A stretch of DNA of 63,367 nucleotides, the filler included, from Vannella sp. (Eukaryota): assembly GCA_023345925.1 (NCBI GenBank). It is 8 parts of 8 records of this genome, joined end to end, with 100 filler letters (N's around TTAATTAATTAA, not from the genome) between each part and the next. Parts side by side here need not be neighbours in the genome. Positions count along the whole stretch, not along the records: positions 15,221 to 23,540 come from JAJQQN010001250.1; positions 23,641 to 34,374 come from JAJQQN010000719.1; 6 more parts are not named here. One strand, given 5' to 3'. Position 1 is the first letter of the stretch; each line of letters opens with the position of its first letter. The notes under the pieces are model-generated. The model searched no databases and was not told the DNA's origin. It worked only from the letters and a program-made list of their open reading frames with translations. Below, piece by piece: positions 1 to 63,367 of this stretch. The translations under genes were made by a program, and so were the position numbers.

Positions 1-468
1 GAGTATGATCCCACCATCGAGGATTCCTTCCACAAAATGATGACTATCGATGACGAGACATGTCTGCTTGATGTTCTCGACACTCACGTTGGCCAACAAC
101 AAGAGTTCTCCGCCCTGCGCGACCACCACATGCACTCGGCGTAGGCTTCGTTTGCGCCTATTCCATCACCTCCCGCACCTCCTTTGACGAGATGGATTCC
201 TTCTATGAGCAGATCCTTCGTGTGCAGGACAAGGACAAGGTGCCCATGGTCCTGGTGGGGAACAAGTGCGACTTGAGGGAAGAACGACAAGTGAGCGCCG
301 AGAAAGGCCAGAACCTGGCCCAGTCCTTTGACTGCCCGTTCTTCGAAACCTCCGCCAAGGCTCGTATCAACGTCGAAGAGGCCTTCTTCGAACTGATCCG
401 AGAGGTCCGCAAAGAGGGAGGGCTGGCCTGTCGCTCAAAAGAAGAGAAGTGTTTGTTCTCTCTGCTAA
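1..468 (+). pseudogene. Ras-family small GTPase, 5'-partial, with two compensating frameshifts
   Basis: Frame 1 gives [10 protein letters not shown] (effector loop) and [15 protein letters not shown], then TAG at 142-144. Frame 3 continues GFVCAYSITSR...VLVGNKCDL...FETSAK. The polybasic CaaX tail QKKRSVCSLC-TAA (ending 468) is back in frame 1. Confidence 0.75.
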
Positions 469-511
469 ATGATCATTCTGGTGATGCTCTTTCAACCATT
501 TGGAGGCGGGA

Positions 512-1979
512 ATGAGCGTCGGGAGCGTGGCGGAGTGGAGGGCAAAGGTTGCGGGGAAGAAAGCTGGTTCTGACAATCCAAAGTTGTCGCCAGCGTTGTT
601 AGATGCACTGTAAGGAAGAGGGTGATGATGAGGAGGTCTGGGAGCTGATAGGAGAGCAAAGGAGGTCAAAACAGGTCACCGCCCCTCCGGTTATGGAGCG
701 TGTGATCGAGCTGAAGAAGCCCAAAGTATCTGATAGGAAGTCTAGAGCATCTTCAGCAACGCCACGAGGCTCTGTGCATAAGTACGAGGTTCCGGAGGTG
801 CCGAAAGAGGAACCACCAGTCAGGCGGAAGGCCAAACCAGACTTAAACGACAGTACAGAAGGGCTCTGGGTCCTAAAGAAGAGCAAGAGATCCAACAAAA
901 CATCCGAAACAACCCCTTCTCCGGCTCCAAAGCCCCCTACTCCACGAGGTTCGGTGCACAAGTACGAGGTGCCGAAGGAGAAACCGCAAGTCGCACGGAA
1001 GGTCGACTTGAAGAGCAGTACAGAGGGGCTCTGGGTCCCAAAGAAGAGCAAGCAACCCACGAAAACACCAGAACCAACTCCTGCTCCACAAAGGAGACCA
1101 GCTTCGGCACCAGCTAAGCCAAAGAAGGATCCTCAGCCAGCCCCAAAGCCCCAGCGAGTTGCAGAGAGAGGATCGAAACCAAAGAACCCACAAAAGCTTG
1201 CGGAAGCGCACAGAGAAGAGGCTTCGGAGCGCAGGACAGGCAAAGAGGCTCGCCCTCCTCCTGTCCCAGCGAAGTCCGCCATCCCCCAGCCATCTGTGAA
1301 GCCAAAAGTACGTACAATAGCTCAGACTACAAAGAAAGATGTAGTCAGGGCAGTTCCAAAGAGTGTACGAGAAGATAAGGCCCCTGCAAGAGTGCCCTCG
1401 AAGGAGAAAGCACAACGCCGGCTCCCTTCGGAGTCACCTCCTCGGAAGAAGTTAAAACAGCCTACACCATCCTCAGCCTTCCGCCAGCGCCCCACCCAAG
1501 CTCCAGAGAAGAGGTTATCGCTGCCTCCTGTCGGGGAGAAGAGATCTCGACCCTCAGGAAGCAGAGGAGAGCCCCCAAGACCACTCAAAAGAGCAAAGAC
1601 GACCAGCAGAGATCGTCCTAGATGGTCAGAGGATGAGGAAGAAGACGAGGATATGAAAGACTTCATCGCTTCCGAAGATGAAGAGGACGAATCGCTTCGC
1701 CTGGGCATCTACCGCAAAGCTATGGCTCGTATAGGTCGCAACAAAGCACCTCGGAGACTCAGATACGACAGCGGAGACGATTCCTCTGACATGGAGACTT
1801 CCTTCTTCGATGCCGAGCGTGAAGAAGCACGGAGGTGCGTCATCTGGGCTGCTGGATCCACCCATGACTAACAAGGGGCTTGCTTTAGTGAGGTCATTGG
1901 TCGTCAGCAAGATCGGGAGGAAAGGGAGAAGGAACGACGCCGCCAAGCCGAGAAGGCGAGGAGGAAAGGACTACTTTGA
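512..1979 (+). CDS. SPT2-like chromatin protein (Lys/Pro-rich, C-terminal SPT2 domain)
   Basis: C-terminus EDMKDFIASEDE...DDSSDMETSFFDAEREEARS..IGR matches the SPT2 motif. Predicted introns 548-602 and 1835-1888 (GT-AG) join the pieces in frame to TGA at 1979. Confidence 0.65.
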
Positions 1980-2029
1980 AGCGATAAACGAGCTGGAGCA
2001 AGTGGAATAGGCGAGCATGGGCAGGTTTA

Positions 2030-2789
2030 TTAAGTGAGAATGATCAGAAGGACCAGCACGATGATCACGATGAAGAGAGCGATGATGAGCAACCAACAAC
2101 CCGCTGTTCCTGCCTCCTTCTTGAGTGTGTCGATGCGCAGTGTTTCTGAGTCTACGCGAGAGGATGTCTTCTCAATCTTGACCTCCATTCCGCCCAGAAG
2201 GCGGTTGTGCTCGGTGAGTTCATCGTTGATCTCTTGACCGACCCGCGTGATGCGCCCTACTTGGGCAGAGATCTGATCCAGGCGTTGGTCTTGCTGGTCA
2301 ATCTTCTTCTGTTGCATGGCATAGACACTCTGATTGTCCATCCCGGTGGTTTCTGCCGTCTCCCCGAAGACTCGGCGTTTTGCGCCTGCCGCTCCTCCCA
2401 AGAGCTCGTTCCGCATTGTGGAGGAGACTTGCTCAGGAGACTGTGCTATCTTTTGCTTCAGCGTCTCTGTCCGGTTCTGTAGGCCCATGAGGACGCCTTG
2501 CCGACGAGTGACCTCTGAGTCGGTTCTGTCGTTTACGTGTCAGCAAAGGCAAGCAGAGAGCCCCTAAGGCACCTTACACTCGATAGGTTATAGGATCTGT
2601 CATCTGAGCAGCCAAGTCATCGTCCAACTGAGCACAGGAGGTCTCCAAATGACGCACTTTCCTCTGTAAAGAGGTTTGAAGTCTGGCAACATCGTGCCCT
2701 TGCATCGCCTCGCGGCTTCGTTGCTTCAAGTCCTCATCAATCTCCTCTGCCAACGCCACTGCTGTCCCAAAGTTCTTCGTCCAGTCCAT
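2030..2789 (-). CDS. Qc-SNARE, syntaxin-8/SYP5-like
   Basis: SNARE motif QQDQRLDQISAQVGRITRVGQEINDELTEHNRLL and a C-terminal TM anchor. A 52-nt intron (2577-2526) joins the ORFs at 2574-2789 and 2030-2488. Confidence 0.85.
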
Positions 2790-3137
2790 GCACTTCCCAA
2801 GCAGCCCCCAGCAAATGCCTTCCCTCGGAGGGAGAGAAAATTCCTTCCTTTTTCGCTGTTCCCCTCTCCTTTCGGCGTCTGGAGAAGGAGGAAGAGCGAG
2901 TAGAGAAGGGAGAACTCGTAGATGTAGTCAGAGAGTGCCGTTAGTCGCTCTTGTAAGAAGGAGCGGGGATGGAAGGAGCGCGGTCGTGAAGGGGCGGAGG
3001 CATGTAAAGAGTGTCCGAGTAGAGTGGCCCTTGGCTACTTTGTGCAGCAGAGATGGCCATTGGTAGATCGGAGGATGCTCGAGCGACGTTCCTGTACAAA
3101 CATGAGCCGGTTGGAGCCTCTTCGAGTGATCTCTGGC

Positions 3138-3866
3138 TTACTCTGTTTCTGTGATCATCACATAGGCTAAGAGACCCATTAGGGTGATGAAGGAGTACAC
3201 TAGAATACAAGCAAGCCCTCCCACAGGGTCTTCTTCCTTAAACTGCTCCCAGGAGTAGTTGATCACCACTGGCTTGAGCTCTCGTCCCCCGTGGTCACCA
3301 TGTTCGTTGACTATTGAAAGTACGTATGAGTAGGAAGATAGGTAGAAGCGGGAGGGGCCTTACAGTCGGGATCCCACTTGATATCGACAATGTTCGGGCC
3401 GTGGAAGATGAAAACGACATTCAGAAGCACCAAACTCTGCTCTCGGCTCATATCACGCACGGGAAACCATGGAGAGATGAAGTTCTCATCCTCAAAGGAC
3501 AGCATAAAGCGGAAAGTGTCCGTATCCTCCCTTGAACCAGCTGCGGCGCATGTCAGAAGACCTCGTTTGAAGGGATTGTGGGTGCTACTCACGCCCAGAG
3601 AGCATTTTGTCGTCGGTCATGGCTGTAAGTTCAACAGACTTTTCTTGCTGGAAGCGGGGACAAAGGGAGCTGGTCATGGCAGACCAAGTCGTCATCTTCT
3701 ACTCGCCACTCGTGAGACCGAGCCGTTTGCGTTGGTCCCTTGCCCTCCTTACGTTCCCATGTTGACTCCTCTTTGATAACCTCACTAAATCACCTGCGCG
3801 GTACTGCCGCCCTTCCACGTAAACCAACAAAACACCCAAAACCACCAGCAAAGCCACTCCTCTCAT
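3138..3866 (-). CDS. Conserved type I membrane protein of unknown function (multi-exon)
   Basis: Signal peptide MRGVALLVVLGVLLVYVEG, then YRAGDLVRLSKRSQ...CPRF...FISPWF...INYSWE and a C-terminal TM (GGLACILVYSFITLMGLLAYVMI). Exon boundaries are approximate. Confidence 0.55.
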
Positions 3867-4138
3867 CTCCCGCCCGCAACAAATGGCCTTCGCCAAGGCA
3901 TTGCTCCGTCCCTTACTTGTTCAGAGGCCACGTCCAAGGTCATTGAAGTGAATCAAAGAGGCCTCGAGACAAGGAGGAGTCGGAAGACGGCGAACGCTCC
4001 TCACCGTTCTGATTGGCTCTCGAGAGTAGAAGTTCTGCCTTCTGGGGAAACGGTTTGCTATCTATCTTTCTGGAAGAGTGAATGGCTCTCTCATGCTATC
4101 AGGACACCTTGGAGGTGGATCTGAAGGAGGTGAATGGT

Positions 4139-6263
4139 TTAGTTCAATTTGCGAAGGAGGACAGCCCAGTTGGAATGGTCATTGTAAGAGTTGAGAACTT
4201 GAATTGTCCCAACCTCGTGGAAAAGGCTTTCCAATTCACCTTGTCTGAAAACGTGGCAATATCGTTGGAGTACTTCACTCTCTTTCTGGCCCTTTGCTGT
4301 GAGGTGCCAAGGGACGAAGCAATCTTGTTCTGGAAACTTGCGAGAACCAACCTCTCCATCTGCTTGCTCAAAAGCCCAAGCATATACTAAAACGCGTCCT
4401 CCAGGCTTCGTGATGCGAAGTAACTCCCGGGCAAGACCCAGGCGTCTGGATTTGGTGCTAATATGATGGAAAACGGCAATGTTGAGAACAACATCGAAGA
4501 GCCCATCACGGAATGGCAGCGAAAGTCCATCGGCTACGAAGAGTTCGTGGTTGTGGACTCCTTTCAGTTTCGATTGAATCAACAGATTCTCGCTGATGTC
4601 AGTTCCAACAGAAACAACAGAAGGAGGGACGCATCGAAGGTATTTACCGTTCCCGCACCCCACATCAGCCAAAAGCATGGATTGGTCAATCCCATTGAAC
4701 TCTTCGAGATCTTCTGGAACGTTTGTCTGATCACGCAAAGTTAGGAACCGAGATATAAGAGGCCAAGGAGAGTGTCTGGTGTTGGAAAAATGCTCAGCAG
4801 CGGTCTGATAGAACTCTAGGACATGTTTACGCTCAAGTTTTTGTCCAGCAAGCTCGGATTCCTCTGAGCTCACCTGAAGCAATTGCCGAGTATTTTCATC
4901 CATCAACTGCGCTGTCTCCTTGCTGTCAGCTTGTTTGGTCTTGATGTTTGCCTGTTGGGTGTCACACGGACCTGGCCAAGAGCATTGGCACCTTTTAGAC
5001 TCCAGAACCCGGCGGAATGTCAAGGATACTCGACGATTTCTCTTCATCAGACGACTGTCCGAGAAGAATCTACCAACCAAGCTATTGTCATCCTCTGGCG
5101 AAACGTCCACGACATTATCAAAGCGCTTTTTCGTTATTCCGTGCTTCCAAGTATATCGGGATTCTGATGACATGACAAGAGCTGAGCAGCGAGGCAAGTA
5201 CACTCCAAGCTTTTTCTTTGGCTGCTCAGTATGTGAAAAGTCCATTCCACAACCAGAAAGCAGAGAGATGGAAGTTATTTCTGATTCAAAGGCCGAATGA
5301 GTGTCTACATGAGCCAGAATTCCTTGCCCCGGCTGATACTCATTCACTGTCACTTGGTTAGGTTCCAAAGTGAGTATTCCTCTTGTCATTAGTCTCTGAA
5401 TGAGTGTATCGAACACACTGGGAAGGCCATTTTCCACTCCCCCGTTTCTCGATAATTCATCGACATGAAGAGTGCCATAATTGAATCTGTAACCGTAATG
5501 CTGTACCCGACGGTTCATTGCAGAGGAGCTTCCTTGCTCACGAACCTCCCAGTGATCTCCCGGCCGATCAATCCAAGTCACTAATGCTGATTCCTCCTCT
5601 TCGTCGAGGATATCTTGGTGGAGTTGAAGGCCGGGTATCTTATCAGTTCTTGTTGAGTAAAGGACTTGTTTGGACTGCTGAGTTTGCTGAAAAGGGGTGA
5701 TGGGGACAACATGAGCACGGCTCACAGGCCACTGAAGGCCCCCAGACAGTGGAAAACGCTCCACTGAAGGAGATTTCCAGTCCTCAGAAGACAAGATATG
5801 ATAGACAGACTCTAGATCCTCAGGACAACAGAACTGAAGGTAGACGCAACTTTTCGCCTGCGAGATGCTGCCACTAAGCAGTAGAGGACGTCCTTCAGAG
5901 GATAGAAGAGCATTCACAATACAAATAACTTCTTCGAGGGCTTGAAGTGCGCAGTGTTGGATGGATCCTGAGAAGGAGCGACTGAGATAGAGATCAGAGC
6001 AAGCTCCCTCCTCCCCAAGCTTCCTATCGTAGCTACCAGAGCCATGCGTGGAGAAGCCAGCCTGCATTCGATTCCAAAATGGATCATCCTCTTCTTGTAA
6101 GGTGCGGAGGCGATCCAAGAACAGGGCAGCAGCCTTCGATTTGTTAAAGTTAAGGAAGAGATCCGCAGCGCCTTCTGTCTGAGGAGCTGTGAGAGTGTGT
6201 AAGAACAGATCCTTTGGGAACGTCAACACCACAATCTGTACGTGAGCTACTGCAGACTCCCAC
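4139..6263 (-). CDS. ALKBH8: ALKBH8-like tRNA wobble-uridine modifying enzyme (AlkB dioxygenase + Zn finger + Trm9-type methyltransferase), probably 5'-partial
   Basis: RRVQHYGYRFNY, NEYQPGQGILAHVD, WKHGI, RVSLTFR (2OG-Fe oxygenase); CQCSWPGPCD; LADVGCGNGKY, IAVFHH, QDCFVPW, RYCHVF (Trm9). Confidence 0.92.
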
Positions 6264-6363
6264 NNNNNNNNNNNNNNNNNNNNNNNNNNNNNNNNNNNNN
6301 NNNNNNNTTAATTAATTAANNNNNNNNNNNNNNNNNNNNNNNNNNNNNNNNNNNNNNNNNNNN
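6264..6363. other. Artificial contig linker (N44-TTAATTAATTAA-N44); identical linkers at 15121-15220, 23541-23640, 34375-34474, 38892-38991, 43789-43888 and 54109-54208
   Basis: Seven identical 100-nt N-padded spacers with a palindromic core carrying stops in all six frames. Confidence 0.98.
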
Positions 6364-6464
6364 GCGAGAAAAGTCACGAGCGGCCTCTTTGAAGCACCCA
6401 AAACTCTAAGTCTCCTTTAGTTTTTGGTGCTTGTGGAAGGGGTCCAGCTCACAACTTTGCTGGG

Positions 6465-9307
6465 ATGGTGGAGAAGAGGAGTTTGTCTGGAAGTGTGGCT
6501 TTGCGCGAGAGCCTTGATGCGGTTTCGATTTGTGGGGCTACTAGCTTTTGGGGAGAAGCCAGCCTCTACTCTCCTCATGTGGCTGCGTATGAGGGCGACT
6601 TGCTCCTGTTGGAAAGTATCGTTGTTACTGAGTTTGACGCGAACGTGCGTGATCAGAACGATGCTTCTCCACTTCACCATGCTGCTTTTGGTGGTTACTT
6701 GGACTGCCTTCGCTTTCTGCTGGAGAGCGGAGCGGTGGTAGATGCTACAGACAAGGACGGCCTCTCCGCGCTTCATATCGCGGCCTTCCAAGGCCATCTC
6801 CCCTGTATTAAGGCACTCATTGCCTATCACGCAGATGTTGATCTTGTGGACAACTCTGGTGAAGCACCCCTCCACAAGGCAGCCTTATACGACCACCCCG
6901 ACTGTGTCGAGTATCTCCTCTCGCAGGGCGCTCTTGTGGATGCGCGTAACAACGACAACCGAACCTCTCTCCTACTTGCTTCACAGCTTGGCTTCGACAG
7001 GTGCCTCTTCGTACGTAGAAAGGAGGAACGCGAAAGGGGAGAGCGGGACTGACGCTTTGGTAGAACCTGCTCAAGGCGAACGCGGTTGTGGACCTTGTTG
7101 ACTCTTCTGAACGCACTGCACTGCACATAGCTGCACTCTATGTAAGCTAGAAAGGAGAAACGAGAGCGCAACTGATGGGGAACGTTCTTTAGGGCTTTGA
7201 GAAGTGTGTCGGGCATCTTCTCGAGTATGACGCTTCTGTAGTCAAGGTGGACAATACTGGAGCTACAGCTCTCCATAACTGTACCTTTAGAGGCTTTGCG
7301 GAGGTGGTAGAGCTGATCACTCAGTCGGTAGGTCCCTTCTCTTCCCTACAAGCGGGGCGCTTGCTAACTGTCTCTCAGGCTAACGCAAACGATTGTATCA
7401 ACATGAAAGACAAGGATGGAGTGACTGCCTTGCACCACGTATGCTACGGAGGGATGGACGACTGCTTAGAGCATCTCATTAAGGTGAAAGCCATCCAACT
7501 CAACATCCAGGACGACAAGCAGTACTCTCCTCTCCACCTGTGTGCTATGCAAGGCTTCCTTCCTTGTGTAGACCGGCTCATTGGTGCAATCAAAGCCGCG
7601 AACTCTCATCGAGTCGTTCCTTCGATCCTCTCTACGAAGTCCCAGCTTGGTTCTAGTCCTCTGCACCTGGCTGCGCTTAACGGTCACACAGAGTGTGTTA
7701 AGTCTATCCTGTCCAATGGCGCTCTTTGCAACGAGACGGACGAGGAGATGGCGACGGCGCTTCACAAGGCTGCATTCCAGGGTCACGAGAACTGCGTCGT
7801 GGCTTTGATAGAGGGCAGATGTGACATGAACTTGGTAGACCAGCATGGAGACACGGCCTTGCACAAGGCTGCGTACAGAGGCCATGACGAGTGTGTGGAG
7901 CAACTGGTTCAGAGAGGAGCCAATATCGACATCAAGGACCATCTCCACGCCATTCCTGCTCACAATGCTGCCACTGCGGGTCAAGTGAGCTGCCTGGACA
8001 AGCTTGTCAGTGAGACCAACATCAATGCCGACGACTGCAAAGGTCGTTCGCCCCTTCATTTGGCTGCTGCCAACGGCCAGTTGGAGGCCCTCCAGTACCT
8101 TGTCACTAAGCCCAACATTGACCTCAACATGGAAGACGCCAAAGGGCACAGTCCTTTGTACTTGGCTATTGAGAACGCTTACGAAGGCATTGTACACGAG
8201 TTGATTCTGGAAGACTGCGTGGTCGACCCCGGCTGCTACGAGTTGGTAGAGCAGCCACGTGTCATCATTTCAAAGGCGACTATTGAGAGCTTCCTTGAAG
8301 AGAAGGCGCAGCGGGCGAAGATGAAGAACTTGCAAGATCCCAAGACTCGCATGCTCATCCGGCAGTTGGTAGCTCTCTTCAACCAGAAGCCAAAGAAGGG
8401 ACTCCAAGCTCTCATTGATAAGGGTGTGATAGGGCGGTCACCTGCAGAGATTGCAGAGTTCCTTCATAACAACGAGCAACTCAACAAGCAGGCTATCGGG
8501 GAGCTTTTGGGAGAAGAAGAGTTCCATGACCTTCGCCGCTCCTTTGCGGATTACATGCATTTCGAGGGAATGGACTTTGACGTGGCTCTGCGCAACTATT
8601 TGTGCACCTTCAGACTCCCTGGAGAGGCACAGAAAATCGACAGATTGATGGAATGCTTCGCAGATCGCTATTACTCACAGAGTGCTCGTGCTCACGAAGT
8701 CTTTGTCAATAAGGATGCCTGCTTCATCTTGGCCTTTGCTGTTATCATGCTCAACACAGACGCTCACAATCCCGCCATCAAAAAGGCGAACAAAATGACC
8801 AAGCCTCAGTTCATCAGCAACAACCGAGGCATCAATGATGGCCAAGATGTGGACCGAGACTATCTCGAGAAGATCTACGACGGCATCTTGAAAGAGCCTT
8901 TCAAGATGAACGCTGAGAACTCCATTTTCACCAATGCAGAGAAGAAGGGCTATCTGACGAAGCAAGGGGGGCGAGTGAAGACCTGGAAGAAGCGTTGGTT
9001 CGTCCTCACCAACAACAACCTTTATTACTTCCGCAGTCCTGACGACGAGAAGAATCCTCTGGGTTGGATTCCACTCGAGAACCTCGCCATTACTGTGGAG
9101 GAGGGCCGTCGTGGCCCCAATCGCTACGTGATGACCATTCAGTCTTCTACTCCAGGTCGTATGATCAAGTCTTGCAAGCTGGTCGATGGCCAGCCTGTCC
9201 CTGGCTCGCACTCTCGCTTCACCGTTGCCGCAGCCACCAAAGAGGAAATGGAAGGCTGGCGTGATGTCATCACTGCCGGCACTCAAGCCAATCCTCATCA
9301 ACAGTAA
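6465..9307 (+). CDS. Ankyrin repeat-Sec7-PH ArfGEF (Dictyostelium SecG-like)
   Basis: Many ankyrin repeats (xPLHxAA..G), Sec7 motif FRLPGEAQKIDR and IMLNTDAHN, PH domain KKGYLTKQGGRVKTWKKRWFVL. Several short introns lie between about 6520 and 7378. Confidence 0.92.
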
Positions 9308-9390
9308 ACACTCCTTCCCAGGAGCCACTCACGCCTTCCGGCCGTGGCAGCAATGAGGGGAGGCCAAAGGGGGGAAACGGTCATTTGGGG

Positions 9391-11962
9391 ATGGCGGACC
9401 GGCGGGCGCAGCTCCAAGCGCGCATCGATGAGCTGGACTTGCAGCTGGTGCATATCCCGTATAACTCTCCGAGAATGATGGAAGTAGTGGACGAGAGGGA
9501 CTTGCTGGAACAGGAGCTGCACGACTTGACAAGTTCCTCTTCGCCCCTTCAAACTTCTGGTCCTTTGTACACGACGTACCGTGACTCCACACCTGCCTAT
9601 GCAGCAAAGCCTTCTCCTTCTTCTGCTTACTCTGTAGCAATGAACTCGTTCTCTTCTGCATCGCAGACATCCTCGAACCCTCCTGCTGCTGCTCGCGCCC
9701 CCGTTTACCAACAGCCTCCTCAGAGTGGGTACCGACCAGGGCCTGCTTATGCAGCAGTACCGAACTATGCTTCATATCAACCAAGTGAACCTGCCAGGGT
9801 GGCGAGCGGCCCAGCGTACTCGCCCGTCCAGACTCAACCCGTTCCCGCTTATGCCTCCCAGTCCGTTCCTGTGGCGGCTCGTGTTCCCTATGCAGTTGGG
9901 ACTAACCCTGCTTATCCTGGTGCTTCTATACCTCTTCAGACGGCTCCTCAGGTGGCCCAAACTCCCACAATGTTCCCCTCCACCCCTCAACCAGTGTCCC
10001 ATCCCTCTTCTCCAGGCTATCCCTCAACAAGGGTCACTACGCCTCCTGTAGTGGCTCCCAATAGAGTAGACTCACGCCCTCAGAGCACGGCGGTACCGCA
10101 GAGCGCAGGTTTGGGCACTTGGGGAGGAACAGGAGCCTCCCAAGCTCAGTTCCAGGCCCCAAACAACCAAGCCTTCACTCCTTCTCAACGTCCCACTCAG
10201 CCACAGAGCCCAGTGTATTCCCCTCAAATGCAGAGAGCTCCTTCTCGGCCCAGCACAGCTCCAGACAGTCTTCTGGCGTTCACAAAGACCGAACCAGTTG
10301 CTTCTAGTCCCATTGGGAGCCTCCAGAATGCTCCTCAGAGGCCTGCTTCCCCTTCCCTTGCCAAATTCAACATGACAGAACCTTCCAAACCAGCTGTAGC
10401 CTCGTATACAGTGCCAGCAAGCCTAGCTCTGCCTCCCACACAGACGATAACAACTCCTACAGAGATGAGAGCGTCAGCAGAGTTGCCAGCATACCTCACT
10501 TCGTTGATGCCCCGCCGCCCTCTTCCTCCTGTAGCTGGCCCTTTGAGTTCAGAGTTCCTGGAGCGGGAGGAACGATTAGCAGCACGTGAGACAGAGCTAA
10601 GGACTAGAGAGCAGAACCTTCTTGACCTGGAAAGGGCTCTTCAAGCTCGGTCACGTGAGTTGGATGAACGGGAAACAAAGCTCAGACAATGGGAAGAGAC
10701 TCTGAGAGCTCAAAAGAAGAACCAGATTCAAGTGTTGGCCCAAAACATCCAAGAACAGACTCTTCCTGATGTTAAGAACTACAATCCGGCAAAGGTGACT
10801 CGTTGCCAGCAGTTTATTAAGAGATTCCTCCATTCCAAGCGGCTTCTGGCCGGTGAGGCTCAACCAAGAACAGTGTTGGAGCTACTGCGAGTGATTCAGC
10901 AGAAGGACAGCTCAGAGTGGAAAGAGAAACAGCAAAACCACTTCTTCTGGTCCGCTCGCTTTGAGATTCTGGCCACCGAAGAACGCTATGTGAACGACCT
11001 GACTCTAATCTTCAAGCATTATTTGACTCCTTTATTTGGATACTCAAAGACCAGCGATATGCAACAAGTCTTTGGGAACTTGGAAGAAATCTTCCGAATC
11101 AACATTGAATTCCTGTCCAATCTAAAGCATGGCTTCTATCAGACCTTGTCTGCTGATCTGCACCTGCCAGATAGCTTTACCATGCTCATCCAAAAGATGT
11201 CTGCCTACACAGAGTATTATCTGAACTTCGACCAATCTAACGTTATGCGACAGAAGCTCAAAGCAAGCAGTAAATACAAAGCTTTCTTGGATGATCTTCA
11301 AGCCAAGTCTCCAACTCCCAATTTCGACTTGGATTCGTACTTAATTAAGCCTTGTCAGCGTCTTCCAAGATACAAGCTTTTGCTTGAGGCTGTAACAAAG
11401 CTGATGCCTCCAACGCACCGAGATTTACTTCCTTTGACCAAAGCCACAGAGCAATTAGACCGAGTGATTATCACAATTAACGAGCGGAAGCGGGATGACG
11501 AGAACCGCCAGCAGGTCGCATTGATTGCTTCAAAGCTTCAATGCCCCGGAAACTTCAATTTATTGGACACAGATCGACGCTTGGTTCATCATGCAGCACT
11601 GAATCTTATTCCACCCAAAACTCCAAAGCACTCTTGGAGAGCGGGAAGGACTGGCTACCTTTTCTCTGATGTCTTGTTAGCAACGAAAAGTCGAGTTCTC
11701 TCTTACATGCAAACAGTTGTGTGCATTATCGACCTGAAAGAGGAAATGATTTTAGAAGATTTCCCAGACACTGAAGGTAACCCTCATCACCTGCATTGTC
11801 TTGAATATCTGTACTCACCTTCTTCCTTTAGAGCTCTGGAACTGCTTTGTCATAACTCAAGGAGAGATTAGCGTTTTCCTCATTGCTGAAACCTCCGAAT
11901 GCAAAATGGCATGGCTGGAGAACATTCGAAAGACAGTTGCTGCTTTGAGTATGCCGCTGTAA
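9391..11962 (+). CDS. RhoGEF (Pro-rich N-terminus, coiled coil, IQ-like motif, DH-PH)
   Basis: EILATEERYVNDL, VFGNLEEI, LDSYLIKPCQRLPRYKLLL and a PH domain with YLFSDVLL. An intron at about 11778-11830 extends the PH domain to TAA at 11962. Confidence 0.88.
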
Positions 11963-12147
11963 CTGCACTAAAACACTGGAAGATATCTCTTTCAGGCTCT
12001 TCTTCTTGGAACGCATTGATTAGTGTAGTGGGGACCTGCTCCAGCCCTCTGCCGCCCCTTCATATCCTCCTTCATGACATCATAATGATGGCATTATGAC
12101 CATACATCATAATTGCGGCATTGTTCTCCGTACGTGGTGACCGCGGC

Positions 12148-15045
12148 ATGCCTCTTTTGTGTCCTCGTTCAACCACAAGGTTGCGCTTCTTTACGATCGC
12201 CCACGCTTATGTGTTCCTCATCCTGCTCCCATTAGCTTTCTCGCAGCCCTACGTCGACAGCTTTACTCAGGGAAGCGGGGGTAACTCGTCATTTAGCAGT
12301 TGTTGCCCCAGTGTTGCACAGGTTTCGGAAGACCTCCCTGTGTGCGACGAAACGGAGCTGATTTGGTGCCGAAGAAGGGTCGATGCCAATCTCTACTGTC
12401 CGTCCTCTCTCCCAGCACCCTTTCTGAACGTGGAAGTCGGACCGGGTGGGGGCGTTTCCCTTGTGAACGGTCTAACCACTTGTTCGATGACTGTGAGCAT
12501 TCTCTATGAAGTTGACTTCTTCTCAAGTGACTTTGTATTCCTCGAGGCAGAACCCAGATTCCCCTCCGCGAGATCATTCCAGGTTCCCTACTCCTTTTCC
12601 AGTGATCCTGGTGTCACAATGCAGATGCAGATGTTCGTCACAACGTTCTTTCCGGGACCCCCCTTCTCAGAAATGTGCAGCCATCCTACGGTCCTTACAT
12701 TCCAAACAAGTGGCTCAGTCCAGTCGTTCCTTTACAAAGATTTCTCTGGTTTCTGCACTTTCGAGTCCATCAGCAAAATAGAAATTCAATTGACCTTCCC
12801 AAGAGGCGTCTTCAAAGCCTCTGGAATCGGATACTCCGCGCCTCCTCCTTCTGTCACTTCCTCCCCAACAGAGACGCCTTCTGTCACTGCATCGACAACC
12901 GTGACTTTAAGTCCCTCTCAAACGTCTGGGCTCTCATCTAGCAGCACTGCAAGTCCCTCTGAGACCGAAAGTAACACGATTACTCCCTCCCTTTCGTCAA
13001 GCCCTTCCGAAACCTCCACCCCGTCTTTGAGCAGCTCTTCTACTGCTTCCGAAACCTCCTCTGATTCGCCAAGCCAAACTCTCAGTTCGTCAACAAGTGA
13101 TACGGCGAGCCCCTCTGCGACCTCCACGTCATCAGAGACCAACACAGTCACTTCTTCCTCTTCGTCAAGCTCTTCAGGAACCTCCACCCCATCATTGACC
13201 GGCTCTCCCAGTGTTTCTTCATCCTCTTCCGAGTCGACGAGCCCAAAACCCAGTGCCTCAGCTAGCGAAACAGCAAGTGACACCGCGAGCCCCTCTGTCA
13301 CCTCCACGTCATCAGAGAGCAACATGATCACTCCCTCCTCTTCTTCGAGCTCTTCTCAAGCCCCCACGCCGTCCAGCAGCAGCTCTCCCAGCCAAACGCC
13401 CAGTCTCTCAGCAAGCGGAACAGTGAGTCCTTCTGCGACCTCTACACCAGATAGCAGTACGATCACGCCCTCCTTAAGCTCTTCCCAAACCTCCACGCCT
13501 TCAAGCAGTAGCTCCCTCAGCCCTTCTGCGACTTCCTCGGTAATGCACAGTCACAGTGGCAGTCCAACATGTACTACCAGCCCTTCCTCAACCTCAACGA
13601 TGTCAAACAGCAACTCTGAGAGTCTTTCCTTGGCCAGTAGCAGCTCTCCAAGTGTGTTTCTGACTATCTCTTCCACTTTCAGCCCTTCTTCTACCACCAG
13701 TGGCCTCCTGACAAGCCTCACGCCTTCAGAAAGCCAGTCTCCAAGTCTGTCATTGATCTCTACGGCATCAGAGAGCTCTTCTCTCAATTCTCCCCTGGTG
13801 AGTGCTTCCGCAACGGCTTCTCACAGTCAGACTCCTTCAAACCAAGCCATTACGGTTAGTACTACAATAACGCAAAGTCCTTCCGAAACCACTCCAACGA
13901 GGAACACTCTCTCTGAAAGTGCTTCTGGTTCTCTCTTGCTTACAACATTTCCATCTAGAGACCAATCTCCGACTCCTGTTTTCACACTCTCTCGAAGGGT
14001 ATCAATGCGTTCTGGGAATGTCTCTCCCTTTGGCTCAAGTTCTCTGATTCCAAGTGCATCTTTGTCCCGCAGTGAGGCTATTGAATCAGTTACAATTACC
14101 TCTAATCCTTCTGATGCCGCCTTCAGCCAAAGCTTAAGGAGTTCACTGCAACCTGGAATCTCACAGTCATCAAGTGCAAGTTCTTCTTTATCATTTCCTT
14201 CCAATACTTCAAAACCAAGTCTTGGACCTTTCATCTCTAACCGATTGAACTCTGCTTCTGCTGGAGTGATAGATACAACTGTAGAAAGAACGATTTCAGG
14301 GAGCAACCCAACAAGGACAAGAAACGCCAGCCCTTCCAAAGATAGACAATCCTTGTTGGAAGACTTAGGCACCAAATGCTCTTCCTGCGAGTTCTCCTCG
14401 ATTATCATCGATATGGATAGCCGACCTGATGACCAACCTTTGCTTGTGGAACTAACTGGAACGAGAGACCAGATTGTGGCGATTCTGTCAATACCTCGTG
14501 AAATGAGCAACCAAGTCAACACCTCGTTGAACATTGCATTTGCTTCGAATGTACCATCAAGCTTCTTCAATCAACCAGTAGGAGGGATCATCTTGGACAT
14601 AACCCTTGTTGATCAGTATGGACGCTTCATCACCAAGTTGGAAGATTCACTGACTATCTGCTTGCCTCGACCAAATCGGACATCCTTTGATGGAAAGAAC
14701 ATTTGCCTGGGCTATTATGTTGAGCAGAAGGCCAAGTGGAAGTGTGAGGATCTTTGCTTGATCAAATCACCAACGCAGGAGGGATACCTCTGTGGCGACA
14801 CAAGACATCTCACAAACTTTGCGTTACTCCTTCGGGGGCAGGATAAAAGCAGCGATGGAGATCCTTGCACAACAGAAGAACAGGACTACACCTTACTCTG
14901 GATAGCACTTGGATTAGCTGGTGGAGCGATCATTGCGATTCTCTTTTCGATCGTCCTCATCGAAATCAAGTACCGAAGGAGAGAATATCGAAAAAATATT
15001 GTTCTGAGCCTCATTCAAGCAGAAAATGAGCGCCTTCGGATATAG
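12148..15045 (+). CDS. Single-pass cell-surface protein with Ser/Thr mucin stalk and GPS (GAIN-like) autoproteolysis motif
   Basis: Signal peptide, Cys-containing N-domain, long S/T-rich stalk, CLGYY...WKCED...LCGDTRHLTNFALLL, one TM helix and a short basic cytoplasmic tail. Confidence 0.85.
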   Translation: MPLLCPRSTTRLRFFTIAHAYVFLILLPLAFSQPYVDSFTQGSGGNSSFSSCCPSVAQVSEDLPVCDETELIWCRRRVDANLYCPSSLPAPFLNVEVGPGGGVSLVNGLTTCSMTVSILYEVDFFSSDFVFLEAEPRFPSARSFQVPYSFSSDPGVTMQMQMFVTTFFPGPPFSEMCSHPTVLTFQTSGSVQSFLYKDFSGFCTFESISKIEIQLTFPRGVFKASGIGYSAPPPSVTSSPTETPSVTASTTVTLSPSQTSGLSSSSTASPSETESNTITPSLSSSPSETSTPSLSSSSTASETSSDSPSQTLSSSTSDTASPSATSTSSETNTVTSSSSSSSSGTSTPSLTGSPSVSSSSSESTSPKPSASASETASDTASPSVTSTSSESNMITPSSSSSSSQAPTPSSSSSPSQTPSLSASGTVSPSATSTPDSSTITPSLSSSQTSTPSSSSSLSPSATSSVMHSHSGSPTCTTSPSSTSTMSNSNSESLSLASSSSPSVFLTISSTFSPSSTTSGLLTSLTPSESQSPSLSLISTASESSSLNSPLVSASATASHSQTPSNQAITVSTTITQSPSETTPTRNTLSESASGSLLLTTFPSRDQSPTPVFTLSRRVSMRSGNVSPFGSSSLIPSASLSRSEAIESVTITSNPSDAAFSQSLRSSLQPGISQSSSASSSLSFPSNTSKPSLGPFISNRLNSASAGVIDTTVERTISGSNPTRTRNASPSKDRQSLLEDLGTKCSSCEFSSIIIDMDSRPDDQPLLVELTGTRDQIVAILSIPREMSNQVNTSLNIAFASNVPSSFFNQPVGGIILDITLVDQYGRFITKLEDSLTICLPRPNRTSFDGKNICLGYYVEQKAKWKCEDLCLIKSPTQEGYLCGDTRHLTNFALLLRGQDKSSDGDPCTTEEQDYTLLWIALGLAGGAIIAILFSIVLIEIKYRRREYRKNIVLSLIQAENERLRI

Positions 15046-15220
15046 AGAATTCACCGCCCCACTCAACCACGTCCGCTGGCCTCCTTTGAAAAGTGGCTTC
15101 AAATTCGACCGAGACCATTANNNNNNNNNNNNNNNNNNNNNNNNNNNNNNNNNNNNNNNNNNNNTTAATTAATTAANNNNNNNNNNNNNNNNNNNNNNNN
15201 NNNNNNNNNNNNNNNNNNNN

Positions 15221-16612
15221 AAGGTCTTTCATCCCTTCGAAGACATCTGGCAACTCTGTCAGCTCGTTATCTGCCAAGACAAGCTCTTTGAGGGATTCCA
15301 ACTGTCCCAGCGCCACTGGGAGTGTCTTCAGTTCGTTCCAACGGAGACCTAACCACTGTAATCCCTTGAGACTACAGAGGGACTCTGGAATGCTGGTCAG
15401 CCCGTTGCGGTGCAAGTTGAGATAAGTCAAGTTAGGAGCAGAGAGGATGGCTTCTGGTACTGTGGAGAGCTTGTTGTTCTCAAGGTCCAACTTGGTGAGC
15501 TTCTGCATGCGGTCCCACCCTGACCCTAAGCTCGCCAGACGGTTCCCTGGCATCAGAAGGGATTGGAGACTCGCGGATACTTCAAACACTCCTTCGGGTA
15601 CTCCCACGAAGCGGTTGTGCCCCAAATCCAACTTTGTGAGCTTCTCGAGGTGTTTCATGCCCTCAGGAAGTGATGTGAGCGTGTTCTTGCTGAGAAGGAT
15701 CTCTGTAAGGAAAGGTTTCTCCTCCCACTTGATGTCAAAGGCCTCCTTCAAGCCCTTATCACTCTGGTTGAGTACAGGGTTCTCAAATGCACGTGTCACG
15801 CCAAACTTAGAACCACCAGCAGTTGGTGGGCCCCCACGACCGGCACCAGGAGGTGCTGGGCGACCTCCTGTTTGAGGAGGGACAGGGCGGCCACCTGCAG
15901 GCACAATGGTGAGAAGTGAGCTACTTGTGCAGATGTACCTACCTTCGCTTGCACCAGGTGGGGAAGGACGGCTTGTGGGTGGCGTGGGCCTTCCAGCAGG
16001 AGGAGGTGGCTGGGAATTCTTCCGCTCGGGAGGCTGAGGGCGGCCAGCTGGTGGAGGGGGTTGAGGTCTACCAGCAGGAGGAGGTGGTTGGGAGTTCTTC
16101 CGCTCGGGAGGCTGAGGTCTACCAGCAGGTGGGGCCGGTTGCTCTAGCTTTTCGGTGGAAGCCTCGGAAGTCGATTCGAGAGTGGATGGAGAGCGTTGAC
16201 GAGAAGGAGGAGGTGGAGGACGTTGACGTGGGATTCCTGGAGAGTTTTGGGGCTCGTCTCCTCCAGAGACTGAAGAAGATGGATCAGAGCGGGCTCCTTC
16301 CGTTTCTGGCTCCTTGTTGCCCTCTTCCTGTTCAGTTTTGGACTCCACCTCGATGCCATAGAGAGTTTGAGATTCCCCTGATAGAGAGAATCCTTCCACC
16401 TTACTGAGAGCTCCAACAAACCCAAACCAAGTCGAACATGAAGCTTCCGACAACTCCAGCAGCTCCTGAAGCTCCTGCATACGGACTTCGCGCTCCTCTG
16501 CTAACTCACTCAGCAGTTCATCTCGCTCCTGTACGAGTTCTCGAATGGAAGCGAGCACTTGCCGGCCTTCCTCACGAATCCTTTCAAGCTCTTTAGCACC
16601 CGCCTCCGCCAT
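15221..16612 (-). CDS. Coiled-coil / Pro-rich / leucine-rich repeat protein, 3'-partial
   Basis: LxxLxLxxNxL repeats running into the linker, PPPPAGRP repeats, and a probable in-frame 48-nt intron at 15942-15895. Confidence 0.85.
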
Positions 16613-16695
16613 GAGCTCCCAAAAAATGGGTCTCCGACCAACAAGTGGTTAATTATAATAAATTGATGATTGTCATTGAAATGCGATGATTCTTC

Positions 16696-18924
16696 TCATT
16701 CTTTAGGAAGAAGAAAGGGGCGAGACGCTTGGTGAAGGAGAGAAGGGTGGGCTGCGTCAATCCAATCGCGAAGGGAAGCCAATCGGTCATCCCACCAATA
16801 AGGGACGGGCACTAAGGTGATTCCAAGTTGGCGGCAAAGGTCTGCCTTCTCCCGGTCCCGCTGTTGGTAGAGTTCCAAGGACCCAAAGGCAGGCAAATCA
16901 GAATAATGGTGTTCTCCGTTGTACTCAAAAGCGAGCCGATACCGTGGAATGTAGATGTCAAGCTCCATAAGGTTACCACCAGCTCGCTGAGCTTCAGTCA
17001 TGATGAACTCTTCGACAATCTCTTCATCCGGGAAGAGTTTTCGGGCACAAATGCAAAGCCAGCGTTGACGTGAACGCTTGTCTTTGCGTGTTAATAATCC
17101 CTCGTCCCATTGTACATTCGGGTGGAGCTTGCGGAGGACGTTAATCAATCGGTGATGCGTTAAGAGTCCGCCCCCTCCTAAAGAAATGATTTGAGGGACG
17201 GAAATACGGTACCAGTCCTCATGCTCCCGGATGTCATAGTAGTGCTCTACTTTGGTAATGAATTCTGCCACATTATCTTCATTGTCCCAGTATCCCGGAG
17301 GGAGCCGGCGCTCTTGGATTATGGAGTCCCATGGATGATCTGGGTAGAGTTGCTTGAGCATGTCAATGAAGCTGGAGTAGTATCCCAGAATTGAGCCGCC
17401 GCCTTTGTCCCGTAGCTGAGCAGAAGATGCCTTGGCCCAATCATCCAAGCATTGAATGTTCAGGTGCTCTTGTCCAATCTTTTCTAAAAGCTTACGCCGA
17501 TTCTCTTCTTTCTGTAGGAAGTTCCGAGGTAGACGATGGTCCACGCTTGGCTCCCAATCGTACTCAGGATAGACCTCCTGAAGCAGTTCAAAGTATGACT
17601 TGGCTCCTCGGAGAAGCTGGCTTCCGCCATGTGCAATTATTGTTTGACTGTCCACTCCCAAAAGATCTCTTGGAGAAGCCAGTCCCAATGAGTTGCGAAA
17701 GTTCTCGAGAAACCTTCGCTTGTTTGGTAGAGTGGACCAGTGGTATCGAGGATGCCGGCGCAGAATTGTCCCCCATTCATCCTCTGGATAGAAGAACTCG
17801 AGAAACCCGTGGATTGTGTGGAAACGTGACAAAAGGACATGCCCGTTATATCGCTTGATATCATGAGTTCGCACACGGCGCCAATCTTCTTTAGAGCGAA
17901 TGCAGAGGTGCTCCTCAAGATGGTCAAGTACTTCGCGGAGCTTTCCTTCTTGGTCCCAATACCCAGGAGGGAGTTTGTGAGAGCTGAAGTTCCAGGCATC
18001 CCACTTCTGAGGTATCAAGGTTTGAAGCATCGTGTAACAGCTGTCATATTTCTCGAGAATAGGGCCAAGGCCGACCTGATACAAACGACGTTTCGGTATT
18101 GCATCCCATTCGAATGCGGTATGGAGTTTCTCCCTTTTGGAAACTTGTTCTATCAACTTCCTCTGCCCCTCAATCGTTTCATATGACTCTTCGGTGGGGA
18201 AAATGCCTTCCCAGTCAATTTCAGGGAAGAGTTTGGGGAACATATCTCGATAACGCGGGTATCGGGAGAGTAGCCCAGCACCTCCATATTCTTTAATCCG
18301 CTGATGAGTCACATTTACCCAATCGAATGGCTCTTTGATGCCCAATTTGACGATTAGGCTATCCAAAAACTCTCGCTGCTTGCCCAAGTCATTCCAATTG
18401 ATTGCTTCTGCTTTCGTAAGTCCCTGGTATTGAAGAAGAGCATCTTTGTGCCCATACAGAAGAAAGCGTTTTCCGTTGTGCCTGCACAAGAGTGCGCGAG
18501 TGACTTGCTGAGGCTGCAACTTCTCCAAAGATGCTACACGCTCAATGAAGGAATGCAAGTTCTTCTCGTCCTCAAAGTAAGATCGAGGAACTAGCAAAGG
18601 GACTGTGATGGGGTCCCACTGTTGCTCTGGATAGAGGGCTTTGAGTGTTCCGAACAAGGAGGAATGGAGAGAGATCAAGCGCCGTCCGCCATTCTGTGCG
18701 ATCTGCTCCCGGGTTACCAGATTCCAATCTGCAGGTGATCGGAGGCCTCTCTCTTCTGCAAAGGTCTCGATGAAGGACCGTTGATTAGATTCGGATGCCC
18801 AAAATCCCGCAGCTTTGGGGGTATTCGCAGCTTCCTTGATGGCTGGCGCGGAGGAAGATGCCTGAGGAACCCTCCATGACGTTCCTCCTCGACATCCCTC
18901 CCGCAAAGCCCGCCGTGCCCACAT
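16696..18924 (-). CDS. Tandem-repeat protein (8 x ~70-75 aa) with C-terminal Vsr/DUF559-like PD-(D/E)xK nuclease domain; possible mitochondrial presequence
   Basis: First ATG at 18924 (MWARRALREGCRGG...). Repeats follow GYW..N.R.F....L.I....DW..V....I...GG..LL...YP...W. C-terminus ELDIYIP..LAFEYNGEHHY..RDREK..C..GITLVPVPYWWD. Intronless. Confidence 0.85.
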   Translation of the reverse strand: MWARRALREGCRGGTSWRVPQASSSAPAIKEAANTPKAAGFWASESNQRSFIETFAEERGLRSPADWNLVTREQIAQNGGRRLISLHSSLFGTLKALYPEQQWDPITVPLLVPRSYFEDEKNLHSFIERVASLEKLQPQQVTRALLCRHNGKRFLLYGHKDALLQYQGLTKAEAINWNDLGKQREFLDSLIVKLGIKEPFDWVNVTHQRIKEYGGAGLLSRYPRYRDMFPKLFPEIDWEGIFPTEESYETIEGQRKLIEQVSKREKLHTAFEWDAIPKRRLYQVGLGPILEKYDSCYTMLQTLIPQKWDAWNFSSHKLPPGYWDQEGKLREVLDHLEEHLCIRSKEDWRRVRTHDIKRYNGHVLLSRFHTIHGFLEFFYPEDEWGTILRRHPRYHWSTLPNKRRFLENFRNSLGLASPRDLLGVDSQTIIAHGGSQLLRGAKSYFELLQEVYPEYDWEPSVDHRLPRNFLQKEENRRKLLEKIGQEHLNIQCLDDWAKASSAQLRDKGGGSILGYYSSFIDMLKQLYPDHPWDSIIQERRLPPGYWDNEDNVAEFITKVEHYYDIREHEDWYRISVPQIISLGGGGLLTHHRLINVLRKLHPNVQWDEGLLTRKDKRSRQRWLCICARKLFPDEEIVEEFIMTEAQRAGGNLMELDIYIPRYRLAFEYNGEHHYSDLPAFGSLELYQQRDREKADLCRQLGITLVPVPYWWDDRLASLRDWIDAAHPSLLHQASRPFLLPKE

Positions 18925-19153
18925 AAGCGGAGCTTGAAGAAATCTGATTGTCCGATCTTTTTCCAAGAAGTCAAAGTTCTGCCATCAGGGTCTTAACAAC
19001 TATACTAAACATTAACCCATTGGAAATCATTCAATTACAAATGAACTTGGTGAGTTTGGCTGTTCCAGAAGATTCCGGAGACAAACCAAACTTTGGGATT
19101 TCGATCGTTTCGTTTCATTCTTTCAGCAGCCGGTACGTTCAACCTCTCCACAA

Positions 19154-19236
19154 GTCTATCGTGATGAACAACTCTGGCTGAACATTCATGTTGATATTAT
19201 TATAATCGAACACGCCAGTTCTGCTTCTGAACAGAC
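19154..19236 (+). ncRNA. Box C/D snoRNA, U38/snR61-like guide for LSU rRNA 2'-O-methylation
   Basis: C box GTGATGA 19161-19167, D' CTGA 19178-19181, C' ATGTTGA 19188-19194, D CTGA 19227-19230, terminal stem GTCT/AGAC. The 14-nt guide CGCCAGTTCTGCTT is complementary to the conserved LSU sequence AAGCAGAACUGGCG. Confidence 0.85.
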
Positions 19237-19256
19237 GCTATTTTTTCCACAATCGT

Positions 19257-20314
19257 TTACTCACCCTCACCACTAGGTTCAGCAACGTCAGCTACTCGCG
19301 GCTTGGCCTTGAAGGGCTTGTGGAAGGTGAAATAAATATCTTTCACTTTCTTAGCACCAAGTCCATCAATGACTGCAAGCTCTTCCATGTCTGCAGCAAT
19401 GGTCCGTTTCAACGTCTTCTGATCGTCAGCAGAAGGCAAAGAACAACGCCCAAACACCTACCCCGTATGAAGTGGCAAGGCTGCGCACGTTCCGCTTGTT
19501 AACTGTTCTGATCGATGTCATGCAGTCAGTCAAGCGTGATTCATAGTCTTCCTCTATCTTCTTTTGAATGGCATCTGCTGGCTTGTTCTCGTACACTTTG
19601 AAGGTTTCAATGTACCTTGCTGCTTCGTCGTTGCTACGTTTGAGTTGAGATCGACTTTCATTAATGAGATAGTCTACCTACCTCCATGAACAAAGCAAGG
19701 TGGCGTCATTTCGGAGGCAAAGAGTGCTGATGTGTTGAAGAGGGCCCAAGTCCGGCTTTGTAGCTTCGATTAGAAGAGGAAGAAACGTCTGAGGAACATA
19801 CTGAGTCTACCAAGCAGAAGACCACGCGAAGGAGGAAACTGCAGGCGCGAAGACCGCGGAACCTCGCTTCAAGATATCCAGGATGTTCTGTATGGTACTT
19901 CACACTGATAAAGAGGCCACAGCGTGTGGAAGAGAACACGTAGTCTGGTACAATGTCCGAGAAGAGGTACTTGCAATGCTCAAGGCGGCGAAGAATGGGG
20001 TTGCCTTCTTGGCAAGGGTTCACAAGAAGCTCCCTGCCGCTGGTGATGGGGCGCTTTTCGTGTGCTACTGGCATTGGGAGGGGTTTGGTTAAGGGTGTGG
20101 CACCTTTAGTAGCCGTTTGGAGAGGTCCTGCCCGAGGGACTGTGCTTGGAAAGGTATTGCCAACATTGGGAACGATGTGGCGAGGAGGAGGAGCCACCTG
20201 AGGGATAACAGGAAGAGGATGCTTTGGGGTTTTTTGCAACTCTTCGAAGAGATCCAACATGCACGCTTCCTCATCCTCCCCAAGCTCCGGTATGACTATC
20301 GGGGCTCGCGACAT
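19257..20314 (-). CDS. ERCC1: DNA excision repair protein ERCC1/Rad10 (multi-exon)
   Basis: LLVNPCQEGNPIL, PDYV, FISVKYH..HPGY, EAARYIETFKVYENKPADAI and HhH motif GLGAKKV. Several short introns. Confidence 0.92.
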
Positions 20315-20510
20315 CTCCTGACCAGTAAATGTTGGCACTTTCGCCTAAACAATTGAACAAAGGTGAAAATCACATTGAGAGGAGAAAAAGATGCCTTCTG
20401 CTTTCAGTCAGCTTCAATGAATGATCTTGGAACCGATTAAATTTAGCAATATTGATCTCTCAGAAAACCGATTTAGAGGACACATTTAGGATAAAACCAC
20501 TCTTCCTTGC

Positions 20511-23500
20511 ATGCCGACGCCCAGCACGCAGGGCGTCCTACTGGGCTTCACCCTCTTGGACAAGGTCCACTCCAAGACTGTGGTTGTGGAGTGCCATACT
20601 TGGCGTATTGCACACGCCAACAAGCATTTCTGCAACTTCTTCAAGACAGTCGAACGGATCCCTGGGAAGACGTTGGCGTTTCCCACTAGTCTAAGGGGTG
20701 TCCTCTCATCAAATAGCATGTCAAAGCTTGAGTCCCATTCGAGGGATGGGCTGTTCCCCTTTGTTCTGGAGGCTGAGGTGCTGGACGAGTACCGAACGAT
20801 CAACATGGAGGCTCATGTTGAGCTGGTCTCGCTCCCTTATCGTCTTTCTGAAGACCCTAAGGGAGAAACCGGTGAGGAGAACACAGAATACTTTATCATC
20901 ACCTTCCGGAAGGAAAGCTTACAGAGGAATGAGAGCATCAGGACCCTCCAATGCCTCAAGTACACCACAGCCAGCATCTCCCTCTTTGATGTGATGTCTC
21001 TCCATTCACCCAAGCTACTCTTACAGAGTAGAGATGCTAAACGGCAGGGTATCACCGCTGAGACGTTCTTTAACGATCCCCGCTTGCGCACCGCCATGGA
21101 GGAGCTCTACTCCTCCTCCTCGGAGACTCTATCTTCGGTCTCCATCAGTGAGTTCGTCCCTATTCCTTTCAGACGAACGGATTTCGATACGAACCGATCC
21201 ACTCCTCGCTGTCCAAGGAGGTCGCTTCCTGATATCCACAACTCCCCCAAGCCCCAACGGACTGACACCCAACCGGATGGAGAGGAGAGGTTCTATGCCA
21301 TCACTTTCGTCAAGCTGACGGACCCCATCACCAACCACCCCTGCTTCTTTGTCCGAAAGATGGACATCACGGACATCAAGAGAAGCGAGCAGAAGCTCGA
21401 GCACGCTCTCACTCAGAGTCAACTGACAGCAGACTTCATAAGCAATCTCTCTCATGAGATCCGTACGCCTCTCAATGGTATCTTGGGAATGCTTCAGTAT
21501 CTGGCCGACACCGACCAGACATTGGACCAGTACAATGCCACCAGCACGGCCATCAGCTCGACCATCGCACTGACGGATCTTCTGTCTGATGTTTTGGACT
21601 TCTCCAAAATCGAAGCGGGAAAGCTCACCATCCGACCAGGACCTGTTCTTGTGCGAGATCTCATTCGGTTGCTGGAAGAGGTTTGCCAGCTATTTGGTAC
21701 GGCTGTGACCTCCAAAAACTTGGGCCTCCACTTGGATTACCCTATGGGATTTGCGTTTCGCGACCATCACGTCTTAGAGACGTCAATGGCTTCCTTTCCA
21801 AGTTTCATTATTTCGGACATTCATCGGATCCGGCAAGTTCTCATCAATCTGATAAGCAATGCGGTCAAGTATACGCCCTCTGGACATGTCTGCGTTCGGT
21901 TAAAGGTACTGTCTAATGGGAGTAAAGGATCAAAGGGACTTCCTATTCGCATTGAAGTCGAAGACACTGGCGAGGGCATTGATACCAGTAGCCCGTTAAG
22001 CGTTTTCCAGAGATTCCAAAGAATGGCTGGAGACACAGGATTGAATGTGGACGATGTATGCCGTCCAGAGGGCACTGGAATCGGACTCTCCATCAGCAAA
22101 AAAATCACGGAAATGTTAGGCGGTCAAATGCTTCTGACATCAAAGCTTGGAGAGGGTAGCACCTTCACACTATGCCTCCCTGAGACTATCTCGACAGAGA
22201 AGGATGCTAGTGAAAACTCTCCTGTATCTTTTCGAAAAACGCCACGGTGCTCTGTTCCAGACATCACTTTGCTTTCGGCCGGAACTGCAGAGTGGAAAAA
22301 GAAGAGCCCTCGCAGATTTTCTGCGTCAGACACTGCCCTGAAAGAGATTGGCTCTTTAAAAGGACTGGTGGTCGGGACAGCTCTGCAAATAGTCAGCCCT
22401 CAGCACTCTCTACTGATAGGCCCAATGGTCAGATCTTTCCTGAAATCGATTGGAGTAGTACACTTTGATACCTTCTGTGACCTCCGGGACATAACTGCCG
22501 TTGAATCAAGCAGAGTCACTTACTTCCTGGATATTGCAAATACTGTGCCATTCCCGTCTGAGCAGTCTGCATCAAGTGGAAGGAGGGAGTGCATATCTGA
22601 CGAGTTGGACCGCGAGCAGCATCTCTGGATAACTCAAACCTGCGCACAAATCAAAGCTCTCTATGAGTCAATATGTCGTGCACATGGAACCCCTACTGAA
22701 TCGCTTAAGGCCACTGAGGGGCCCACTCACACCCACCCGTCTAATCAAGCCCTCTTGTTCGTTCTAATTCCGCTGGGATGCGTTAATCTACTTGCTTCCG
22801 TACTTCTGAATGTCCCTTGGTTTACTTCTTGGTTAGCCTCTCCTTTAATACCGGTCCAAATGATATCTGCTCTAAGTGGCAATTATATACAATGTAACGG
22901 GGTCAAAAGCCGACATAGCCCACGAATATCGCCAACCCTTTCACCCCGCACCAAGAACCCGTCACCTCTTCATTCTCCCAGGGCTACACAGTCTACCCTA
23001 GTGACGAACCGTTCAAACTCAACACCTCGTGCTAACTTCTTACCGTCAGTGCCCCAGAGTGTGCTTGGGGGTGAGCTTTTCCGCCTTCTTGTGGCAGAAG
23101 ACAACAAATTCAACCGCCAGGTATTCCAACGCCTCCTGAGCAAGATACGAACCGATGTAGACATTGATTGGGCGTTTGATGGCGCAGAAGCCGTCCAAAA
23201 GTTCCAGGACTCCTTGCACTCGCAAAACCCTTACAGCCTTTGCTTTATGGATATCCAAATGCCTCACCTGAATGGATACCAAGCCACGGCTGCCATTCGT
23301 CAACTGGAGGCGACCTTCTACTCTCCTCGACTCCCGATTATTGCTCTCAGCGGTAACACAGCAGAAGAGTCTCGTAAGAAGTGTCTGTCCGTTGGAATGG
23401 AAGCTTCTCTGTCCAAACCTATCCGAAAGGAGCTTCTCACTGCAACTCTGGAGACCTTCTTGCCAGCGCACCCCCAACAGCTCCTGGCGAGTTCATGTGA

Positions 23501-23519
23501 CACAGTAAATGGTAAATAG
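20511..23519 (+). CDS. Cytoplasmic hybrid histidine kinase (PAS-like input, HisKA, HATPase, receiver)
   Basis: H-box FISNLSHEIRTPLNGILG; N-box QVLINLISNAVKYT; G1 VEDTGEGI; G2 GTGIGLSISKKI; receiver LVAEDN...FMDIQMP..NG...SKP. Confidence 0.95.
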   Translation: MPTPSTQGVLLGFTLLDKVHSKTVVVECHTWRIAHANKHFCNFFKTVERIPGKTLAFPTSLRGVLSSNSMSKLESHSRDGLFPFVLEAEVLDEYRTINMEAHVELVSLPYRLSEDPKGETGEENTEYFIITFRKESLQRNESIRTLQCLKYTTASISLFDVMSLHSPKLLLQSRDAKRQGITAETFFNDPRLRTAMEELYSSSSETLSSVSISEFVPIPFRRTDFDTNRSTPRCPRRSLPDIHNSPKPQRTDTQPDGEERFYAITFVKLTDPITNHPCFFVRKMDITDIKRSEQKLEHALTQSQLTADFISNLSHEIRTPLNGILGMLQYLADTDQTLDQYNATSTAISSTIALTDLLSDVLDFSKIEAGKLTIRPGPVLVRDLIRLLEEVCQLFGTAVTSKNLGLHLDYPMGFAFRDHHVLETSMASFPSFIISDIHRIRQVLINLISNAVKYTPSGHVCVRLKVLSNGSKGSKGLPIRIEVEDTGEGIDTSSPLSVFQRFQRMAGDTGLNVDDVCRPEGTGIGLSISKKITEMLGGQMLLTSKLGEGSTFTLCLPETISTEKDASENSPVSFRKTPRCSVPDITLLSAGTAEWKKKSPRRFSASDTALKEIGSLKGLVVGTALQIVSPQHSLLIGPMVRSFLKSIGVVHFDTFCDLRDITAVESSRVTYFLDIANTVPFPSEQSASSGRRECISDELDREQHLWITQTCAQIKALYESICRAHGTPTESLKATEGPTHTHPSNQALLFVLIPLGCVNLLASVLLNVPWFTSWLASPLIPVQMISALSGNYIQCNGVKSRHSPRISPTLSPRTKNPSPLHSPRATQSTLVTNRSNSTPRANFLPSVPQSVLGGELFRLLVAEDNKFNRQVFQRLLSKIRTDVDIDWAFDGAEAVQKFQDSLHSQNPYSLCFMDIQMPHLNGYQATAAIRQLEATFYSPRLPIIALSGNTAEESRKKCLSVGMEASLSKPIRKELLTATLETFLPAHPQQLLASSCDTVNGK

Positions 23520-23874
23520 AACCTCTCATTCTTTCCTCGGNNNNNNNNNNNNNNNNNNNNNNNNNNNNNNNNNNNNNNNNNNNNTTAATTAATTAANNNN
23601 NNNNNNNNNNNNNNNNNNNNNNNNNNNNNNNNNNNNNNNNATCAGGGGAGGAAGCGCTCCGTACGTAGAGATATCTCCGAAAACGAGCAGAAGTGGGAAA
23701 GGGGGCCACGTTCCAAATCCGTACTTACTGGGTGGACCTCTTACACCAGGGCCCTTGCATAACGCTCTGCACCCACTACCCGATCTGCTTTGTTGTTCTG
23801 GGGTCTCCAATGCATCAGTAACTGTTAAATATATGAGTCCATTTACAAATTCATCTTTCCTCTCTTTAGCATGT

Positions 23875-26800
23875 CTAATTTTGCGCTGTTTGAGTGCAAA
23901 AATCTCTCGCTGCACCGTTGTTGGGATGCGTTATTCCTTCGGAGATTGTGCGAGAAAGCTCTGATTGGATGGCTTGGAGGAATGGAACAACAGGAATGTG
24001 TCGCGGGACAGGGAGATCCTCGAGCTCTCGTTTAGGAAGTTTCGCTTCGCACTGTTTTAGTTGAAGGAACCCCAAAAGTTTCTTTTCGTCAAAATCCTTT
24101 CTGAGGCTTCTTCCTAAAGGACCGGATTCAAAGGTGGTAGACCAACCAGCTTTCGTAAAGTTCCTCCATCTCTCTCGAAGTAATGAAAGTCCCAATTTGC
24201 ACTGTGGAGCTACAAAGTCTCCACATATTGGTATCTGTCGGTTGTGATTCACTGGATTCGTATGTTTTCCGGAGCAGGAGAGTGATTGGAAAAGCTCTTG
24301 AGCCGCTTTGCGTCGGAAAGGTTCCTCCAAGTGAACCAGGCTTGACACGTACTCTTCAAAGTTGCCACAAAGGGATCCATCTCTCGGCTTAGTTCTCAGA
24401 ATCAAATTACAGTGCCTCCAGATACGATCTGTGACTTGGGGCCAATCGAACTTCTTTGATAGGAGTGGTTGACTATCGAATTGAGCAATAAGCTCTTTGA
24501 GGGACTGCTTGGTCTGATCCAACAGGAATTCCGTGGCACATCCTGATGCTGTGATGAGATTGGACTCTTTGAGTGACTCAACTAAAACACTAGATGCGAC
24601 CAAACGGTCGCAGTTTGACCCTGAAATGGCATTCTCGAGGAAAGTGGAGTAAGTGAAGGAAGAATCTTCTACTTGGAAAAAGAGGAGATCGTCAAGGCAC
24701 TTTGGATTGATTTGGTGAAGAAGAGGGCTGCATTGTCCGAAGAATTTAGCTTGATTAGAGATTAAGATTAGAACAGCTAACCAATCTGGATAGAGCTGAC
24801 ATGATTGCTGGTGGTAGGGTTGAAGGGACTCCAGGGAACCAAGGACAGGTGCTCCTTTCTCCGATTTGAGGAAGAGACCGAGCTTCTCTCCAATCTGGTT
24901 GTTCCACTGGGACTGAGAAAAAGTAACGGTTATACCGTTTGCGGAGATAATTTCGCCAAGCTTAAATGTAACCTGCCCTTCAGGAGATAGCAGCCGGAAG
25001 GATTCGAAGTGCTTAAAGTGTATCTGTCGCTGTAAAGTCCAGCTTCGTTCTCCTTTCTCCTCCTGGATTTTAGTCTCCCATTCGCAACACACCTGCCAGA
25101 CACCTCCTTCTATCTGCTGCTCAAGGATGAGAGGCAAGTGAGTGTCAGTTTGAGAGGTCGTCCCTTTGAAGCAAACCCAATCAGAAACGCTGCTAATGAG
25201 CTGTTTTTGGAGACCTAAAATAAGGTGTTTCCTATCTGGAGCATCTTCCAGCTTGATTCGGAAGACCAGCAAGTCTTGATCTCGGCAAAATGTGCGCTGG
25301 AGCAATTGAGTGAGCCATTGATCCAGGATGCTTCGGCACCTTTCTGCGATGGCGTATGCCTGAGACATGCACCTAATCACCTCATTGCCTTGGCTCTCTA
25401 CACTCTCCTTGGCAACAATTTGCAGCTGGCTGCATCTCAGTCTATGAATTTGCTCCTGATTGAATTGTAATTGCTCGACTAAATCCTTATCTCCGTTACA
25501 GGGCACCTCAGCGCTTGAGCGTAGAAGCTTCCAATTAGCTTGCGTTTTGGCCAAATCTTTGTTGCCCGTGCATGACTTTGAGTGAAGCACCTCTTGAAGC
25601 TGTCCAGCTGGTACTAAGTCAGATATGTAGTCTTCACCAACCATTATCGATATTTGAGCACTGTAATATAACTTTTGGCTCAATTGCTCTTCAAATAAGT
25701 CAAGCATAGAGCTAGCAACTAGCCGTATTGCCTCGATTTCATATGAAAATCGCTGCAGTGTTCTAGCTTGGCGGTAGCAAGCTTCTGCAAGCCACTTGCG
25801 ATCTTGAGTCGAGCGGAAACTGGCAGCCGTCTTCCTCCATTCCTTGCATCGGCCGACCACCTGGGCAGCAGATGGGGATGGCATTCTATATAGGGCTACA
25901 AAGCGTACCTCCTCCTTTGTTAGGAATTGCGAGGGTAGTCGAATAAGATTAGTATCCACAGAACACTTATTTGGTTTGGAAGAGGACAAGGCAGCCAAGA
26001 TATTCTCGAGAGAGTTTTTCCCATCAACAGCCTCTTTGAAGAGAGCAACTAGATCACTTGAATTCTCTGATTCCCAATGAGGCTCTTCAACGAAAGAGAG
26101 TTGATGAATGCGAAAATCAATAAAGCGTTGGATTTTGCTTTTGAATTCCCATTTGAATGCTGGCTCCTCGAGAAGGGAGGCGATAGACTTTCCTCCTTCA
26201 ATTATGTCCGGATGAATGGACTCCCTTACTCCAGCACCATTCAGTTGGCTCATTATGTGGGCAAGAGCTCGCTTTGGAGTTTTCTTCCACTTTGCCTGGA
26301 GCGCTTTGCTAGGAACAACAAAAGAGAGCTTTCCTTGTTTGTGTGTTTCGAAAAGGCAGAGGGGACCTTTCAACAAAACGTATCGCAAGAGTTTGGAGAC
26401 TACACGGAAGCATTCATCGTAATCAGGAGCGATACTCAAGTGGATTGCAAACTTGTAGAAGGACCAGTCCGTCAATTGAGGTAATCCTTCGTTGAAATAG
26501 AGCGTTCCCGCCGAATCGCAGTTCTTCATCAATATGTTCGAGGTTCTTGCAGAATCAAACGAAAGTTTCATGCCCTTTGGATTATTTGCAATGCAAAAGT
26601 AGGTTTCACACCAACTTTGCGCTGTTCCATTCGGGAAGGAAAAGGACTGACAGTCCCATATCTTCTCTAAGCCACACTGAAGCTCCGATATCATATCAAA
26701 CCGACTCAAGCGCTTATTAATAGCCTCTATAATTTCAGCTGGAAAGCTGGAAGAGGTATTCGTAGGTATTTTACGGATCACGAACTGGAAGCTTTCGTCC

Positions 26801-29800
26801 AAATATTCTTGAAAGTGCAGTTCGAGCAAACTTCTGGTTGAGTGACTCAGTTTCAAGTCACTGATAGCAATTACAGGTATCAATTGATGCTCGTGGAGCT
26901 TTTGGTAGAGAGCGTGTTCGCTGCTGCAAATCGGGAAAGAGCTCGATTCTGTTGTAATTCCAAATTTGTGTGCGAACTTAATGAAAGCTTGATCCAAAAC
27001 GTGTAAAGTATTGACAAAGATCTCACAGGTCATATTGTGACTTGCTGAAGAAGGTCTCCCTCCCTGATTTCGGTCCAATTCTAAGGTTCTTCTAAGCCTG
27101 TCCCACAAGAGTGGTAGTTCCCCAATCTGAGCTGGAAGTGGTCCAGATTGCCTCAAAGAATTCGACATCTGTTGTTCTTTGTCCTCTACTCCAAAGAAAC
27201 CGTGGTCTTCCAGGGAATTCCAAACTAATTGGAGTCTGAGAAGCTGCAGTGGCCATGAGCTTGGTCCCTCACAGGCAAATAGAAAGCCAGCACCTATTCT
27301 GGGATCTAGTTTTGGTAGATTCAGGCCAAGCATTCTCATCTGAAGGGCGCATTGAAGGATGGCTATTTGTGACTTGCCTATCTGTTTACTATGGCCCTGA
27401 GGTAACTTTCCAGCAATCGCAACTGACTTCTGGCACAGTGCCATTGATTTGGAAAAGTCACCTTGACGAAGAAACGTCATTGCCATCCGTGTGGTAACAT
27501 CAGCCTCCCTACTGAGCTGATTATCACCCTTAAGAATGGTGATTGCTTGCTGGTAGAGAGTCGACGCCTCCGCGAATTTGCCGTGATCTCGTTGAATATC
27601 GGCCATAGCGGTAAGGATGACAGCAATCTGGGGACTCTGCTTTGCCACTGCTTCGTAAATCTCAAGCGAGCGCTCGTAGAAGCACATAGCTTCGGTCAAT
27701 TGACCTTGTCCAAGATGAAAAAGAGCAATCTCAAAGAGGGATTGGGCAAACTCTTCGCTTTGAGTTCCGAGCGTCTGTTCCTTGATAGTGATTGACTGCT
27801 CCAACAGGCTCCGAGTTTGGGAAACGTGGCCCAAATCAAAGTGAATTTGAGCTAAATTGAAGATAGCTGAAGCTACTACAACACTCTCAGGACCGAAATG
27901 CGCCGTGTAAATGGCAATAGCTTGCTCACACAGTGTTCTTGCTTTTTGGAAGTGCCCTTGTTCCTGAGAAATGGTTGACATGTACGAGAGAATCTTGCCC
28001 GCGTCCTCTCCACCCTTGTCTAGAGCCTCTACCATCAGGAGAGCTCGTTCGAAGAGGTACATAGAGGAGGCCAGAGACCTTTGATGATAATGGACTAAAG
28101 CTAAGCGGCTCAAAATAGAAGCAACCTCTTTGCTTTTCAAGCCATGGACTTTTTGGTTGATTGAGAGAACTCTCTGGTAAATAGTAGTCGCCTCTAGAAA
28201 GCGATTTTCCTTGCAATGCAGAATGGCAATTTGGTCCAATATAGTGGCTACCTCAGAGCTTTCTTGACCGTGCACCGTCTCATGGTTGCTTAGAATCCGC
28301 TCAAAAATGGTCATCGCTTCTGCAAAGCGGCTTTGCTCAATGAGAACCAAAGTCATACAGTCAAGTAGAAACAGAACTTCTTTGCGGTTTCTGCCGGATT
28401 CGTCACCTTCAAAAGCAAGCGCTCTCTCAAATAGACTCATTGCTTCGGATAGTTGGCCTTGATGACGTAGGACGCATCCCATATTGGTAAGTAGGAAGGA
28501 GTGTTGCTTGGTCTGAGACATCTTTGCACTCCAAGTCATCACCAGAGACTTCTTGGTGGAACTTACTTCCTCTGAAGTGCTTATTGGTTTCGTTGATGCC
28601 TCAAACATGGTCAGTGCTCGTTCATTAAGTTCCTTTGCTTGGGAAAAGTGAGTTTGTTTCAGATGAATACTCGCCATCACTCCAAGAGCAAACGCCATCT
28701 CTTCGCTGTCACCAGCATCTTGAGTTTCATAGATCGAGATAATCTCCCGACACAAAGCTATCGCTTCAGTGAACAGTCCTTGTTCGCGATAGGCTTTCGA
28801 CATGAGCGTGATGATCCATACAATCTCTGCGCTGGTAGGCCCGAATGCTTTTTGGTAGGCAATTCTCGCCCTTTCGCAAAGCATTATGGCCTCTGTGAGA
28901 AACCCCATCTCAACAAAGATGTGGGCCATATGAGCTATGATGATGGCTATTTCTTTGCTGTCATTGCCAAATGCTGCTTCTGCCAAGTACACAGTTTCTT
29001 CCAGGATACTCACTGCCTCAGGGAAACATCCTGCCTCACGATAGGCAGCACCGAGAGCTATCCGAGCGGAAACCACCTCCTTGCTGTCCTCTCCAGAGGC
29101 TTCCTTTTGAATGAGAAGTGCGCTCTGGAAAAAGCCAATCGCAGTATCATACTCCCCCTGTGTATATCGTATAGAGGCCATCACAAAGAGAAACTCGCCA
29201 ACTTCTTTGCTCCGCTTCCCAAATAACCCAATCATCAGAAGAAGTGTTGTTTCAAACAAACTCTCCGTGGAGTGGCTTTGAGACTCTCTGCTAAAGAGGA
29301 TAGAAGCCAATGCTTCATGTTGCTCTTCAGAGAAGGCCTTGAGCATGGATAATACTCTTCCGCCAAAGTCTTTTGCTAAAGTCAAGTGACCTTTCTCATA
29401 ATGAAGGAGCGCCAGGTGGACCAGAATGATGATGACCCTTTCGCTTTCCTCTCCAAAGGTTGCTTCAATGATGGAAAGAGAGCGCTTCAGCAACCTCTTA
29501 ACATCAGAGAAGACGGCACTCTTCTTCCGGTCCAGAGCTTTTTTCAAGCAGTCTGCAGCCGCCTGGGCAGGATTCAGTCCTCCTATGAAGGAGCAGTAAA
29601 GGGGCCGCAAAGAAGAACGCTCCTGAGCAGTAGAGAGAGCCCAAAGACGCTCCGCCAATTGTCGGATGGGAAGGGAGAAGCTTCCTCCCTCCTCCAAGTG
29701 GAGTTGAGTGCAGCTTTCAATGGCACTGATGCGGCTCTCCCATGTCCAACAAGGACTTTGATAGCTGGAGCTCAGGGAGGGAACGCCTGAAGAGTAAGCG

Positions 29801-30094
29801 CACCGATCATGAGGGCAACGGGTGCTTACTCGGCATTAGGAGGAGTGCAAGCTTCTCAAGATGCTGATGAAGCAAGCACAAAACTTGGTGACATGCCTCA
29901 GAGCAATAGGGACCACTCTGACACAGATAGCACCCACTTTCCCCCTCCAAAGCTGCCACTTTGCATCCTTTCCTCACACACAAGCGCCACTCCGAGTCCA
30001 AGATGTACCGTGCCGTCTCTACCTATGTATCAGTACAGTGGCTACCTGTAGATGGCTTACGGCTTCCTCTAGCCTTCTTCTTCGCCTGGACCAT
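23875..30094 (-). CDS. Large protein: MYND-like Zn finger, ~42-aa TPR array and long uncharacterised C-terminal region
   Basis: An upstream exon encodes CVRKGC...CYLCQSGPYCSEACHQ...H..H and is spliced (GTAAGC...TTCAG, about 29830-29788) in frame into the 1940-aa ORF with kinesin-light-chain-type TPRs. The ATG at 30094 is inferred. Confidence 0.75.
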
Positions 30095-30185
30095 GGCGGA
30101 GGGCGGGAGAAGGGAAAATGTCGCTCCCTCAAACCGCTCTAACTCCTTCCAATTCACTGGGGTGGGCCTGGGAGTAAGGGAGGAT

Positions 30186-31394
30186 CTATTCTTTGGGAAG
30201 ATAATCAGGATTCACTGCTGGATCGATGCCGCGGTCGATGTTGTATCGCTCTACGAGCTCTTCCCAAGTCACTCCGTCATTGCGAATGCGCCAGAAGTAG
30301 GGGTTCTTTAGCTTGCCGGATAGCTTCCACTCACCAAAGTGCTTCACTTTGAGAATGGTGCCTGCGGGAGGAGGGTGCTTAAAGTCAGTATAAGTGCATC
30401 GGATGGTTATCATCACGTCGTTAGGCAGCATACAGTCGTATCCTACGCATTTAGAGGCTTTGCAGACCATCTTCACCTCTGCGTCTTGCTGTAGCTTGAC
30501 CTTGAGCATGTTATAAGATCTTCCCGCCAGATAACTGGCCTCTGGCTTTCTTATCATCAATCCCTCGCCATTTCGGTTCACTACTTGGCGTAGTTCTTCT
30601 TTGAGATGCTCTGTGCCTGTGCATTTGGTGTAAGGGACGAACTCGAGAAAGTCACTCTCAGAAACAGTGTTTCTCATCTGAGAGAGCCTTTCCTCGAAGG
30701 GGAGGTTGTCATCAGGCGAGTCAAAGGCCATGAACTTGCAAGACCTCCAATCCTCTTCGTTGCTGCTCTTCAGCACCCGAATCAGGTGGCCAAACCGCTC
30801 GTAGCCGGCCCAAAGCTCCCCGTCGAGAGCGATATTGGGGGGTAGGCTGTCTAGGAACCACTGTGGAGGAGATAGAGGTCTTCCATACCGTGAGACAAGG
30901 ATGGAACCACTCCAGAAGGCGCGAATACCATCGTATTTCTCGGAGATCCAATAGCCGGTTGGATCGATCTCCTCATTCCAGACCTGTGAGAGCATCAGGT
31001 CCTTACCTGGAGCTCTCTTCTTCGAAGTAGAACTCCCTTCTGGAGGGCGCTGGGTGTGAAGGGGATCAGTGGAAGGAACGGAGAGCTTTCCTTCCTCTTT
31101 CTGCAGGATCTTCGCCCAGTCCTTGTCTGGATAGCTGGCTTCCAAAGCTTTCTTAAGATCCAGGTACTGTGAGAGTAAGCTACTTCCTCCACTCTTGCGG
31201 ACAGTGGCAGCGGTCACATTGCCCCAATCCTCATCCGAGGACCATCCCAACCGCGCGGATAGTTCATCCCAGAAGGCTCTCTGGTTCTCTACCTTCTTCC
31301 AATAGCCAGACGGCTTCCTCTTCACAACCTCCTCTGTGGCCAGCCCTCTTCGGACCAACCCACAACCAAGCGCAGCCCTTCTCCAAGGGAACAT
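30186..31394 (-). CDS. Minimal ATP-dependent DNA ligase with one N-terminal copy of the repeat seen in 16696-18924 and a putative mitochondrial presequence
   Basis: Motif I SEKYDGIR, III LDGEL, IIIa FMAFD, IV EGLMIR, V LKVK and a short OB-like end. N-terminus MFPWRRAALGCGLVRRGLAT. Intronless. Confidence 0.9.
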   Translation of the reverse strand: MFPWRRAALGCGLVRRGLATEEVVKRKPSGYWKKVENQRAFWDELSARLGWSSDEDWGNVTAATVRKSGGSSLLSQYLDLKKALEASYPDKDWAKILQKEEGKLSVPSTDPLHTQRPPEGSSTSKKRAPGKDLMLSQVWNEEIDPTGYWISEKYDGIRAFWSGSILVSRYGRPLSPPQWFLDSLPPNIALDGELWAGYERFGHLIRVLKSSNEEDWRSCKFMAFDSPDDNLPFEERLSQMRNTVSESDFLEFVPYTKCTGTEHLKEELRQVVNRNGEGLMIRKPEASYLAGRSYNMLKVKLQQDAEVKMVCKASKCVGYDCMLPNDVMITIRCTYTDFKHPPPAGTILKVKHFGEWKLSGKLKNPYFWRIRNDGVTWEELVERYNIDRGIDPAVNPDYLPKE

Positions 31395-31659
31395 GAGAAA
31401 ATGACAAGGAAATGGACCTCAAAGATGCCTCCCGGACCCTCCTGATGGCAAAGAGAGGGCTCTACGGCTTTCTCAGTATCACCGGAGTACTGAATGCATC
31501 ATTGAGACGTTTATGAAATCAAATGGGTGGCAGGCACTTGCGGAAGACGTGGTATCCTTCTAGACTCGATAGACTCTTGCTCTTTGCCTCATTGACGCGT
31601 TTGGAACACGAGAGAAGCTGCTTTGAGCACTCTAGAAGCTAACGTGGAGTGAGCCTAGG

Positions 31660-32118
31660 CCATTAGCAAGCTGGTACCTGAGGAGAATGGACAGGAGAAG
31701 ATCACGTTGCTCGTGGACTTTAGCCAACGCGGGCATGTCCATGGCAGGCATTGAGAGCACAAAGATCTCCATTTAAGTACTTGGTATCTTACAGAACCAC
31801 TATCCTGAGGTAATGGGCCTCCTACGCTCTCCTCACGTGCTGATGAAGGTCTAGCGGTTGGGTTTGTGCCTTTTAGTGGCCTCTCCTTGGGCTCTTTCAG
31901 CCTTCTGGGCACTGATTAAGCCTCTCCTAGACCCAGTGACAAAGGCGAAGCTAACGTTCTTCAAGGACAAGAAGAAGAATGCCGCGGAACTCCTCCAATA
32001 CGTCGATCAAGAGACATTGGAAGAGGACTTTGGAGGGACTAGCACCTTCAACTACAACTACAAAAACCTGAGGTTCGATCTTGCAGATAATTCGATGAGA
32101 TTTCGGCTAGAATTCTGA
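31660..32118 (+). pseudogene. CRAL-TRIO/Sec14 lipid-binding domain fragment, disrupted
   Basis: QEKITLLVDF, ILQNHYPE|RLG, PW..SAFWALIKPLLDPVTKAK, LEEDFGG. Frameshift at about 31722 and in-frame TAA at 31774-31776. Confidence 0.75.
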
Positions 32119-32167
32119 GGAGAAGCATTCTGGGCGTTTTCTCAGTTCCTCATTTCTGTTCTCCTGC

Positions 32168-33090
32168 ATGCTCAAAGGCACGGACTTGTTGCGCGAGCTT
32201 GTTTCGAGAGTGAAGTACACCGCCACTGGCCAGAACTTCCATAATTTTACACGAGAACGAGTGAATCAGATCTCCGCTGACATTCTGCGTGTGAAGCTCC
32301 AAATCCATGAGACTGTTGCCTCTTGGCCAAGATCCGAGGATGAAGACGATAATCTCATTCAAATAGAGTGGACCTTGAATTGTCTGCTCAACAACCTTCA
32401 AGAGCTTCTTCTTCTTCCCGGACTTCGTTCAGACTCCAGGAAGGGACTCATCAAGAAGCAACTGACCGACTTTGAAGAACATCTTAACGCTCTGGACAGA
32501 GTGTTTCAACGCCAGAGCGACCCAATACCGCTTTCACCTGACCAATATCACGTTGTGTTCCCAGACAATCACACGGAGTCATTCAATGAGGAGAATGAGT
32601 TAATCGAGTTTTTGTTGATGACGCGCAACAAGGATCCTAAATGCGGGGTGTACACTGTGTATCCCCAACGCTGCCGAGATGGTCTTCTGTTGACTGAAAT
32701 TGGAGGTGATGATCATCTTGGAACGGAACGGAACGGGTCCTAGCAAAGGTCACAATCTCCAGCTGCCACGCCTCTTACGAGCTTCCTCGCTGCATTGTTG
32801 ATACTGGATCCCCGATTGGTATCATCATTCATCCACAACACGAAAAAGTCGGGGACATCACTGCTGGGGAGATTTCCCGTGTGGTTGTTGAGACTCTGCA
32901 GCCCATCACTCGGCATCTCCCATTGCGACCCGGCTCCGTACCTTTCACCACCCATGTATACCAGTGCTTCCCGGAAGGCAGATTCGCAAATGGTGTTCTG
33001 GGCTTGCCTTGCATCACCGCCTACAAACTGACTATTGATGGAAGGGAGGTAACATTCGAGGACAAAACAGATGCTTCCGACAACGAATGA
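32168..33090 (+). pseudogene. Helical N-terminal domain + retropepsin-like aspartic protease, frameshifted at (GAACG)3
   Basis: ORF 32168-32743 would join frame-1 RVLAKV...CIVDTGSPIGII...GVLGLPCITAYKLTIDG if one GAACG unit at 32721-32735 is removed. Confidence 0.6.
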
Positions 33091-34899
33091 TGCAGCCACA
33101 CGAGCCGGGTCAAAATGCACAGCAATAAAGTTCCTAGTTCCTTCTTGGGGTGGCGCTGCTTTGAAGGATGCACATGTATCATGTCTGCACCAAAGATACA
33201 ACAATCTGCGCAGTGCCTCACCTTACCCCCTGCTTCTTTTGATGACAAGTGCTGGTTCGACGTGTCGATGGTGTCTTCGACCAACAAGACCGCTGTGTCA
33301 CCAAGCCTAAAGGCATGGGTAGCGAACATCTTGTCTACAAGTGCTGGGAAGCTGACACGAAGCTCATGGAGGAGAGTGATCTTCCGCATGCAAACGGACT
33401 ACAAGAGGAAATCACCTCACACGCGCCTATTCGCTTCTCCATCTTCACCCTGAAAGAGTGGGAGTTCTACATCACTGAAAAGAAAGAGGAATGCGAGCCC
33501 GAATCGATCAAGAGGAGAGCCGTCTCGAAGCACCATCCGGAGCCTTCTTCGAGACGGCTCTCCTCTTGTCAAAGAGTACGAGGAGGCCATCCGCTGGCCT
33601 CTCAACAAGATCCCGCCGGTTTGGGCTATCAATTAGTGGGAGAAGCTTGTTGTTCCGCCGGGTGACATTGTTCCGTGCTTGGGTTTTCCGCTTCGCCCTC
33701 GTTTGGAACTCCTTCACTGAGGAGGCTCGAGTAGAGTCTGAGTACAAGACTCAACTCTAAAACGAAATTCTCAATGAATGGAGATCCTGCGAGTGAAATA
33801 AAATCGCCTCCCAACCCAGTCCCCACACGCCGCTCAAAGCCCCTCACGCCTTTTGTCGTTGTCTTCCACGGCCCTCTCAGCCCCATCTACCATCAGCCCC
33901 TTCTCGATGTTTTCCACGTCCCTCACTGATCCTCTCATTGTCTCTCACTCTCCGTCAAGGAGTTGGAGGACTTCATAGCAGCAAAGAAGGGACGTCTCTC
34001 AACCCCTCAACAAGCTCCCTTCTGGGCCTCTCACACCTCTCAAGGCCTCATCAGGTCCCCTTCTAGCCTCTCAATATCTCATCTAGCCCAGTCAAGCCAT
34101 CATAACGCCCTCTCGAGCCATCATCAGGCCCTTCTAACCATCATTACGCCTCTCGAGCCATCATTAGGACTCATCATGCCTCCTTCTATGCCCTGCTAAG
34201 CCCTCTCAACTGTGGTTAACTCCGGTTGTCCAGACCCAACAAGCAACAGAATCCCAGAATCCTTGGTCTTGTTGCGGAGCTTGTTAAAAAGCGTGTCTCG
34301 CGAATCCCACCAGATCACGACGCGAATCCCACCAAGATCGTTTCCTGGAATAAATCCAAATATAGATCCTGTTTNNNNNNNNNNNNNNNNNNNNNNNNNN
34401 NNNNNNNNNNNNNNNNNNTTAATTAATTAANNNNNNNNNNNNNNNNNNNNNNNNNNNNNNNNNNNNNNNNNNNNGCGATCGGTCAATCGCTTTTAAGTCG
34501 GCAATCGATCGTTCCTCAAGGCGGACTCCCGGATTGCAGATCTTCTTTGTTCATTCCTTGAACGCTCCTTGACTTTTCCTTTTCTGCCATTCTTGCCGGC
34601 CGACCCCTTCTCCTCCTTGAGAATCGGAAAATGTGCTTCTTGTAAAGTGGTTCTTCATTAGGAAGAATCATTGAATTTTTTTGTTGAGTTACCAAATGCG
34701 AAAAGAACCGCTACGACAAATGGTTCCAATATGGAAAATTTACTCGAACGAATACTCCGGTACTCCGAGAAGAAAACTGGCCAACTTTTTGGACGCTTGG
34801 CTTCAGAATTGTCTCAAAACCGAGCGAAATGCCCAACACGGGTCATTATTGGTCAACAATCACTTCAATGTACCCTCCATTCCATCAAGTATCATCTGA

Positions 34900-35650
34900 A
34901 TGGAACATGAGGGGAAAGAGGTGATGCTAGAGAGCGAGCGGCATGGAGGACTCTCTTTTGCAGTGAAAGAGCTAGCAGATGCAGAGTTGGGGTACTTTGC
35001 GTGGCCTTCTGCAGAAACCTTGGCGCAGTTCCTTTGGGAGAATCAGGAGTTGTTCGAAGGCAACTCTGTCCTTGAAGTGCCCACTCCCTTCCTTCATAGT
35101 AAGATACAACCTGACCACGCGCTAGATCGGTGCAGGAGTTGGAGTGGTTGGGATCACTTGCGCGAAGATCAAAGGAACCCGCGTTCTCTTGACTGACCGC
35201 GAAGATCCGCTCATTCTGGCAAACCTCCGTTACAACGTTGATACAAATGGCGTGTCAGAGCGTGTTACAGTTGATGTCCTCGACTGGAGGGCGTGGTACC
35301 TCTCGGATTCTCTCCGGGAGCTAACCTTTGACCTGATCATTGCGTCTGACTGCTTCTATGATTCATCAGGTCAGTGAAAACAGCTATGGACGCACTCATT
35401 GACCAGCATACTCACCAACAAACCAGACTTTGAGGATATCCTCGCCCTCATCCACTATTGTTGCACCATCAACCCCTCCTGCCGCTGTATCGCCTCCTAT
35501 CACATCCGAAACGAAAGAAGAACATTGATCCCTCTTCTCAGAGTGTGGGGGCTTGAGGCCAGTGTCTTGCAAGCTGCCAATAACGAAGAGGACTGTGAAG
35601 TCGAACTTCTCCTCTTTCGCCATGTTACTCCAAGGTTAAAGGCGATTTGA
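34900..35650 (+). CDS. Family-16 protein methyltransferase, METTL23-like
   Basis: GYFAWPSAETLAQFL, VLE|IGAGVGVVG, LLTD, LDW, FDLIIASDCFY, DFEDIL. Two introns. Confidence 0.88.
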
Positions 35651-35704
35651 TCTATCGAATGACAATGATGAGTATCATATGATTTATTCATTATTATTCG
35701 ATCG

Positions 35705-36079
35705 ATGGAGGACGATAGCCTTGACGAGGGGTTGGCTCCGAGTCGCGACGACTTTGTTGTCAATGGCGCAGGGAGTGACGAAGAAGATGACGAAAGGACT
35801 CATCTCTTTCACCCTGAGAGGCCATACAAGGGCACGAACCCCGCTATCAAATGGGTGCGGGCCTCCTTGAAGGACATGGCGATAACTTCTAACCCAGGGC
35901 CGTGACAGTTCCGAAGTCTATCACCGATGGATCAAACAATCCTGGGTATATCTATGATCGTCTGTGGCGTCTTCTGGATAGTCCTCTTCATCGTACTTGT
36001 CTTCATGACCGCAGCTCATCACGAGAAAATCAAAATAGGCAGCGAGGAGCAGCCCTCCTCTGAGCTGCATCATCTCTAA
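35705..36079 (+). CDS. Small single-TM protein of unknown function
   Basis: Acidic N-terminus; an intron at about 35855-35896 leads to TM ISMIVCGVFWIVLFIVLVFMTAA and TAA at 36079. Confidence 0.55.
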
Positions 36080-36363
36080 GATCACGTAAAAGACGTTGCG
36101 TGGAAAGAAAGATGTCGGTGCACATCGGGGCAGCCCAGAAATGGAGATCGCTGGGCTAGTGAGGATTGGGTTATTATGCGCAGCACGCTACTATGCACGG
36201 TCTTTCAATGAAGAGATCATTGGCCTTTCAGCCTCCCCAACATCAAATTCGCCGTGAACTGAACTGCTTGGCTGATGAAGGAAGGGCGGACCGATGGTCC
36301 TTTGGTGGCTGCTTGTATTATGGTATCAGAGCGATTGCTGGTAACTGGTGCCGTCAAGAGAAG

Positions 36364-37588
36364 CTAGGGCTGAGGTGGTGTGAGGAACTCGACGAAAGAG
36401 GCGATGGGGAAGTCACCAGACTCGAGGGGGAGGATGACACCTTTGTCTGTGATGATAGCAGAGATGAGAGAGGCTGGTGTGACGTCAAAGGCAGGATTCC
36501 ACACTTGGATAGATGTTGGGGCAATCTGAATGCCCTTCAGATGAGTCACCTCGACGGCGCTCCTTTGCTCAATGACAATGTCCCGGCCATGCGGTGTCTC
36601 AGCATCCAGCGTCTCTGTGGGTGCAGCGATGTAGAATTTGATGTTGTGATAGCGACAGAGGACCGCCAGAGCGTATGTACCGATCTTATTGGCCGTGTCC
36701 CCGTTGGCAACGATCCGATCAGCTCCCACCACAACAGCATCCACCTTCCCCTGCGCCATGAGGGCTCCTGCCATCGAGTCAGTGATAAGAGTAGCGGGTA
36801 TTCCATCGTGAACGAGTTCAAGGGCAGTCAGACGACTCCCCTGGTTGTAAGGGCGAGTCTCCGTGCAAAAGGCGTGTTCCAAATTCCCATTACTGTGGAG
36901 GGCGCGGATGACACCCAGCGCAGTTCCATAGCCAGCAGTGGCAAGAGATCCCGTGTTGCAGTGTGTGAGGACAGAGATCCTGGCGCGAGGTGGCTCCACG
37001 CTTAAGAAAGGCTCAAGGAGACAGGACGCTCCAAACTGGCCCATCTTCTTGTTGTTGGTGACATCGTCTGCAAAGAGCCGTTCTGCCTCGTCAATGACAC
37101 AGTGGATAAGATCAATCGGGGCCTGAGAGTGCGTGGCTAAGGAGCGCAGTTGGTGTTGGAGTTGGTCAATGGCATTGAAAAGGTTCACAGCAGTTGGTCG
37201 GGAGGATCGGAGGCTATCCAGCTGTTTGATCAGAAGGAGGAGGACTGTGTCCATCTCTCCAGACTCCAAGATGGTCTTCTCTGAGGGCGATAAGGCTCAA
37301 GCTGGAGAGGATGAGTGAAGGACTCTCACGTTCGTTATGAGCCCAGGTGGCAACTGCAAGAAGCCCACAGATAGCAATAGCAGGCGCTCCTCGAACCTTC
37401 ATGGTGTGAATGGCGTCCCATCCGTCTTCAACAGTGCGGATGGGGACCCAGACGAACTCTTGGGGCTACTTGGTGATCAGAGACTGTCGTACAGGTGCCT
37501 TCTTCCAAGAACGTACCAAGACTGTCTGGTCAATGAGCTCCAAAAGACCCCTTTGGTACCGGAAAGGTTCTAGCGGACCGGAGGACAT
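36364..37588 (-). CDS. MRI1: Methylthioribose-1-phosphate isomerase
   Basis: [78 protein letters not shown]. Confidence 0.95.
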
Positions 37589-37671
37589 GCCCGAACCCTG
37601 GAAGCAAGAGAAATAATGGTCTTGCAAGGGTTGGACAATCATCTCAGTCCTCCAACGGAAGGGCAGAGACC

Positions 37672-38891
37672 TTATTGAGTGTAGCAAGTCGAAAGGATCG
37701 CCAAACACCCTTCTCCTCCAGAATCGACCTCTTCTCTCGCTTGGATGCGGAGCTGTGAGACATCCAACTCCGTCGCAAGTGTAAATGAGAATACCATATG
37801 CCATGCCTCCAAAGGGAGAAGACAAACAGGCCGCAAGCCCCGAGAATGAGCTCGAAGGAGGATCGAGAACACGCTTTTCAGGGGCTCAGGAAGCCACGAG
37901 TGTCTTTCAGCCGCGTATCCGTACGCTTGCAAGTGGCTGGCTCTCATTGCCAACATCCCAAGCTGAAGAGGAGCTTGATTACTCAGATTCTCGGTCTGGA
38001 AAGCGAAGTTGTTGTGGTCGATCTTGAGGAGAGTCAGGCGCCTCATCTCTTCCATAGCTGAAGGTAGAAGAGAGATTCTGTTGTTGTCTAGCCTCACACG
38101 AGCCAAGCAAGGAAGGAGGCACATCTCTTCAGGGACGTTCTGAATGAGGTTGTTATGCAAGTAGAGCACTTGCAGCCCCAGCAGAGCTCCAATGGCTGGT
38201 GGAATGGTGACAATCTCGTTGTTGTTGAGGTACAATGAGCGGAGGTGCACAAGCCGGAGGCAAGACGAGGGAAAGAAGGAGAGTCTGTTGTGCGACAAAC
38301 TTAAACACCTCAACAGGGGCGCTTCGACCAACCAGCTCCCTTCCACATCATCCAAGTCATTGTGGCTTGCATCCACTTCCAACAACGATCTCGTCTGGAC
38401 AGTGGACAAGGCCGGAAGGGAACCAAAGCCCTGCCCGCGTCCCTCCCACACTCCAACCCGATCCATACGGAATGTCAATGAGAGGGACTGAGAAGATGGA
38501 GGTATCGTGATTCAATCGAACGAGCAAATGGCAGAGGAAAGCATCAGAGCGAGGGCGACCAAGCGGTTGTCTGCTCCGTTGGGAGGCATCTGCGTGGTGT
38601 GGGAGTCCGAGATGGCTTGGGATAGAGCAGTGACAATGGTTTGAGGCGATTCAACCGTCTCTATCAGAGCCTCCCAGTCTGGGAGGGACAAAGAGGTCTT
38701 TTCTCCTTCTTCTATCTCCTCCACAGTAAGAGGAAAAGACAGCATGGCGAGTACAGGCTGAAGCTTTGTTGCTGAAATACTCACAACCTTCGCCAACCAC
38801 TCGCGTTTCTCTTCTGCTAAGCCCTCTCCACTCAAGAAGGGGCAGCTCTCCATCTCTTCACACCACACTTCCCAACTCAAATCACGCGGTT
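37672..38891 (-). CDS. Leucine-rich repeat protein, probably 5'-partial
   Basis: Five to six LxxLxLxxNxI repeats in ORF 37672-38478; an upstream exon is open to the contig edge. Confidence 0.75.
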
Positions 38892-38991
38892 NNNNNNNNN
38901 NNNNNNNNNNNNNNNNNNNNNNNNNNNNNNNNNNNTTAATTAATTAANNNNNNNNNNNNNNNNNNNNNNNNNNNNNNNNNNNNNNNNNNNN

Positions 38992-39586
38992 TACGTTCCA
39001 AAGCAACGGGTTCTTGCCGATATAAGCAGGCCCCAAGGAGGTCCTCCAACTTCAGGCACGCAGACACCAACCTCGTCCTTTTCACAGTCCAACTTGTCTG
39101 TCAATAGGCTCCGGAGCTACACCCGAATGAGGAATCTGTGCGAGTGATGTGATGAGATGGGCCTACCTTGTCGCCACTCCACTTGGTTCCTCTCTCATCT
39201 CTGGAAAAGATGATTTTGATGATATCCAGTCCTGTGATCTCCTTGATCTCGCTGTTCGCCAGAGTTTTCCTCACTCGGTAGTTCGCAGCCGTGTCGTTGT
39301 AGTCACTGAGACGACCAATGCCAAGTTCCACGAGAGAACACTCGTAAGAGCGCTCCAAGAAACACTTCAGCTCAAACAGAGTGACGAAGGGCCGACTACT
39401 CATGAAGGAGAGGATGTTCACTTGGATGTCTTTGAAGCGGATGTTCCACAACTTGGCCACCTGAGCTCCCAGTGCTCTCCCATTCAGACGTTCCACTTCT
39501 GATGAAGTATTCACGTTTCTTCCTGCCCCTTGCTGAAGCGCTTCCAAGACCTTGGCAGGCAAAGGGGGCGGCGGAGGAGGGGCCAT
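38992..39586 (-). CDS. N-terminus of an unknown protein, 3'-partial; weak resemblance to the NO VEIN-like N-terminal region
   Basis: MAPPPPPPLP start; VTLFELK.FL...LVELGIGRL...IKEIT..DII pattern. Truncated by the linker. Confidence 0.4.
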
Positions 39587-39866
39587 GAGAAAAAAGTGTT
39601 TACTTCCCCTCTTCCCTGAATACCACTCCTTTTCTTAGAGTCCCCATTGAATGCCGGAGGTGCTTAAATTGTAAATTGGTCAATGATAAGAAGGGGACAG
39701 TTTCATTTGAATCAAAAGACAAGGGGAAATGTAAAATATTGCGCCATTATGATTATGAAGGAGCTTTATTGTTCATCATGAACGTGCGATGTCTTCATGT
39801 GGCTATTGACGTGTATCGTGCATCGTGTTGTGTTTTATTGATTAGTTCCATTTTGGCTCTCTTTTG

Positions 39867-42413
39867 ATGTCATCCACGGACGGGCGCAGCGACGAAGCTC
39901 TTTTGCGGGATTTGGTTCAACTTGCAGAGAAGAAGGTCCCTGAGACACTCAAGAATGAGTCTCTGATTGCCAGTATCCGAGTTATCATCCAGGAACTGGA
40001 GAGCGTACGTCGCATCGGCTCCTCTTTGAAGTTCTCACCTCTTTCTTCCTCGGGCCTAGTTTGGAGTCGACTTTTCCTCTGAGAAGACAAGTAAGGACAT
40101 TCGCACCTTAGTCTACGATACCGCTACCCGGTTCAAGGACGACAAATACCTTCATCACCGCTCCTTCTTCCTTTCCTACGTCGCAAAGGGCCAAATCAAC
40201 GCGGCCTTCTTCCCCACGTACCTCGCCTTCTTCAAACCTCGCTCTTGTGATGCCACCATCGATGCAGCTGCCTTTGAGAAGGAATGCGGCATTGGAGTAA
40301 GCTACACCAGCGAGCAGATCGAGGCGGAAGTCAACCGCGCTCTCGACGCCAAGAAGGACGCCCTCGCTAAGGATGGCTGGGGCTTCGGTTACGGAGCTGT
40401 TCTTGGACAGATCAAGAAGGCTCTTACCTTTGCTGACTCTGCCACGGTGGTCAACACCCTCGATGGGGAGCTTACCAAGCGCTTGGGCCCCCGTCCTTCG
40501 GTGGAGGAGCTCAAAAACGCTGCCAAGGAGAAGGCAAAGGCAGCGCCTAAGAAGGAGAAGGCTCCAAAGAAGGTTCCTGCAAAGGATGTTGCGAAAGACG
40601 CTCCCGCAGTGTATGAGACGTTGCCCGACACTGTGCAGTTCCATGAGCCCCATGAGAACGTCCAACGAACTCCAGAGCTTCTAGCAGCCCATCTGAAGGC
40701 CACTGGAGGACAAGTGCGAACCCGTTTCCCTCCTGAACCCAATGTAGGCCCTTGTCCTCCCCCTAGGTCCCTCTTCTAACCACTTGCAGGGCTACCTTCA
40801 CATCGGACACGCCAAGTCGATGAACCTTAACTTTGGGTACGCCATGAAGACTGGTGGAGTCTGCTACCTTCGCTTTGATGACACCAACCCCGCCAAGGAG
40901 AAGACCGAGTACATCGATAGCATCATCAGCGTACGTGAGGGGTACAGACGATGATCAGTTGTCTCACTGGCAGTTGAATGGCACAGAGTATGGAGTGGTT
41001 GGGCCACAAGCCCTGGAAGATCACCTATTCGTCGGATTACTTCGAGGAGCTATTCCAGTTCGCTGTGGAGCTGATCAAGAGAGAGAAGGCGTTCGTGTGC
41101 CATCAAACAGGAGAGGAAATGGCCCGAGACCGTCGTGCGGGAGTGGAATCTCCCTGGAGGAACCGCTCCGTGCAGGAGAACCTTTCTCTCTTCGAGAAGA
41201 TGCGCCAGGGACGTTTCAAGGAGGGAGAGGCTTGCCTTCGCATGCGTGCTGACATGCAAGCAGACAATCACAGTAAGCGCCCCCTCCCCACCTAACAAAG
41301 CGCTCATTCTGACCTGAACCTTGACCAGATCTTCGTGACTTGGTGGCTTATCGCATTATCTACGCACCTCACCCACATGTGGGTGATAAGTGGTGTATCT
41401 ATCCCACTTACGACTTCACTCACTGCATTGTGGACTCTCTGGAGGACATCACGCACTCTCTGTGTACTTTGGAGTTCGAGAATCGCAAGGCCTCGTACTA
41501 CTGGCTGCTCCATGCACTTGACTTGTACTGCCCTCCCCAGATTGAGTTCAGCCGCTTGAATGTGTCAGGTTATGCCATGTCTAAGCGCAAGCTGACTCTG
41601 ATGGTGGACCAGCGCATCGTTCATGGATGGGACGACCCTCGTATGCCCACCATTGAAGGTCTCCGCCGCCGGGGATACACTCCTGAAGGGATCAACAACT
41701 TCTGCGAGCGAGTGGGCATCACGAGGGCCAGCAACATGATCTCCCATGCTCTCTTGGAAGAATGCGTTCGCATGGACTTGGACAAGAAGGCTCCCCGCGC
41801 CATGGCCGTCCTCCATCCCTTAAAGGTGACAATTACTAACTTTGGGGAGGCCAAGACCATCGCCGTCCCAGACTTCCCAGCAGAGCCTGATTCCAAGACT
41901 CACGGGGTTCCCATTAGCAAGGTCATCTACATTGAACGGGAGGACTTCTCAGAAGAGCACCACAAAGACTTCTACCGCTTGACTCCTTCCCAGAATGTGG
42001 GATTGAAGTACGTGGCCGACGGCAACATCGCCTTTAGGAAGGCCATCCGCGATGCCAAGGGCCAATTGACCGAGATCGAGGTGGAAATAGTGTCCAAGGA
42101 GAAGGTCAAGTCACACATTCAGTGGGTCAGCTCGCTCTCTCCCTCAGAGAAGCCCAAGACGATTACAGTGAACATGTACGATTCTCTGTTCACAGTGGAT
42201 GACATTGCTGCGGTCCCCAACTTCTTGGATGCCCTCAATCCCAAGTCACTGGAAGTGCTCACCGCCTTTGTGGACCCTTCCTTGTTCGAAGTGACTGGCA
42301 ACCACGTCCAGTTCGAACGCCTTGGCTACTTCTTCCGCGACCCAGAGTCCACTGCCACTCGCCCACTATGGAACTGCACTGTTAATCTGAAGCAGGACAA
42401 GAGCAAGAAGTAA
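39867..42413 (+). CDS. QARS: Glutaminyl-tRNA synthetase (eukaryotic type, multi-exon)
   Basis: [68 protein letters not shown], plus the eukaryotic N-terminal extension. Confidence 0.96.
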
Positions 42414-42509
42414 CTGCTCACACAATCTAAGCATGAATCCCTCCTTTTGCACGCTCAAGTCGTTGTTGTTAGGTCACTTTGTTACAGAAGCACTCTCAAA
42501 CTGTCAGAG

Positions 42510-43472
42510 TCATGCCAAGGTGAACTTGGAATGCTTGGTGATCTCGTCAAAGAGCACAAGCGAGATGGCGCCGCCGAAGGAACGGAGACTGCTCGCTAAG
42601 AAGCCGCGGTAGAACCCGATCGCCCTCGATTGGCTCCAGATCTTACGGATGCAGTCGGAGGATGAGGTATAGAGCCGATCTGTTCCTCCCCCACGAAGGT
42701 GCATGTGACGGCGGACAGTGTCAAAGGGATAAGCGGTAATTTGTGCAGAGAAAGTCGTTGCCTGAGCAGCGAAGAACAGATCTACGCGTGAAGGGGGATC
42801 AGGGATGACGAAGCGTTTCAAGTTATCGTAGCCTCCAAAGTAGACTGCTCTATAAGGCACTATTCCGCACATGGCGATGCCCACGCCTCGATAAAGGGCG
42901 CGGATTCCGCCTTCTGTGGCGTACACTTGCCTCAGGCAATCCCGGAGGCCCACATAGCGTGTAGCACTCTTCTTTCCTATGTCGCTTGTGATTCTTGTTC
43001 GTGCCAGGTCCAAAGGATAAAGGGCGAGGAGGGCAGTGGCCCCCGCAGCGCCACCCGAAGCCATGTTGCGAAGTGCGTAGTCCAATCGGCCGATGGATTG
43101 GCCATTTCCTGCTGAGGGGAAGAAGATCTGCTTGAAGACATCCTTAAAGGCGAAGTTAAGGGACTGTGTGGGGAAGTAGCGGATCAGGTTGATCCCATTC
43201 CCTCTCCATAGAGTCCAGAAGCCTTGCTCACGACTGATTCTAAGTAAGGTGGACGTGACACCTTTGTACCTCGCCTCTGGTGTGATCTGGAGGGAGACAG
43301 ACTGTGTTTGGTGGAGAATCTTGACCCGCTCAAGAGGGGCCAGCAGGGACTTGGACAAGCTCGTCACACAAGCACCCACCACCATATCTTGTACAAACAG
43401 ACCCGCTCTCTCATTCCAATGGAGGCTTCTCAGCCCTTCCTGCTTCCCCGAGCCCCCCTTTGATCCCTCCAT
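42510..43472 (-). CDS. ADP/ATP carrier-like mitochondrial carrier, divergent
   Basis: APLERVKIL, WRGN..N.IRYFPTQSLNFAFKD, YPLDLARTR, YRAVYFGGYD, YPFDTVRRHMHL. Confidence 0.9.
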   Translation of the reverse strand: MEGSKGGSGKQEGLRSLHWNERAGLFVQDMVVGACVTSLSKSLLAPLERVKILHQTQSVSLQITPEARYKGVTSTLLRISREQGFWTLWRGNGINLIRYFPTQSLNFAFKDVFKQIFFPSAGNGQSIGRLDYALRNMASGGAAGATALLALYPLDLARTRITSDIGKKSATRYVGLRDCLRQVYATEGGIRALYRGVGIAMCGIVPYRAVYFGGYDNLKRFVIPDPPSRVDLFFAAQATTFSAQITAYPFDTVRRHMHLRGGGTDRLYTSSSDCIRKIWSQSRAIGFYRGFLASSLRSFGGAISLVLFDEITKHSKFTLA

Positions 43473-44385
43473 TCCTCAAATAAACTCGTTTCCTCAATTA
43501 AATCATATTTTGGTCCTTTCTCCATTATGACGGAGGACTGGCAGAGAGGGGGAATGGGTCACGTGACAGTTTAGTTGAGAGAACGGAGACGGCCGCCTAA
43601 GATGGTTCCTGAGCAAGGGCTGAAAGGCTTGTATGAGTTGCTGGAGATGCTGTCAATGGTCCAGTGGATTTGTGAACGATAAGAAGAGGATGGGGAAGAA
43701 CAAGGCCACTGGCAAGAAGCCCTTCAACATATTGAGAAGCGTCAATCACGTCCATTTGCTGGTCCCAAGCGACAGCGTTCCTTCTTCGNNNNNNNNNNNN
43801 NNNNNNNNNNNNNNNNNNNNNNNNNNNNNNNNTTAATTAATTAANNNNNNNNNNNNNNNNNNNNNNNNNNNNNNNNNNNNNNNNNNNNCCCAGTCAACAT
43901 CGATGAGTACCAAGCTTGCTTGCTGCTCTGGCAGCAACTACCTGGGCAGAAAGTTCGTCATGTTACTGCAAATGGGGCGGTTTCTCTTCACTGAAGACCA
44001 AAGGAGGTCTGGGCTCAACCTGGCAACGCTCGCTCTCTACACGCGACAAACAAGGCCACGGTTCAGCAAGTAGTTCGCTCGAAAGTGCTTGAATACGTCG
44101 TTCAACCGGTGTAGAGCGTCCTCGGTCCAATGGGCACTGCAAAAGCTACCACCTTTGTATGAGGCGTACATTCGATGTATCCTTCAAGGGCCGATTTATC
44201 ATTGTGATGACCAAACCAAAATAACGCATGTCTGTGCAACCCTAAACCCTAACCGCATTTTCGATGTTTTCAAAGTCGGCATTTCCCTCTCACAGGTTTG
44301 GCCCAGGAGAATATGGTGACAATTTTAGTATCCGCTGTACTCGAGCAAATACAGGGATTATTTATTGTCCACAGTTTTTATTCCG

Positions 44386-45276
44386 ATGAGCGAGGATGAC
44401 GTGTTGATCGATACCCATGGAGAGGAGATGGGAGACTTCCAAGAGGATGAGGATATGATGGAAGACGATCAGGAACTGACCCCACAGTTTCCTAAGCTTG
44501 CAACAGTTCTTCTCGAGGTTGGCGACAACCCTCTTTGATTGCGAGGATCTCTGCTGACCAAAGTAGGATGGAAAGCCTGCCATCAGGCGCATTCCTGTTC
44601 CTCCTCACCGCTATACACCTTTAAGGAATGACTGGGTGAAGATTTGCACTCCCATTGTACACAACCTGAAGCTACAAATCCGCATGAACCCCAAACAACG
44701 ACAAGTAGAGATCAGGGTGAGTACTCTCATCACCACAGTTCTCTGCATCTCACATATGTGTACAATAGACATCAGAACACACCGAAGAGGTCGGCTTTTT
44801 ACAAAAAGCGGCAGACTTTGTCAAAGCGTACATGCTTGGCTTCGAGGTGGAGGTGGGAGCCCTTTCCTCTCATGATACTGGAAGCTCACCTTCTACAACA
44901 GGACGCAGTCGCGTTGCTACGCTTGGATGACATTTACGTGGATTCTTTTGAAGTGGAGGATGGTTCGTTCTGCCCCTCCTGAGGGACCCCTTCACATACA
45001 GTCTAACCATGAAGAATAGTGAAAATGCTGCACGGAGAGCACATCTCGCGAGCCATTGGCCGAGTGACCGGCAAAGATGGGAGGACCAAGTTCGCCATCG
45101 AGAATGCAACGAAGACTCGCATTGTGGTAGCCGACAAGAAGATCCACCTGCTTGGCTCCTTTACGAACATCAAGATCGCTCGTGATGCCATCTGCGCCCT
45201 GATCATGGGATCGCCCCCTGGCAAAGTCTACTCCAAGCTACGATCGGTTGCCAGCCGCGTTAACGAGCGGTATTAA
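44386..45276 (+). CDS. PNO1: 40S biogenesis factor PNO1/Dim2 (KH domains), four introns
   Basis: RRIPVPPHRYTPL..DW, LKLQIRMN, KAADFVKA..LGF, ALLRLDD, HISRAIGR..GKDGRTKFAIENATKTRIV, GSPPGKVY. Confidence 0.96.
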
Positions 45277-45509
45277 CGCACTAATGGACTTCCTTTTGAT
45301 GCTTCTGGCTCAGAGTCTGTACTAGATGTACTCTTCGTCGATCTGGTGAGAAGGAACGGGAGCTTGATGACGTTGGTCTCCTCATCGGGTCGTTGCGGAA
45401 GAAGTCTGGAATTCAAGGAATCAAACCAAATAGGGAGGCAGGGGGTTCGCCGTAACAGTGTACGACGGATTCATCGTACTTCTCTCACTTTTCCCTGCCG
45501 CTCTGTGCC

Positions 45510-47420
45510 ATGCTTCGGTCTCTGACGTTGCTGGTGGTTCTTGCTTTTCTTTTTGGAGTTGTTCTTGGGCAGAATGAGACGCTCTCCACGTCGCCTTCTG
45601 TTTCCGTGTCTCTCAGTGTTTCAGAAACGCCCTCTGAGACCCCGTCGCTCACTCCTTCACCTGCTTCCGAGACCCCGACTGCTTCAATCAGTAAAACATC
45701 CACTGATTCACGCACCTCTGAACGAAGTTATTCGATGTCACAGACCGAGTTTTACAGTCGGGATAGCTACGGGATGTGGCCCATCCTTACTCAATCAAAG
45801 ACTCCAACTGAGACTCCACAAACTCCAACTGAGTCTGCTACTACATCACGGACTCTCAGTGAGTCTGCTTCTCCCGAGCCAACGCAAAGAGTCGCTCCTT
45901 CCTCCAGTACTCCCAGCCAGTCTCTTTCTTCTTCGCAAACACTCAGCGAGTCTGCCTCTTCTGAACCGACCCAAAGTATCGCTCCTCCCTCCAGTGCTGG
46001 ATCACCTCCCGGCGCTCCTCCAGGACAAACCCCAATTATTGCCGGACCGCCAGCTAGCGAGTCTGCTTCAACAGGACCAACATCGAGTACCTCAGCATCT
46101 GCCACCGAGTCAACATCTCCCAGTGCACCGGTTCCCCTACCAACACCCAGCACCAGTTCATCCCCCTCTGTAACAGCAACCGAAGGTTTGACTCCTTCTG
46201 CCGAACCCTCAACTTCAGCCGCTCCAACCCGTTCTTCTTCTATCACCATCTCAGCTAGTATAGGACTGACATCAACTGCCTCTCGCACAGTGACCGTGAC
46301 TCGAACATCTTCCTCTTCCAGTTCGGACACTCCCTCTGTAACTGCATCCATTGGACAGACTGCCACGGCTAGTACATCCTTCAGTGTCTCTATTTCTCTG
46401 TCTTCCACTCCTTTGGTTCAAGCAGTGGTGCCTGTCAATGGGTCTAGCGATGTTACTGCTAATCTTGGTGACTCTGCCCAAGTGGTCGTCCCTGCCGGTA
46501 CTTTGCCCGAAGGAACTGTTATAGTCACATCCAGTGTCCCTCTAGAGCGTTCTAACCTGCCTGCTGAAACAGCGCAAGTCGAATTGGCCTCTTCTATAGT
46601 CCTTTTGAGGCTCTTGGACGCTCAGGGACAGCCTTTGCCATTGAAACTTCGTCTTCGAGACTTCAAAGCGGCTCGCATTCAAGTCTGCTTTGAGTTGGAC
46701 CCAATTCTGGTGCTTCAAAGAGACATTTCGGACTTTTGTTTGGCGTTCATCAACGGAAACAACAAATGGCTGTGCGAGGACAATGCCTTGACACTTTCCA
46801 ACAAAACCAGTTCTAGTGCTTGCGGAGTCACTCAAAATGGAGGTTACTTGACCGTTCTCTTGAAGCAGAATGAGGCCGCTGCGGAGCCTTCTCTCCCCAC
46901 CTCTCAGAATTTCACTCTTCCCAGTGGAACTTCCAGCATTACACCTTCTCCTACGCCAGCTAGAACAACTTCTCGAGCTCAAGTTGCATCCCCACCTGGA
47001 AGCCCTTCTGGAGTCGCTTCTGGAGTCTCTGTTGGACCCCCTGTTGGAACCCCAAGCGTTTTAGTAACGCGTGTCTTTGTAACCGTATTGTCTCCTGTTA
47101 ATGTTCCTAATCCAGTGAATGTCCCTAACCCAGTGAACGTGCCTAATCCCGTGAATACTCCCGTTCCTATTGACGTCCCGGTCAACGTACCGGTTCCTGT
47201 TCCCAACCCCATCCCTGTTCCCAATCCCGTCCCTGTTACTAACCCCGCCCCTATTCCCAACCCAGTTCCCGTTCCCGTTCCCAACCCAGTCCCAGTCCCC
47301 GTGCCCGTGCCAGTGCCCGTGCCCGTGCCCGTACCAGTGCCTGAGGCCAACGAAGTCAACACATCGATTCTGATCTCAACGTCCATTGCACTCCTTCTGG
47401 CGGTTCTCTTCGCTTCGTAA
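45510..47420 (+). CDS. Secreted/anchored mucin-like surface protein with degenerate GPS-like domain and Pro-Val(-Asn) repeats
   Basis: Signal peptide, S/T stalk, FCLAFI...WLCED...ACGVTQNGGYLTVLL, (PVNVPN)n and (PV)n, and a terminal hydrophobic tail with no cytoplasmic part. Confidence 0.8.
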   Translation: MLRSLTLLVVLAFLFGVVLGQNETLSTSPSVSVSLSVSETPSETPSLTPSPASETPTASISKTSTDSRTSERSYSMSQTEFYSRDSYGMWPILTQSKTPTETPQTPTESATTSRTLSESASPEPTQRVAPSSSTPSQSLSSSQTLSESASSEPTQSIAPPSSAGSPPGAPPGQTPIIAGPPASESASTGPTSSTSASATESTSPSAPVPLPTPSTSSSPSVTATEGLTPSAEPSTSAAPTRSSSITISASIGLTSTASRTVTVTRTSSSSSSDTPSVTASIGQTATASTSFSVSISLSSTPLVQAVVPVNGSSDVTANLGDSAQVVVPAGTLPEGTVIVTSSVPLERSNLPAETAQVELASSIVLLRLLDAQGQPLPLKLRLRDFKAARIQVCFELDPILVLQRDISDFCLAFINGNNKWLCEDNALTLSNKTSSSACGVTQNGGYLTVLLKQNEAAAEPSLPTSQNFTLPSGTSSITPSPTPARTTSRAQVASPPGSPSGVASGVSVGPPVGTPSVLVTRVFVTVLSPVNVPNPVNVPNPVNVPNPVNTPVPIDVPVNVPVPVPNPIPVPNPVPVTNPAPIPNPVPVPVPNPVPVPVPVPVPVPVPVPVPEANEVNTSILISTSIALLLAVLFAS

Positions 47421-47640
47421 GAGTCGGATTCGACCATAAAGCAAGCAGAATAGGTCCTCTCATGTCCTTTCCCGCTTCCAACGGATCTTTGCCAGCTGCA
47501 ACAAAGAAGGGCCAAATTGGCATCATTCTCATATAGAAAGAAGAAGGAAAGGGCTGGATCATAAGAAAGCACCAAAAAGGGGTTAAAATGGCCATTCGCT
47601 CCTCACCCAAAGTTTGTGAGGTTCCTTGCACTTCCTGTCC

Positions 47641-50600
47641 ATGGGGAACGTTGCGTCGAAGAAGAAAAAGCTGTACTCTTACCCTTATGTGGTCTCAGGG
47701 GCTTCGGAGAGGGTGCTGGACTACGATGCGCTCCCGTCGTTCATGGTAAACGTTCTGGAAGAGCAGAAGGAGCTCCTTGCCGCACAGCAGCAGCTCTGGG
47801 ATACATCAAAGTCCTTCGATGTATGTTTCCTTCCTTCAGAAGCTGCCAAACTGACTCCCTGAAGCCTTTGGAAGCGATTAAGTTGATGAATAGCGTTGTT
47901 GAAGACCGAACCAAGAGCCAGAAGCAGCAAGAAGCTGGTATCTTACAGCCAGTATGGAGTGCGGGTGTTGGCTTTGGGGGAGGTGAATCAGAATCACTCC
48001 AAGCAAAGGACGACAGAGACCGGCAACTGCTCATTGCAGAGGAGCGAGAGGCAGTCCTCATTCATGCATTCTCTCTATTCTGTAAAGCTATACCTCACGT
48101 ACCAAGCAGGTATGAACACTCTGCAAGCTTGGAACAGCGAATAACCGCAGAAAATAGCTCGCTGAAGCGGACACGGCGCTTGTTCAGTCGTTCCCTCATT
48201 CGAGAAGAGCTCAGATCATACACCAAGAACGATAGCATGCTAGATATCTCTCAGCACTTGCTCTTCTACTGGCATGCGTGGAGATTGATGATGACAATGG
48301 CGGGGAATCCGGACCTGTGCGGTTGCATCTTCGTTGGTGGCTTCTACGAGGACATGATTCACTTGATCGAAGTAGCAGAGAAGTACCAAGCTCGTGTAGA
48401 GAAGATGCCGGAGTCTGTACGGGGAGATGCGCCCGGCGCCCGATTGATCGAGGAGATGATCTCCTCCCGTAGTCCCCTTCGAAGGCTTCGTCGCTCGTAC
48501 AGAGAGGCAGAGAAAGGAACAGAACCTACTCCGGAGGGAAAGCGTTCATCTAGGCGCACAAAAAGTACAAAAAATGTGAAAATACTCTCCACTGCCAAGT
48601 CCACGAGCTGTGTCCCTCCAAAGACGTTCATTGCGTTAGGGGATGTATCCAAGGTTTCCTCAAGCTCTTCCAATATCACTCGGAGCAAACGGCGGAAGGT
48701 TGAACCCTCCAAAGAAGAGAATCCCCCGACAATGCCTTTATCAAGGCGCATTCCCTCGCTTGAAAGCTCAGTGGATGATGCCAACGCTTCCTCTAACGCT
48801 GATGTTGACGCCATGCTGGAATTGGATTCCAACTTTGAGTTGGCATCTGCCCTTCAGCTCCAGTCTCCAAGGGAGGCAGTAGATCGGGCTGACTCTCTCA
48901 AAGATCCAAAGCCTTGTCGACCAGTACCTCTTCTGCCTGAAGAATCTTCTGAGCCATCCTCCACGGTAGTAGAGCCGGCAAATGTGGGGATGGAGTATTT
49001 TGAAGTGATTAGCTTGCGAGATGCGCCTTTAAGGCCCAGAAAACGTGGGCAAAGGCGCAAGGGTCTGGATGTAACTGAACAATTCAGCTACCAAGAAGTG
49101 GAGTTCTCTGATGTATCAGAAAGTGCATCGGATAACCCTCTGGACCCTCTGGACCCTCCGGATATCTCTGACTTGTCTTCTCTGAAGGAGCCCGAATTAG
49201 ATACGCCTGATATCTCTCATCTTTCTTCCCTGGAAGAGCCCGAATCAGCTGCTAGAGATATCCCTCACCTGCCCTCTCTAGAGGAGCCCGAATCACCTAC
49301 TCCTGATATCCCTCATCTTTCTTCCCTAGAAGAGCCCGAATCAGCTGCTCGAAAATTCTCTCACCTGCCTCCTCTTGAGGAGCCCGAATCAGCTGCTAGA
49401 GATATCCCCCGCCTGCCTTCTCCAGAGGAGCCCGAATTAGCTACTCCTGATATCTCTCATCTTTCTCCCCTGGAAGAGCCCGAATCACCTACTCCTGATA
49501 TCTCTCACCTGCCTTCTCTAGAGGAGTCCGAATCACCTACTCCTGATATCCCTCATCTTTCTCCCCTGGAAGAGCCCGAATCAGCTGCTCGAGATATATC
49601 TAACCTGCCTTCTCTTGAGGAGCCCGAATCATCTGCTAGAGACATCCTTCGCCGGCCCTCTCCAGAGGGGCCCAGATCAGCTACTCCTGATCTCCCTCAT
49701 CTTTCTTCCCTGGCGGAGCCCGAATCAGCTGCTCGAGACATATCTCACCTGCCTTCTCTAGAGGAGCCCGAATCAGCTACTCCTGATATCCCTCATCTTT
49801 CTCCCCTGGAGGAGCACGAATCAGCTACTCCCGATATCTCTCACCTTCTGGAGGAGCCCGAATCAACTCCTCAAGAAATGCATGTGGATCCATCATCAGC
49901 TGAAAGGACTTTAAGTGCAATCTCGCCAAACACTCCAAGTGACGCTGAAGGAGACCGCACTGCAAGTACGTTTGAGATAATCAAAGAAGAGATAATTTTC
50001 GAATCAACTCTGAACTCGGTGGATGCAGAGCGTGAGAGAGGTGCAAGTGAAAGTCAGGTGACCGCTACCGGCTCACTAGAACAAACAACCGACTCATTAG
50101 AACAGACTGCAATCCTGAGAGACGATGCTGAGACTGAACAAAAGATTGAATTGGACAATCAGTCACAGCAAAGGGAGGGTCATGATTCATCTGTAACCTT
50201 CTCCCTTCCTACTGAGGGAGTTCAAGATCAACTCCTCTCCAGTGTGCCATCAGAAAGATGCACCTCCGAACTACTAGAAACAGAACTTCCTTCCCAAAGT
50301 GTATTCGATCAAGAAGTCTCCAAGGAAGAAGGGCAAGAACCAGGCGACCACGAACCTCCAGCTATTATTCAACCAGAAGGAGGATCCTCAACAGCTCAGG
50401 TTATCTTGATGAATAATGCTGGAGCATTTGAACCTTTGCTAGACGATGCAATGGTATTCTCTCCACTAAAACCTGCGGAAGAGGACAGCGGCCAAAAGAG
50501 CGAATCTCCTCATCACCAACCTTCCGATAAGGTTGAAAGCCAAATAGTTGCACTTGAAGCATGTAGAGATCTCCCATCGCCACTGTTTGAAGGAAATGTA

Positions 50601-52805
50601 AATGACACCACTGGAATAGCCCTCCACGAAGCATCAGAGCCTAATGCGCGAGATCTCGCAAAGCTTCACGATGAAGGAAACTTGCATGTTAATATCTTGA
50701 CAACACTGGATGAGTCTAAACAGTTGAATAGCGATGCAATCACTCAAAAAAGTAGAAAGCGGAGAACATCGAAGTCTCTTGCGGGGCAAGAACTCAAAAA
50801 GTCAAAGAGAACCTCCAAAACGAAGAGGGGAAAGTCTACTCCAAGTAAATTAGGTGAAGTCTCTTCCACTGAAACCAACCCCGTCAATCCTGGCCACTCA
50901 GAAGTGGCAACACTAGATTCAGCTCCTTCAAGTTTATTGGAGAAGAATTTTGGAGAAACTGTTGGTACTCGATCCATGGATACCTCTACCTCAGCCTCTA
51001 TCCAAACAAAAGGAGATGATCTTATCAGTGCACCCAGCGTTGAGGGAGTGCCAGGGCCAGTGGCCTTTTCCAAGGACAACCTCGAAGACTCTTCAACTTT
51101 GAATACGACTCAAAGCACTGAAAAAGACCAACTGCAGAGAGGATCTTTATCAACGAAGAGTGGACGGAGGAAGACGAAGTCTTCTAAACAAAAACTGGAA
51201 GGAGACCAACGGAAGCGCACCCAGAGAAAGAGTAAAAGCGCTCCCCTTTTGATTAATGACGAGATTGGACTCAAAAGCAGTGATACCCAAATGGATGAAC
51301 CTTCGAACCTTGAAGCGAGTGTACCAACCGAAGACATTCGAGTTTCACTTCCCGAAGATTCACAAATGCAGGAGAGAGACTCACGAAAGGCAGCAAAGAA
51401 GAGGGGAAAGGAGTCAAAGAGCAAGGCGAAAACTGGAAGCAGGAAAAGGAAGGAGAAAAAGTCTGTGGGAGCTCCTTCTCCTGCGGAGAGCATGGACCAA
51501 ACTGCCATTGACTCGCAGAATGGCCTTGAAGCCTTCCATGCTGAAAATGTGTTCTCAGCTGAAGCCGGGGTCTCCTCTGTCTCCAACTCTGAGCTAGCCA
51601 ACAGCGCCCAAGGAGAGACTGCATCCCGCTCTGTGCCCGTTGATTTGGCCCAAATTGAAGATAGACCAGAGGAAGACACTATCGAAAAGGAAAGAGGCGA
51701 ATCTGAGAAGGAAAAAGCAAAAGAACAGCAGAACGGGTCTGACAATAACCTTCAGACACCCATTTTTGATTCCTCAGATAACGAAGAGAATCCCCTCCTA
51801 GCTGATGAAGTAGAGATATCAATATCCGAGGATCTTCAAGTTGTTGGACCTCTTGCTCGATCAACAAGTATGATATTCATTATTGAACCCCCAGAAGATG
51901 TCGTCGGCCCAGTCAAGACACCAGACCTCTCAAATCAAACGCAAGCAGGTCATGAAGAGGCATCACAGAGTGAGCGATCATCTAAAAGACAAAAGAGGGC
52001 AAGGAGAGAGACAAAAACAGAAAAGGGATCCCGAAAAAGAGTCAAGAAAGACACAAGAGATCCTTACATCAAGGAGCTTGAACCTCTTGTATTTGATAGT
52101 TGTAGCTTCTCCAGCGTATTAATGGAACAAGGTTCCATGAGCCCTTCTGCTATCAACAGGATTATATTAGAGATTCAATCTCTGGCCGATTCCCTGCCCA
52201 GCTGCCTGACCACAGGCTCTTCCATCTTCTTGCGCACTCATGAGAATCACATCGACCTGATGAAGGCCTTAATCATTGGCCCAGAAGGCACCCCTTATGC
52301 GATGGGTTGCTTTGAATTCGACCTGCGAATCCCTTTGGACTATCCACGGTCGCCCCCACAATGCCAGATAGTGACCACCGGGAATGGCTCGTTCCGCTTT
52401 AATCCTAATTTGTATGCCAATGGGAAAGTGTGCCTCTCTCTGATAGGGACCTGGCCCGGAGCTCCTGAAGAGAAATGGGACGAAAAGGTATCCACACTCT
52501 TACAAGTCTTTGTGTCCATCCAGTCTCTCATTATGGTCCCGGATCCATACTACAACGAACCTGGCTACCAGTTTAGCGAGAACAACGGTGCGAACAGGCA
52601 ATACAATGACCAAATCCGGCGTGGAACAATGCAAATCGCTGTACTGGACCAACTTAAAGACAAAAATAGTGTTTTTGCCGATGTCATTCAAACGCACTTC
52701 CGCCTCAAGCGCGACCAGATTCTACAACAATGCGCTGACTGGCACTTACCTGAGTTCACTCAACCTCTCACCGCCGCACTGGACAAGCTATCTGTCAACA
52801 AGTAA
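47641..52805 (+). CDS. Large ubiquitin-conjugating enzyme (BIRC6/UBE2O/UBE2Z-type UBC at the C-terminus)
   Basis: ALIIGPEGTPY..GCFEFD, YP..PP, RFNPNLYANGKVCLSLIGTW, STLLQVFVSIQSLI..PYYNEPG. The true start MGNVASKKKK is at 47641, joined by intron 47821-47864. Confidence 0.92.
49161..49871 (+). repeat. Coding minisatellite, ~15 x 48 bp (DISHLPSLEEPES[AAR/PTP])
   Basis: GATATC unit starts recur at 48-bp spacing (49161, 49209, ...); the last unit is shortened. Confidence 0.95.
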
Positions 52806-52933
52806 CTAAAACGCTTCTTCATGTGAGCTTCAGACTCAGAAAGGGCTGGAATCCTTCACATTGGGAGCTACATGCTATTGGAGTAGCCAAAACACTCTAA
52901 TTACAAGTTTTTATGGTATTATAGGGTCATTTA

Positions 52934-54108
52934 ATGTCGGGGGCGAAGAGTCGGTCGGTTGAGCGGCCTTCGTTGTGCTTTGGGGTGAAGAACTTCTTTG
53001 TGACGACGCCTCCGCTGTGCACGGATGGGTCGTTTGAAGAGGTTAGAGAGTGTGATATCCCTCGTAGCTTTCTCGTGGCTTCTTTTGGCAAGCTCCAGTC
53101 GATACATCATCCGAACTTGTGCCCGTACATTGATCTGGTTCTTGAGAGCCACGGTAAGGTCCTATCATTAGTGAGATGGTTGGTCTTTCGCTCAGTTCTT
53201 GTTAGGTCGTGTTTTTTTGGTCTCAGAGCACTCCTCGGCGACAATGCGAACGATCTTCACCAGTTCAGACCCTAAAAGTCGTGACTGGGCAAAGGTGTGC
53301 AAGCTCCCGTCTCTAAACGTGTTCTCATTACGACTAGTGGGAGATGAACTTGCGCAAGGCCTGCTTCTATCTCCTTTTGGCCCTAGGAGAGCTGTCAGAG
53401 AGGGGAATCATCCATCATGCACTCTCTGCTGACACTTGTATGATCAGTGCATCGGTTCGTGCCTCTGTTCTACTGCTTAGCTTTCTCATACGACCAACAG
53501 GGAGAAGTGAAGCTGGCGGATTGGGGCGTTTACTTCCTCACAAAGCAAGGGGCATTGGTGACTTTCCCCATCGGGTACTTTCACACTCTTCATCCTGTCA
53601 TTCTTGATCTAACTGTGAAATAGGAAATTAGAATACAGTGCGCCAGAGCTCATTTCGTCTCCTACACCTGGATTAGCTCCGAATTCAAGAGCAAGACACT
53701 TTTCTTCTTTTTGTCATTGGCTAACGCATAACGCAGGTGGACACTTGGGCAGTGGGACTGATGCTGATTGAACTGATAAATGGACACAAGTTGTGGCCAG
53801 GCTGCTCTGAAGCGGATAGAATAATGGAAAACGTGTTAAAGCTTTGCGGATGTCAATCCGGGAACCCACAAACGAGCAAAGGTCTGGACGAACAGATGAA
53901 TGAGAGAGAGAAGAACTCTAAGGCGTACATCAAAGAGACTCTCATGCAGAATCAGGCACTTTGGGCAGAAGTCAGCCCTCCATTGGTCTCCTTCATATTT
54001 CGCTGCCTTTGCGTTGATTTGACCCAACGACCGGACCCAAACCAGTTACTCCAAGATCCTTACTTTCAAGAACATTGGGAGAAGCATTCCAAGCACGCCC
54101 GCTGGGCG
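52934..54108 (+). CDS. TBCK-like pseudokinase domain, 3'-partial, multi-exon
   Basis: HPNLCPYID, VSEH, KLADWGVYFLT..G..V.FPIG..EYSAPEL, VDTWAVG. The catalytic HRD is replaced by HHA. Confidence 0.8.
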
Positions 54109-54517
54109 NNNNNNNNNNNNNNNNNNNNNNNNNNNNNNNNNNNNNNNNNNNNTTAATTAATTAANNNNNNNNNNNNNNNNNNNNNNNNNNNNNNNNNNNN
54201 NNNNNNNNATGAGTGGGATTCATTGGATGAGAGCAGGATAGTCACTCGAGGAACCCAATCTCACTCGTAGATCCCTACCAACTCTTCGATGTCCCTGCAG
54301 CTCCAAAGTGGAATGCAGAGTTTGACTTTCTTGCCATTCTCCGCGTTGCCTCTCGTCATTCCCAGAGACCTAAGAAAAGCACTCCTCTTTCAGCAGATAA
54401 ACTAAAATCGTAAACTGCCCTTGACGTGCTTTTGTTCACACGAAACACATGGCGATGGTGATAATCATGTATTAATCATCATGGAATCACGCCATAATCA
54501 CTTTTTGTGGTCGCGGA

Positions 54518-55969
54518 ATGGAGGACATCGAACACCCAGATGGCCCCTTTTCGGTCCAGCTTCCGGAAGCTGGAGGATTGCAGGATCTTGTTTTGAGCTT
54601 TCGGATCACCTCTGACTTGGGGGAATCAAGTTCGCCCTGTCTGTCAACACCCTTCTGGTTTGCTTCCCTCAAGCGGGCTCACAAGGAGAGCTTCCTACCT
54701 CACATTAGAAGAATGCATGAGACCAGTGAGGAGCCTTCGAACCCGCTCAGCCATCTGCTTTACAAGTGCAAGCAGAGGTTGCAAGTCTCCCGCTTCCCAC
54801 TCCTCCCTCACCAGCCCCTTCGCCATCACACAGACTCTATTGTAAGGGAGACATTTCGGAGGAGTGTGGAGGACTATCTGAACCTCATCTATTACGACTA
54901 CGGCTTTCTCTTGCAAGAGGAGGCGTGTTCCCTTCTGGGTCTTCCTGAATCCATGCATCTCTCGATCATAGAGAGTGCAATGCAGTACAACTATACCCAC
55001 TTCTTTAGTGATGCTCACTCTACACAGGATTCCTCCACTTTGGGTGGTAGGAGAGATCACACTATCTTTCCAGAGGATCCGAACGATCCTCTAGATAACA
55101 TTGGCTGGCTTATGCGAGCGGAGAAGGCCAAGAGAGGGGACTCCCCTGTATATGATGATCGAACAGAAGAGTTTGAGTCCTATTTGGATGATCCCCAGGC
55201 CATTCCCGAGGAATGGAAGACTCAGTTCGTCTTCGTCTTTGTTCCAGGCCTTTATAGCGGCCTCTATAAGAGCTTAGCAGGCTACTTTATCGACAATATT
55301 AAGCCACTACAAGATTGTGGGGTCTCTGTGTGCATCATGGAAGAAATGAGCTCTTTTTCAAGTGTTCTGAAGAATTGTGTCGCAATGGAACACTTCATTA
55401 GAGACCTTTTAGCTCAACCCATTCACACTGGAAAGCAAGCGATACTTATTGGGCATTCAAAGGGTGGTGTGGATAGTATCTCTGCCCTTGCGTTCCGCCA
55501 GAACAAGCTGTTGGAAGACCGCTTAGTGGGAGGCTTGGTAATGATACAAAGTCCCTACGCCGGGTCGCCATTTGCCTTCAAGATAGGCGCATTTCCGGCA
55601 ATGCTGCGAGGGGTTAAGGCGATGAATGACTTGAACTACACTGAACGGCGGAACTTCCTCGAGATGCATCCCTTCCATGTGAAAGATGCAGGAATCCCTG
55701 TTTTGTGCTTTGTGACTGAGGTGGAGCATCCTAAAGGGGCGCTCCGATACAACATGAAGAAGCTACAGAAGAAATATGGAGTCAACTGTGACGGTTTGGT
55801 TGTTCCAGAGGATGCCATTGTACCTGATAGTATGGTCATCAGACTGAAGGAGGTGGATCATGCGGATACCGTTTTCCGGCACCTCACCTCCAACAAAGCC
55901 TCCTCAAGATACCATCCCTCTGCACTGACGATTGCAAGCATCCGGGTCCTTCTCTCCAAGAAAGACTAA
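54518..55969 (+). CDS. Alpha/beta hydrolase (lipase-like)
   Basis: VFVPGL oxyanion motif, GHSKGG nucleophile elbow, QSPYAGSP, DGLVV and DH. Confidence 0.88.
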   Translation: MEDIEHPDGPFSVQLPEAGGLQDLVLSFRITSDLGESSSPCLSTPFWFASLKRAHKESFLPHIRRMHETSEEPSNPLSHLLYKCKQRLQVSRFPLLPHQPLRHHTDSIVRETFRRSVEDYLNLIYYDYGFLLQEEACSLLGLPESMHLSIIESAMQYNYTHFFSDAHSTQDSSTLGGRRDHTIFPEDPNDPLDNIGWLMRAEKAKRGDSPVYDDRTEEFESYLDDPQAIPEEWKTQFVFVFVPGLYSGLYKSLAGYFIDNIKPLQDCGVSVCIMEEMSSFSSVLKNCVAMEHFIRDLLAQPIHTGKQAILIGHSKGGVDSISALAFRQNKLLEDRLVGGLVMIQSPYAGSPFAFKIGAFPAMLRGVKAMNDLNYTERRNFLEMHPFHVKDAGIPVLCFVTEVEHPKGALRYNMKKLQKKYGVNCDGLVVPEDAIVPDSMVIRLKEVDHADTVFRHLTSNKASSRYHPSALTIASIRVLLSKKD

Positions 55970-57016
55970 AACTAGCCACTGAGGGACCAGCGAGTTACCA
56001 ATGCGACATTCTTTGCCCTTATTTGTAGTATTTTCCTAACTCAAGAGATGGTATGGAACCTAAACAACAGCCAAGTGCTGCGGTGGCAACTAATTCATCT
56101 TTTGAGACCTGCTCACGTGCTCTGAAATGGAAAGATACCATTGCGGAAGAGGGAAAAGACTCGTATCGATAAAGAGATCTCGGGAAAAGTACCTGTTTGG
56201 GCAATCAAGCTGCTTTCTGAAACCAGTCTCTTATCATTAAGCTTTCCAAGGAGAGCCTGCACCATTGGTCACATTCCCTTCAGCTCCAGGAAAGGAGCAA
56301 AACGAGTCTTCCTCGAATCAGTTGCTTTCGCTTTCTTCCTCTCAATGATTGATCAGGAGGGTATCAAGGTCTTCCCAACCCAGCATCAAATTGGACAACC
56401 ACATTCACATTAGAAGGCGAGACTTCCCAGCTCTGTTCCCAGTGATTTCTTGGATACTTTACGGATGCTGACGTTGAGATTGGATTCGCCTATCGCCAGA
56501 TGCGTTGAAGACGAAGGAGCGTTTCCGGGTGACTTGACATTTATCCCGTCAGACACCACAAAGCAAACCATTCCAGACAACTCCAAAGTGAAGCTCTTGT
56601 GGATCGGGCAAATGAGGATGTGATGGCTTATGAGAAGATGAGTGAAGATCACCTGATTGGCCACTATCAGGTGAGTCAGCAGAAGGTCTTGCACTACGTT
56701 AGCTCGCACCCATTTGGGTGAATCAATGCCCCCATTCCCTCCAATCTCCCTCTTTGGCGGTCCTTCTGCTCTCGTGGAGGTCACTTTTCTTACGAAATTA
56801 ACCTTCGAAGAGATGAAGAAGTGAATAAACTTGGTCCTGCTCCACTCCAGCAAAGTGTGGCCATTTTTTGTCTTCCCAGTGGGAGGACCTTGCTAGTCGA
56901 GTCGAGTCTCCTGGGCTTGATCGAGTTGTGGTGCAGAGGATCTGCTAGTAGACTTCTCTATTCGCCTTGGACCTCCCCTTTACGCTCCCTTCGCACAAAC
57001 CGGATCTCTTTCCATC

Positions 57017-57526
57017 ATGGGAAGGTTTTCGGACTACTTTGAGAGGAACGGGTTACAGAAGTCACAGATCACTATGGCTGTGCTTGGCTTCAAGTTCTCT
57101 TCGTACGCCATCTGGACAGGAAGCTTAGTCCTGTGCTATCACTTCCGCCCCGTCAGAACCATCTTCACCAAGGTGAGCGGCCCTCGGCGCTTCCACGAGT
57201 TCATCAAGCGGCGGTATCCTGCTCGGTATGAGAAGACAAGCAACTACGTTTACTCAAGTGCTGAACGACTAGCCAATTGGAAGTACTTCAGGCCCATTCC
57301 TGACTTCCTGGGAGTCAATCCCCGGCGCTTTACCCTCGCCTTGGCGGAGAACATGGTTCTTTACAAGACCACCTTGCCCATCACCATCCCCATTCAGATA
57401 TGGATCATCATCCTCGCTCTACGGAAGAACAACAGCGACGTAGACCTGGGAGACCTCCTGACCACCAGCGAGTTTGACGAGACGATCGACAACGACGACC
57501 CCGTCCCCTGTGCTGTCAAAGAGTGA
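57017..57526 (+). CDS. Small membrane protein, weakly FAM210/DUF1279-like
   Basis: Two hydrophobic segments and a LALAE..VLYK...PI.IP pattern. Confidence 0.5.
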   Translation: MGRFSDYFERNGLQKSQITMAVLGFKFSSYAIWTGSLVLCYHFRPVRTIFTKVSGPRRFHEFIKRRYPARYEKTSNYVYSSAERLANWKYFRPIPDFLGVNPRRFTLALAENMVLYKTTLPITIPIQIWIIILALRKNNSDVDLGDLLTTSEFDETIDNDDPVPCAVKE

Positions 57527-57603
57527 GGTAGAACAGCGCCTCTGTAACGATAAACCCTTCACACGCGCCCGTCTCTGCTGGTCGAAGGTCATTCGGTCGT
57601 GGG

Positions 57604-58643
57604 ATGGGGTTGGAGGAGGGCGACCACCCTCCTTCGACAGTCTTGGCTGTGGAGGCTCAGCAGGACTCTTTAGCATCTCGAGTAATGTACTCTGCTGCTG
57701 CTGGGCTTTCTGCAGGCTTTGCAGCGGCTGTACTGTTCTGTCCAATGTGAGGGAGCTGGTTTAGGGTTCAACGGGAGGGGAAACTCATCCTCCTCTTCGT
57801 AGTGACGTCTTACGAGTTCGCTTGGCTGTCAAGTCCACAGGAGAGATGACGCCAATCGCATTGGCAAGGCTCATGCTTCGAACGGAAGGGGTTACTTCCT
57901 TCTACAGTGGACTCTCCGCCACCCTTCTGGTTCGTCCGGGAGCTGGTATCCTTCTCTATTCGCTCACTTGAAGGTTACAGGCTCTTGGACCCAACTGGGC
58001 AATCTACTTTGCCTCGTACGAGTCGTTAAAGCAAGGACTGAACCGACGGGTGGGACTGAAAGATGGGGCCGCGCTGCACATCTGCTCGGCTGTTGGAGCT
58101 GCTGTCATCACTGACTTTCTTACCAACCCACTATGGATGGTCAAAACTAGGCTACAGACGCAAGGCCTTCGCCAACAAGCGCCACAGTATCGCGGAGCCT
58201 TCCACGCCTTCCAAACTATCATTCGGACGGAGGGAGTGGGCACGCTCTGGGCAGGTGTAACAGCACAACTACTTGGCTGCGTGCACGTGGCCATCCAGTT
58301 CCCGATGTATGAGTACCTGAAGAAGCGGCTGCAAGCCCAGAAGACGTCCTCCTCCACAACAGACACATTGTTGGCGGCCTCTGTTTCCAAAACAGTGGCC
58401 AGTGTGGTGGCTTACCCGCATGAGGTGCTGAGGACAAGACTTCAATTCCAAAAGAAGTCAGATACGGGTCACTACACCAGCCTGCGCCACGCATGCTCCC
58501 AGATCTGGCGAGAAGAAGGCTTCCTCGCCTTCTACAAAGGCATTGGCACCAATCTCTTCCGGGTGGTTCCTTCTTGCGCGCTCACCTTTGTTGTGTACGA
58601 GTTCTCTGCTCGCCACCTCAAGCAGTGGAAAGCATCCCGTTGA
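57604..58643 (+). CDS. Mitochondrial carrier, NAD+/folate transporter subfamily
   Basis: CPI|DVLRVRL, PNWAIYF..Y, TNPLWMVKTRLQTQ, HVAIQFPMYEYLK, YPHEVLRTRLQ. Introns at 57747-57802 and about 57930-57980. Confidence 0.92.
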
Positions 58644-58763
58644 GAGGGGACATTCCCTGACTTAGTGAGCTCCCAATCCGGCTCTTTTGTAAATTAGAAA
58701 GTCTAAACGAATCCAGTTCTATTGGGAAGCGGAAGGGGACACTGAGGGGGTGCGTCCTAACAA

Positions 58764-61700
58764 TTAGCGGTTGAAAGCAGAGTTGGCCCACTTGCGGTAG
58801 TCGAAGCCACCCTCGACACCTTCGTAGGCAGGCATCTCCTTGAGGAGGTAGTCGACCTTGTCGTTCTCCATGCCCGATCGGCGGAGATCGTCAGCGGTGA
58901 TGAAGTCCTTATCACCAGCCAGATCCTTGAAGGCAGCGCTGACCTCGTTCTCGGTGGTGGTGTCGGAAGTGATCTTGATCATGTGAGCAAGGAAGTCCTC
59001 GAAACCAACCTGAGAGACCTCTTCGCCAGCCTTCTCGACCTTGACGTGAGCGAGGGAAGACATGAGGCTCTCCATCTGGGTATCGGTGGGATCCTCACCC
59101 AAGGATTGCAAGCAACTCTTGAACTCGCTGGTGTTGAGAGAGTTGTTGTGGTTCTTGTCGAAGTGAGCGAACACCTCCTTGAACTCAGCAATCTGCTCAG
59201 GAGAAGCAGTGGAGTTCTTCTTGGCGAGGATCTCCTTCTCGATGAGAGACTCCTTGGTCTTCTTGCTGCTGGAGAGCTCAGCAACACGAGCGCGGATGGA
59301 AGGCACGTTCTTGTCAGTGTGGGGGTTCACGCGCACATCATCGGCAGCGAGCTTCTCGGCGATTTGAGACAACTCCTCGACGAAAGCATTGCCAGCCTCG
59401 ACGTCAAGGGATTGGATAGAGGCCAACTGAGACTCGAGATCTCCAGAATCGGAGGCCAGAGTGGCAGTGGACTGAGCCAACCAGGCATCAGCCTCAGCAG
59501 CCTTGTCAGCGAACTGTCTGCAACGGGTGTCGTTCTCGTTCTGCTTGACGAGGGCAGCCTCGAGCTGAGTCTTGCGAGACTCTGAACTGGCCTGAGTCTG
59601 TTCCCAGCGAGCGCGTGTGTTAGTGACAGTGACCGTGACACCGAGGGCGCTGAGGTCATCGCACTCCTTGACGATCTCGTCGAGGGCAGACTGTTTGCCT
59701 TGGAAGGTGGAGACGGTAGCGGCGTACTCCTTCTGCAAGTCCTCAACAGCTTGGATGGTGCTAACGTTGATGGGATCGGTGAGAACGTCCTGGATGGAGT
59801 CGAGGTACATAACGAGGTCCTTGCACTTGAACTCGAAGTCCAAACGGCGTTGCTCGAGCTCTTGCTTCTCTTGCCACTTCTTCTCGTTATCTCCCTCTCG
59901 CTGAAGGAACTCTTCCTCCTCCTTGAAGAAAGCCAAACTGTTGTTGACAGTGTTGGTGACTTGCTGCAATCGCTTCTGCAGAGCAAGAATAGTGTAGGGG
60001 GTGTACGCGTTGCTGTAGATTCCCTTTCCACGCATCTCGGTGTTGCAGTTGTTGAGCTCCTCCAGACGGCTCTGGCTGTCGGTGCCTGCATTGAAAATGC
60101 CGCTGACAGCTTGGGCTTTCTCTTGGGGAGTTCCGCTGACACCCTTGATCGCAGTCTTCTGCTCCTCAAGGTGGTCGACGAAGGATTGTGCCTTGTCGGC
60201 CCAAGCCTTGCGCTCAACATCGTACTCCTTTTGGCGTTCGAGTTCCTGGTTGTAGGCAGAGCGGCGAGCATCGATGGCCTGTTGGAGCTCAGAGGCGGAG
60301 CCCTCAATGTCATCAACGGTCTTATCAGAGTGAGCGTTGTCGGTGATGTTGTTGCTCTTGATCTCGGCATCCGCAGCGCGGACAGCCTCCTTCTTCTCGT
60401 TAGATTGAGCAAGGAACTCAGCATCACTCTGGTCAAGCTTGGCAGCGGTCTGCTCCACGGCTTCCAGGGTAGTTCCGAAGTTCTGGTCTTCGAGGGCAAA
60501 CTTGGCGTTGCGGACAAAGTCGATGTAGTCGCTGGCCTTCTTGCTGAAGTCGATGCGGAGGCTTTCCTTCTTTTCTTGCACGTCATTCTCAGCCTTGAGA
60601 GTGTCACGCTTGGTTCCGGCATTGGCCTTCACGCTGTCCAACTTTCCTTCGAGAGAGACGATGCGCTCGTCAAGCTCAGCTTCCTTGCTGTACTTGAGGG
60701 ACTTGATATCAACAGCGCGAGCCTTGATAGCCTCGAGACGCTTGGTGCTGTTCACAACATCCTCGTCGAACACGTCCATAGTGAGAAGCTTCATGCGGGA
60801 CTCATCAAGGGTGGTGATGGTGTCCTGCTGCGCAAGGGTGGACTCGTGGCTCTCGATCTTCTTCTGGAGCTCATCAGCTTCAGAGTTGAAGAACTTGACT
60901 TGCATGAAGATGTTCTCTTGGCGAGACACCTCTTCGTTGATGCTGTCCTCCCATGTCTTCTCAACAGCAGCCATTTCCTCCCACTTTCCGTCAACGTTCT
61001 CGATCTTCAAGTCGTCAATGGGCACAAAGGCGGGGCGGGAGTTGGCCTCCTGGTTGGATTGAATAGTTTGGTAGAGGCTCTTCAGGTTGAGGCGATCCAA
61101 TCCCTTTTGGGCACGCTCGGTTGTCTTGTATGTAGTCCACTTGGCCTTCACACTGCGAGCACCCTCAAGGGTGTTGTCGAACTCTCCCTGAATGTTGGGC
61201 TGAGCGGCAGCAATCCAGTCGATAAGCTTGCGAGCCTTCTCGTTGTACTCCTTCTTGAGCTTGTCTTCCTCTTGGAGACCAGCGATTCTCTCACGGATGT
61301 GGCGAGCGAGAGTATCGTTGTTCACCTTAAGAATGGGAAGGGTGTAGGGAGTGTGGCGGTTCTCCATGATACCCATGCGGGCCATCTCATCTTGAAGACC
61401 AGAGAGAGCTGCGAGCTTCTCCTGCTCTGGCTTGCCTCCGCCGTAAGTAGAGTTGATGGACTGGATAAGCTCCTCTGGCTCTCCTTGAAGGCCATCAATC
61501 TCCTTGGTGCGAGTGCCCAAGTTGTCGACAAACTCCTGTGCTTGTCCAGCAAACTCCTTGCGCTTCTCTTCGTTTGCCTTCTGGCGCTCGAGTTCAGCAG
61601 CATATGCCTTGCGGCGCTCTCCAAGAGCCTCGCCAACTCGTCCATGAAGGGAAGCGATGTCCTCATTGGTGAAGACAGTGTAGGGGTTGGAAGTGATGCC

Positions 61701-63332
61701 AGCCTTCTGCTCCTGGTCCCAAAGGTCGTCCAGGTTCCTCTTCTTCTCATCGTTGGTGGAGTTGATGGTGGAGTCCTCCTGGTCCAAGTCGGAGGCATAC
61801 TTCTCGACACCCTCAAGAGAGTCTGGGAAAGCGGTGGAGGAAACATCTCCAGTGGTGTCCTTAACCCAAAGATTGTACTCCTTGGCGGCGTTAGCGAACT
61901 TCTTTCGGAGCTCCTCCATCTGTTGCTGGCGAGCGAAGCCGTCGTTGAGGCTGGCGGCCTTCTTGTTGACCAAGTCATTGAGAGCATCGAAGTCGCTTTG
62001 GATCTTGTTGGCACGGTCGGTGATAGAATCCTTGTCCTTGCCGTTGGCATTTGAGTATTCGTCCTTGATGGCGTGCAGATCTCGGAGACGAGACTTGTTC
62101 TGCTCATACTCTTGGCGGAATGCCTCAAGAGCCTTAAGCTTCTGTTCAGCAGCTTCCAAGTTGTCAACAGAGTCCTCCTTGTTCAATTCGTCCTGGTTCT
62201 GTTTGATCCAGTCCTCCAACTGGACGGCCTTGCTGTTGAAGCGGCGAGCCAGCAGGTCAAGCATTTGTTGACGGGCAAGCTCAGCCAAGAGTGCCTCTTC
62301 ACGAGCCTGTTGAGCACGCTCAAGCTCGGCCCATCGTTCAGCGATGTCCTTGACGGAAAGTCCCTCTGGAGGAACGTAGGCAGGGTGCCCACTGGAAGAC
62401 AGCTTGATTTGGATGGTGTTGTTGAGAGTCTCCAGAGAAAGACGGTCAGCGACCTTGGGTGGTTTCTCTTCGTTCTTGAAGGAGTTAAGGTCGGCGATGA
62501 GCTTCTTAATCTCTTCCAGAGAGTTGCCAAAATCACGTTCTCCGAGTTTCTCTGTGTTCTCCTTCACCCACTTGGTGTGAGAGTCAGCCTTTCCTTCGTA
62601 GTCGTTCTTGAGCTCGTCCATGGTACGGGTCATGTCAACAAGGCGACCGATACGGCGTCCAGCGATTTCGTTTTTGCGGTTAGCAGAGAAGACGTGGTAG
62701 AACTCAGCAATGTAGGTCATCACACTACGCTCATCAGGCTTGGGGACATCAACGAGATCCTCAACATCAAGAAGTTGAGTGATTCCAAGCTCTCTTTCAG
62801 CGATGTCGAAGGCGAGCTTGCAGTTCTCATGGGGCTTGCTTCGGTCCAGAGAGGCGAAGTCGATGAGATCTGGGCGATGGGCGTGAATGAGAGCGCAGAG
62901 TGCCAAACCGTCTTGCCAACTGTTGGTGAAGTTGTCAACCTTGACGTGGTCGTACCCAGCAGTCTTCTTCTTGCACCACAACAGGAGAGCTTCCTTGGCG
63001 TTGAGTTCCTCTTCAGAAATATCGGCAATGGCGAAGCGGAGAATGATAGTCCAGACCATACCGAGGATAAGCTTGAGGTTCTCGTCCACGATGTCCTCAC
63101 TGGAGATACCCCACAGCTTGACACCTTTAGCGGCGATGAACTCGAGACCCTTGTTGACGTTCTGGATTTTGTGGATCTTCATCTTGGGGTTGTTGTTGTA
63201 CTTGCCGAGGGAGTCAGAAGAGATAACTTCAAGCAGTTGAATGAGCAGGATACCATCTCCGAAGTCCTTTTGGATGTCTTCCAGCTTCTTTCCGCGCTTG
63301 CCAAGGTGCATGTTGCACCATTTGGTAAACAC
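58764..63332 (-). CDS. Alpha-actinin-like actin cross-linker with extended spectrin-repeat rod, 5'-partial
   Basis: Tandem CH domains (FTKWCN, LILGMVWTIILRF, WQDGLALCALIH, PDERSVMTY), about 1150 aa of rod, and C-terminal EF hands. A splice acceptor at 63333 places the first exon outside the window. Confidence 0.95.
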   Translation of the reverse strand: MFTKWCNMHLGKRGKKLEDIQKDFGDGILLIQLLEVISSDSLGKYNNNPKMKIHKIQNVNKGLEFIAAKGVKLWGISSEDIVDENLKLILGMVWTIILRFAIADISEEELNAKEALLLWCKKKTAGYDHVKVDNFTNSWQDGLALCALIHAHRPDLIDFASLDRSKPHENCKLAFDIAERELGITQLLDVEDLVDVPKPDERSVMTYIAEFYHVFSANRKNEIAGRRIGRLVDMTRTMDELKNDYEGKADSHTKWVKENTEKLGERDFGNSLEEIKKLIADLNSFKNEEKPPKVADRLSLETLNNTIQIKLSSSGHPAYVPPEGLSVKDIAERWAELERAQQAREEALLAELARQQMLDLLARRFNSKAVQLEDWIKQNQDELNKEDSVDNLEAAEQKLKALEAFRQEYEQNKSRLRDLHAIKDEYSNANGKDKDSITDRANKIQSDFDALNDLVNKKAASLNDGFARQQQMEELRKKFANAAKEYNLWVKDTTGDVSSTAFPDSLEGVEKYASDLDQEDSTINSTNDEKKRNLDDLWDQEQKAGITSNPYTVFTNEDIASLHGRVGEALGERRKAYAAELERQKANEEKRKEFAGQAQEFVDNLGTRTKEIDGLQGEPEELIQSINSTYGGGKPEQEKLAALSGLQDEMARMGIMENRHTPYTLPILKVNNDTLARHIRERIAGLQEEDKLKKEYNEKARKLIDWIAAAQPNIQGEFDNTLEGARSVKAKWTTYKTTERAQKGLDRLNLKSLYQTIQSNQEANSRPAFVPIDDLKIENVDGKWEEMAAVEKTWEDSINEEVSRQENIFMQVKFFNSEADELQKKIESHESTLAQQDTITTLDESRMKLLTMDVFDEDVVNSTKRLEAIKARAVDIKSLKYSKEAELDERIVSLEGKLDSVKANAGTKRDTLKAENDVQEKKESLRIDFSKKASDYIDFVRNAKFALEDQNFGTTLEAVEQTAAKLDQSDAEFLAQSNEKKEAVRAADAEIKSNNITDNAHSDKTVDDIEGSASELQQAIDARRSAYNQELERQKEYDVERKAWADKAQSFVDHLEEQKTAIKGVSGTPQEKAQAVSGIFNAGTDSQSRLEELNNCNTEMRGKGIYSNAYTPYTILALQKRLQQVTNTVNNSLAFFKEEEEFLQREGDNEKKWQEKQELEQRRLDFEFKCKDLVMYLDSIQDVLTDPINVSTIQAVEDLQKEYAATVSTFQGKQSALDEIVKECDDLSALGVTVTVTNTRARWEQTQASSESRKTQLEAALVKQNENDTRCRQFADKAAEADAWLAQSTATLASDSGDLESQLASIQSLDVEAGNAFVEELSQIAEKLAADDVRVNPHTDKNVPSIRARVAELSSSKKTKESLIEKEILAKKNSTASPEQIAEFKEVFAHFDKNHNNSLNTSEFKSCLQSLGEDPTDTQMESLMSSLAHVKVEKAGEEVSQVGFEDFLAHMIKITSDTTTENEVSAAFKDLAGDKDFITADDLRRSGMENDKVDYLLKEMPAYEGVEGGFDYRKWANSAFNR

Positions 63333-63367
63333 CTTTCCCGAGCATCAGAATACGTCACAAGGAAGGT

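Follow-up and report, generated by a model that had tools for sequence, protein, structure and literature searches.

A protist family of DUF4046-like repeats joins a Vsr-type nuclease and a Lig E-type DNA ligase in Vannella sp.: candidates for a mitochondrial nick-and-seal toolkit

The window analysed here, a 63,367-nucleotide stretch of Vannella sp. DNA composed of eight joined parts, contains two genes whose products share a protein repeat. One encodes a tandem array of the repeat followed by a nuclease domain, and the other a single copy followed by a DNA ligase core, as laid out below.

16696..18924, minus strand: repeat-nuclease gene, 742 aa, one exon
18817..18924, minus strand: predicted nuclease presequence, aa 1-36 (inferred from leader composition only)
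17086..18816, minus strand: array of eight ~72-aa helical repeats in tandem, aa 37-613 (profile and model)
18589-18816, 18409-18588 (degenerate), 18196-18408, 17971-18195, minus strand: nuclease repeat units 1-4
17752-17970, 17530-17751, 17302-17529, 17086-17301, minus strand: nuclease repeat units 5-8
16735..17085, minus strand: Vsr/EDxHD-type PD-(D/E)xK nuclease domain, aa 614-730
23541..23640, no strand: assembly N-spacer between the contigs of the two genes
30186..31394, minus strand: gene for a 402-aa ATP-dependent DNA ligase of Lig E type with one repeat, one exon
31314..31394, minus strand: predicted ligase presequence, aa 1-27 (composition and R-G-L-A motif)
31104..31313, minus strand: single ligase repeat, aa 28-97 (nuclease-only HMM, 56.7 bits)
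30276..31004, minus strand: Lig E catalytic core, NTase and OB (PDB sequence and Foldseek matches, motifs, tree)

As the initial annotation had noted, the genes lie on separate contigs, with the N-spacer between them, and genomic linkage is not shown. The lack of introns, which had been taken as a distinctive trait of the pair, loses its weight here: the window holds 17 stop-free frames of at least 400 codons, its long stop-free genes include ones of 1002, 1526, 1746 and 1823 codons, and introns are present in a relative of the nuclease gene. The GC and GC3 of both genes fall inside the range of neighbouring genes. The nuclease ORF stands free, starts at an ATG of its own and is flanked by unrelated genes.

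The array of eight units described for the nuclease is upheld, each unit being 60-76 aa long (mean 72), with unit 2 degenerate; an HMM of the whole family recovers seven of the eight. The units are 8-35% identical to one another, and the model predicts 5-6 short helices in each. The ligase N-terminus had been read as one further copy, and an HMM built from the nuclease's eight units only scores it at 56.7 bits (E 1.5e-16); the highest score among 2,000 shuffles of that N-terminus is 8.5 bits. Over the remaining window frames (1,529 segments), nothing passes E 0.3 with the same HMM. In BLASTP the ligase matches the nuclease at E 2e-11, and four units are matched at E<=3e-10. The repeats are mildly basic (family mean net charge +2.2; pI 6.8-7.2 in the window proteins). 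The repeat extends far beyond these two proteins: its HMM matches 7,876 protein clusters.

No family could at first be named for the repeat; it proves to be a remote relative of Pfam PF13255 (DUF4046), a repeat of unknown function. The family HMM gives 29.8 bits to a DUF4046 protein from Bacillota and at most 11.1 to 5,000 shuffles, a comparison that concerns one bacterial protein. The match is reciprocal between the profiles and collinear across the full unit, and Atlas cluster neighbours also point to DUF4046. Weak Pfam DUF4046 matches occur in 3 of 56 relatives, the best at 20.1 bits against a cut-off of 22.8; the window proteins and single units have no match at the Pfam cut-off, and a window-only repeat profile has none in a sample of 401 Bacillota genomes. 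Unlike members of the amoeba family, the bacterial DUF4046 protein examined carries neither nuclease nor ligase. One of two DUF4046 genome matches (L071) contains an internal stop and does not score with the repeat HMM.

Several other identities were rejected. Myb_Rap1, CH, SAM_TNK, GIDA_C_1st, Spatacsin_C, BRCT_2, YezG-like and Tail_P2_I appear as scattered Pfam matches with no single stretch significant; some scattered matches pass the whole-protein cut-off only via weak scores summed over many repeats. The PPR, OPR and HPR repeats differ in size, the present units having ~72 aa and 5-6 helices and not 34-40 aa, and give no Pfam match. The repeat profile finds nothing significant among PDB sequences, matches in the fold search are taken up by the nuclease and ligase domains, and a scan with an 80-sequence alignment found no conserved seed. 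The literature within reach of our search, which excluded most subscription articles, yielded neither a description of this repeat family nor the term DUF4046.

The PD-(D/E)xK fold assigned to the nuclease is supported by sequence, fold search and motif residues, which identify a Vsr/EDxHD-type domain C-terminal to the repeats. The AlphaFold2 model of the protein has a mean pLDDT of 89 and a pTM of 0.51, and the nearest family member, P0185, is 36% identical over 710 aa. The putative catalytic residues are Q620, D656, E667, H673, D690 and K693; of 113 near-complete nuclease domains in the family, 111 retain D656, E667, H673 and D690. In sequence the domain is most closely related to Vsr-like homing endonucleases of phages and to endonucleases of giant viruses; the phage matches span essentially the nuclease domain alone, and the repeat region has no Pfam or PHROG match at E<=0.001 and no NUMOD motifs. 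By sequence the domain stands nearer to the homing endonucleases of phages than it does to RAP; in the fold search on the model, RAP/FASTKD proteins tie with I-Bth0305I. The EDxHD/Vsr-like homing endonucleases (I-Bth0305I, Vsr; PHROG 559, 3339, 9084, 7140) share the Vsr-like fold and the catalytic Asp and His, which we equated via spacing and fold and not by residue-level superposition. They carry NUMOD motifs; the window nuclease has DUF4046-like repeats in that place, its gene is nuclear and free-standing and encodes a predicted targeting peptide, and no intron or intein was seen around it. The prototype of the phage family cuts DNA, according to the available portion of PMC3239194.

The proposed likeness to OPR/HPR-RAP proteins survives in part. 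The RAP, FASTKD and OPR/HPR-RAP proteins have a presequence, then helical repeats, then a C-terminal Vsr-like fold, an order matched by the amoeba proteins with their predicted presequences, and this placing of the fold after helical repeats stands, but the RAP profile and the OPR/HPR repeat type do not. Our comparison set comprised human FASTKD4/5, Polytomella 6rd4 chain 2, and the Toxoplasma and Tetrahymena mitoribosomal RAP proteins. The RAP profile does not match the window nuclease (E<=10 for the whole protein, E<=1 for the domain) or any of 150 relatives (one searched at E<=10, 56 at E<=0.05, all others at E<=0.001). For RAP domains, PMC8190603 puts the share with retained catalytic residues at about 50%; in the amoeba family these residues are nearly invariant, and some of its members are, unlike RAP proteins, also fused to a DNA ligase. 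The same paper reports RAP as undetected in Amoebozoa, the group in which the present family occurs, and PMC11879112 describes the Vsr-like fold of RAP/FASTKD proteins as acting on RNA or merely binding it.

The second gene encodes the small dedicated ligase that had been proposed, with a Lig E-type core evident from both sequence and fold. The core matches PDB entries 4d05, 8u6x and 6gdr at E 4e-36 to 7e-25, and Foldseek gives E 1e-22. Motifs I (K153), III, IV and V are intact and the OB signature is clade-specific; NCBIfam PRK09125 scores 193.8 bits, slightly below its cut-off of 200, and Pfam OB_2 is also below cut-off. The protein is predicted to be an ATP-dependent nick sealer, and no RNA holder is listed for the ligase region. 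In the model, the repeat block (aa 31-90) has a pLDDT of 85-91 and the linker that follows the repeat (aa 100-137), at below 50, is probably flexible. The repeat is retained in orthologues and is absent from all 113 Lig E proteins of bacterial type that were compared. With Lig E (Psychromonas 4d05, Alteromonas 6gdr, Neisseria 8u6x; bdelloid AvLigE) the window ligase shares an NTase and OB core with intact motifs, but it has a DUF4046-like repeat and a presequence-like leader where Lig E has a periplasmic signal or PBZ fingers, a divergent OB domain, and a branch of its own together with nuclease fusions. The bacterial type of Lig E (core only, periplasmic signal) does not fit a protein with a folded repeat and a basic, presequence-like leader. 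In the portions of the sources available, Lig E joins DNA and consists of the catalytic core only (PMC7470946), kinetoplastid ligase K is grouped with Lig E, and Lig E entries are listed for Acanthamoeba and Planoprotostelium (both PMC10665377).

Both leaders are Arg-rich and acid-poor by count, as first described, and presequence-like leaders, as predicted features, extend to the whole family. The nuclease leader has five Arg and one acidic residue in its first 25 aa and a hydrophobic moment of 0.94, the top value among 24 window ORFs of at least 200 aa, with no R-x-[FYL]-[SACT] cleavage motif. The ligase leader contains R-G-L-A at aa 16-19 and has an unremarkable moment of 0.43; all five full-length ligase orthologues examined have basic, acid-poor leaders of unrelated sequence. 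Family leaders contain 9.8% Arg versus 4.7% in the protein body, and 4.7% Asp+Glu versus 11.7%. R-x-[FYL]-[SAC]-[STA] occurs in 11 of 93 family leaders, against 1.6 in shuffles (maximum 7 in 2,000). The family leaders look like mitochondrial presequences, and import is predicted from their composition.

Among the 150 best repeat proteins, 116 have a Vsr/EDxHD-type nuclease at the C-terminal end, 111 have the nuclease without a ligase, and five (P0121, P0159, P0214, P0228, P0274) are natural fusions of repeats, nuclease and Lig E, which bear out the suggested link between the two activities. P0228 and P0274 retain ligase motifs I, III, IV and V; the other three fused ligases have lost catalytic residues, and P0195 carries a ligase remnant. 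In a quick ligase tree of 34 rows (our trees are quick or FastTree, with long branches), the window ligase, three fusions, six orthologues and the three-repeat ligase L001 form one branch (SH-aLRT 100). Two Cavostelium fusions sit outside it, so a second fusion event is possible. A specific pairing of these two genes is not supported: the ligase repeat is no nearer to the units of this nuclease than to others in the family (best rank 145 of 1,200 repeat matches), and the nuclease itself is one member of a family numbering thousands of clusters, in which expansions are lineage-specific, one being a 52-row clade. Orthologue-like relatives of the nuclease do occur in other genomes (P0185), and the ligase evolves slowly while the nucleases diversify. 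A genome other than this one has a repeat-nuclease gene in the vicinity of a gene for PBZ-type Lig E (L030/L036). Near P0127, automatic naming labels one Atlas cluster 'RAP domain-containing protein' (86% eukaryote, commonest Tubulinea), and clusters there include Nucleocytoviricota, taxa that rest on few members. P0121 and P0147 have a C-terminal Cys finger, without a Pfam match, that we take to resemble a PARP-type finger. No matching genome locus was found for P0233.

We tentatively favour, at a probability of about 0.45, a mitochondrial DNA nick-and-seal toolkit. On this reading both genes belong to one large protist family whose common element is the helical repeat of ~72 aa related to DUF4046; the repeat probably binds DNA and probably functions within mitochondria. 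Arrays of it would place the Vsr-like nuclease, predicted to nick mitochondrial DNA, and the repeat-tethered Lig E ligase, serving the family at large and not the window nuclease in particular, would reseal the nicks. In the ligase the putatively DNA-binding repeat occupies the place of the DNA-binding domain of other ATP-dependent ligases, a domain that bacterial Lig E lacks. DNA is the presumed nuclease substrate, and we infer a common pathway in mitochondrial DNA replication, recombination or repair. Relatives fusing repeat, nuclease and ligase make it likely that the family cuts and reseals DNA in mitochondria; with 111 of 150 lacking a ligase and three of five fused ligases degenerate, most nucleases would work without a fused sealer. 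Counting against the toolkit are the expansion pattern, the action on RNA or mere RNA binding of the same fold in RAP/FASTKD proteins, the lack of special kinship between the ligase repeat and this nuclease, the mildly basic repeats and the separate contigs. Lineage-specific expansion is more like RNA-binding PPR/OPR families than DNA-repair enzymes.

The repeat-nucleases could instead be the amoebozoan counterpart of OPR/HPR-RAP/FASTKD proteins, paralogues that each bind and cut or protect one mitochondrial RNA. The ligase would then be the ordinary mitochondrial DNA ligase of these amoebae, having borrowed one repeat for use as a general nucleic-acid tether, and the fusions would be often-decaying side products. 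The RAP-like design (available text of PMC8190603), the expansions, the degenerate fused ligases and the auto-named Atlas cluster are consistent with this, and the reported failure to detect RAP in Amoebozoa leaves the niche open. This is the main alternative, though a rather unlikely one; against it stand the lack of a Pfam RAP match in the window protein and 150 relatives, the near-invariant catalytic residues, the DNA homing endonucleases as sequence relatives and the DNA-ligase fusions on two ligase-tree branches. Quite improbable is a system of genetic conflict with homing endonucleases at its origin. Nuclear genes that multiply rapidly would direct DNA cutters able to read sequence into mitochondria, or against DNA of endosymbionts or giant viruses, so that foreign or competing DNA is destroyed, and the repeat-bearing ligase would be the antidote that protects self DNA. 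Mobile phage and giant-virus endonucleases as nearest relatives, large expansions with intact active sites, Nucleocytoviricota in the Atlas clusters, and a slow ligase beside diversifying nucleases would fit it. Yet the repeat was not found in 120 sampled viral loci that carry the nuclease motif, in 12 with viral Lig E, or among sampled phage and plasmid tblastn matches; base composition resembles that of neighbours, P0185 is orthologue-like, and no self-splicing intron or intein context was seen.

A non-mitochondrial role, with the basic N-termini as disordered tails and both proteins in nuclear DNA repair like bdelloid rotifer Lig E, is very unlikely. It draws on the tie of eukaryotic Lig E to DNA-damage tolerance (accessible part of PMC10665377), the lack of a cleavage motif in one window leader and the weak moment of the other, and the gene neighbourhood with PBZ-type Lig E. 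Against it, family leaders are enriched in Arg, depleted in acids and have cleavage motifs in excess, and orthologous ligases conserve leader composition, not sequence.

Amoebozoan mitochondrial RNA processing and DNA maintenance are, to our knowledge, poorly known. In this family, thousands of clusters reach the helical-repeat plus Vsr-nuclease design with a different repeat, and the family also provides a putative DNA ligase of mitochondria, along with natural fusions of nuclease and ligase. Whether the role is DNA nicking and sealing or RNA processing, either gives DUF4046-like repeats a testable function, and if the units read sequence singly they would form a new binding scaffold. A bolder proposal, which we hold to be unlikely, is a modular and hitherto undescribed system by which amoebae edit the mitochondrial genome: tandem DUF4046-like repeats would read long stretches of nucleic acid one unit after another and direct a nickase of homing-endonuclease descent, and a Lig E ligase, fused or tethered by the same type of repeat, would reseal the cut. 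If true, this would be a new class of repeat reader found in nature, perhaps programmable and separate from PPR, OPR and TAL repeats.

The initial annotation proposed that the N-terminus of a DNA ligase is a single copy of a unit repeated in a nuclease protein encoded on a different contig. The two genes and their repeats are as follows.

16696-18924 (-): nuclease ORF, 742 aa
Nuclease aa 37-613: repeat array, eight units of 60-76 aa each, unit 2 degenerate
30186-31394 (-): ligase ORF, 402 aa, on the contig next to the nuclease contig
Ligase aa 28-97: one repeat unit

A profile HMM built from the eight nuclease units alone, with the ligase unit left out, gives that unit 56.7 bits (E 1.5e-16), against a top score of 8.5 in 2,000 shuffles. 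No other of the 1,529 six-frame segments of the window passes E 0.3 with this profile. The repeat common to nuclease and ligase is real, and the contigs that carry the genes are indeed separate, being joined in the window by N-spacers. Contrary to the initial annotation, lack of introns does not set the two genes apart, as the window contains 17 stop-free frames of at least 400 codons. The nuclease contig also carries a single-exon hybrid histidine kinase-like gene (20511-23519 (+), 1,002 aa), recognized by sequence motifs only, and the ligase gene is adjoined by a single-exon gene (23875-29346 (-)) for a 1,823-aa protein with TPR-like repeats N-terminal and a long C-terminal half. Elsewhere lie genes for an alpha-actinin-like protein (58764-63344 (-)) of ~1,526 aa, apparently with extra rod repeats relative to the 860-890-aa actinins matched; a 1,660-aa protein (47823-52805 (+)) that has an internal array of a ~17-aa acidic repeat and a ubiquitin-conjugating-like domain at its C-terminal end; and two secreted-looking, Ser/Thr/Pro-rich surface proteins (12148-15045 (+) and 45510-47420 (+)) whose C-terminal Cys-containing domains are alike.

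No Pfam family matches the window repeat units, in line with the earlier statement that the repeat had no nameable family, but that statement needs amending. DUF4046 (PF13255) is the precomputed label of the relative P0121, is matched weakly in 3 of 56 relatives and in none of 94 further relatives at E<=0.001, and is present in Atlas rows. A scan of 401 Bacillota genomes gave two DUF4046 matches, one of them usable, and this protein scores 29.8 bits against the family HMM, collinear across the whole unit, where the shuffle maximum is 11.1. Judged by these matches, the window repeat is a remote relative of DUF4046. In the Bacillota locus L072 (592-1386 and 1390-2061), the DUF4046 gene directly follows one that reads as SIR2-like from its sequence.

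Among 1.84 billion cluster representatives, the eight-unit profile finds 7,876 matches at E<=0.001 and 4,058 at 1e-10; the family statistics rest on the best 150 of the 7,876. These carry 4-25 repeats per protein, with the nuclease C-terminal in 111, nuclease plus Lig E in 5, and repeats only in 34. By eye, ~13 of the 34 break off just inside the first nuclease helix, where an intron sits in the metagenome locus L036, so these were probably cut short by gene calling. With 7 of 120 domain matches left out as too short, D656, E667, H673 and D690 are all retained in 111 of 113 near-complete nuclease domains. A FastTree analysis of 113 regions (last repeat plus nuclease) pairs the window nuclease with P0185 and contains one 52-row clade, which suggests a lineage-specific expansion. 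Of 20 relatives looked up, five are recorded with an organism, in each case Cavostelium apophysatum, and the Atlas neighbours of the relative P0127 include clusters whose commonest recorded taxa are Tubulinea, Discosea and Nucleocytoviricota, with few members recorded. The window itself is likely amoebozoan. In P0257, P0262 and P0128 the nuclease domain is internal, with further repeats C-terminal of it (P0257 has two nuclease domains), which shows that module shuffling is ongoing.

Judged by motifs and matches, the core of the window ligase is of Lig E type. Motifs I (K153), III, IV and V are intact, NCBIfam PRK09125 gives 193.8 bits (cut-off 200), and the only sequence matches in the PDB, 4d05, 8u6x and 6gdr, are also the top-ranked Foldseek entries. 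In the AlphaFold2 model the repeat folds as a helical domain of its own (block pLDDT 85-91), attached by a flexible linker. The 120 ligase homologues listed comprise the window protein itself, six close orthologues (51-70% identity) and 113 bacterial-type proteins (35-44%). The repeat is seen in five of the six orthologues, in one of these only in part, while the sixth, P0007, is missing its N-terminus; none of the 113 bacterial-type homologues listed has it. The metagenome locus L001 encodes three repeats with an intact Lig E. Bacterial Lig E is described in PMC7470946 as a catalytic core only that joins DNA; the repeat thus takes the position of the DNA-binding domain of other ATP-dependent ligases, and may act as one. 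Amoebozoan Lig E entries appear in the tree of PMC10665377, with Acanthamoeba and Planoprotostelium among its supplement rows. The Lig E-like ligases of ten viral loci (L041-L050) lack the repeat.

The strongest new evidence for a link between cutter and sealer is the natural repeat-nuclease-Lig E fusions. All ligase motifs are retained in P0228 and P0274, one or more are lost in P0121, P0159 and P0214, and a further relative, P0195, has a ligase remnant. A quick tree built from 34 ligase domains (SH-aLRT support without bootstrap) places the window ligase on one branch (SH-aLRT 100) together with its six orthologues, L001 and three of the fusions. The two Cavostelium fusions fall outside it on long branches, so that either one or two fusion events are possible. 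P0121 and P0147, both from C. apophysatum, have in common a C-terminal Cys finger domain that matches no Pfam family; in P0147 it comes right after the nuclease, an arrangement that loss of a ligase domain would produce. The link proposed in the initial annotation is thus strengthened by the fusions, but not as a private pairing: identity between the ligase repeat and the window nuclease units is 17-33%, not above that among the units themselves, and the best match of the ligase repeat in the window nuclease ranks 145th among 1,200 repeat matches, which disfavours such a partnership. In the 90% identical metagenome loci L030/L036, an intron-bearing repeat-nuclease gene and a PBZ-type Lig E gene are ~1.2 kb apart, with another gene between them; this is one observation among 40 loci, and since paralogues are many the proximity may be chance. 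There (about 1-4430), the repeat plus Vsr-like nuclease gene is oriented divergently from the Lig E gene, which is intron-bearing and continues into PBZ fingers, as in the bdelloid/Mortierella type. The middle gene, with no Pfam match, has a YG-box-like, SMN-like motif.

Arg enrichment, acid depletion and R-x-[FYL]-type cleavage motifs are features of mitochondrial presequences. Met-started leaders of at least 15 aa are found in 93 of the best 150 of the 7,876 proteins. These contain 9.8% Arg (body, 4.7%) and 4.7% Asp+Glu (body, 11.7%), and in 71 of the 93 the first 20 residues include no more than one acid. The stricter motif, R-x-[FYL]-[SAC]-[STA], is present in 11 of 93 (1.6 in shuffles) and the looser R-x-[FYL]-[SACT] in 19 (9.3 in shuffles). 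The window nuclease leader has the top hydrophobic moment of 24 long ORFs, with no cleavage motif among the R-x-[FYL] patterns tested; the ligase leader has the looser motif and an ordinary moment. Family proteins are likely imported into mitochondria.

A targeted helical repeat joined to a Vsr-like domain is a design already described. In three respects the family appears to be new relative to it: its type of repeat, its intact homing-endonuclease-like domain, and the existence of members fused to a DNA ligase. Literature searches found no published description of any of the three.

The architecture would also fit a RAP-like role of the repeat-nuclease proteins on mitochondrial RNA, as would the family expansions, the decay in three of five fused ligases, and the report, in a passage of PMC8190603, that RAP went undetected in Amoebozoa. 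We regard this main rival as somewhat unlikely, a part in a genetic conflict system as distinctly improbable, and a nuclear role as more improbable still. Given the ancestry of the nuclease among DNA endonucleases, its near-invariant active site and the DNA-ligase fusions, we favour, tentatively and at a probability of roughly 45%, a mitochondrial DNA toolkit. Repeat arrays would bind DNA so as to place a Vsr-like nickase, and the nick would be resealed by a Lig E tethered through the repeat.

What the first reader, a model, noticed from the sequence alone, without database searches (positions are those of the whole stretch)
16696..18924. Eight-repeat array fused to a Vsr/DUF559-like endonuclease: possible modular sequence-reading nuclease
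Seen: 8 divergent units with a conserved W/F/DW/GG/YP..W scaffold and variable intervening residues, then ELDIY..LAFEYNGEHHY..RD.EK..GITLV.VPYW with putative catalytic residues intact. Established: this motif pattern typifies Vsr-like/EDxHD-type nucleases in homing endonucleases and large DNA viruses. Inference: the architecture parallels TALEN or PPR-nuclease designs, with the variable repeats possibly encoding target specificity.
Basis: partly seen in the sequence, partly recalled or inferred. Interest (0 to 1): 0.8.

Follow-up and report, generated by a model that had tools for sequence, protein, structure and literature searches.

The report
Helical-repeat Vsr-type nuclease with ligase partner
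A microbial eukaryote's gene joins eight copies of an unstudied 75-residue helical module to a Vsr-type DNA-cutting domain; it likely nicks DNA in partnership with a nearby DNA ligase carrying the same module, and it belongs to a very large family that nobody has characterised.

Summary
Window 16696-18924 (minus strand) is one intact 742-residue ORF with a basic leader, eight ~75-residue repeats (the second degenerate) and a C-terminal nuclease domain.

The nuclease domain matches phage homing-endonuclease families by sequence. Its predicted fold matches I-Bth0305I, Vsr, DUF559 and RAP domains. Its D/E/G/H/D/K set is intact in 146 of 154 family domains.

The repeat has no solved structural analogue (best Z 4.6 of 48,161 chains). 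The eight repeats are only about 25% identical to each other, and the variable positions are spread over all helix surfaces. That does not resemble a TALE-like code.

A LigE-type DNA ligase gene 11 kb away (30186-31394) carries one copy of the same repeat. In other organisms repeats, nuclease and ligase are fused (5 of 152 proteins; 14 of 47 metagenome or viral loci).

The family is very large (6780 cluster representatives). It occurs in eukaryotes, giant-virus MAGs and mobile-DNA-like contigs, and is known only as Pfam DUF4046.

My best reading is a repeat-tethered DNA-nicking enzyme coupled to a ligase, possibly mitochondrial. The rivals are a RAP-like RNA factor and a sequence-reading homing nuclease. 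There is no biochemical evidence for any of these.

The parts
16696..18924 (-). Complete single-exon CDS (742 aa plus stop) of the repeat-nuclease protein
   Evidence: GC 0.50 and GC3 0.52 lie within the range of neighbouring genes.
18820..18924 (-). N-terminal leader (35 aa, 6 K+R against 2 D+E, pI 11.4), presequence-like and disordered in the model
   Evidence: Targeting is inferred only. By eye the leader shares W..RRA.L..GC with the leader of the ligase gene.
18616..18819 (-). Repeat 1
   Evidence: E 1e-22
18412..18615 (-). Repeat 2 (degenerate)
   Evidence: E 4e-05; low pLDDT
18211..18411 (-). Repeat 3
   Evidence: E 2e-20
18001..18210 (-). Repeat 4
   Evidence: E 2e-11
17773..18000 (-). 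Repeat 5
   Evidence: E 3e-19
17554..17772 (-). Repeat 6
   Evidence: E 3e-20
17329..17553 (-). Repeat 7, conserved by position with the penultimate repeat of relatives (41-50% identity)
   Evidence: model pLDDT 94
17107..17328 (-). Repeat 8, conserved by position with the last repeat of relatives (37-64% identity)
16699..17106 (-). Vsr/EDxHD/DUF559-type PD-(D/E)XK nuclease domain. Conserved residues in P0001 numbering: D670 (16957-16959), E681 (16924-16926), G684, H687 (16906-16908), D704 (16855-16857), K707 (16846-16848)
30186..31394 (-). Partner gene: 402-aa LigE-type ATP-dependent DNA ligase with a basic leader, one copy of the same repeat (aa 20-93, about 31116-31337) and a KYDG adenylation motif at aa 153

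Best explanation
This is an intact eukaryotic gene for a protein made of a basic leader, eight ~75-residue helical repeats and a C-terminal Vsr/EDxHD-type nuclease domain that keeps every conserved active-site residue. It likely acts as a DNA-nicking (or DNA-cutting) enzyme that the repeat array holds on DNA, working together with a LigE-type DNA ligase encoded 11 kb away that carries one copy of the same repeat.

Shown:
- the domain anatomy;
- the nuclease fold and its conserved residues;
- the shared repeat on the ligase;
- recurrent repeat-nuclease-ligase fusions in other organisms;
- a very large family in eukaryotes, giant-virus MAGs and mobile-DNA-like contigs.

Inferred:
- that the repeats bind DNA, each unit through its conserved N-Q-R patch and basic linker, with extra units adding affinity or reach;
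- that the two nuclease-proximal repeats form a fixed platform with the catalytic domain;
- that cutting is followed by resealing by the ligase, in a repair, recombination or DNA-maintenance step;
- that both proteins are imported into the mitochondrion (sub-claim, about 50%).
For: Nuclease domain.
- PHROG 559, 3339, 9084 and 7140 (homing or intron-encoded endonucleases) match residues 660-728 at E 9e-14 to 5e-05.
- tblastn finds the domain in 52 phage records.
- VIA gives Z 9.3 to I-Bth0305I (97 of 97 residues), 8.5 to Vsr and 8.5 to DUF559 3hrl.
- A profile search hits the Vsr-like domain of AbaSI at E 0.04.
- The domain is found in 150 of 152 family proteins, and D-E-G-H-D-K is intact in 146 of 154 domain hits.
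- FASTKD4, an inactive RAP protein, has Asn where Vsr has His69 (PMC11879112, passages read). This family keeps the His.

Link to DNA.
- The same repeat precedes a LigE-type ligase in the window. That ligase matches the LigE structures 4d05, 8u6x and 6gdr at E 4e-36 to 7e-25.
- 5 of 152 family proteins carry this ligase after the nuclease. Five more carry short tails homologous to its start.
- 14 of the 47 loci with repeats plus nuclease (84 loci examined) have the ligase directly downstream on the same strand.
- LigE enzymes are minimal nick-sealing DNA ligases without a DNA-binding domain (PMC7470946, passages read). An added N-terminal helical module would fill that gap (inference).
- In giant-virus locus L005 the repeats sit between phage-type zinc-finger modules (E 8e-10 to a phage endonuclease with DUF4379 and CapR) and the nuclease.
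- Marine loci place family genes beside a resolvase, an integrase, a DNA methylase and a SNF2 helicase.

Targeting.
- 53% of 150 family N-termini are basic and acid-poor, against 9% of control windows taken from within the same proteins.
- All 5 full-length eukaryotic repeat-ligase orthologues have such leaders.
Against: - Nothing shows that the repeats touch nucleic acid. The repeat fold has no solved analogue.
- In this protein the array is charge-neutral (78 K+R against 78 D+E).
- The nuclease fold matches RAP domains of RNA-binding proteins equally well: T. gondii mitoribosome chain Z 10.0, FASTKD4 Z 8.9.
- The best (weak) whole-model Foldseek rows are mitoribosomal helical-repeat proteins (E 5e-3).
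- The targeting argument rests on a crude composition count, not on a trained predictor.
- The ligase link is guilt by fusion. In the quick tree the fused forms lie in clades other than the window's.
Confidence: 0.5

Rival explanations
1. It is an organellar RNA-binding or RNA-processing factor. This would be a lineage-specific analogue of HPR/OPR-RAP and FASTK proteins: a helical array reads an RNA, and the Vsr-like domain cleaves it or merely clamps its end.
For: - The architecture is the same: leader, helical repeats, then a C-terminal Vsr-like domain.
- The top structural rows for the domain include a T. gondii mitoribosomal chain (Z 10.0), the FASTKD4 RAP domain (Z 8.9) and a Tetrahymena mitoribosome chain (Z 7.4).
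- The weak whole-model Foldseek rows are the same proteins and PPR10.
- The ESM Atlas neighbour cluster is auto-named 'RAP domain-containing protein' (score 0.93).
- The leaders are presequence-like.
- The family is large and paralogous, as PPR, HPR and OPR families are.
Against: - Pfam RAP matched none of 81 members at E<=1e-3, and this protein matched no Pfam family at E<=1.
- By sequence the domain is closest to phage DNA homing endonucleases.
- Fusion to a LigE-type DNA ligase recurs.
- The family occurs in giant-virus MAGs and beside recombinases and methylases, where organellar RNA is not an issue.
- The repeat is a ~75-residue unit, not a 35-38-residue hairpin.
Confidence: 0.2
2. It is a sequence-reading homing-type nuclease. 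Each repeat reads a few base pairs, so the array specifies a long DNA site that the nuclease cuts. The gene would be a selfish or domesticated mobile-element nuclease.
For: - The nuclease domain is homologous to intron-associated phage endonucleases.
- Repeat number varies from 2 to 25.
- The distal repeats diverge freely while the two proximal ones are fixed.
- Giant-virus and integrase- or resolvase-adjacent copies exist.
- Known homing endonucleases use tandem DNA-binding modules (PMC3239194, passages read).
Against: - The window copy sits among ordinary nuclear genes with matching composition. I did not search for flanking element ends or repeats around this gene.
- The repeats share a conserved polar N-Q-R patch, and the variable positions are ordinary helix surfaces.
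- One repeat alone is appended to a ligase.
- The leader suggests a host, organelle-directed function.
Confidence: 0.15
3. The repeats are protein-protein or localisation modules. For example, they could dock nuclease and ligase onto a common scaffold or nucleoid protein, and DNA contact would come only from the catalytic domains.
For: - The repeat array is charge-neutral in this protein.
- The repeat has no resemblance above noise to any solved nucleic-acid-binding fold.
- The same module sits on two different enzymes.
Against: - Arrays of up to 25 units are unusual for a docking tag.
- In L005 the repeats occupy the DNA-binding region of a homing-endonuclease-like protein.
- The family median pI is 9.2.
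Confidence: 0.1

Closest known systems
EDxHD homing endonucleases (I-Bth0305I, PDB 3R3P)
   Same: Both have a Vsr-like catalytic domain joined to a modular N-terminal binding region. The fold matches at Z 9.3 over the whole 97-residue chain. The D/H/D residues are kept.
   Different: There are no NUMOD motifs, and the gene is not inside an intron or intein. It is a nuclear gene with a leader. The binding region is 8 units of a different ~75-residue repeat.
Phage zinc-finger / CapR / DUF2726-type endonucleases (PHROG 559, e.g. the ORF between split terminase CDSs of Staphylococcus phage vB_SscM-1)
   Same: This is the closest sequence match for the nuclease domain (E 5e-15 for the domain alone). 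Giant-virus relative L005 combines those zinc fingers with the repeats.
   Different: The window protein has no zinc fingers. Those phage proteins lack the repeat.
RAP-domain helical-repeat proteins (FASTK family, HPR/OPR-RAP, T. gondii mitoribosomal RAP proteins)
   Same: Both have a leader, a helical array and a C-terminal Vsr-like fold (Z 8.9-10.0).
   Different: There is no Pfam RAP, FAST, PPR, HPR or OPR match. The repeat unit is about twice as long. The Vsr His is retained, whereas FASTKD4 has Asn and is inactive. Those proteins are not known to be fused to a DNA ligase (recalled).
Pfam DUF4046 (PF13255)
   Same: Homologues P0002 and P0003 carry the precomputed PF13255 label. An ESM Atlas cluster with PF13255 on 55% of its members neighbours the repeat region (score 0.89).
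   Different: The model barely covers the family: 1 of 81 members at E 9e-4, and none for this protein. It carries no functional annotation.
Eukaryotic LigE / kinetoplastid LigK ligases
   Same: The partner gene is LigE-type. LigE occurs patchily in eukaryotes, and LigK appears related to it (PMC10665377, passages read).
   Different: The described eukaryotic LigE enzymes carry C-terminal PBZ domains. This one has an N-terminal DUF4046-type repeat and, in relatives, a fused nuclease.
TALE / TALEN-type arrays
   Same: Both have a tandem array of variable length attached to a nuclease.
   Different: Repeat identity is about 25% against near-identity in TALEs (recalled). There is no two-residue hypervariable site. 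The unit is ~75 residues.

Membership tests
Vsr-like / DUF559 / DUF2726 PD-(D/E)XK nuclease fold | alpha/beta restriction-endonuclease-like core that superposes on Vsr | tested here: met
   Model residues 617-735: Vsr 1cw0 Z 8.5 (104 aligned, rmsd 3.1); 3hrl Z 8.5; 3r3p Z 9.3. Domain pLDDT is above 95.
Vsr-like / DUF559 / DUF2726 PD-(D/E)XK nuclease fold | Catalytic Asp / His / Asp (Vsr D51, H69, D97) conserved | tested here: met
   D670, H687 and D704, plus E681, G684 and K707, are invariant in 96 of 96 aligned sequences and intact in 146 of 154 domain hits. The correspondence to Vsr numbering is inferred from motif order and from PMC3239194.
Vsr-like / DUF559 / DUF2726 PD-(D/E)XK nuclease fold | Pfam model passes its gathering score | tested here: not met
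   This protein has no Pfam family at E<=1. The C-terminal piece scores 12 bits on DUF2726 against a cutoff of 24.7. Relatives do better: L004 scores 27.4 on DUF559 against a cutoff of 20.6, and 3 of 81 members match DUF2726.
EDxHD homing endonucleases | Gene embedded in a group I intron or intein | tested here: not met
   It is a free-standing nuclear ORF between an LRR gene and ERCC1.
EDxHD homing endonucleases | NUMOD-type N-terminal DNA-binding motifs | tested here: not met
   There is no Pfam hit at all. The N-terminal region consists of the 75-residue repeats.
RAP-domain proteins (FASTK, HPR/OPR-RAP) | Match to the Pfam RAP model | tested here: not met
   0 of 81 family members at E<=1e-3. 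This protein has none at E<=1.
RAP-domain proteins (FASTK, HPR/OPR-RAP) | Vsr-like C-terminal fold after a helical array | tested here: met
   9i05_Xr Z 10.0; 9gek (FASTKD4) Z 8.9.
RAP-domain proteins (FASTK, HPR/OPR-RAP) | Binds organellar RNA | not testable with these tools
No RNA run holds the gene (this says nothing either way).
PPR / HPR / OPR / TALE-type arrays | 34-38-residue two-helix repeat unit | tested here: not met
   The modal period is 75 residues, with four to five helices per unit.
PPR / HPR / OPR / TALE-type arrays | A few hypervariable specificity positions on an otherwise constant repeat (TALE) | tested here: not met
   Within-protein repeat identity has mean 25% and maximum 38%. 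Low-information columns are spread over all helices.
Pfam DUF4046 (PF13255) | Match to the model | tested here: inconclusive
   This protein has no hit and 1 of 81 relatives matches at E 9e-4. However, P0002 and P0003 carry the precomputed label, and an ESM Atlas DUF4046 cluster neighbours the repeats.
LigE-type ATP-dependent DNA ligase (partner gene 30186-31394) | Adenylation domain plus OB-2 domain and a KxDG motif; closest to the LigE structures | tested here: met
   DNA_ligase_A_M scores 48.6 bits against a cutoff of 26.2. Hits to 4d05 E 4e-36, 8u6x E 5e-30 and 6gdr E 7e-25. KYDG lies at aa 153. The OB_2 domain is only weak (E 0.09).

The most novel reading that the evidence does not exclude
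The 75-residue W/GG/YP..W unit is a new class of modular DNA-binding domain. Arrays of it aim a matched pair of enzymes, a Vsr-type nickase and a LigE-type ligase, at particular DNA sites. This would be a natural 'cut-and-seal' system used by amoebae (perhaps on their mitochondrial genomes), by giant viruses and by mobile elements, with the variable helix surfaces of the distal repeats setting target choice.
Probability: 0.2. Interest if true: 0.85.

Novelty: new variant of a known kind. Interest (0 to 1): 0.6.

Why it matters
Helical arrays joined to Vsr-like domains are known as organellar RNA factors (RAP/FASTK). Vsr-like domains joined to small DNA-binding modules are known as homing endonucleases. 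This family fits neither.

- Its repeat has no solved analogue.
- It keeps a complete active site.
- It is repeatedly fused or paired with a minimal DNA ligase.
- With thousands of cluster representatives in eukaryotes and giant viruses, it is among the larger nucleic-acid-enzyme families with no experimental study that I could find.

If the repeats bind DNA, they would be a new natural scaffold for DNA recognition. They might also explain how protists that lack Lig3 handle organellar DNA nicks.

Tried and rejected
- Pfam on the protein: 0 families at E<=1.
- PDB by sequence, single sequence and 96-row profile: only chance-level rows.
- Foldseek of the whole model against PDB: nothing at E<=1e-3.
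- Two-repeat model: Foldseek PDB best E 3.8 and BFVD best E 2.2. VIA-align against 48,161 chains gave 0 with Z>=5. The best was 4.6, and many rows were TetR-type HTH domains at Z 3-4, within noise.
- My idea that I..GG..LL is a helix-hairpin-helix motif found no support in those searches.
- No whole genome is held for the window.
- Nothing earlier in this scan at this place or by sequence.
- Sequencing runs: DNA holders only (biofilm metagenomes) and no RNA holder listed.
- Word-indexed protein searches found few relatives: 2 with the single protein and 5 with the profile. The exhaustive search found 6780.
- Cluster look-up gave no names or taxa.
- Literature: 'DUF4046' 0 papers, 'PF13255' 0 papers, and 'Vsr + giant virus + homing endonuclease + repeat' 0 papers. 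Supplements were not searched.
- Complex prediction on the nuclease domain with the ligase core: no verdict (score 0.00 against a mark of 0.32). The nuclease homodimer job first planned was never run.
- A recent foreign origin for the window copy has no compositional support. GC and GC3 lie within the range of the neighbours.
- A careful ML tree did not finish in time, so only the quick tree is reported.
Full report
**Observation.**
On the minus strand, an ORF runs from ATG 18922-18924 to a stop at 16696-16698 and encodes 742 aa. These are the finding's coordinates. Below I use the numbering of P0001, which begins 14 codons upstream of the ATG.

Cutting the sequence at the YP..W anchors gives eight units of 67-76 residues that align on a W / F / DW / GG / YP..W scaffold. 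A profile trained on repeats from 152 relatives recovers all eight, with E-values from 8e-24 to 4e-05. Repeat 2 is the weak one: it lacks DW and YP..W and is modelled with low confidence.

A profile made only from these eight units finds one further copy in the six-frame translation of the window, at E 1.7e-16, inside a different gene. The repeat is therefore not an artefact of self-alignment.

**Setting.**
The window is eukaryotic nuclear DNA. Its long ORFs encode Sec7-Ank-PH, RhoGEF, LRR, a hybrid histidine kinase, a TPR protein, a GlnRS fragment, a mitochondrial carrier, alpha-actinin and ERCC1. ERCC1 lies directly upstream of the gene.

The gene's GC (0.50) and GC3 (0.52) lie within the range of its neighbours. 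No genome is held for the window. Only DNA runs from biofilm metagenomes hold the stretch. ESM Atlas neighbours of the repeat region are mostly from Tubulinea, which is a lead rather than an identification.

**The nuclease domain.**
Pfam gives nothing for the protein. PHROGs families annotated as homing or intron-encoded endonucleases match residues 660-728 at E 9e-14 to 5e-05, and the isolated domain matches at 5e-15.

tblastn finds the domain in 52 phage records. These include a stand-alone 132-aa 'homing nuclease' of a Bacillus phage. They also include a 310-aa ORF lying between split terminase large-subunit CDSs of a Staphylococcus phage. That ORF carries DUF4379 zinc fingers, a CapR domain and a DUF2726-like nuclease.

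A five-sequence alignment shows D, E..G..H and D..K invariant. Its profile touches the Vsr-like domain of AbaSI at E 0.04.

The AlphaFold model of the whole protein used a 96-row alignment and has mean pLDDT 88.3 and pTM 0.52, with pLDDT above 95 in this domain. In the model, residues 617-735 align to:
- a T. gondii mitoribosomal chain, Z 10.0;
- I-Bth0305I, Z 9.3, 97 of 97 residues;
- the FASTKD4 RAP module, Z 8.9;
- Vsr, Z 8.5;
- DUF559 protein NGO0050, Z 8.5 (all).

These values are tied within about 1.5 Z, so structure alone cannot separate RAP from EDxHD or DUF559.

Sequence and residue conservation do separate them. No member matches Pfam RAP (0 of 81). The D/E/G/H/D/K set is invariant in 96 of 96 aligned proteins and intact in 146 of 154 domain hits across 150 of 152 relatives. 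FASTKD4, by contrast, has Asn at the Vsr His69 position and was found inactive (PMC11879112, passages read).

**The repeat.**
An exhaustive search of 1.84 billion representatives finds 6780 relatives at E<=1e-3 and 873 at E<=1e-30. Lengths range from about 250 to 2124 residues.

In the best 152 there are 1084 repeat hits, 2-25 per protein, with a modal period of 75 residues. The conserved columns are P10, Y13, W14, N19-Q20-R21, F23, L27, L31, D38-W39, I42, I47, G51-G52, L55-L56, Y59, L66, Y70-P71 and W75. The linker before them is basic.

Low-information columns lie at i/i+3/i+4 spacing along every helix. That is the pattern of ordinary solvent-exposed faces, not of a single hot spot.

Repeats within this protein are 25% identical on average, with a maximum of 38%. 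The family median is 34%. Repeats 8 and 7 are conserved by position across relatives: repeat 8 is 64%, 51%, 44%, 38% and 37% identical to the last repeat of five relatives, and repeat 7 is 41-50% identical to the penultimate repeat. The distal repeats show no such conservation.

A two-repeat model (pLDDT 93.9, pTM 0.73) shows four to five helices per unit. It has no convincing solved or viral-predicted analogue:
- Foldseek against PDB, best E 3.8;
- BFVD, best E 2.2;
- VIA-align against 48,161 chains, none at Z>=5, best 4.6.

Pfam knows the repeat only as DUF4046, and its model barely detects the family. I found no paper naming it.

**The ligase link.**
The extra repeat copy in the window belongs to a 402-aa ORF at 30186-31394, on the same strand and 11 kb away. 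That ORF has a basic leader, one repeat (aa 20-93) and an ATP-dependent DNA ligase core with KYDG.

The core is LigE-type. It matches PDB 4d05, 8u6x and 6gdr at E 4e-36 to 7e-25 and is about 40% identical to verrucomicrobial ligases. Five full-length eukaryotic orthologues share the leader-plus-repeat N-terminus, and a sixth, shorter ligase comes from a transcriptome.

Relative P0003, also from a transcriptome, has seven repeats, the nuclease and this ligase in one chain. Overall:
- 5 of 152 relatives carry the ligase after the nuclease;
- five more have short tails homologous to its start;
- of 84 viral and metagenomic loci, 47 have repeats plus nuclease, and 14 of those have the ligase immediately downstream on the same strand.

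In a quick tree of 81 rows, 4 of 5 fused and 5 of 5 remnant forms fall in one clade (SH-aLRT 99), while P0003 lies elsewhere. The window protein lies in a separate 49-row clade without fusions. The careful search did not finish. Fusion is therefore either old with later fission or has arisen more than once.

LigE enzymes are minimal nick-sealing DNA ligases that lack the DNA-binding domain of other ligases (PMC7470946, passages read). They occur patchily in eukaryotes, where they act in DNA repair, and kinetoplastid LigK appears related (PMC10665377, passages read).

**Other contexts.**
Giant-virus MAG contigs encode the repeats with Vsr-type nucleases. One of these passes the DUF559 gathering score. 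Another places two repeats between phage-type zinc-finger modules and the nuclease. Three marine contigs place family genes beside a resolvase, a phage-type integrase, a DNA methylase, a SNF2 helicase, MksE, a PIN domain and very large DUF4379 zinc-finger proteins.

**Interpretation.**
Three lines of evidence point to DNA as the substrate and to the repeats as the DNA-binding or targeting part:
- the complete active site;
- the kinship with phage DNA endonucleases;
- the recurrent fusion or pairing with a DNA ligase, together with the mobile-DNA and giant-virus contexts.

The conserved N-Q-R patch and basic linker suggest similar, largely sequence-independent contacts by each unit (inference). 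The two fixed proximal repeats probably form a platform with the nuclease (inference).

A nicking enzyme of Vsr ancestry paired with a nick-sealing ligase suggests a nick-process-reseal step in repair, recombination or DNA maintenance (inference).

Leaders that are basic and acid-poor occur in 53% of 150 family N-termini, against 9% of control windows taken from within the same proteins. The nuclease and ligase of this window have similar leaders by eye. I therefore rate mitochondrial import at about even odds. No trained predictor was available.

**What weakens this.**
- Nothing shows that the repeats touch nucleic acid.
- The array is charge-neutral in this protein.
- The overall plan (leader, helical array, Vsr-like end) is that of RAP-type RNA factors, and the weak whole-model Foldseek rows are mitoribosomal proteins.

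**Verdict.**
The nuclease assignment is supported. The TALEN/PPR-style code is not supported, though sequence reading is not excluded.

The gene is one member of a very large family that has been named (DUF4046) but never studied. The combination of a repeat of unknown fold, an intact Vsr-type site and a LigE partner makes it a new variant of the array-plus-nuclease theme. It is a good target for biochemistry.

Noticed in passing
window 30186-31394 (-): A LigE-type ATP-dependent DNA ligase has a presequence-like leader and a single N-terminal copy of the same 75-residue repeat. Orthologues with the same layout exist in other eukaryotic data.
   Followed up: yes
window 16699-16704 and 30189-30194 (C-termini): Both the nuclease and the ligase end in ...PKE. 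Six of 7 eukaryotic repeat-ligase orthologues and 16 of 152 repeat-nuclease relatives end in KE. By my own estimate from amino-acid frequencies, under 1 would be expected by composition. In the quick tree all KE-ending rows fall in the window's clade. I recall no known signal of this kind.
   Followed up: partly
window 19257-20338 (-): An ERCC1/Rad10 homologue (Rad10 domain E 3e-20), apparently in two exons, ends about 330 bp upstream of the repeat-nuclease start. A DNA-repair neighbour may be coincidence.
   Followed up: no
window 6264-6363, 15121-15220, 23541-23640, 34375-34474, 38892-38991, 43789-43888, 54109-54208: There are seven places with paired 44-base runs of N separated by 12 bases. 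One pair clips the 3' part of the LRR gene next to the finding.
   Followed up: no
L024:6898-9015(-) and L029:9950-12283(-): In two marine contigs the repeat-nuclease gene converges on, and slightly overlaps, a 700-780-aa protein made of 8-10 DUF4379 treble-clef zinc fingers (E 1e-120).
   Followed up: partly
L003:4995-7007(+): A giant-virus MAG protein has about six of the repeats but a different Vsr-type end (..FEYHGDFWHGNP..). The array is thus combined with more than one nuclease subtype.
   Followed up: no
P0003 C-terminus and P0056 tail: Two relatives carry a Cys-rich CxxC...C....C segment, one after the ligase domain (P0003) and one directly after the nuclease (P0056). Pfam does not recognise it. 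It may be a zinc finger.
   Followed up: no
window 12121-15045 (+) and 15173-16612 (-): A 974-aa Ser/Thr-rich mucin-like protein with a C-terminal membrane anchor, and a proline-rich LRR protein, flank the gene on its downstream side.
   Followed up: no
window 20511-23519 (+): A hybrid histidine kinase (HisKA, HATPase_c, receiver) lies in a eukaryotic context.
   Followed up: no
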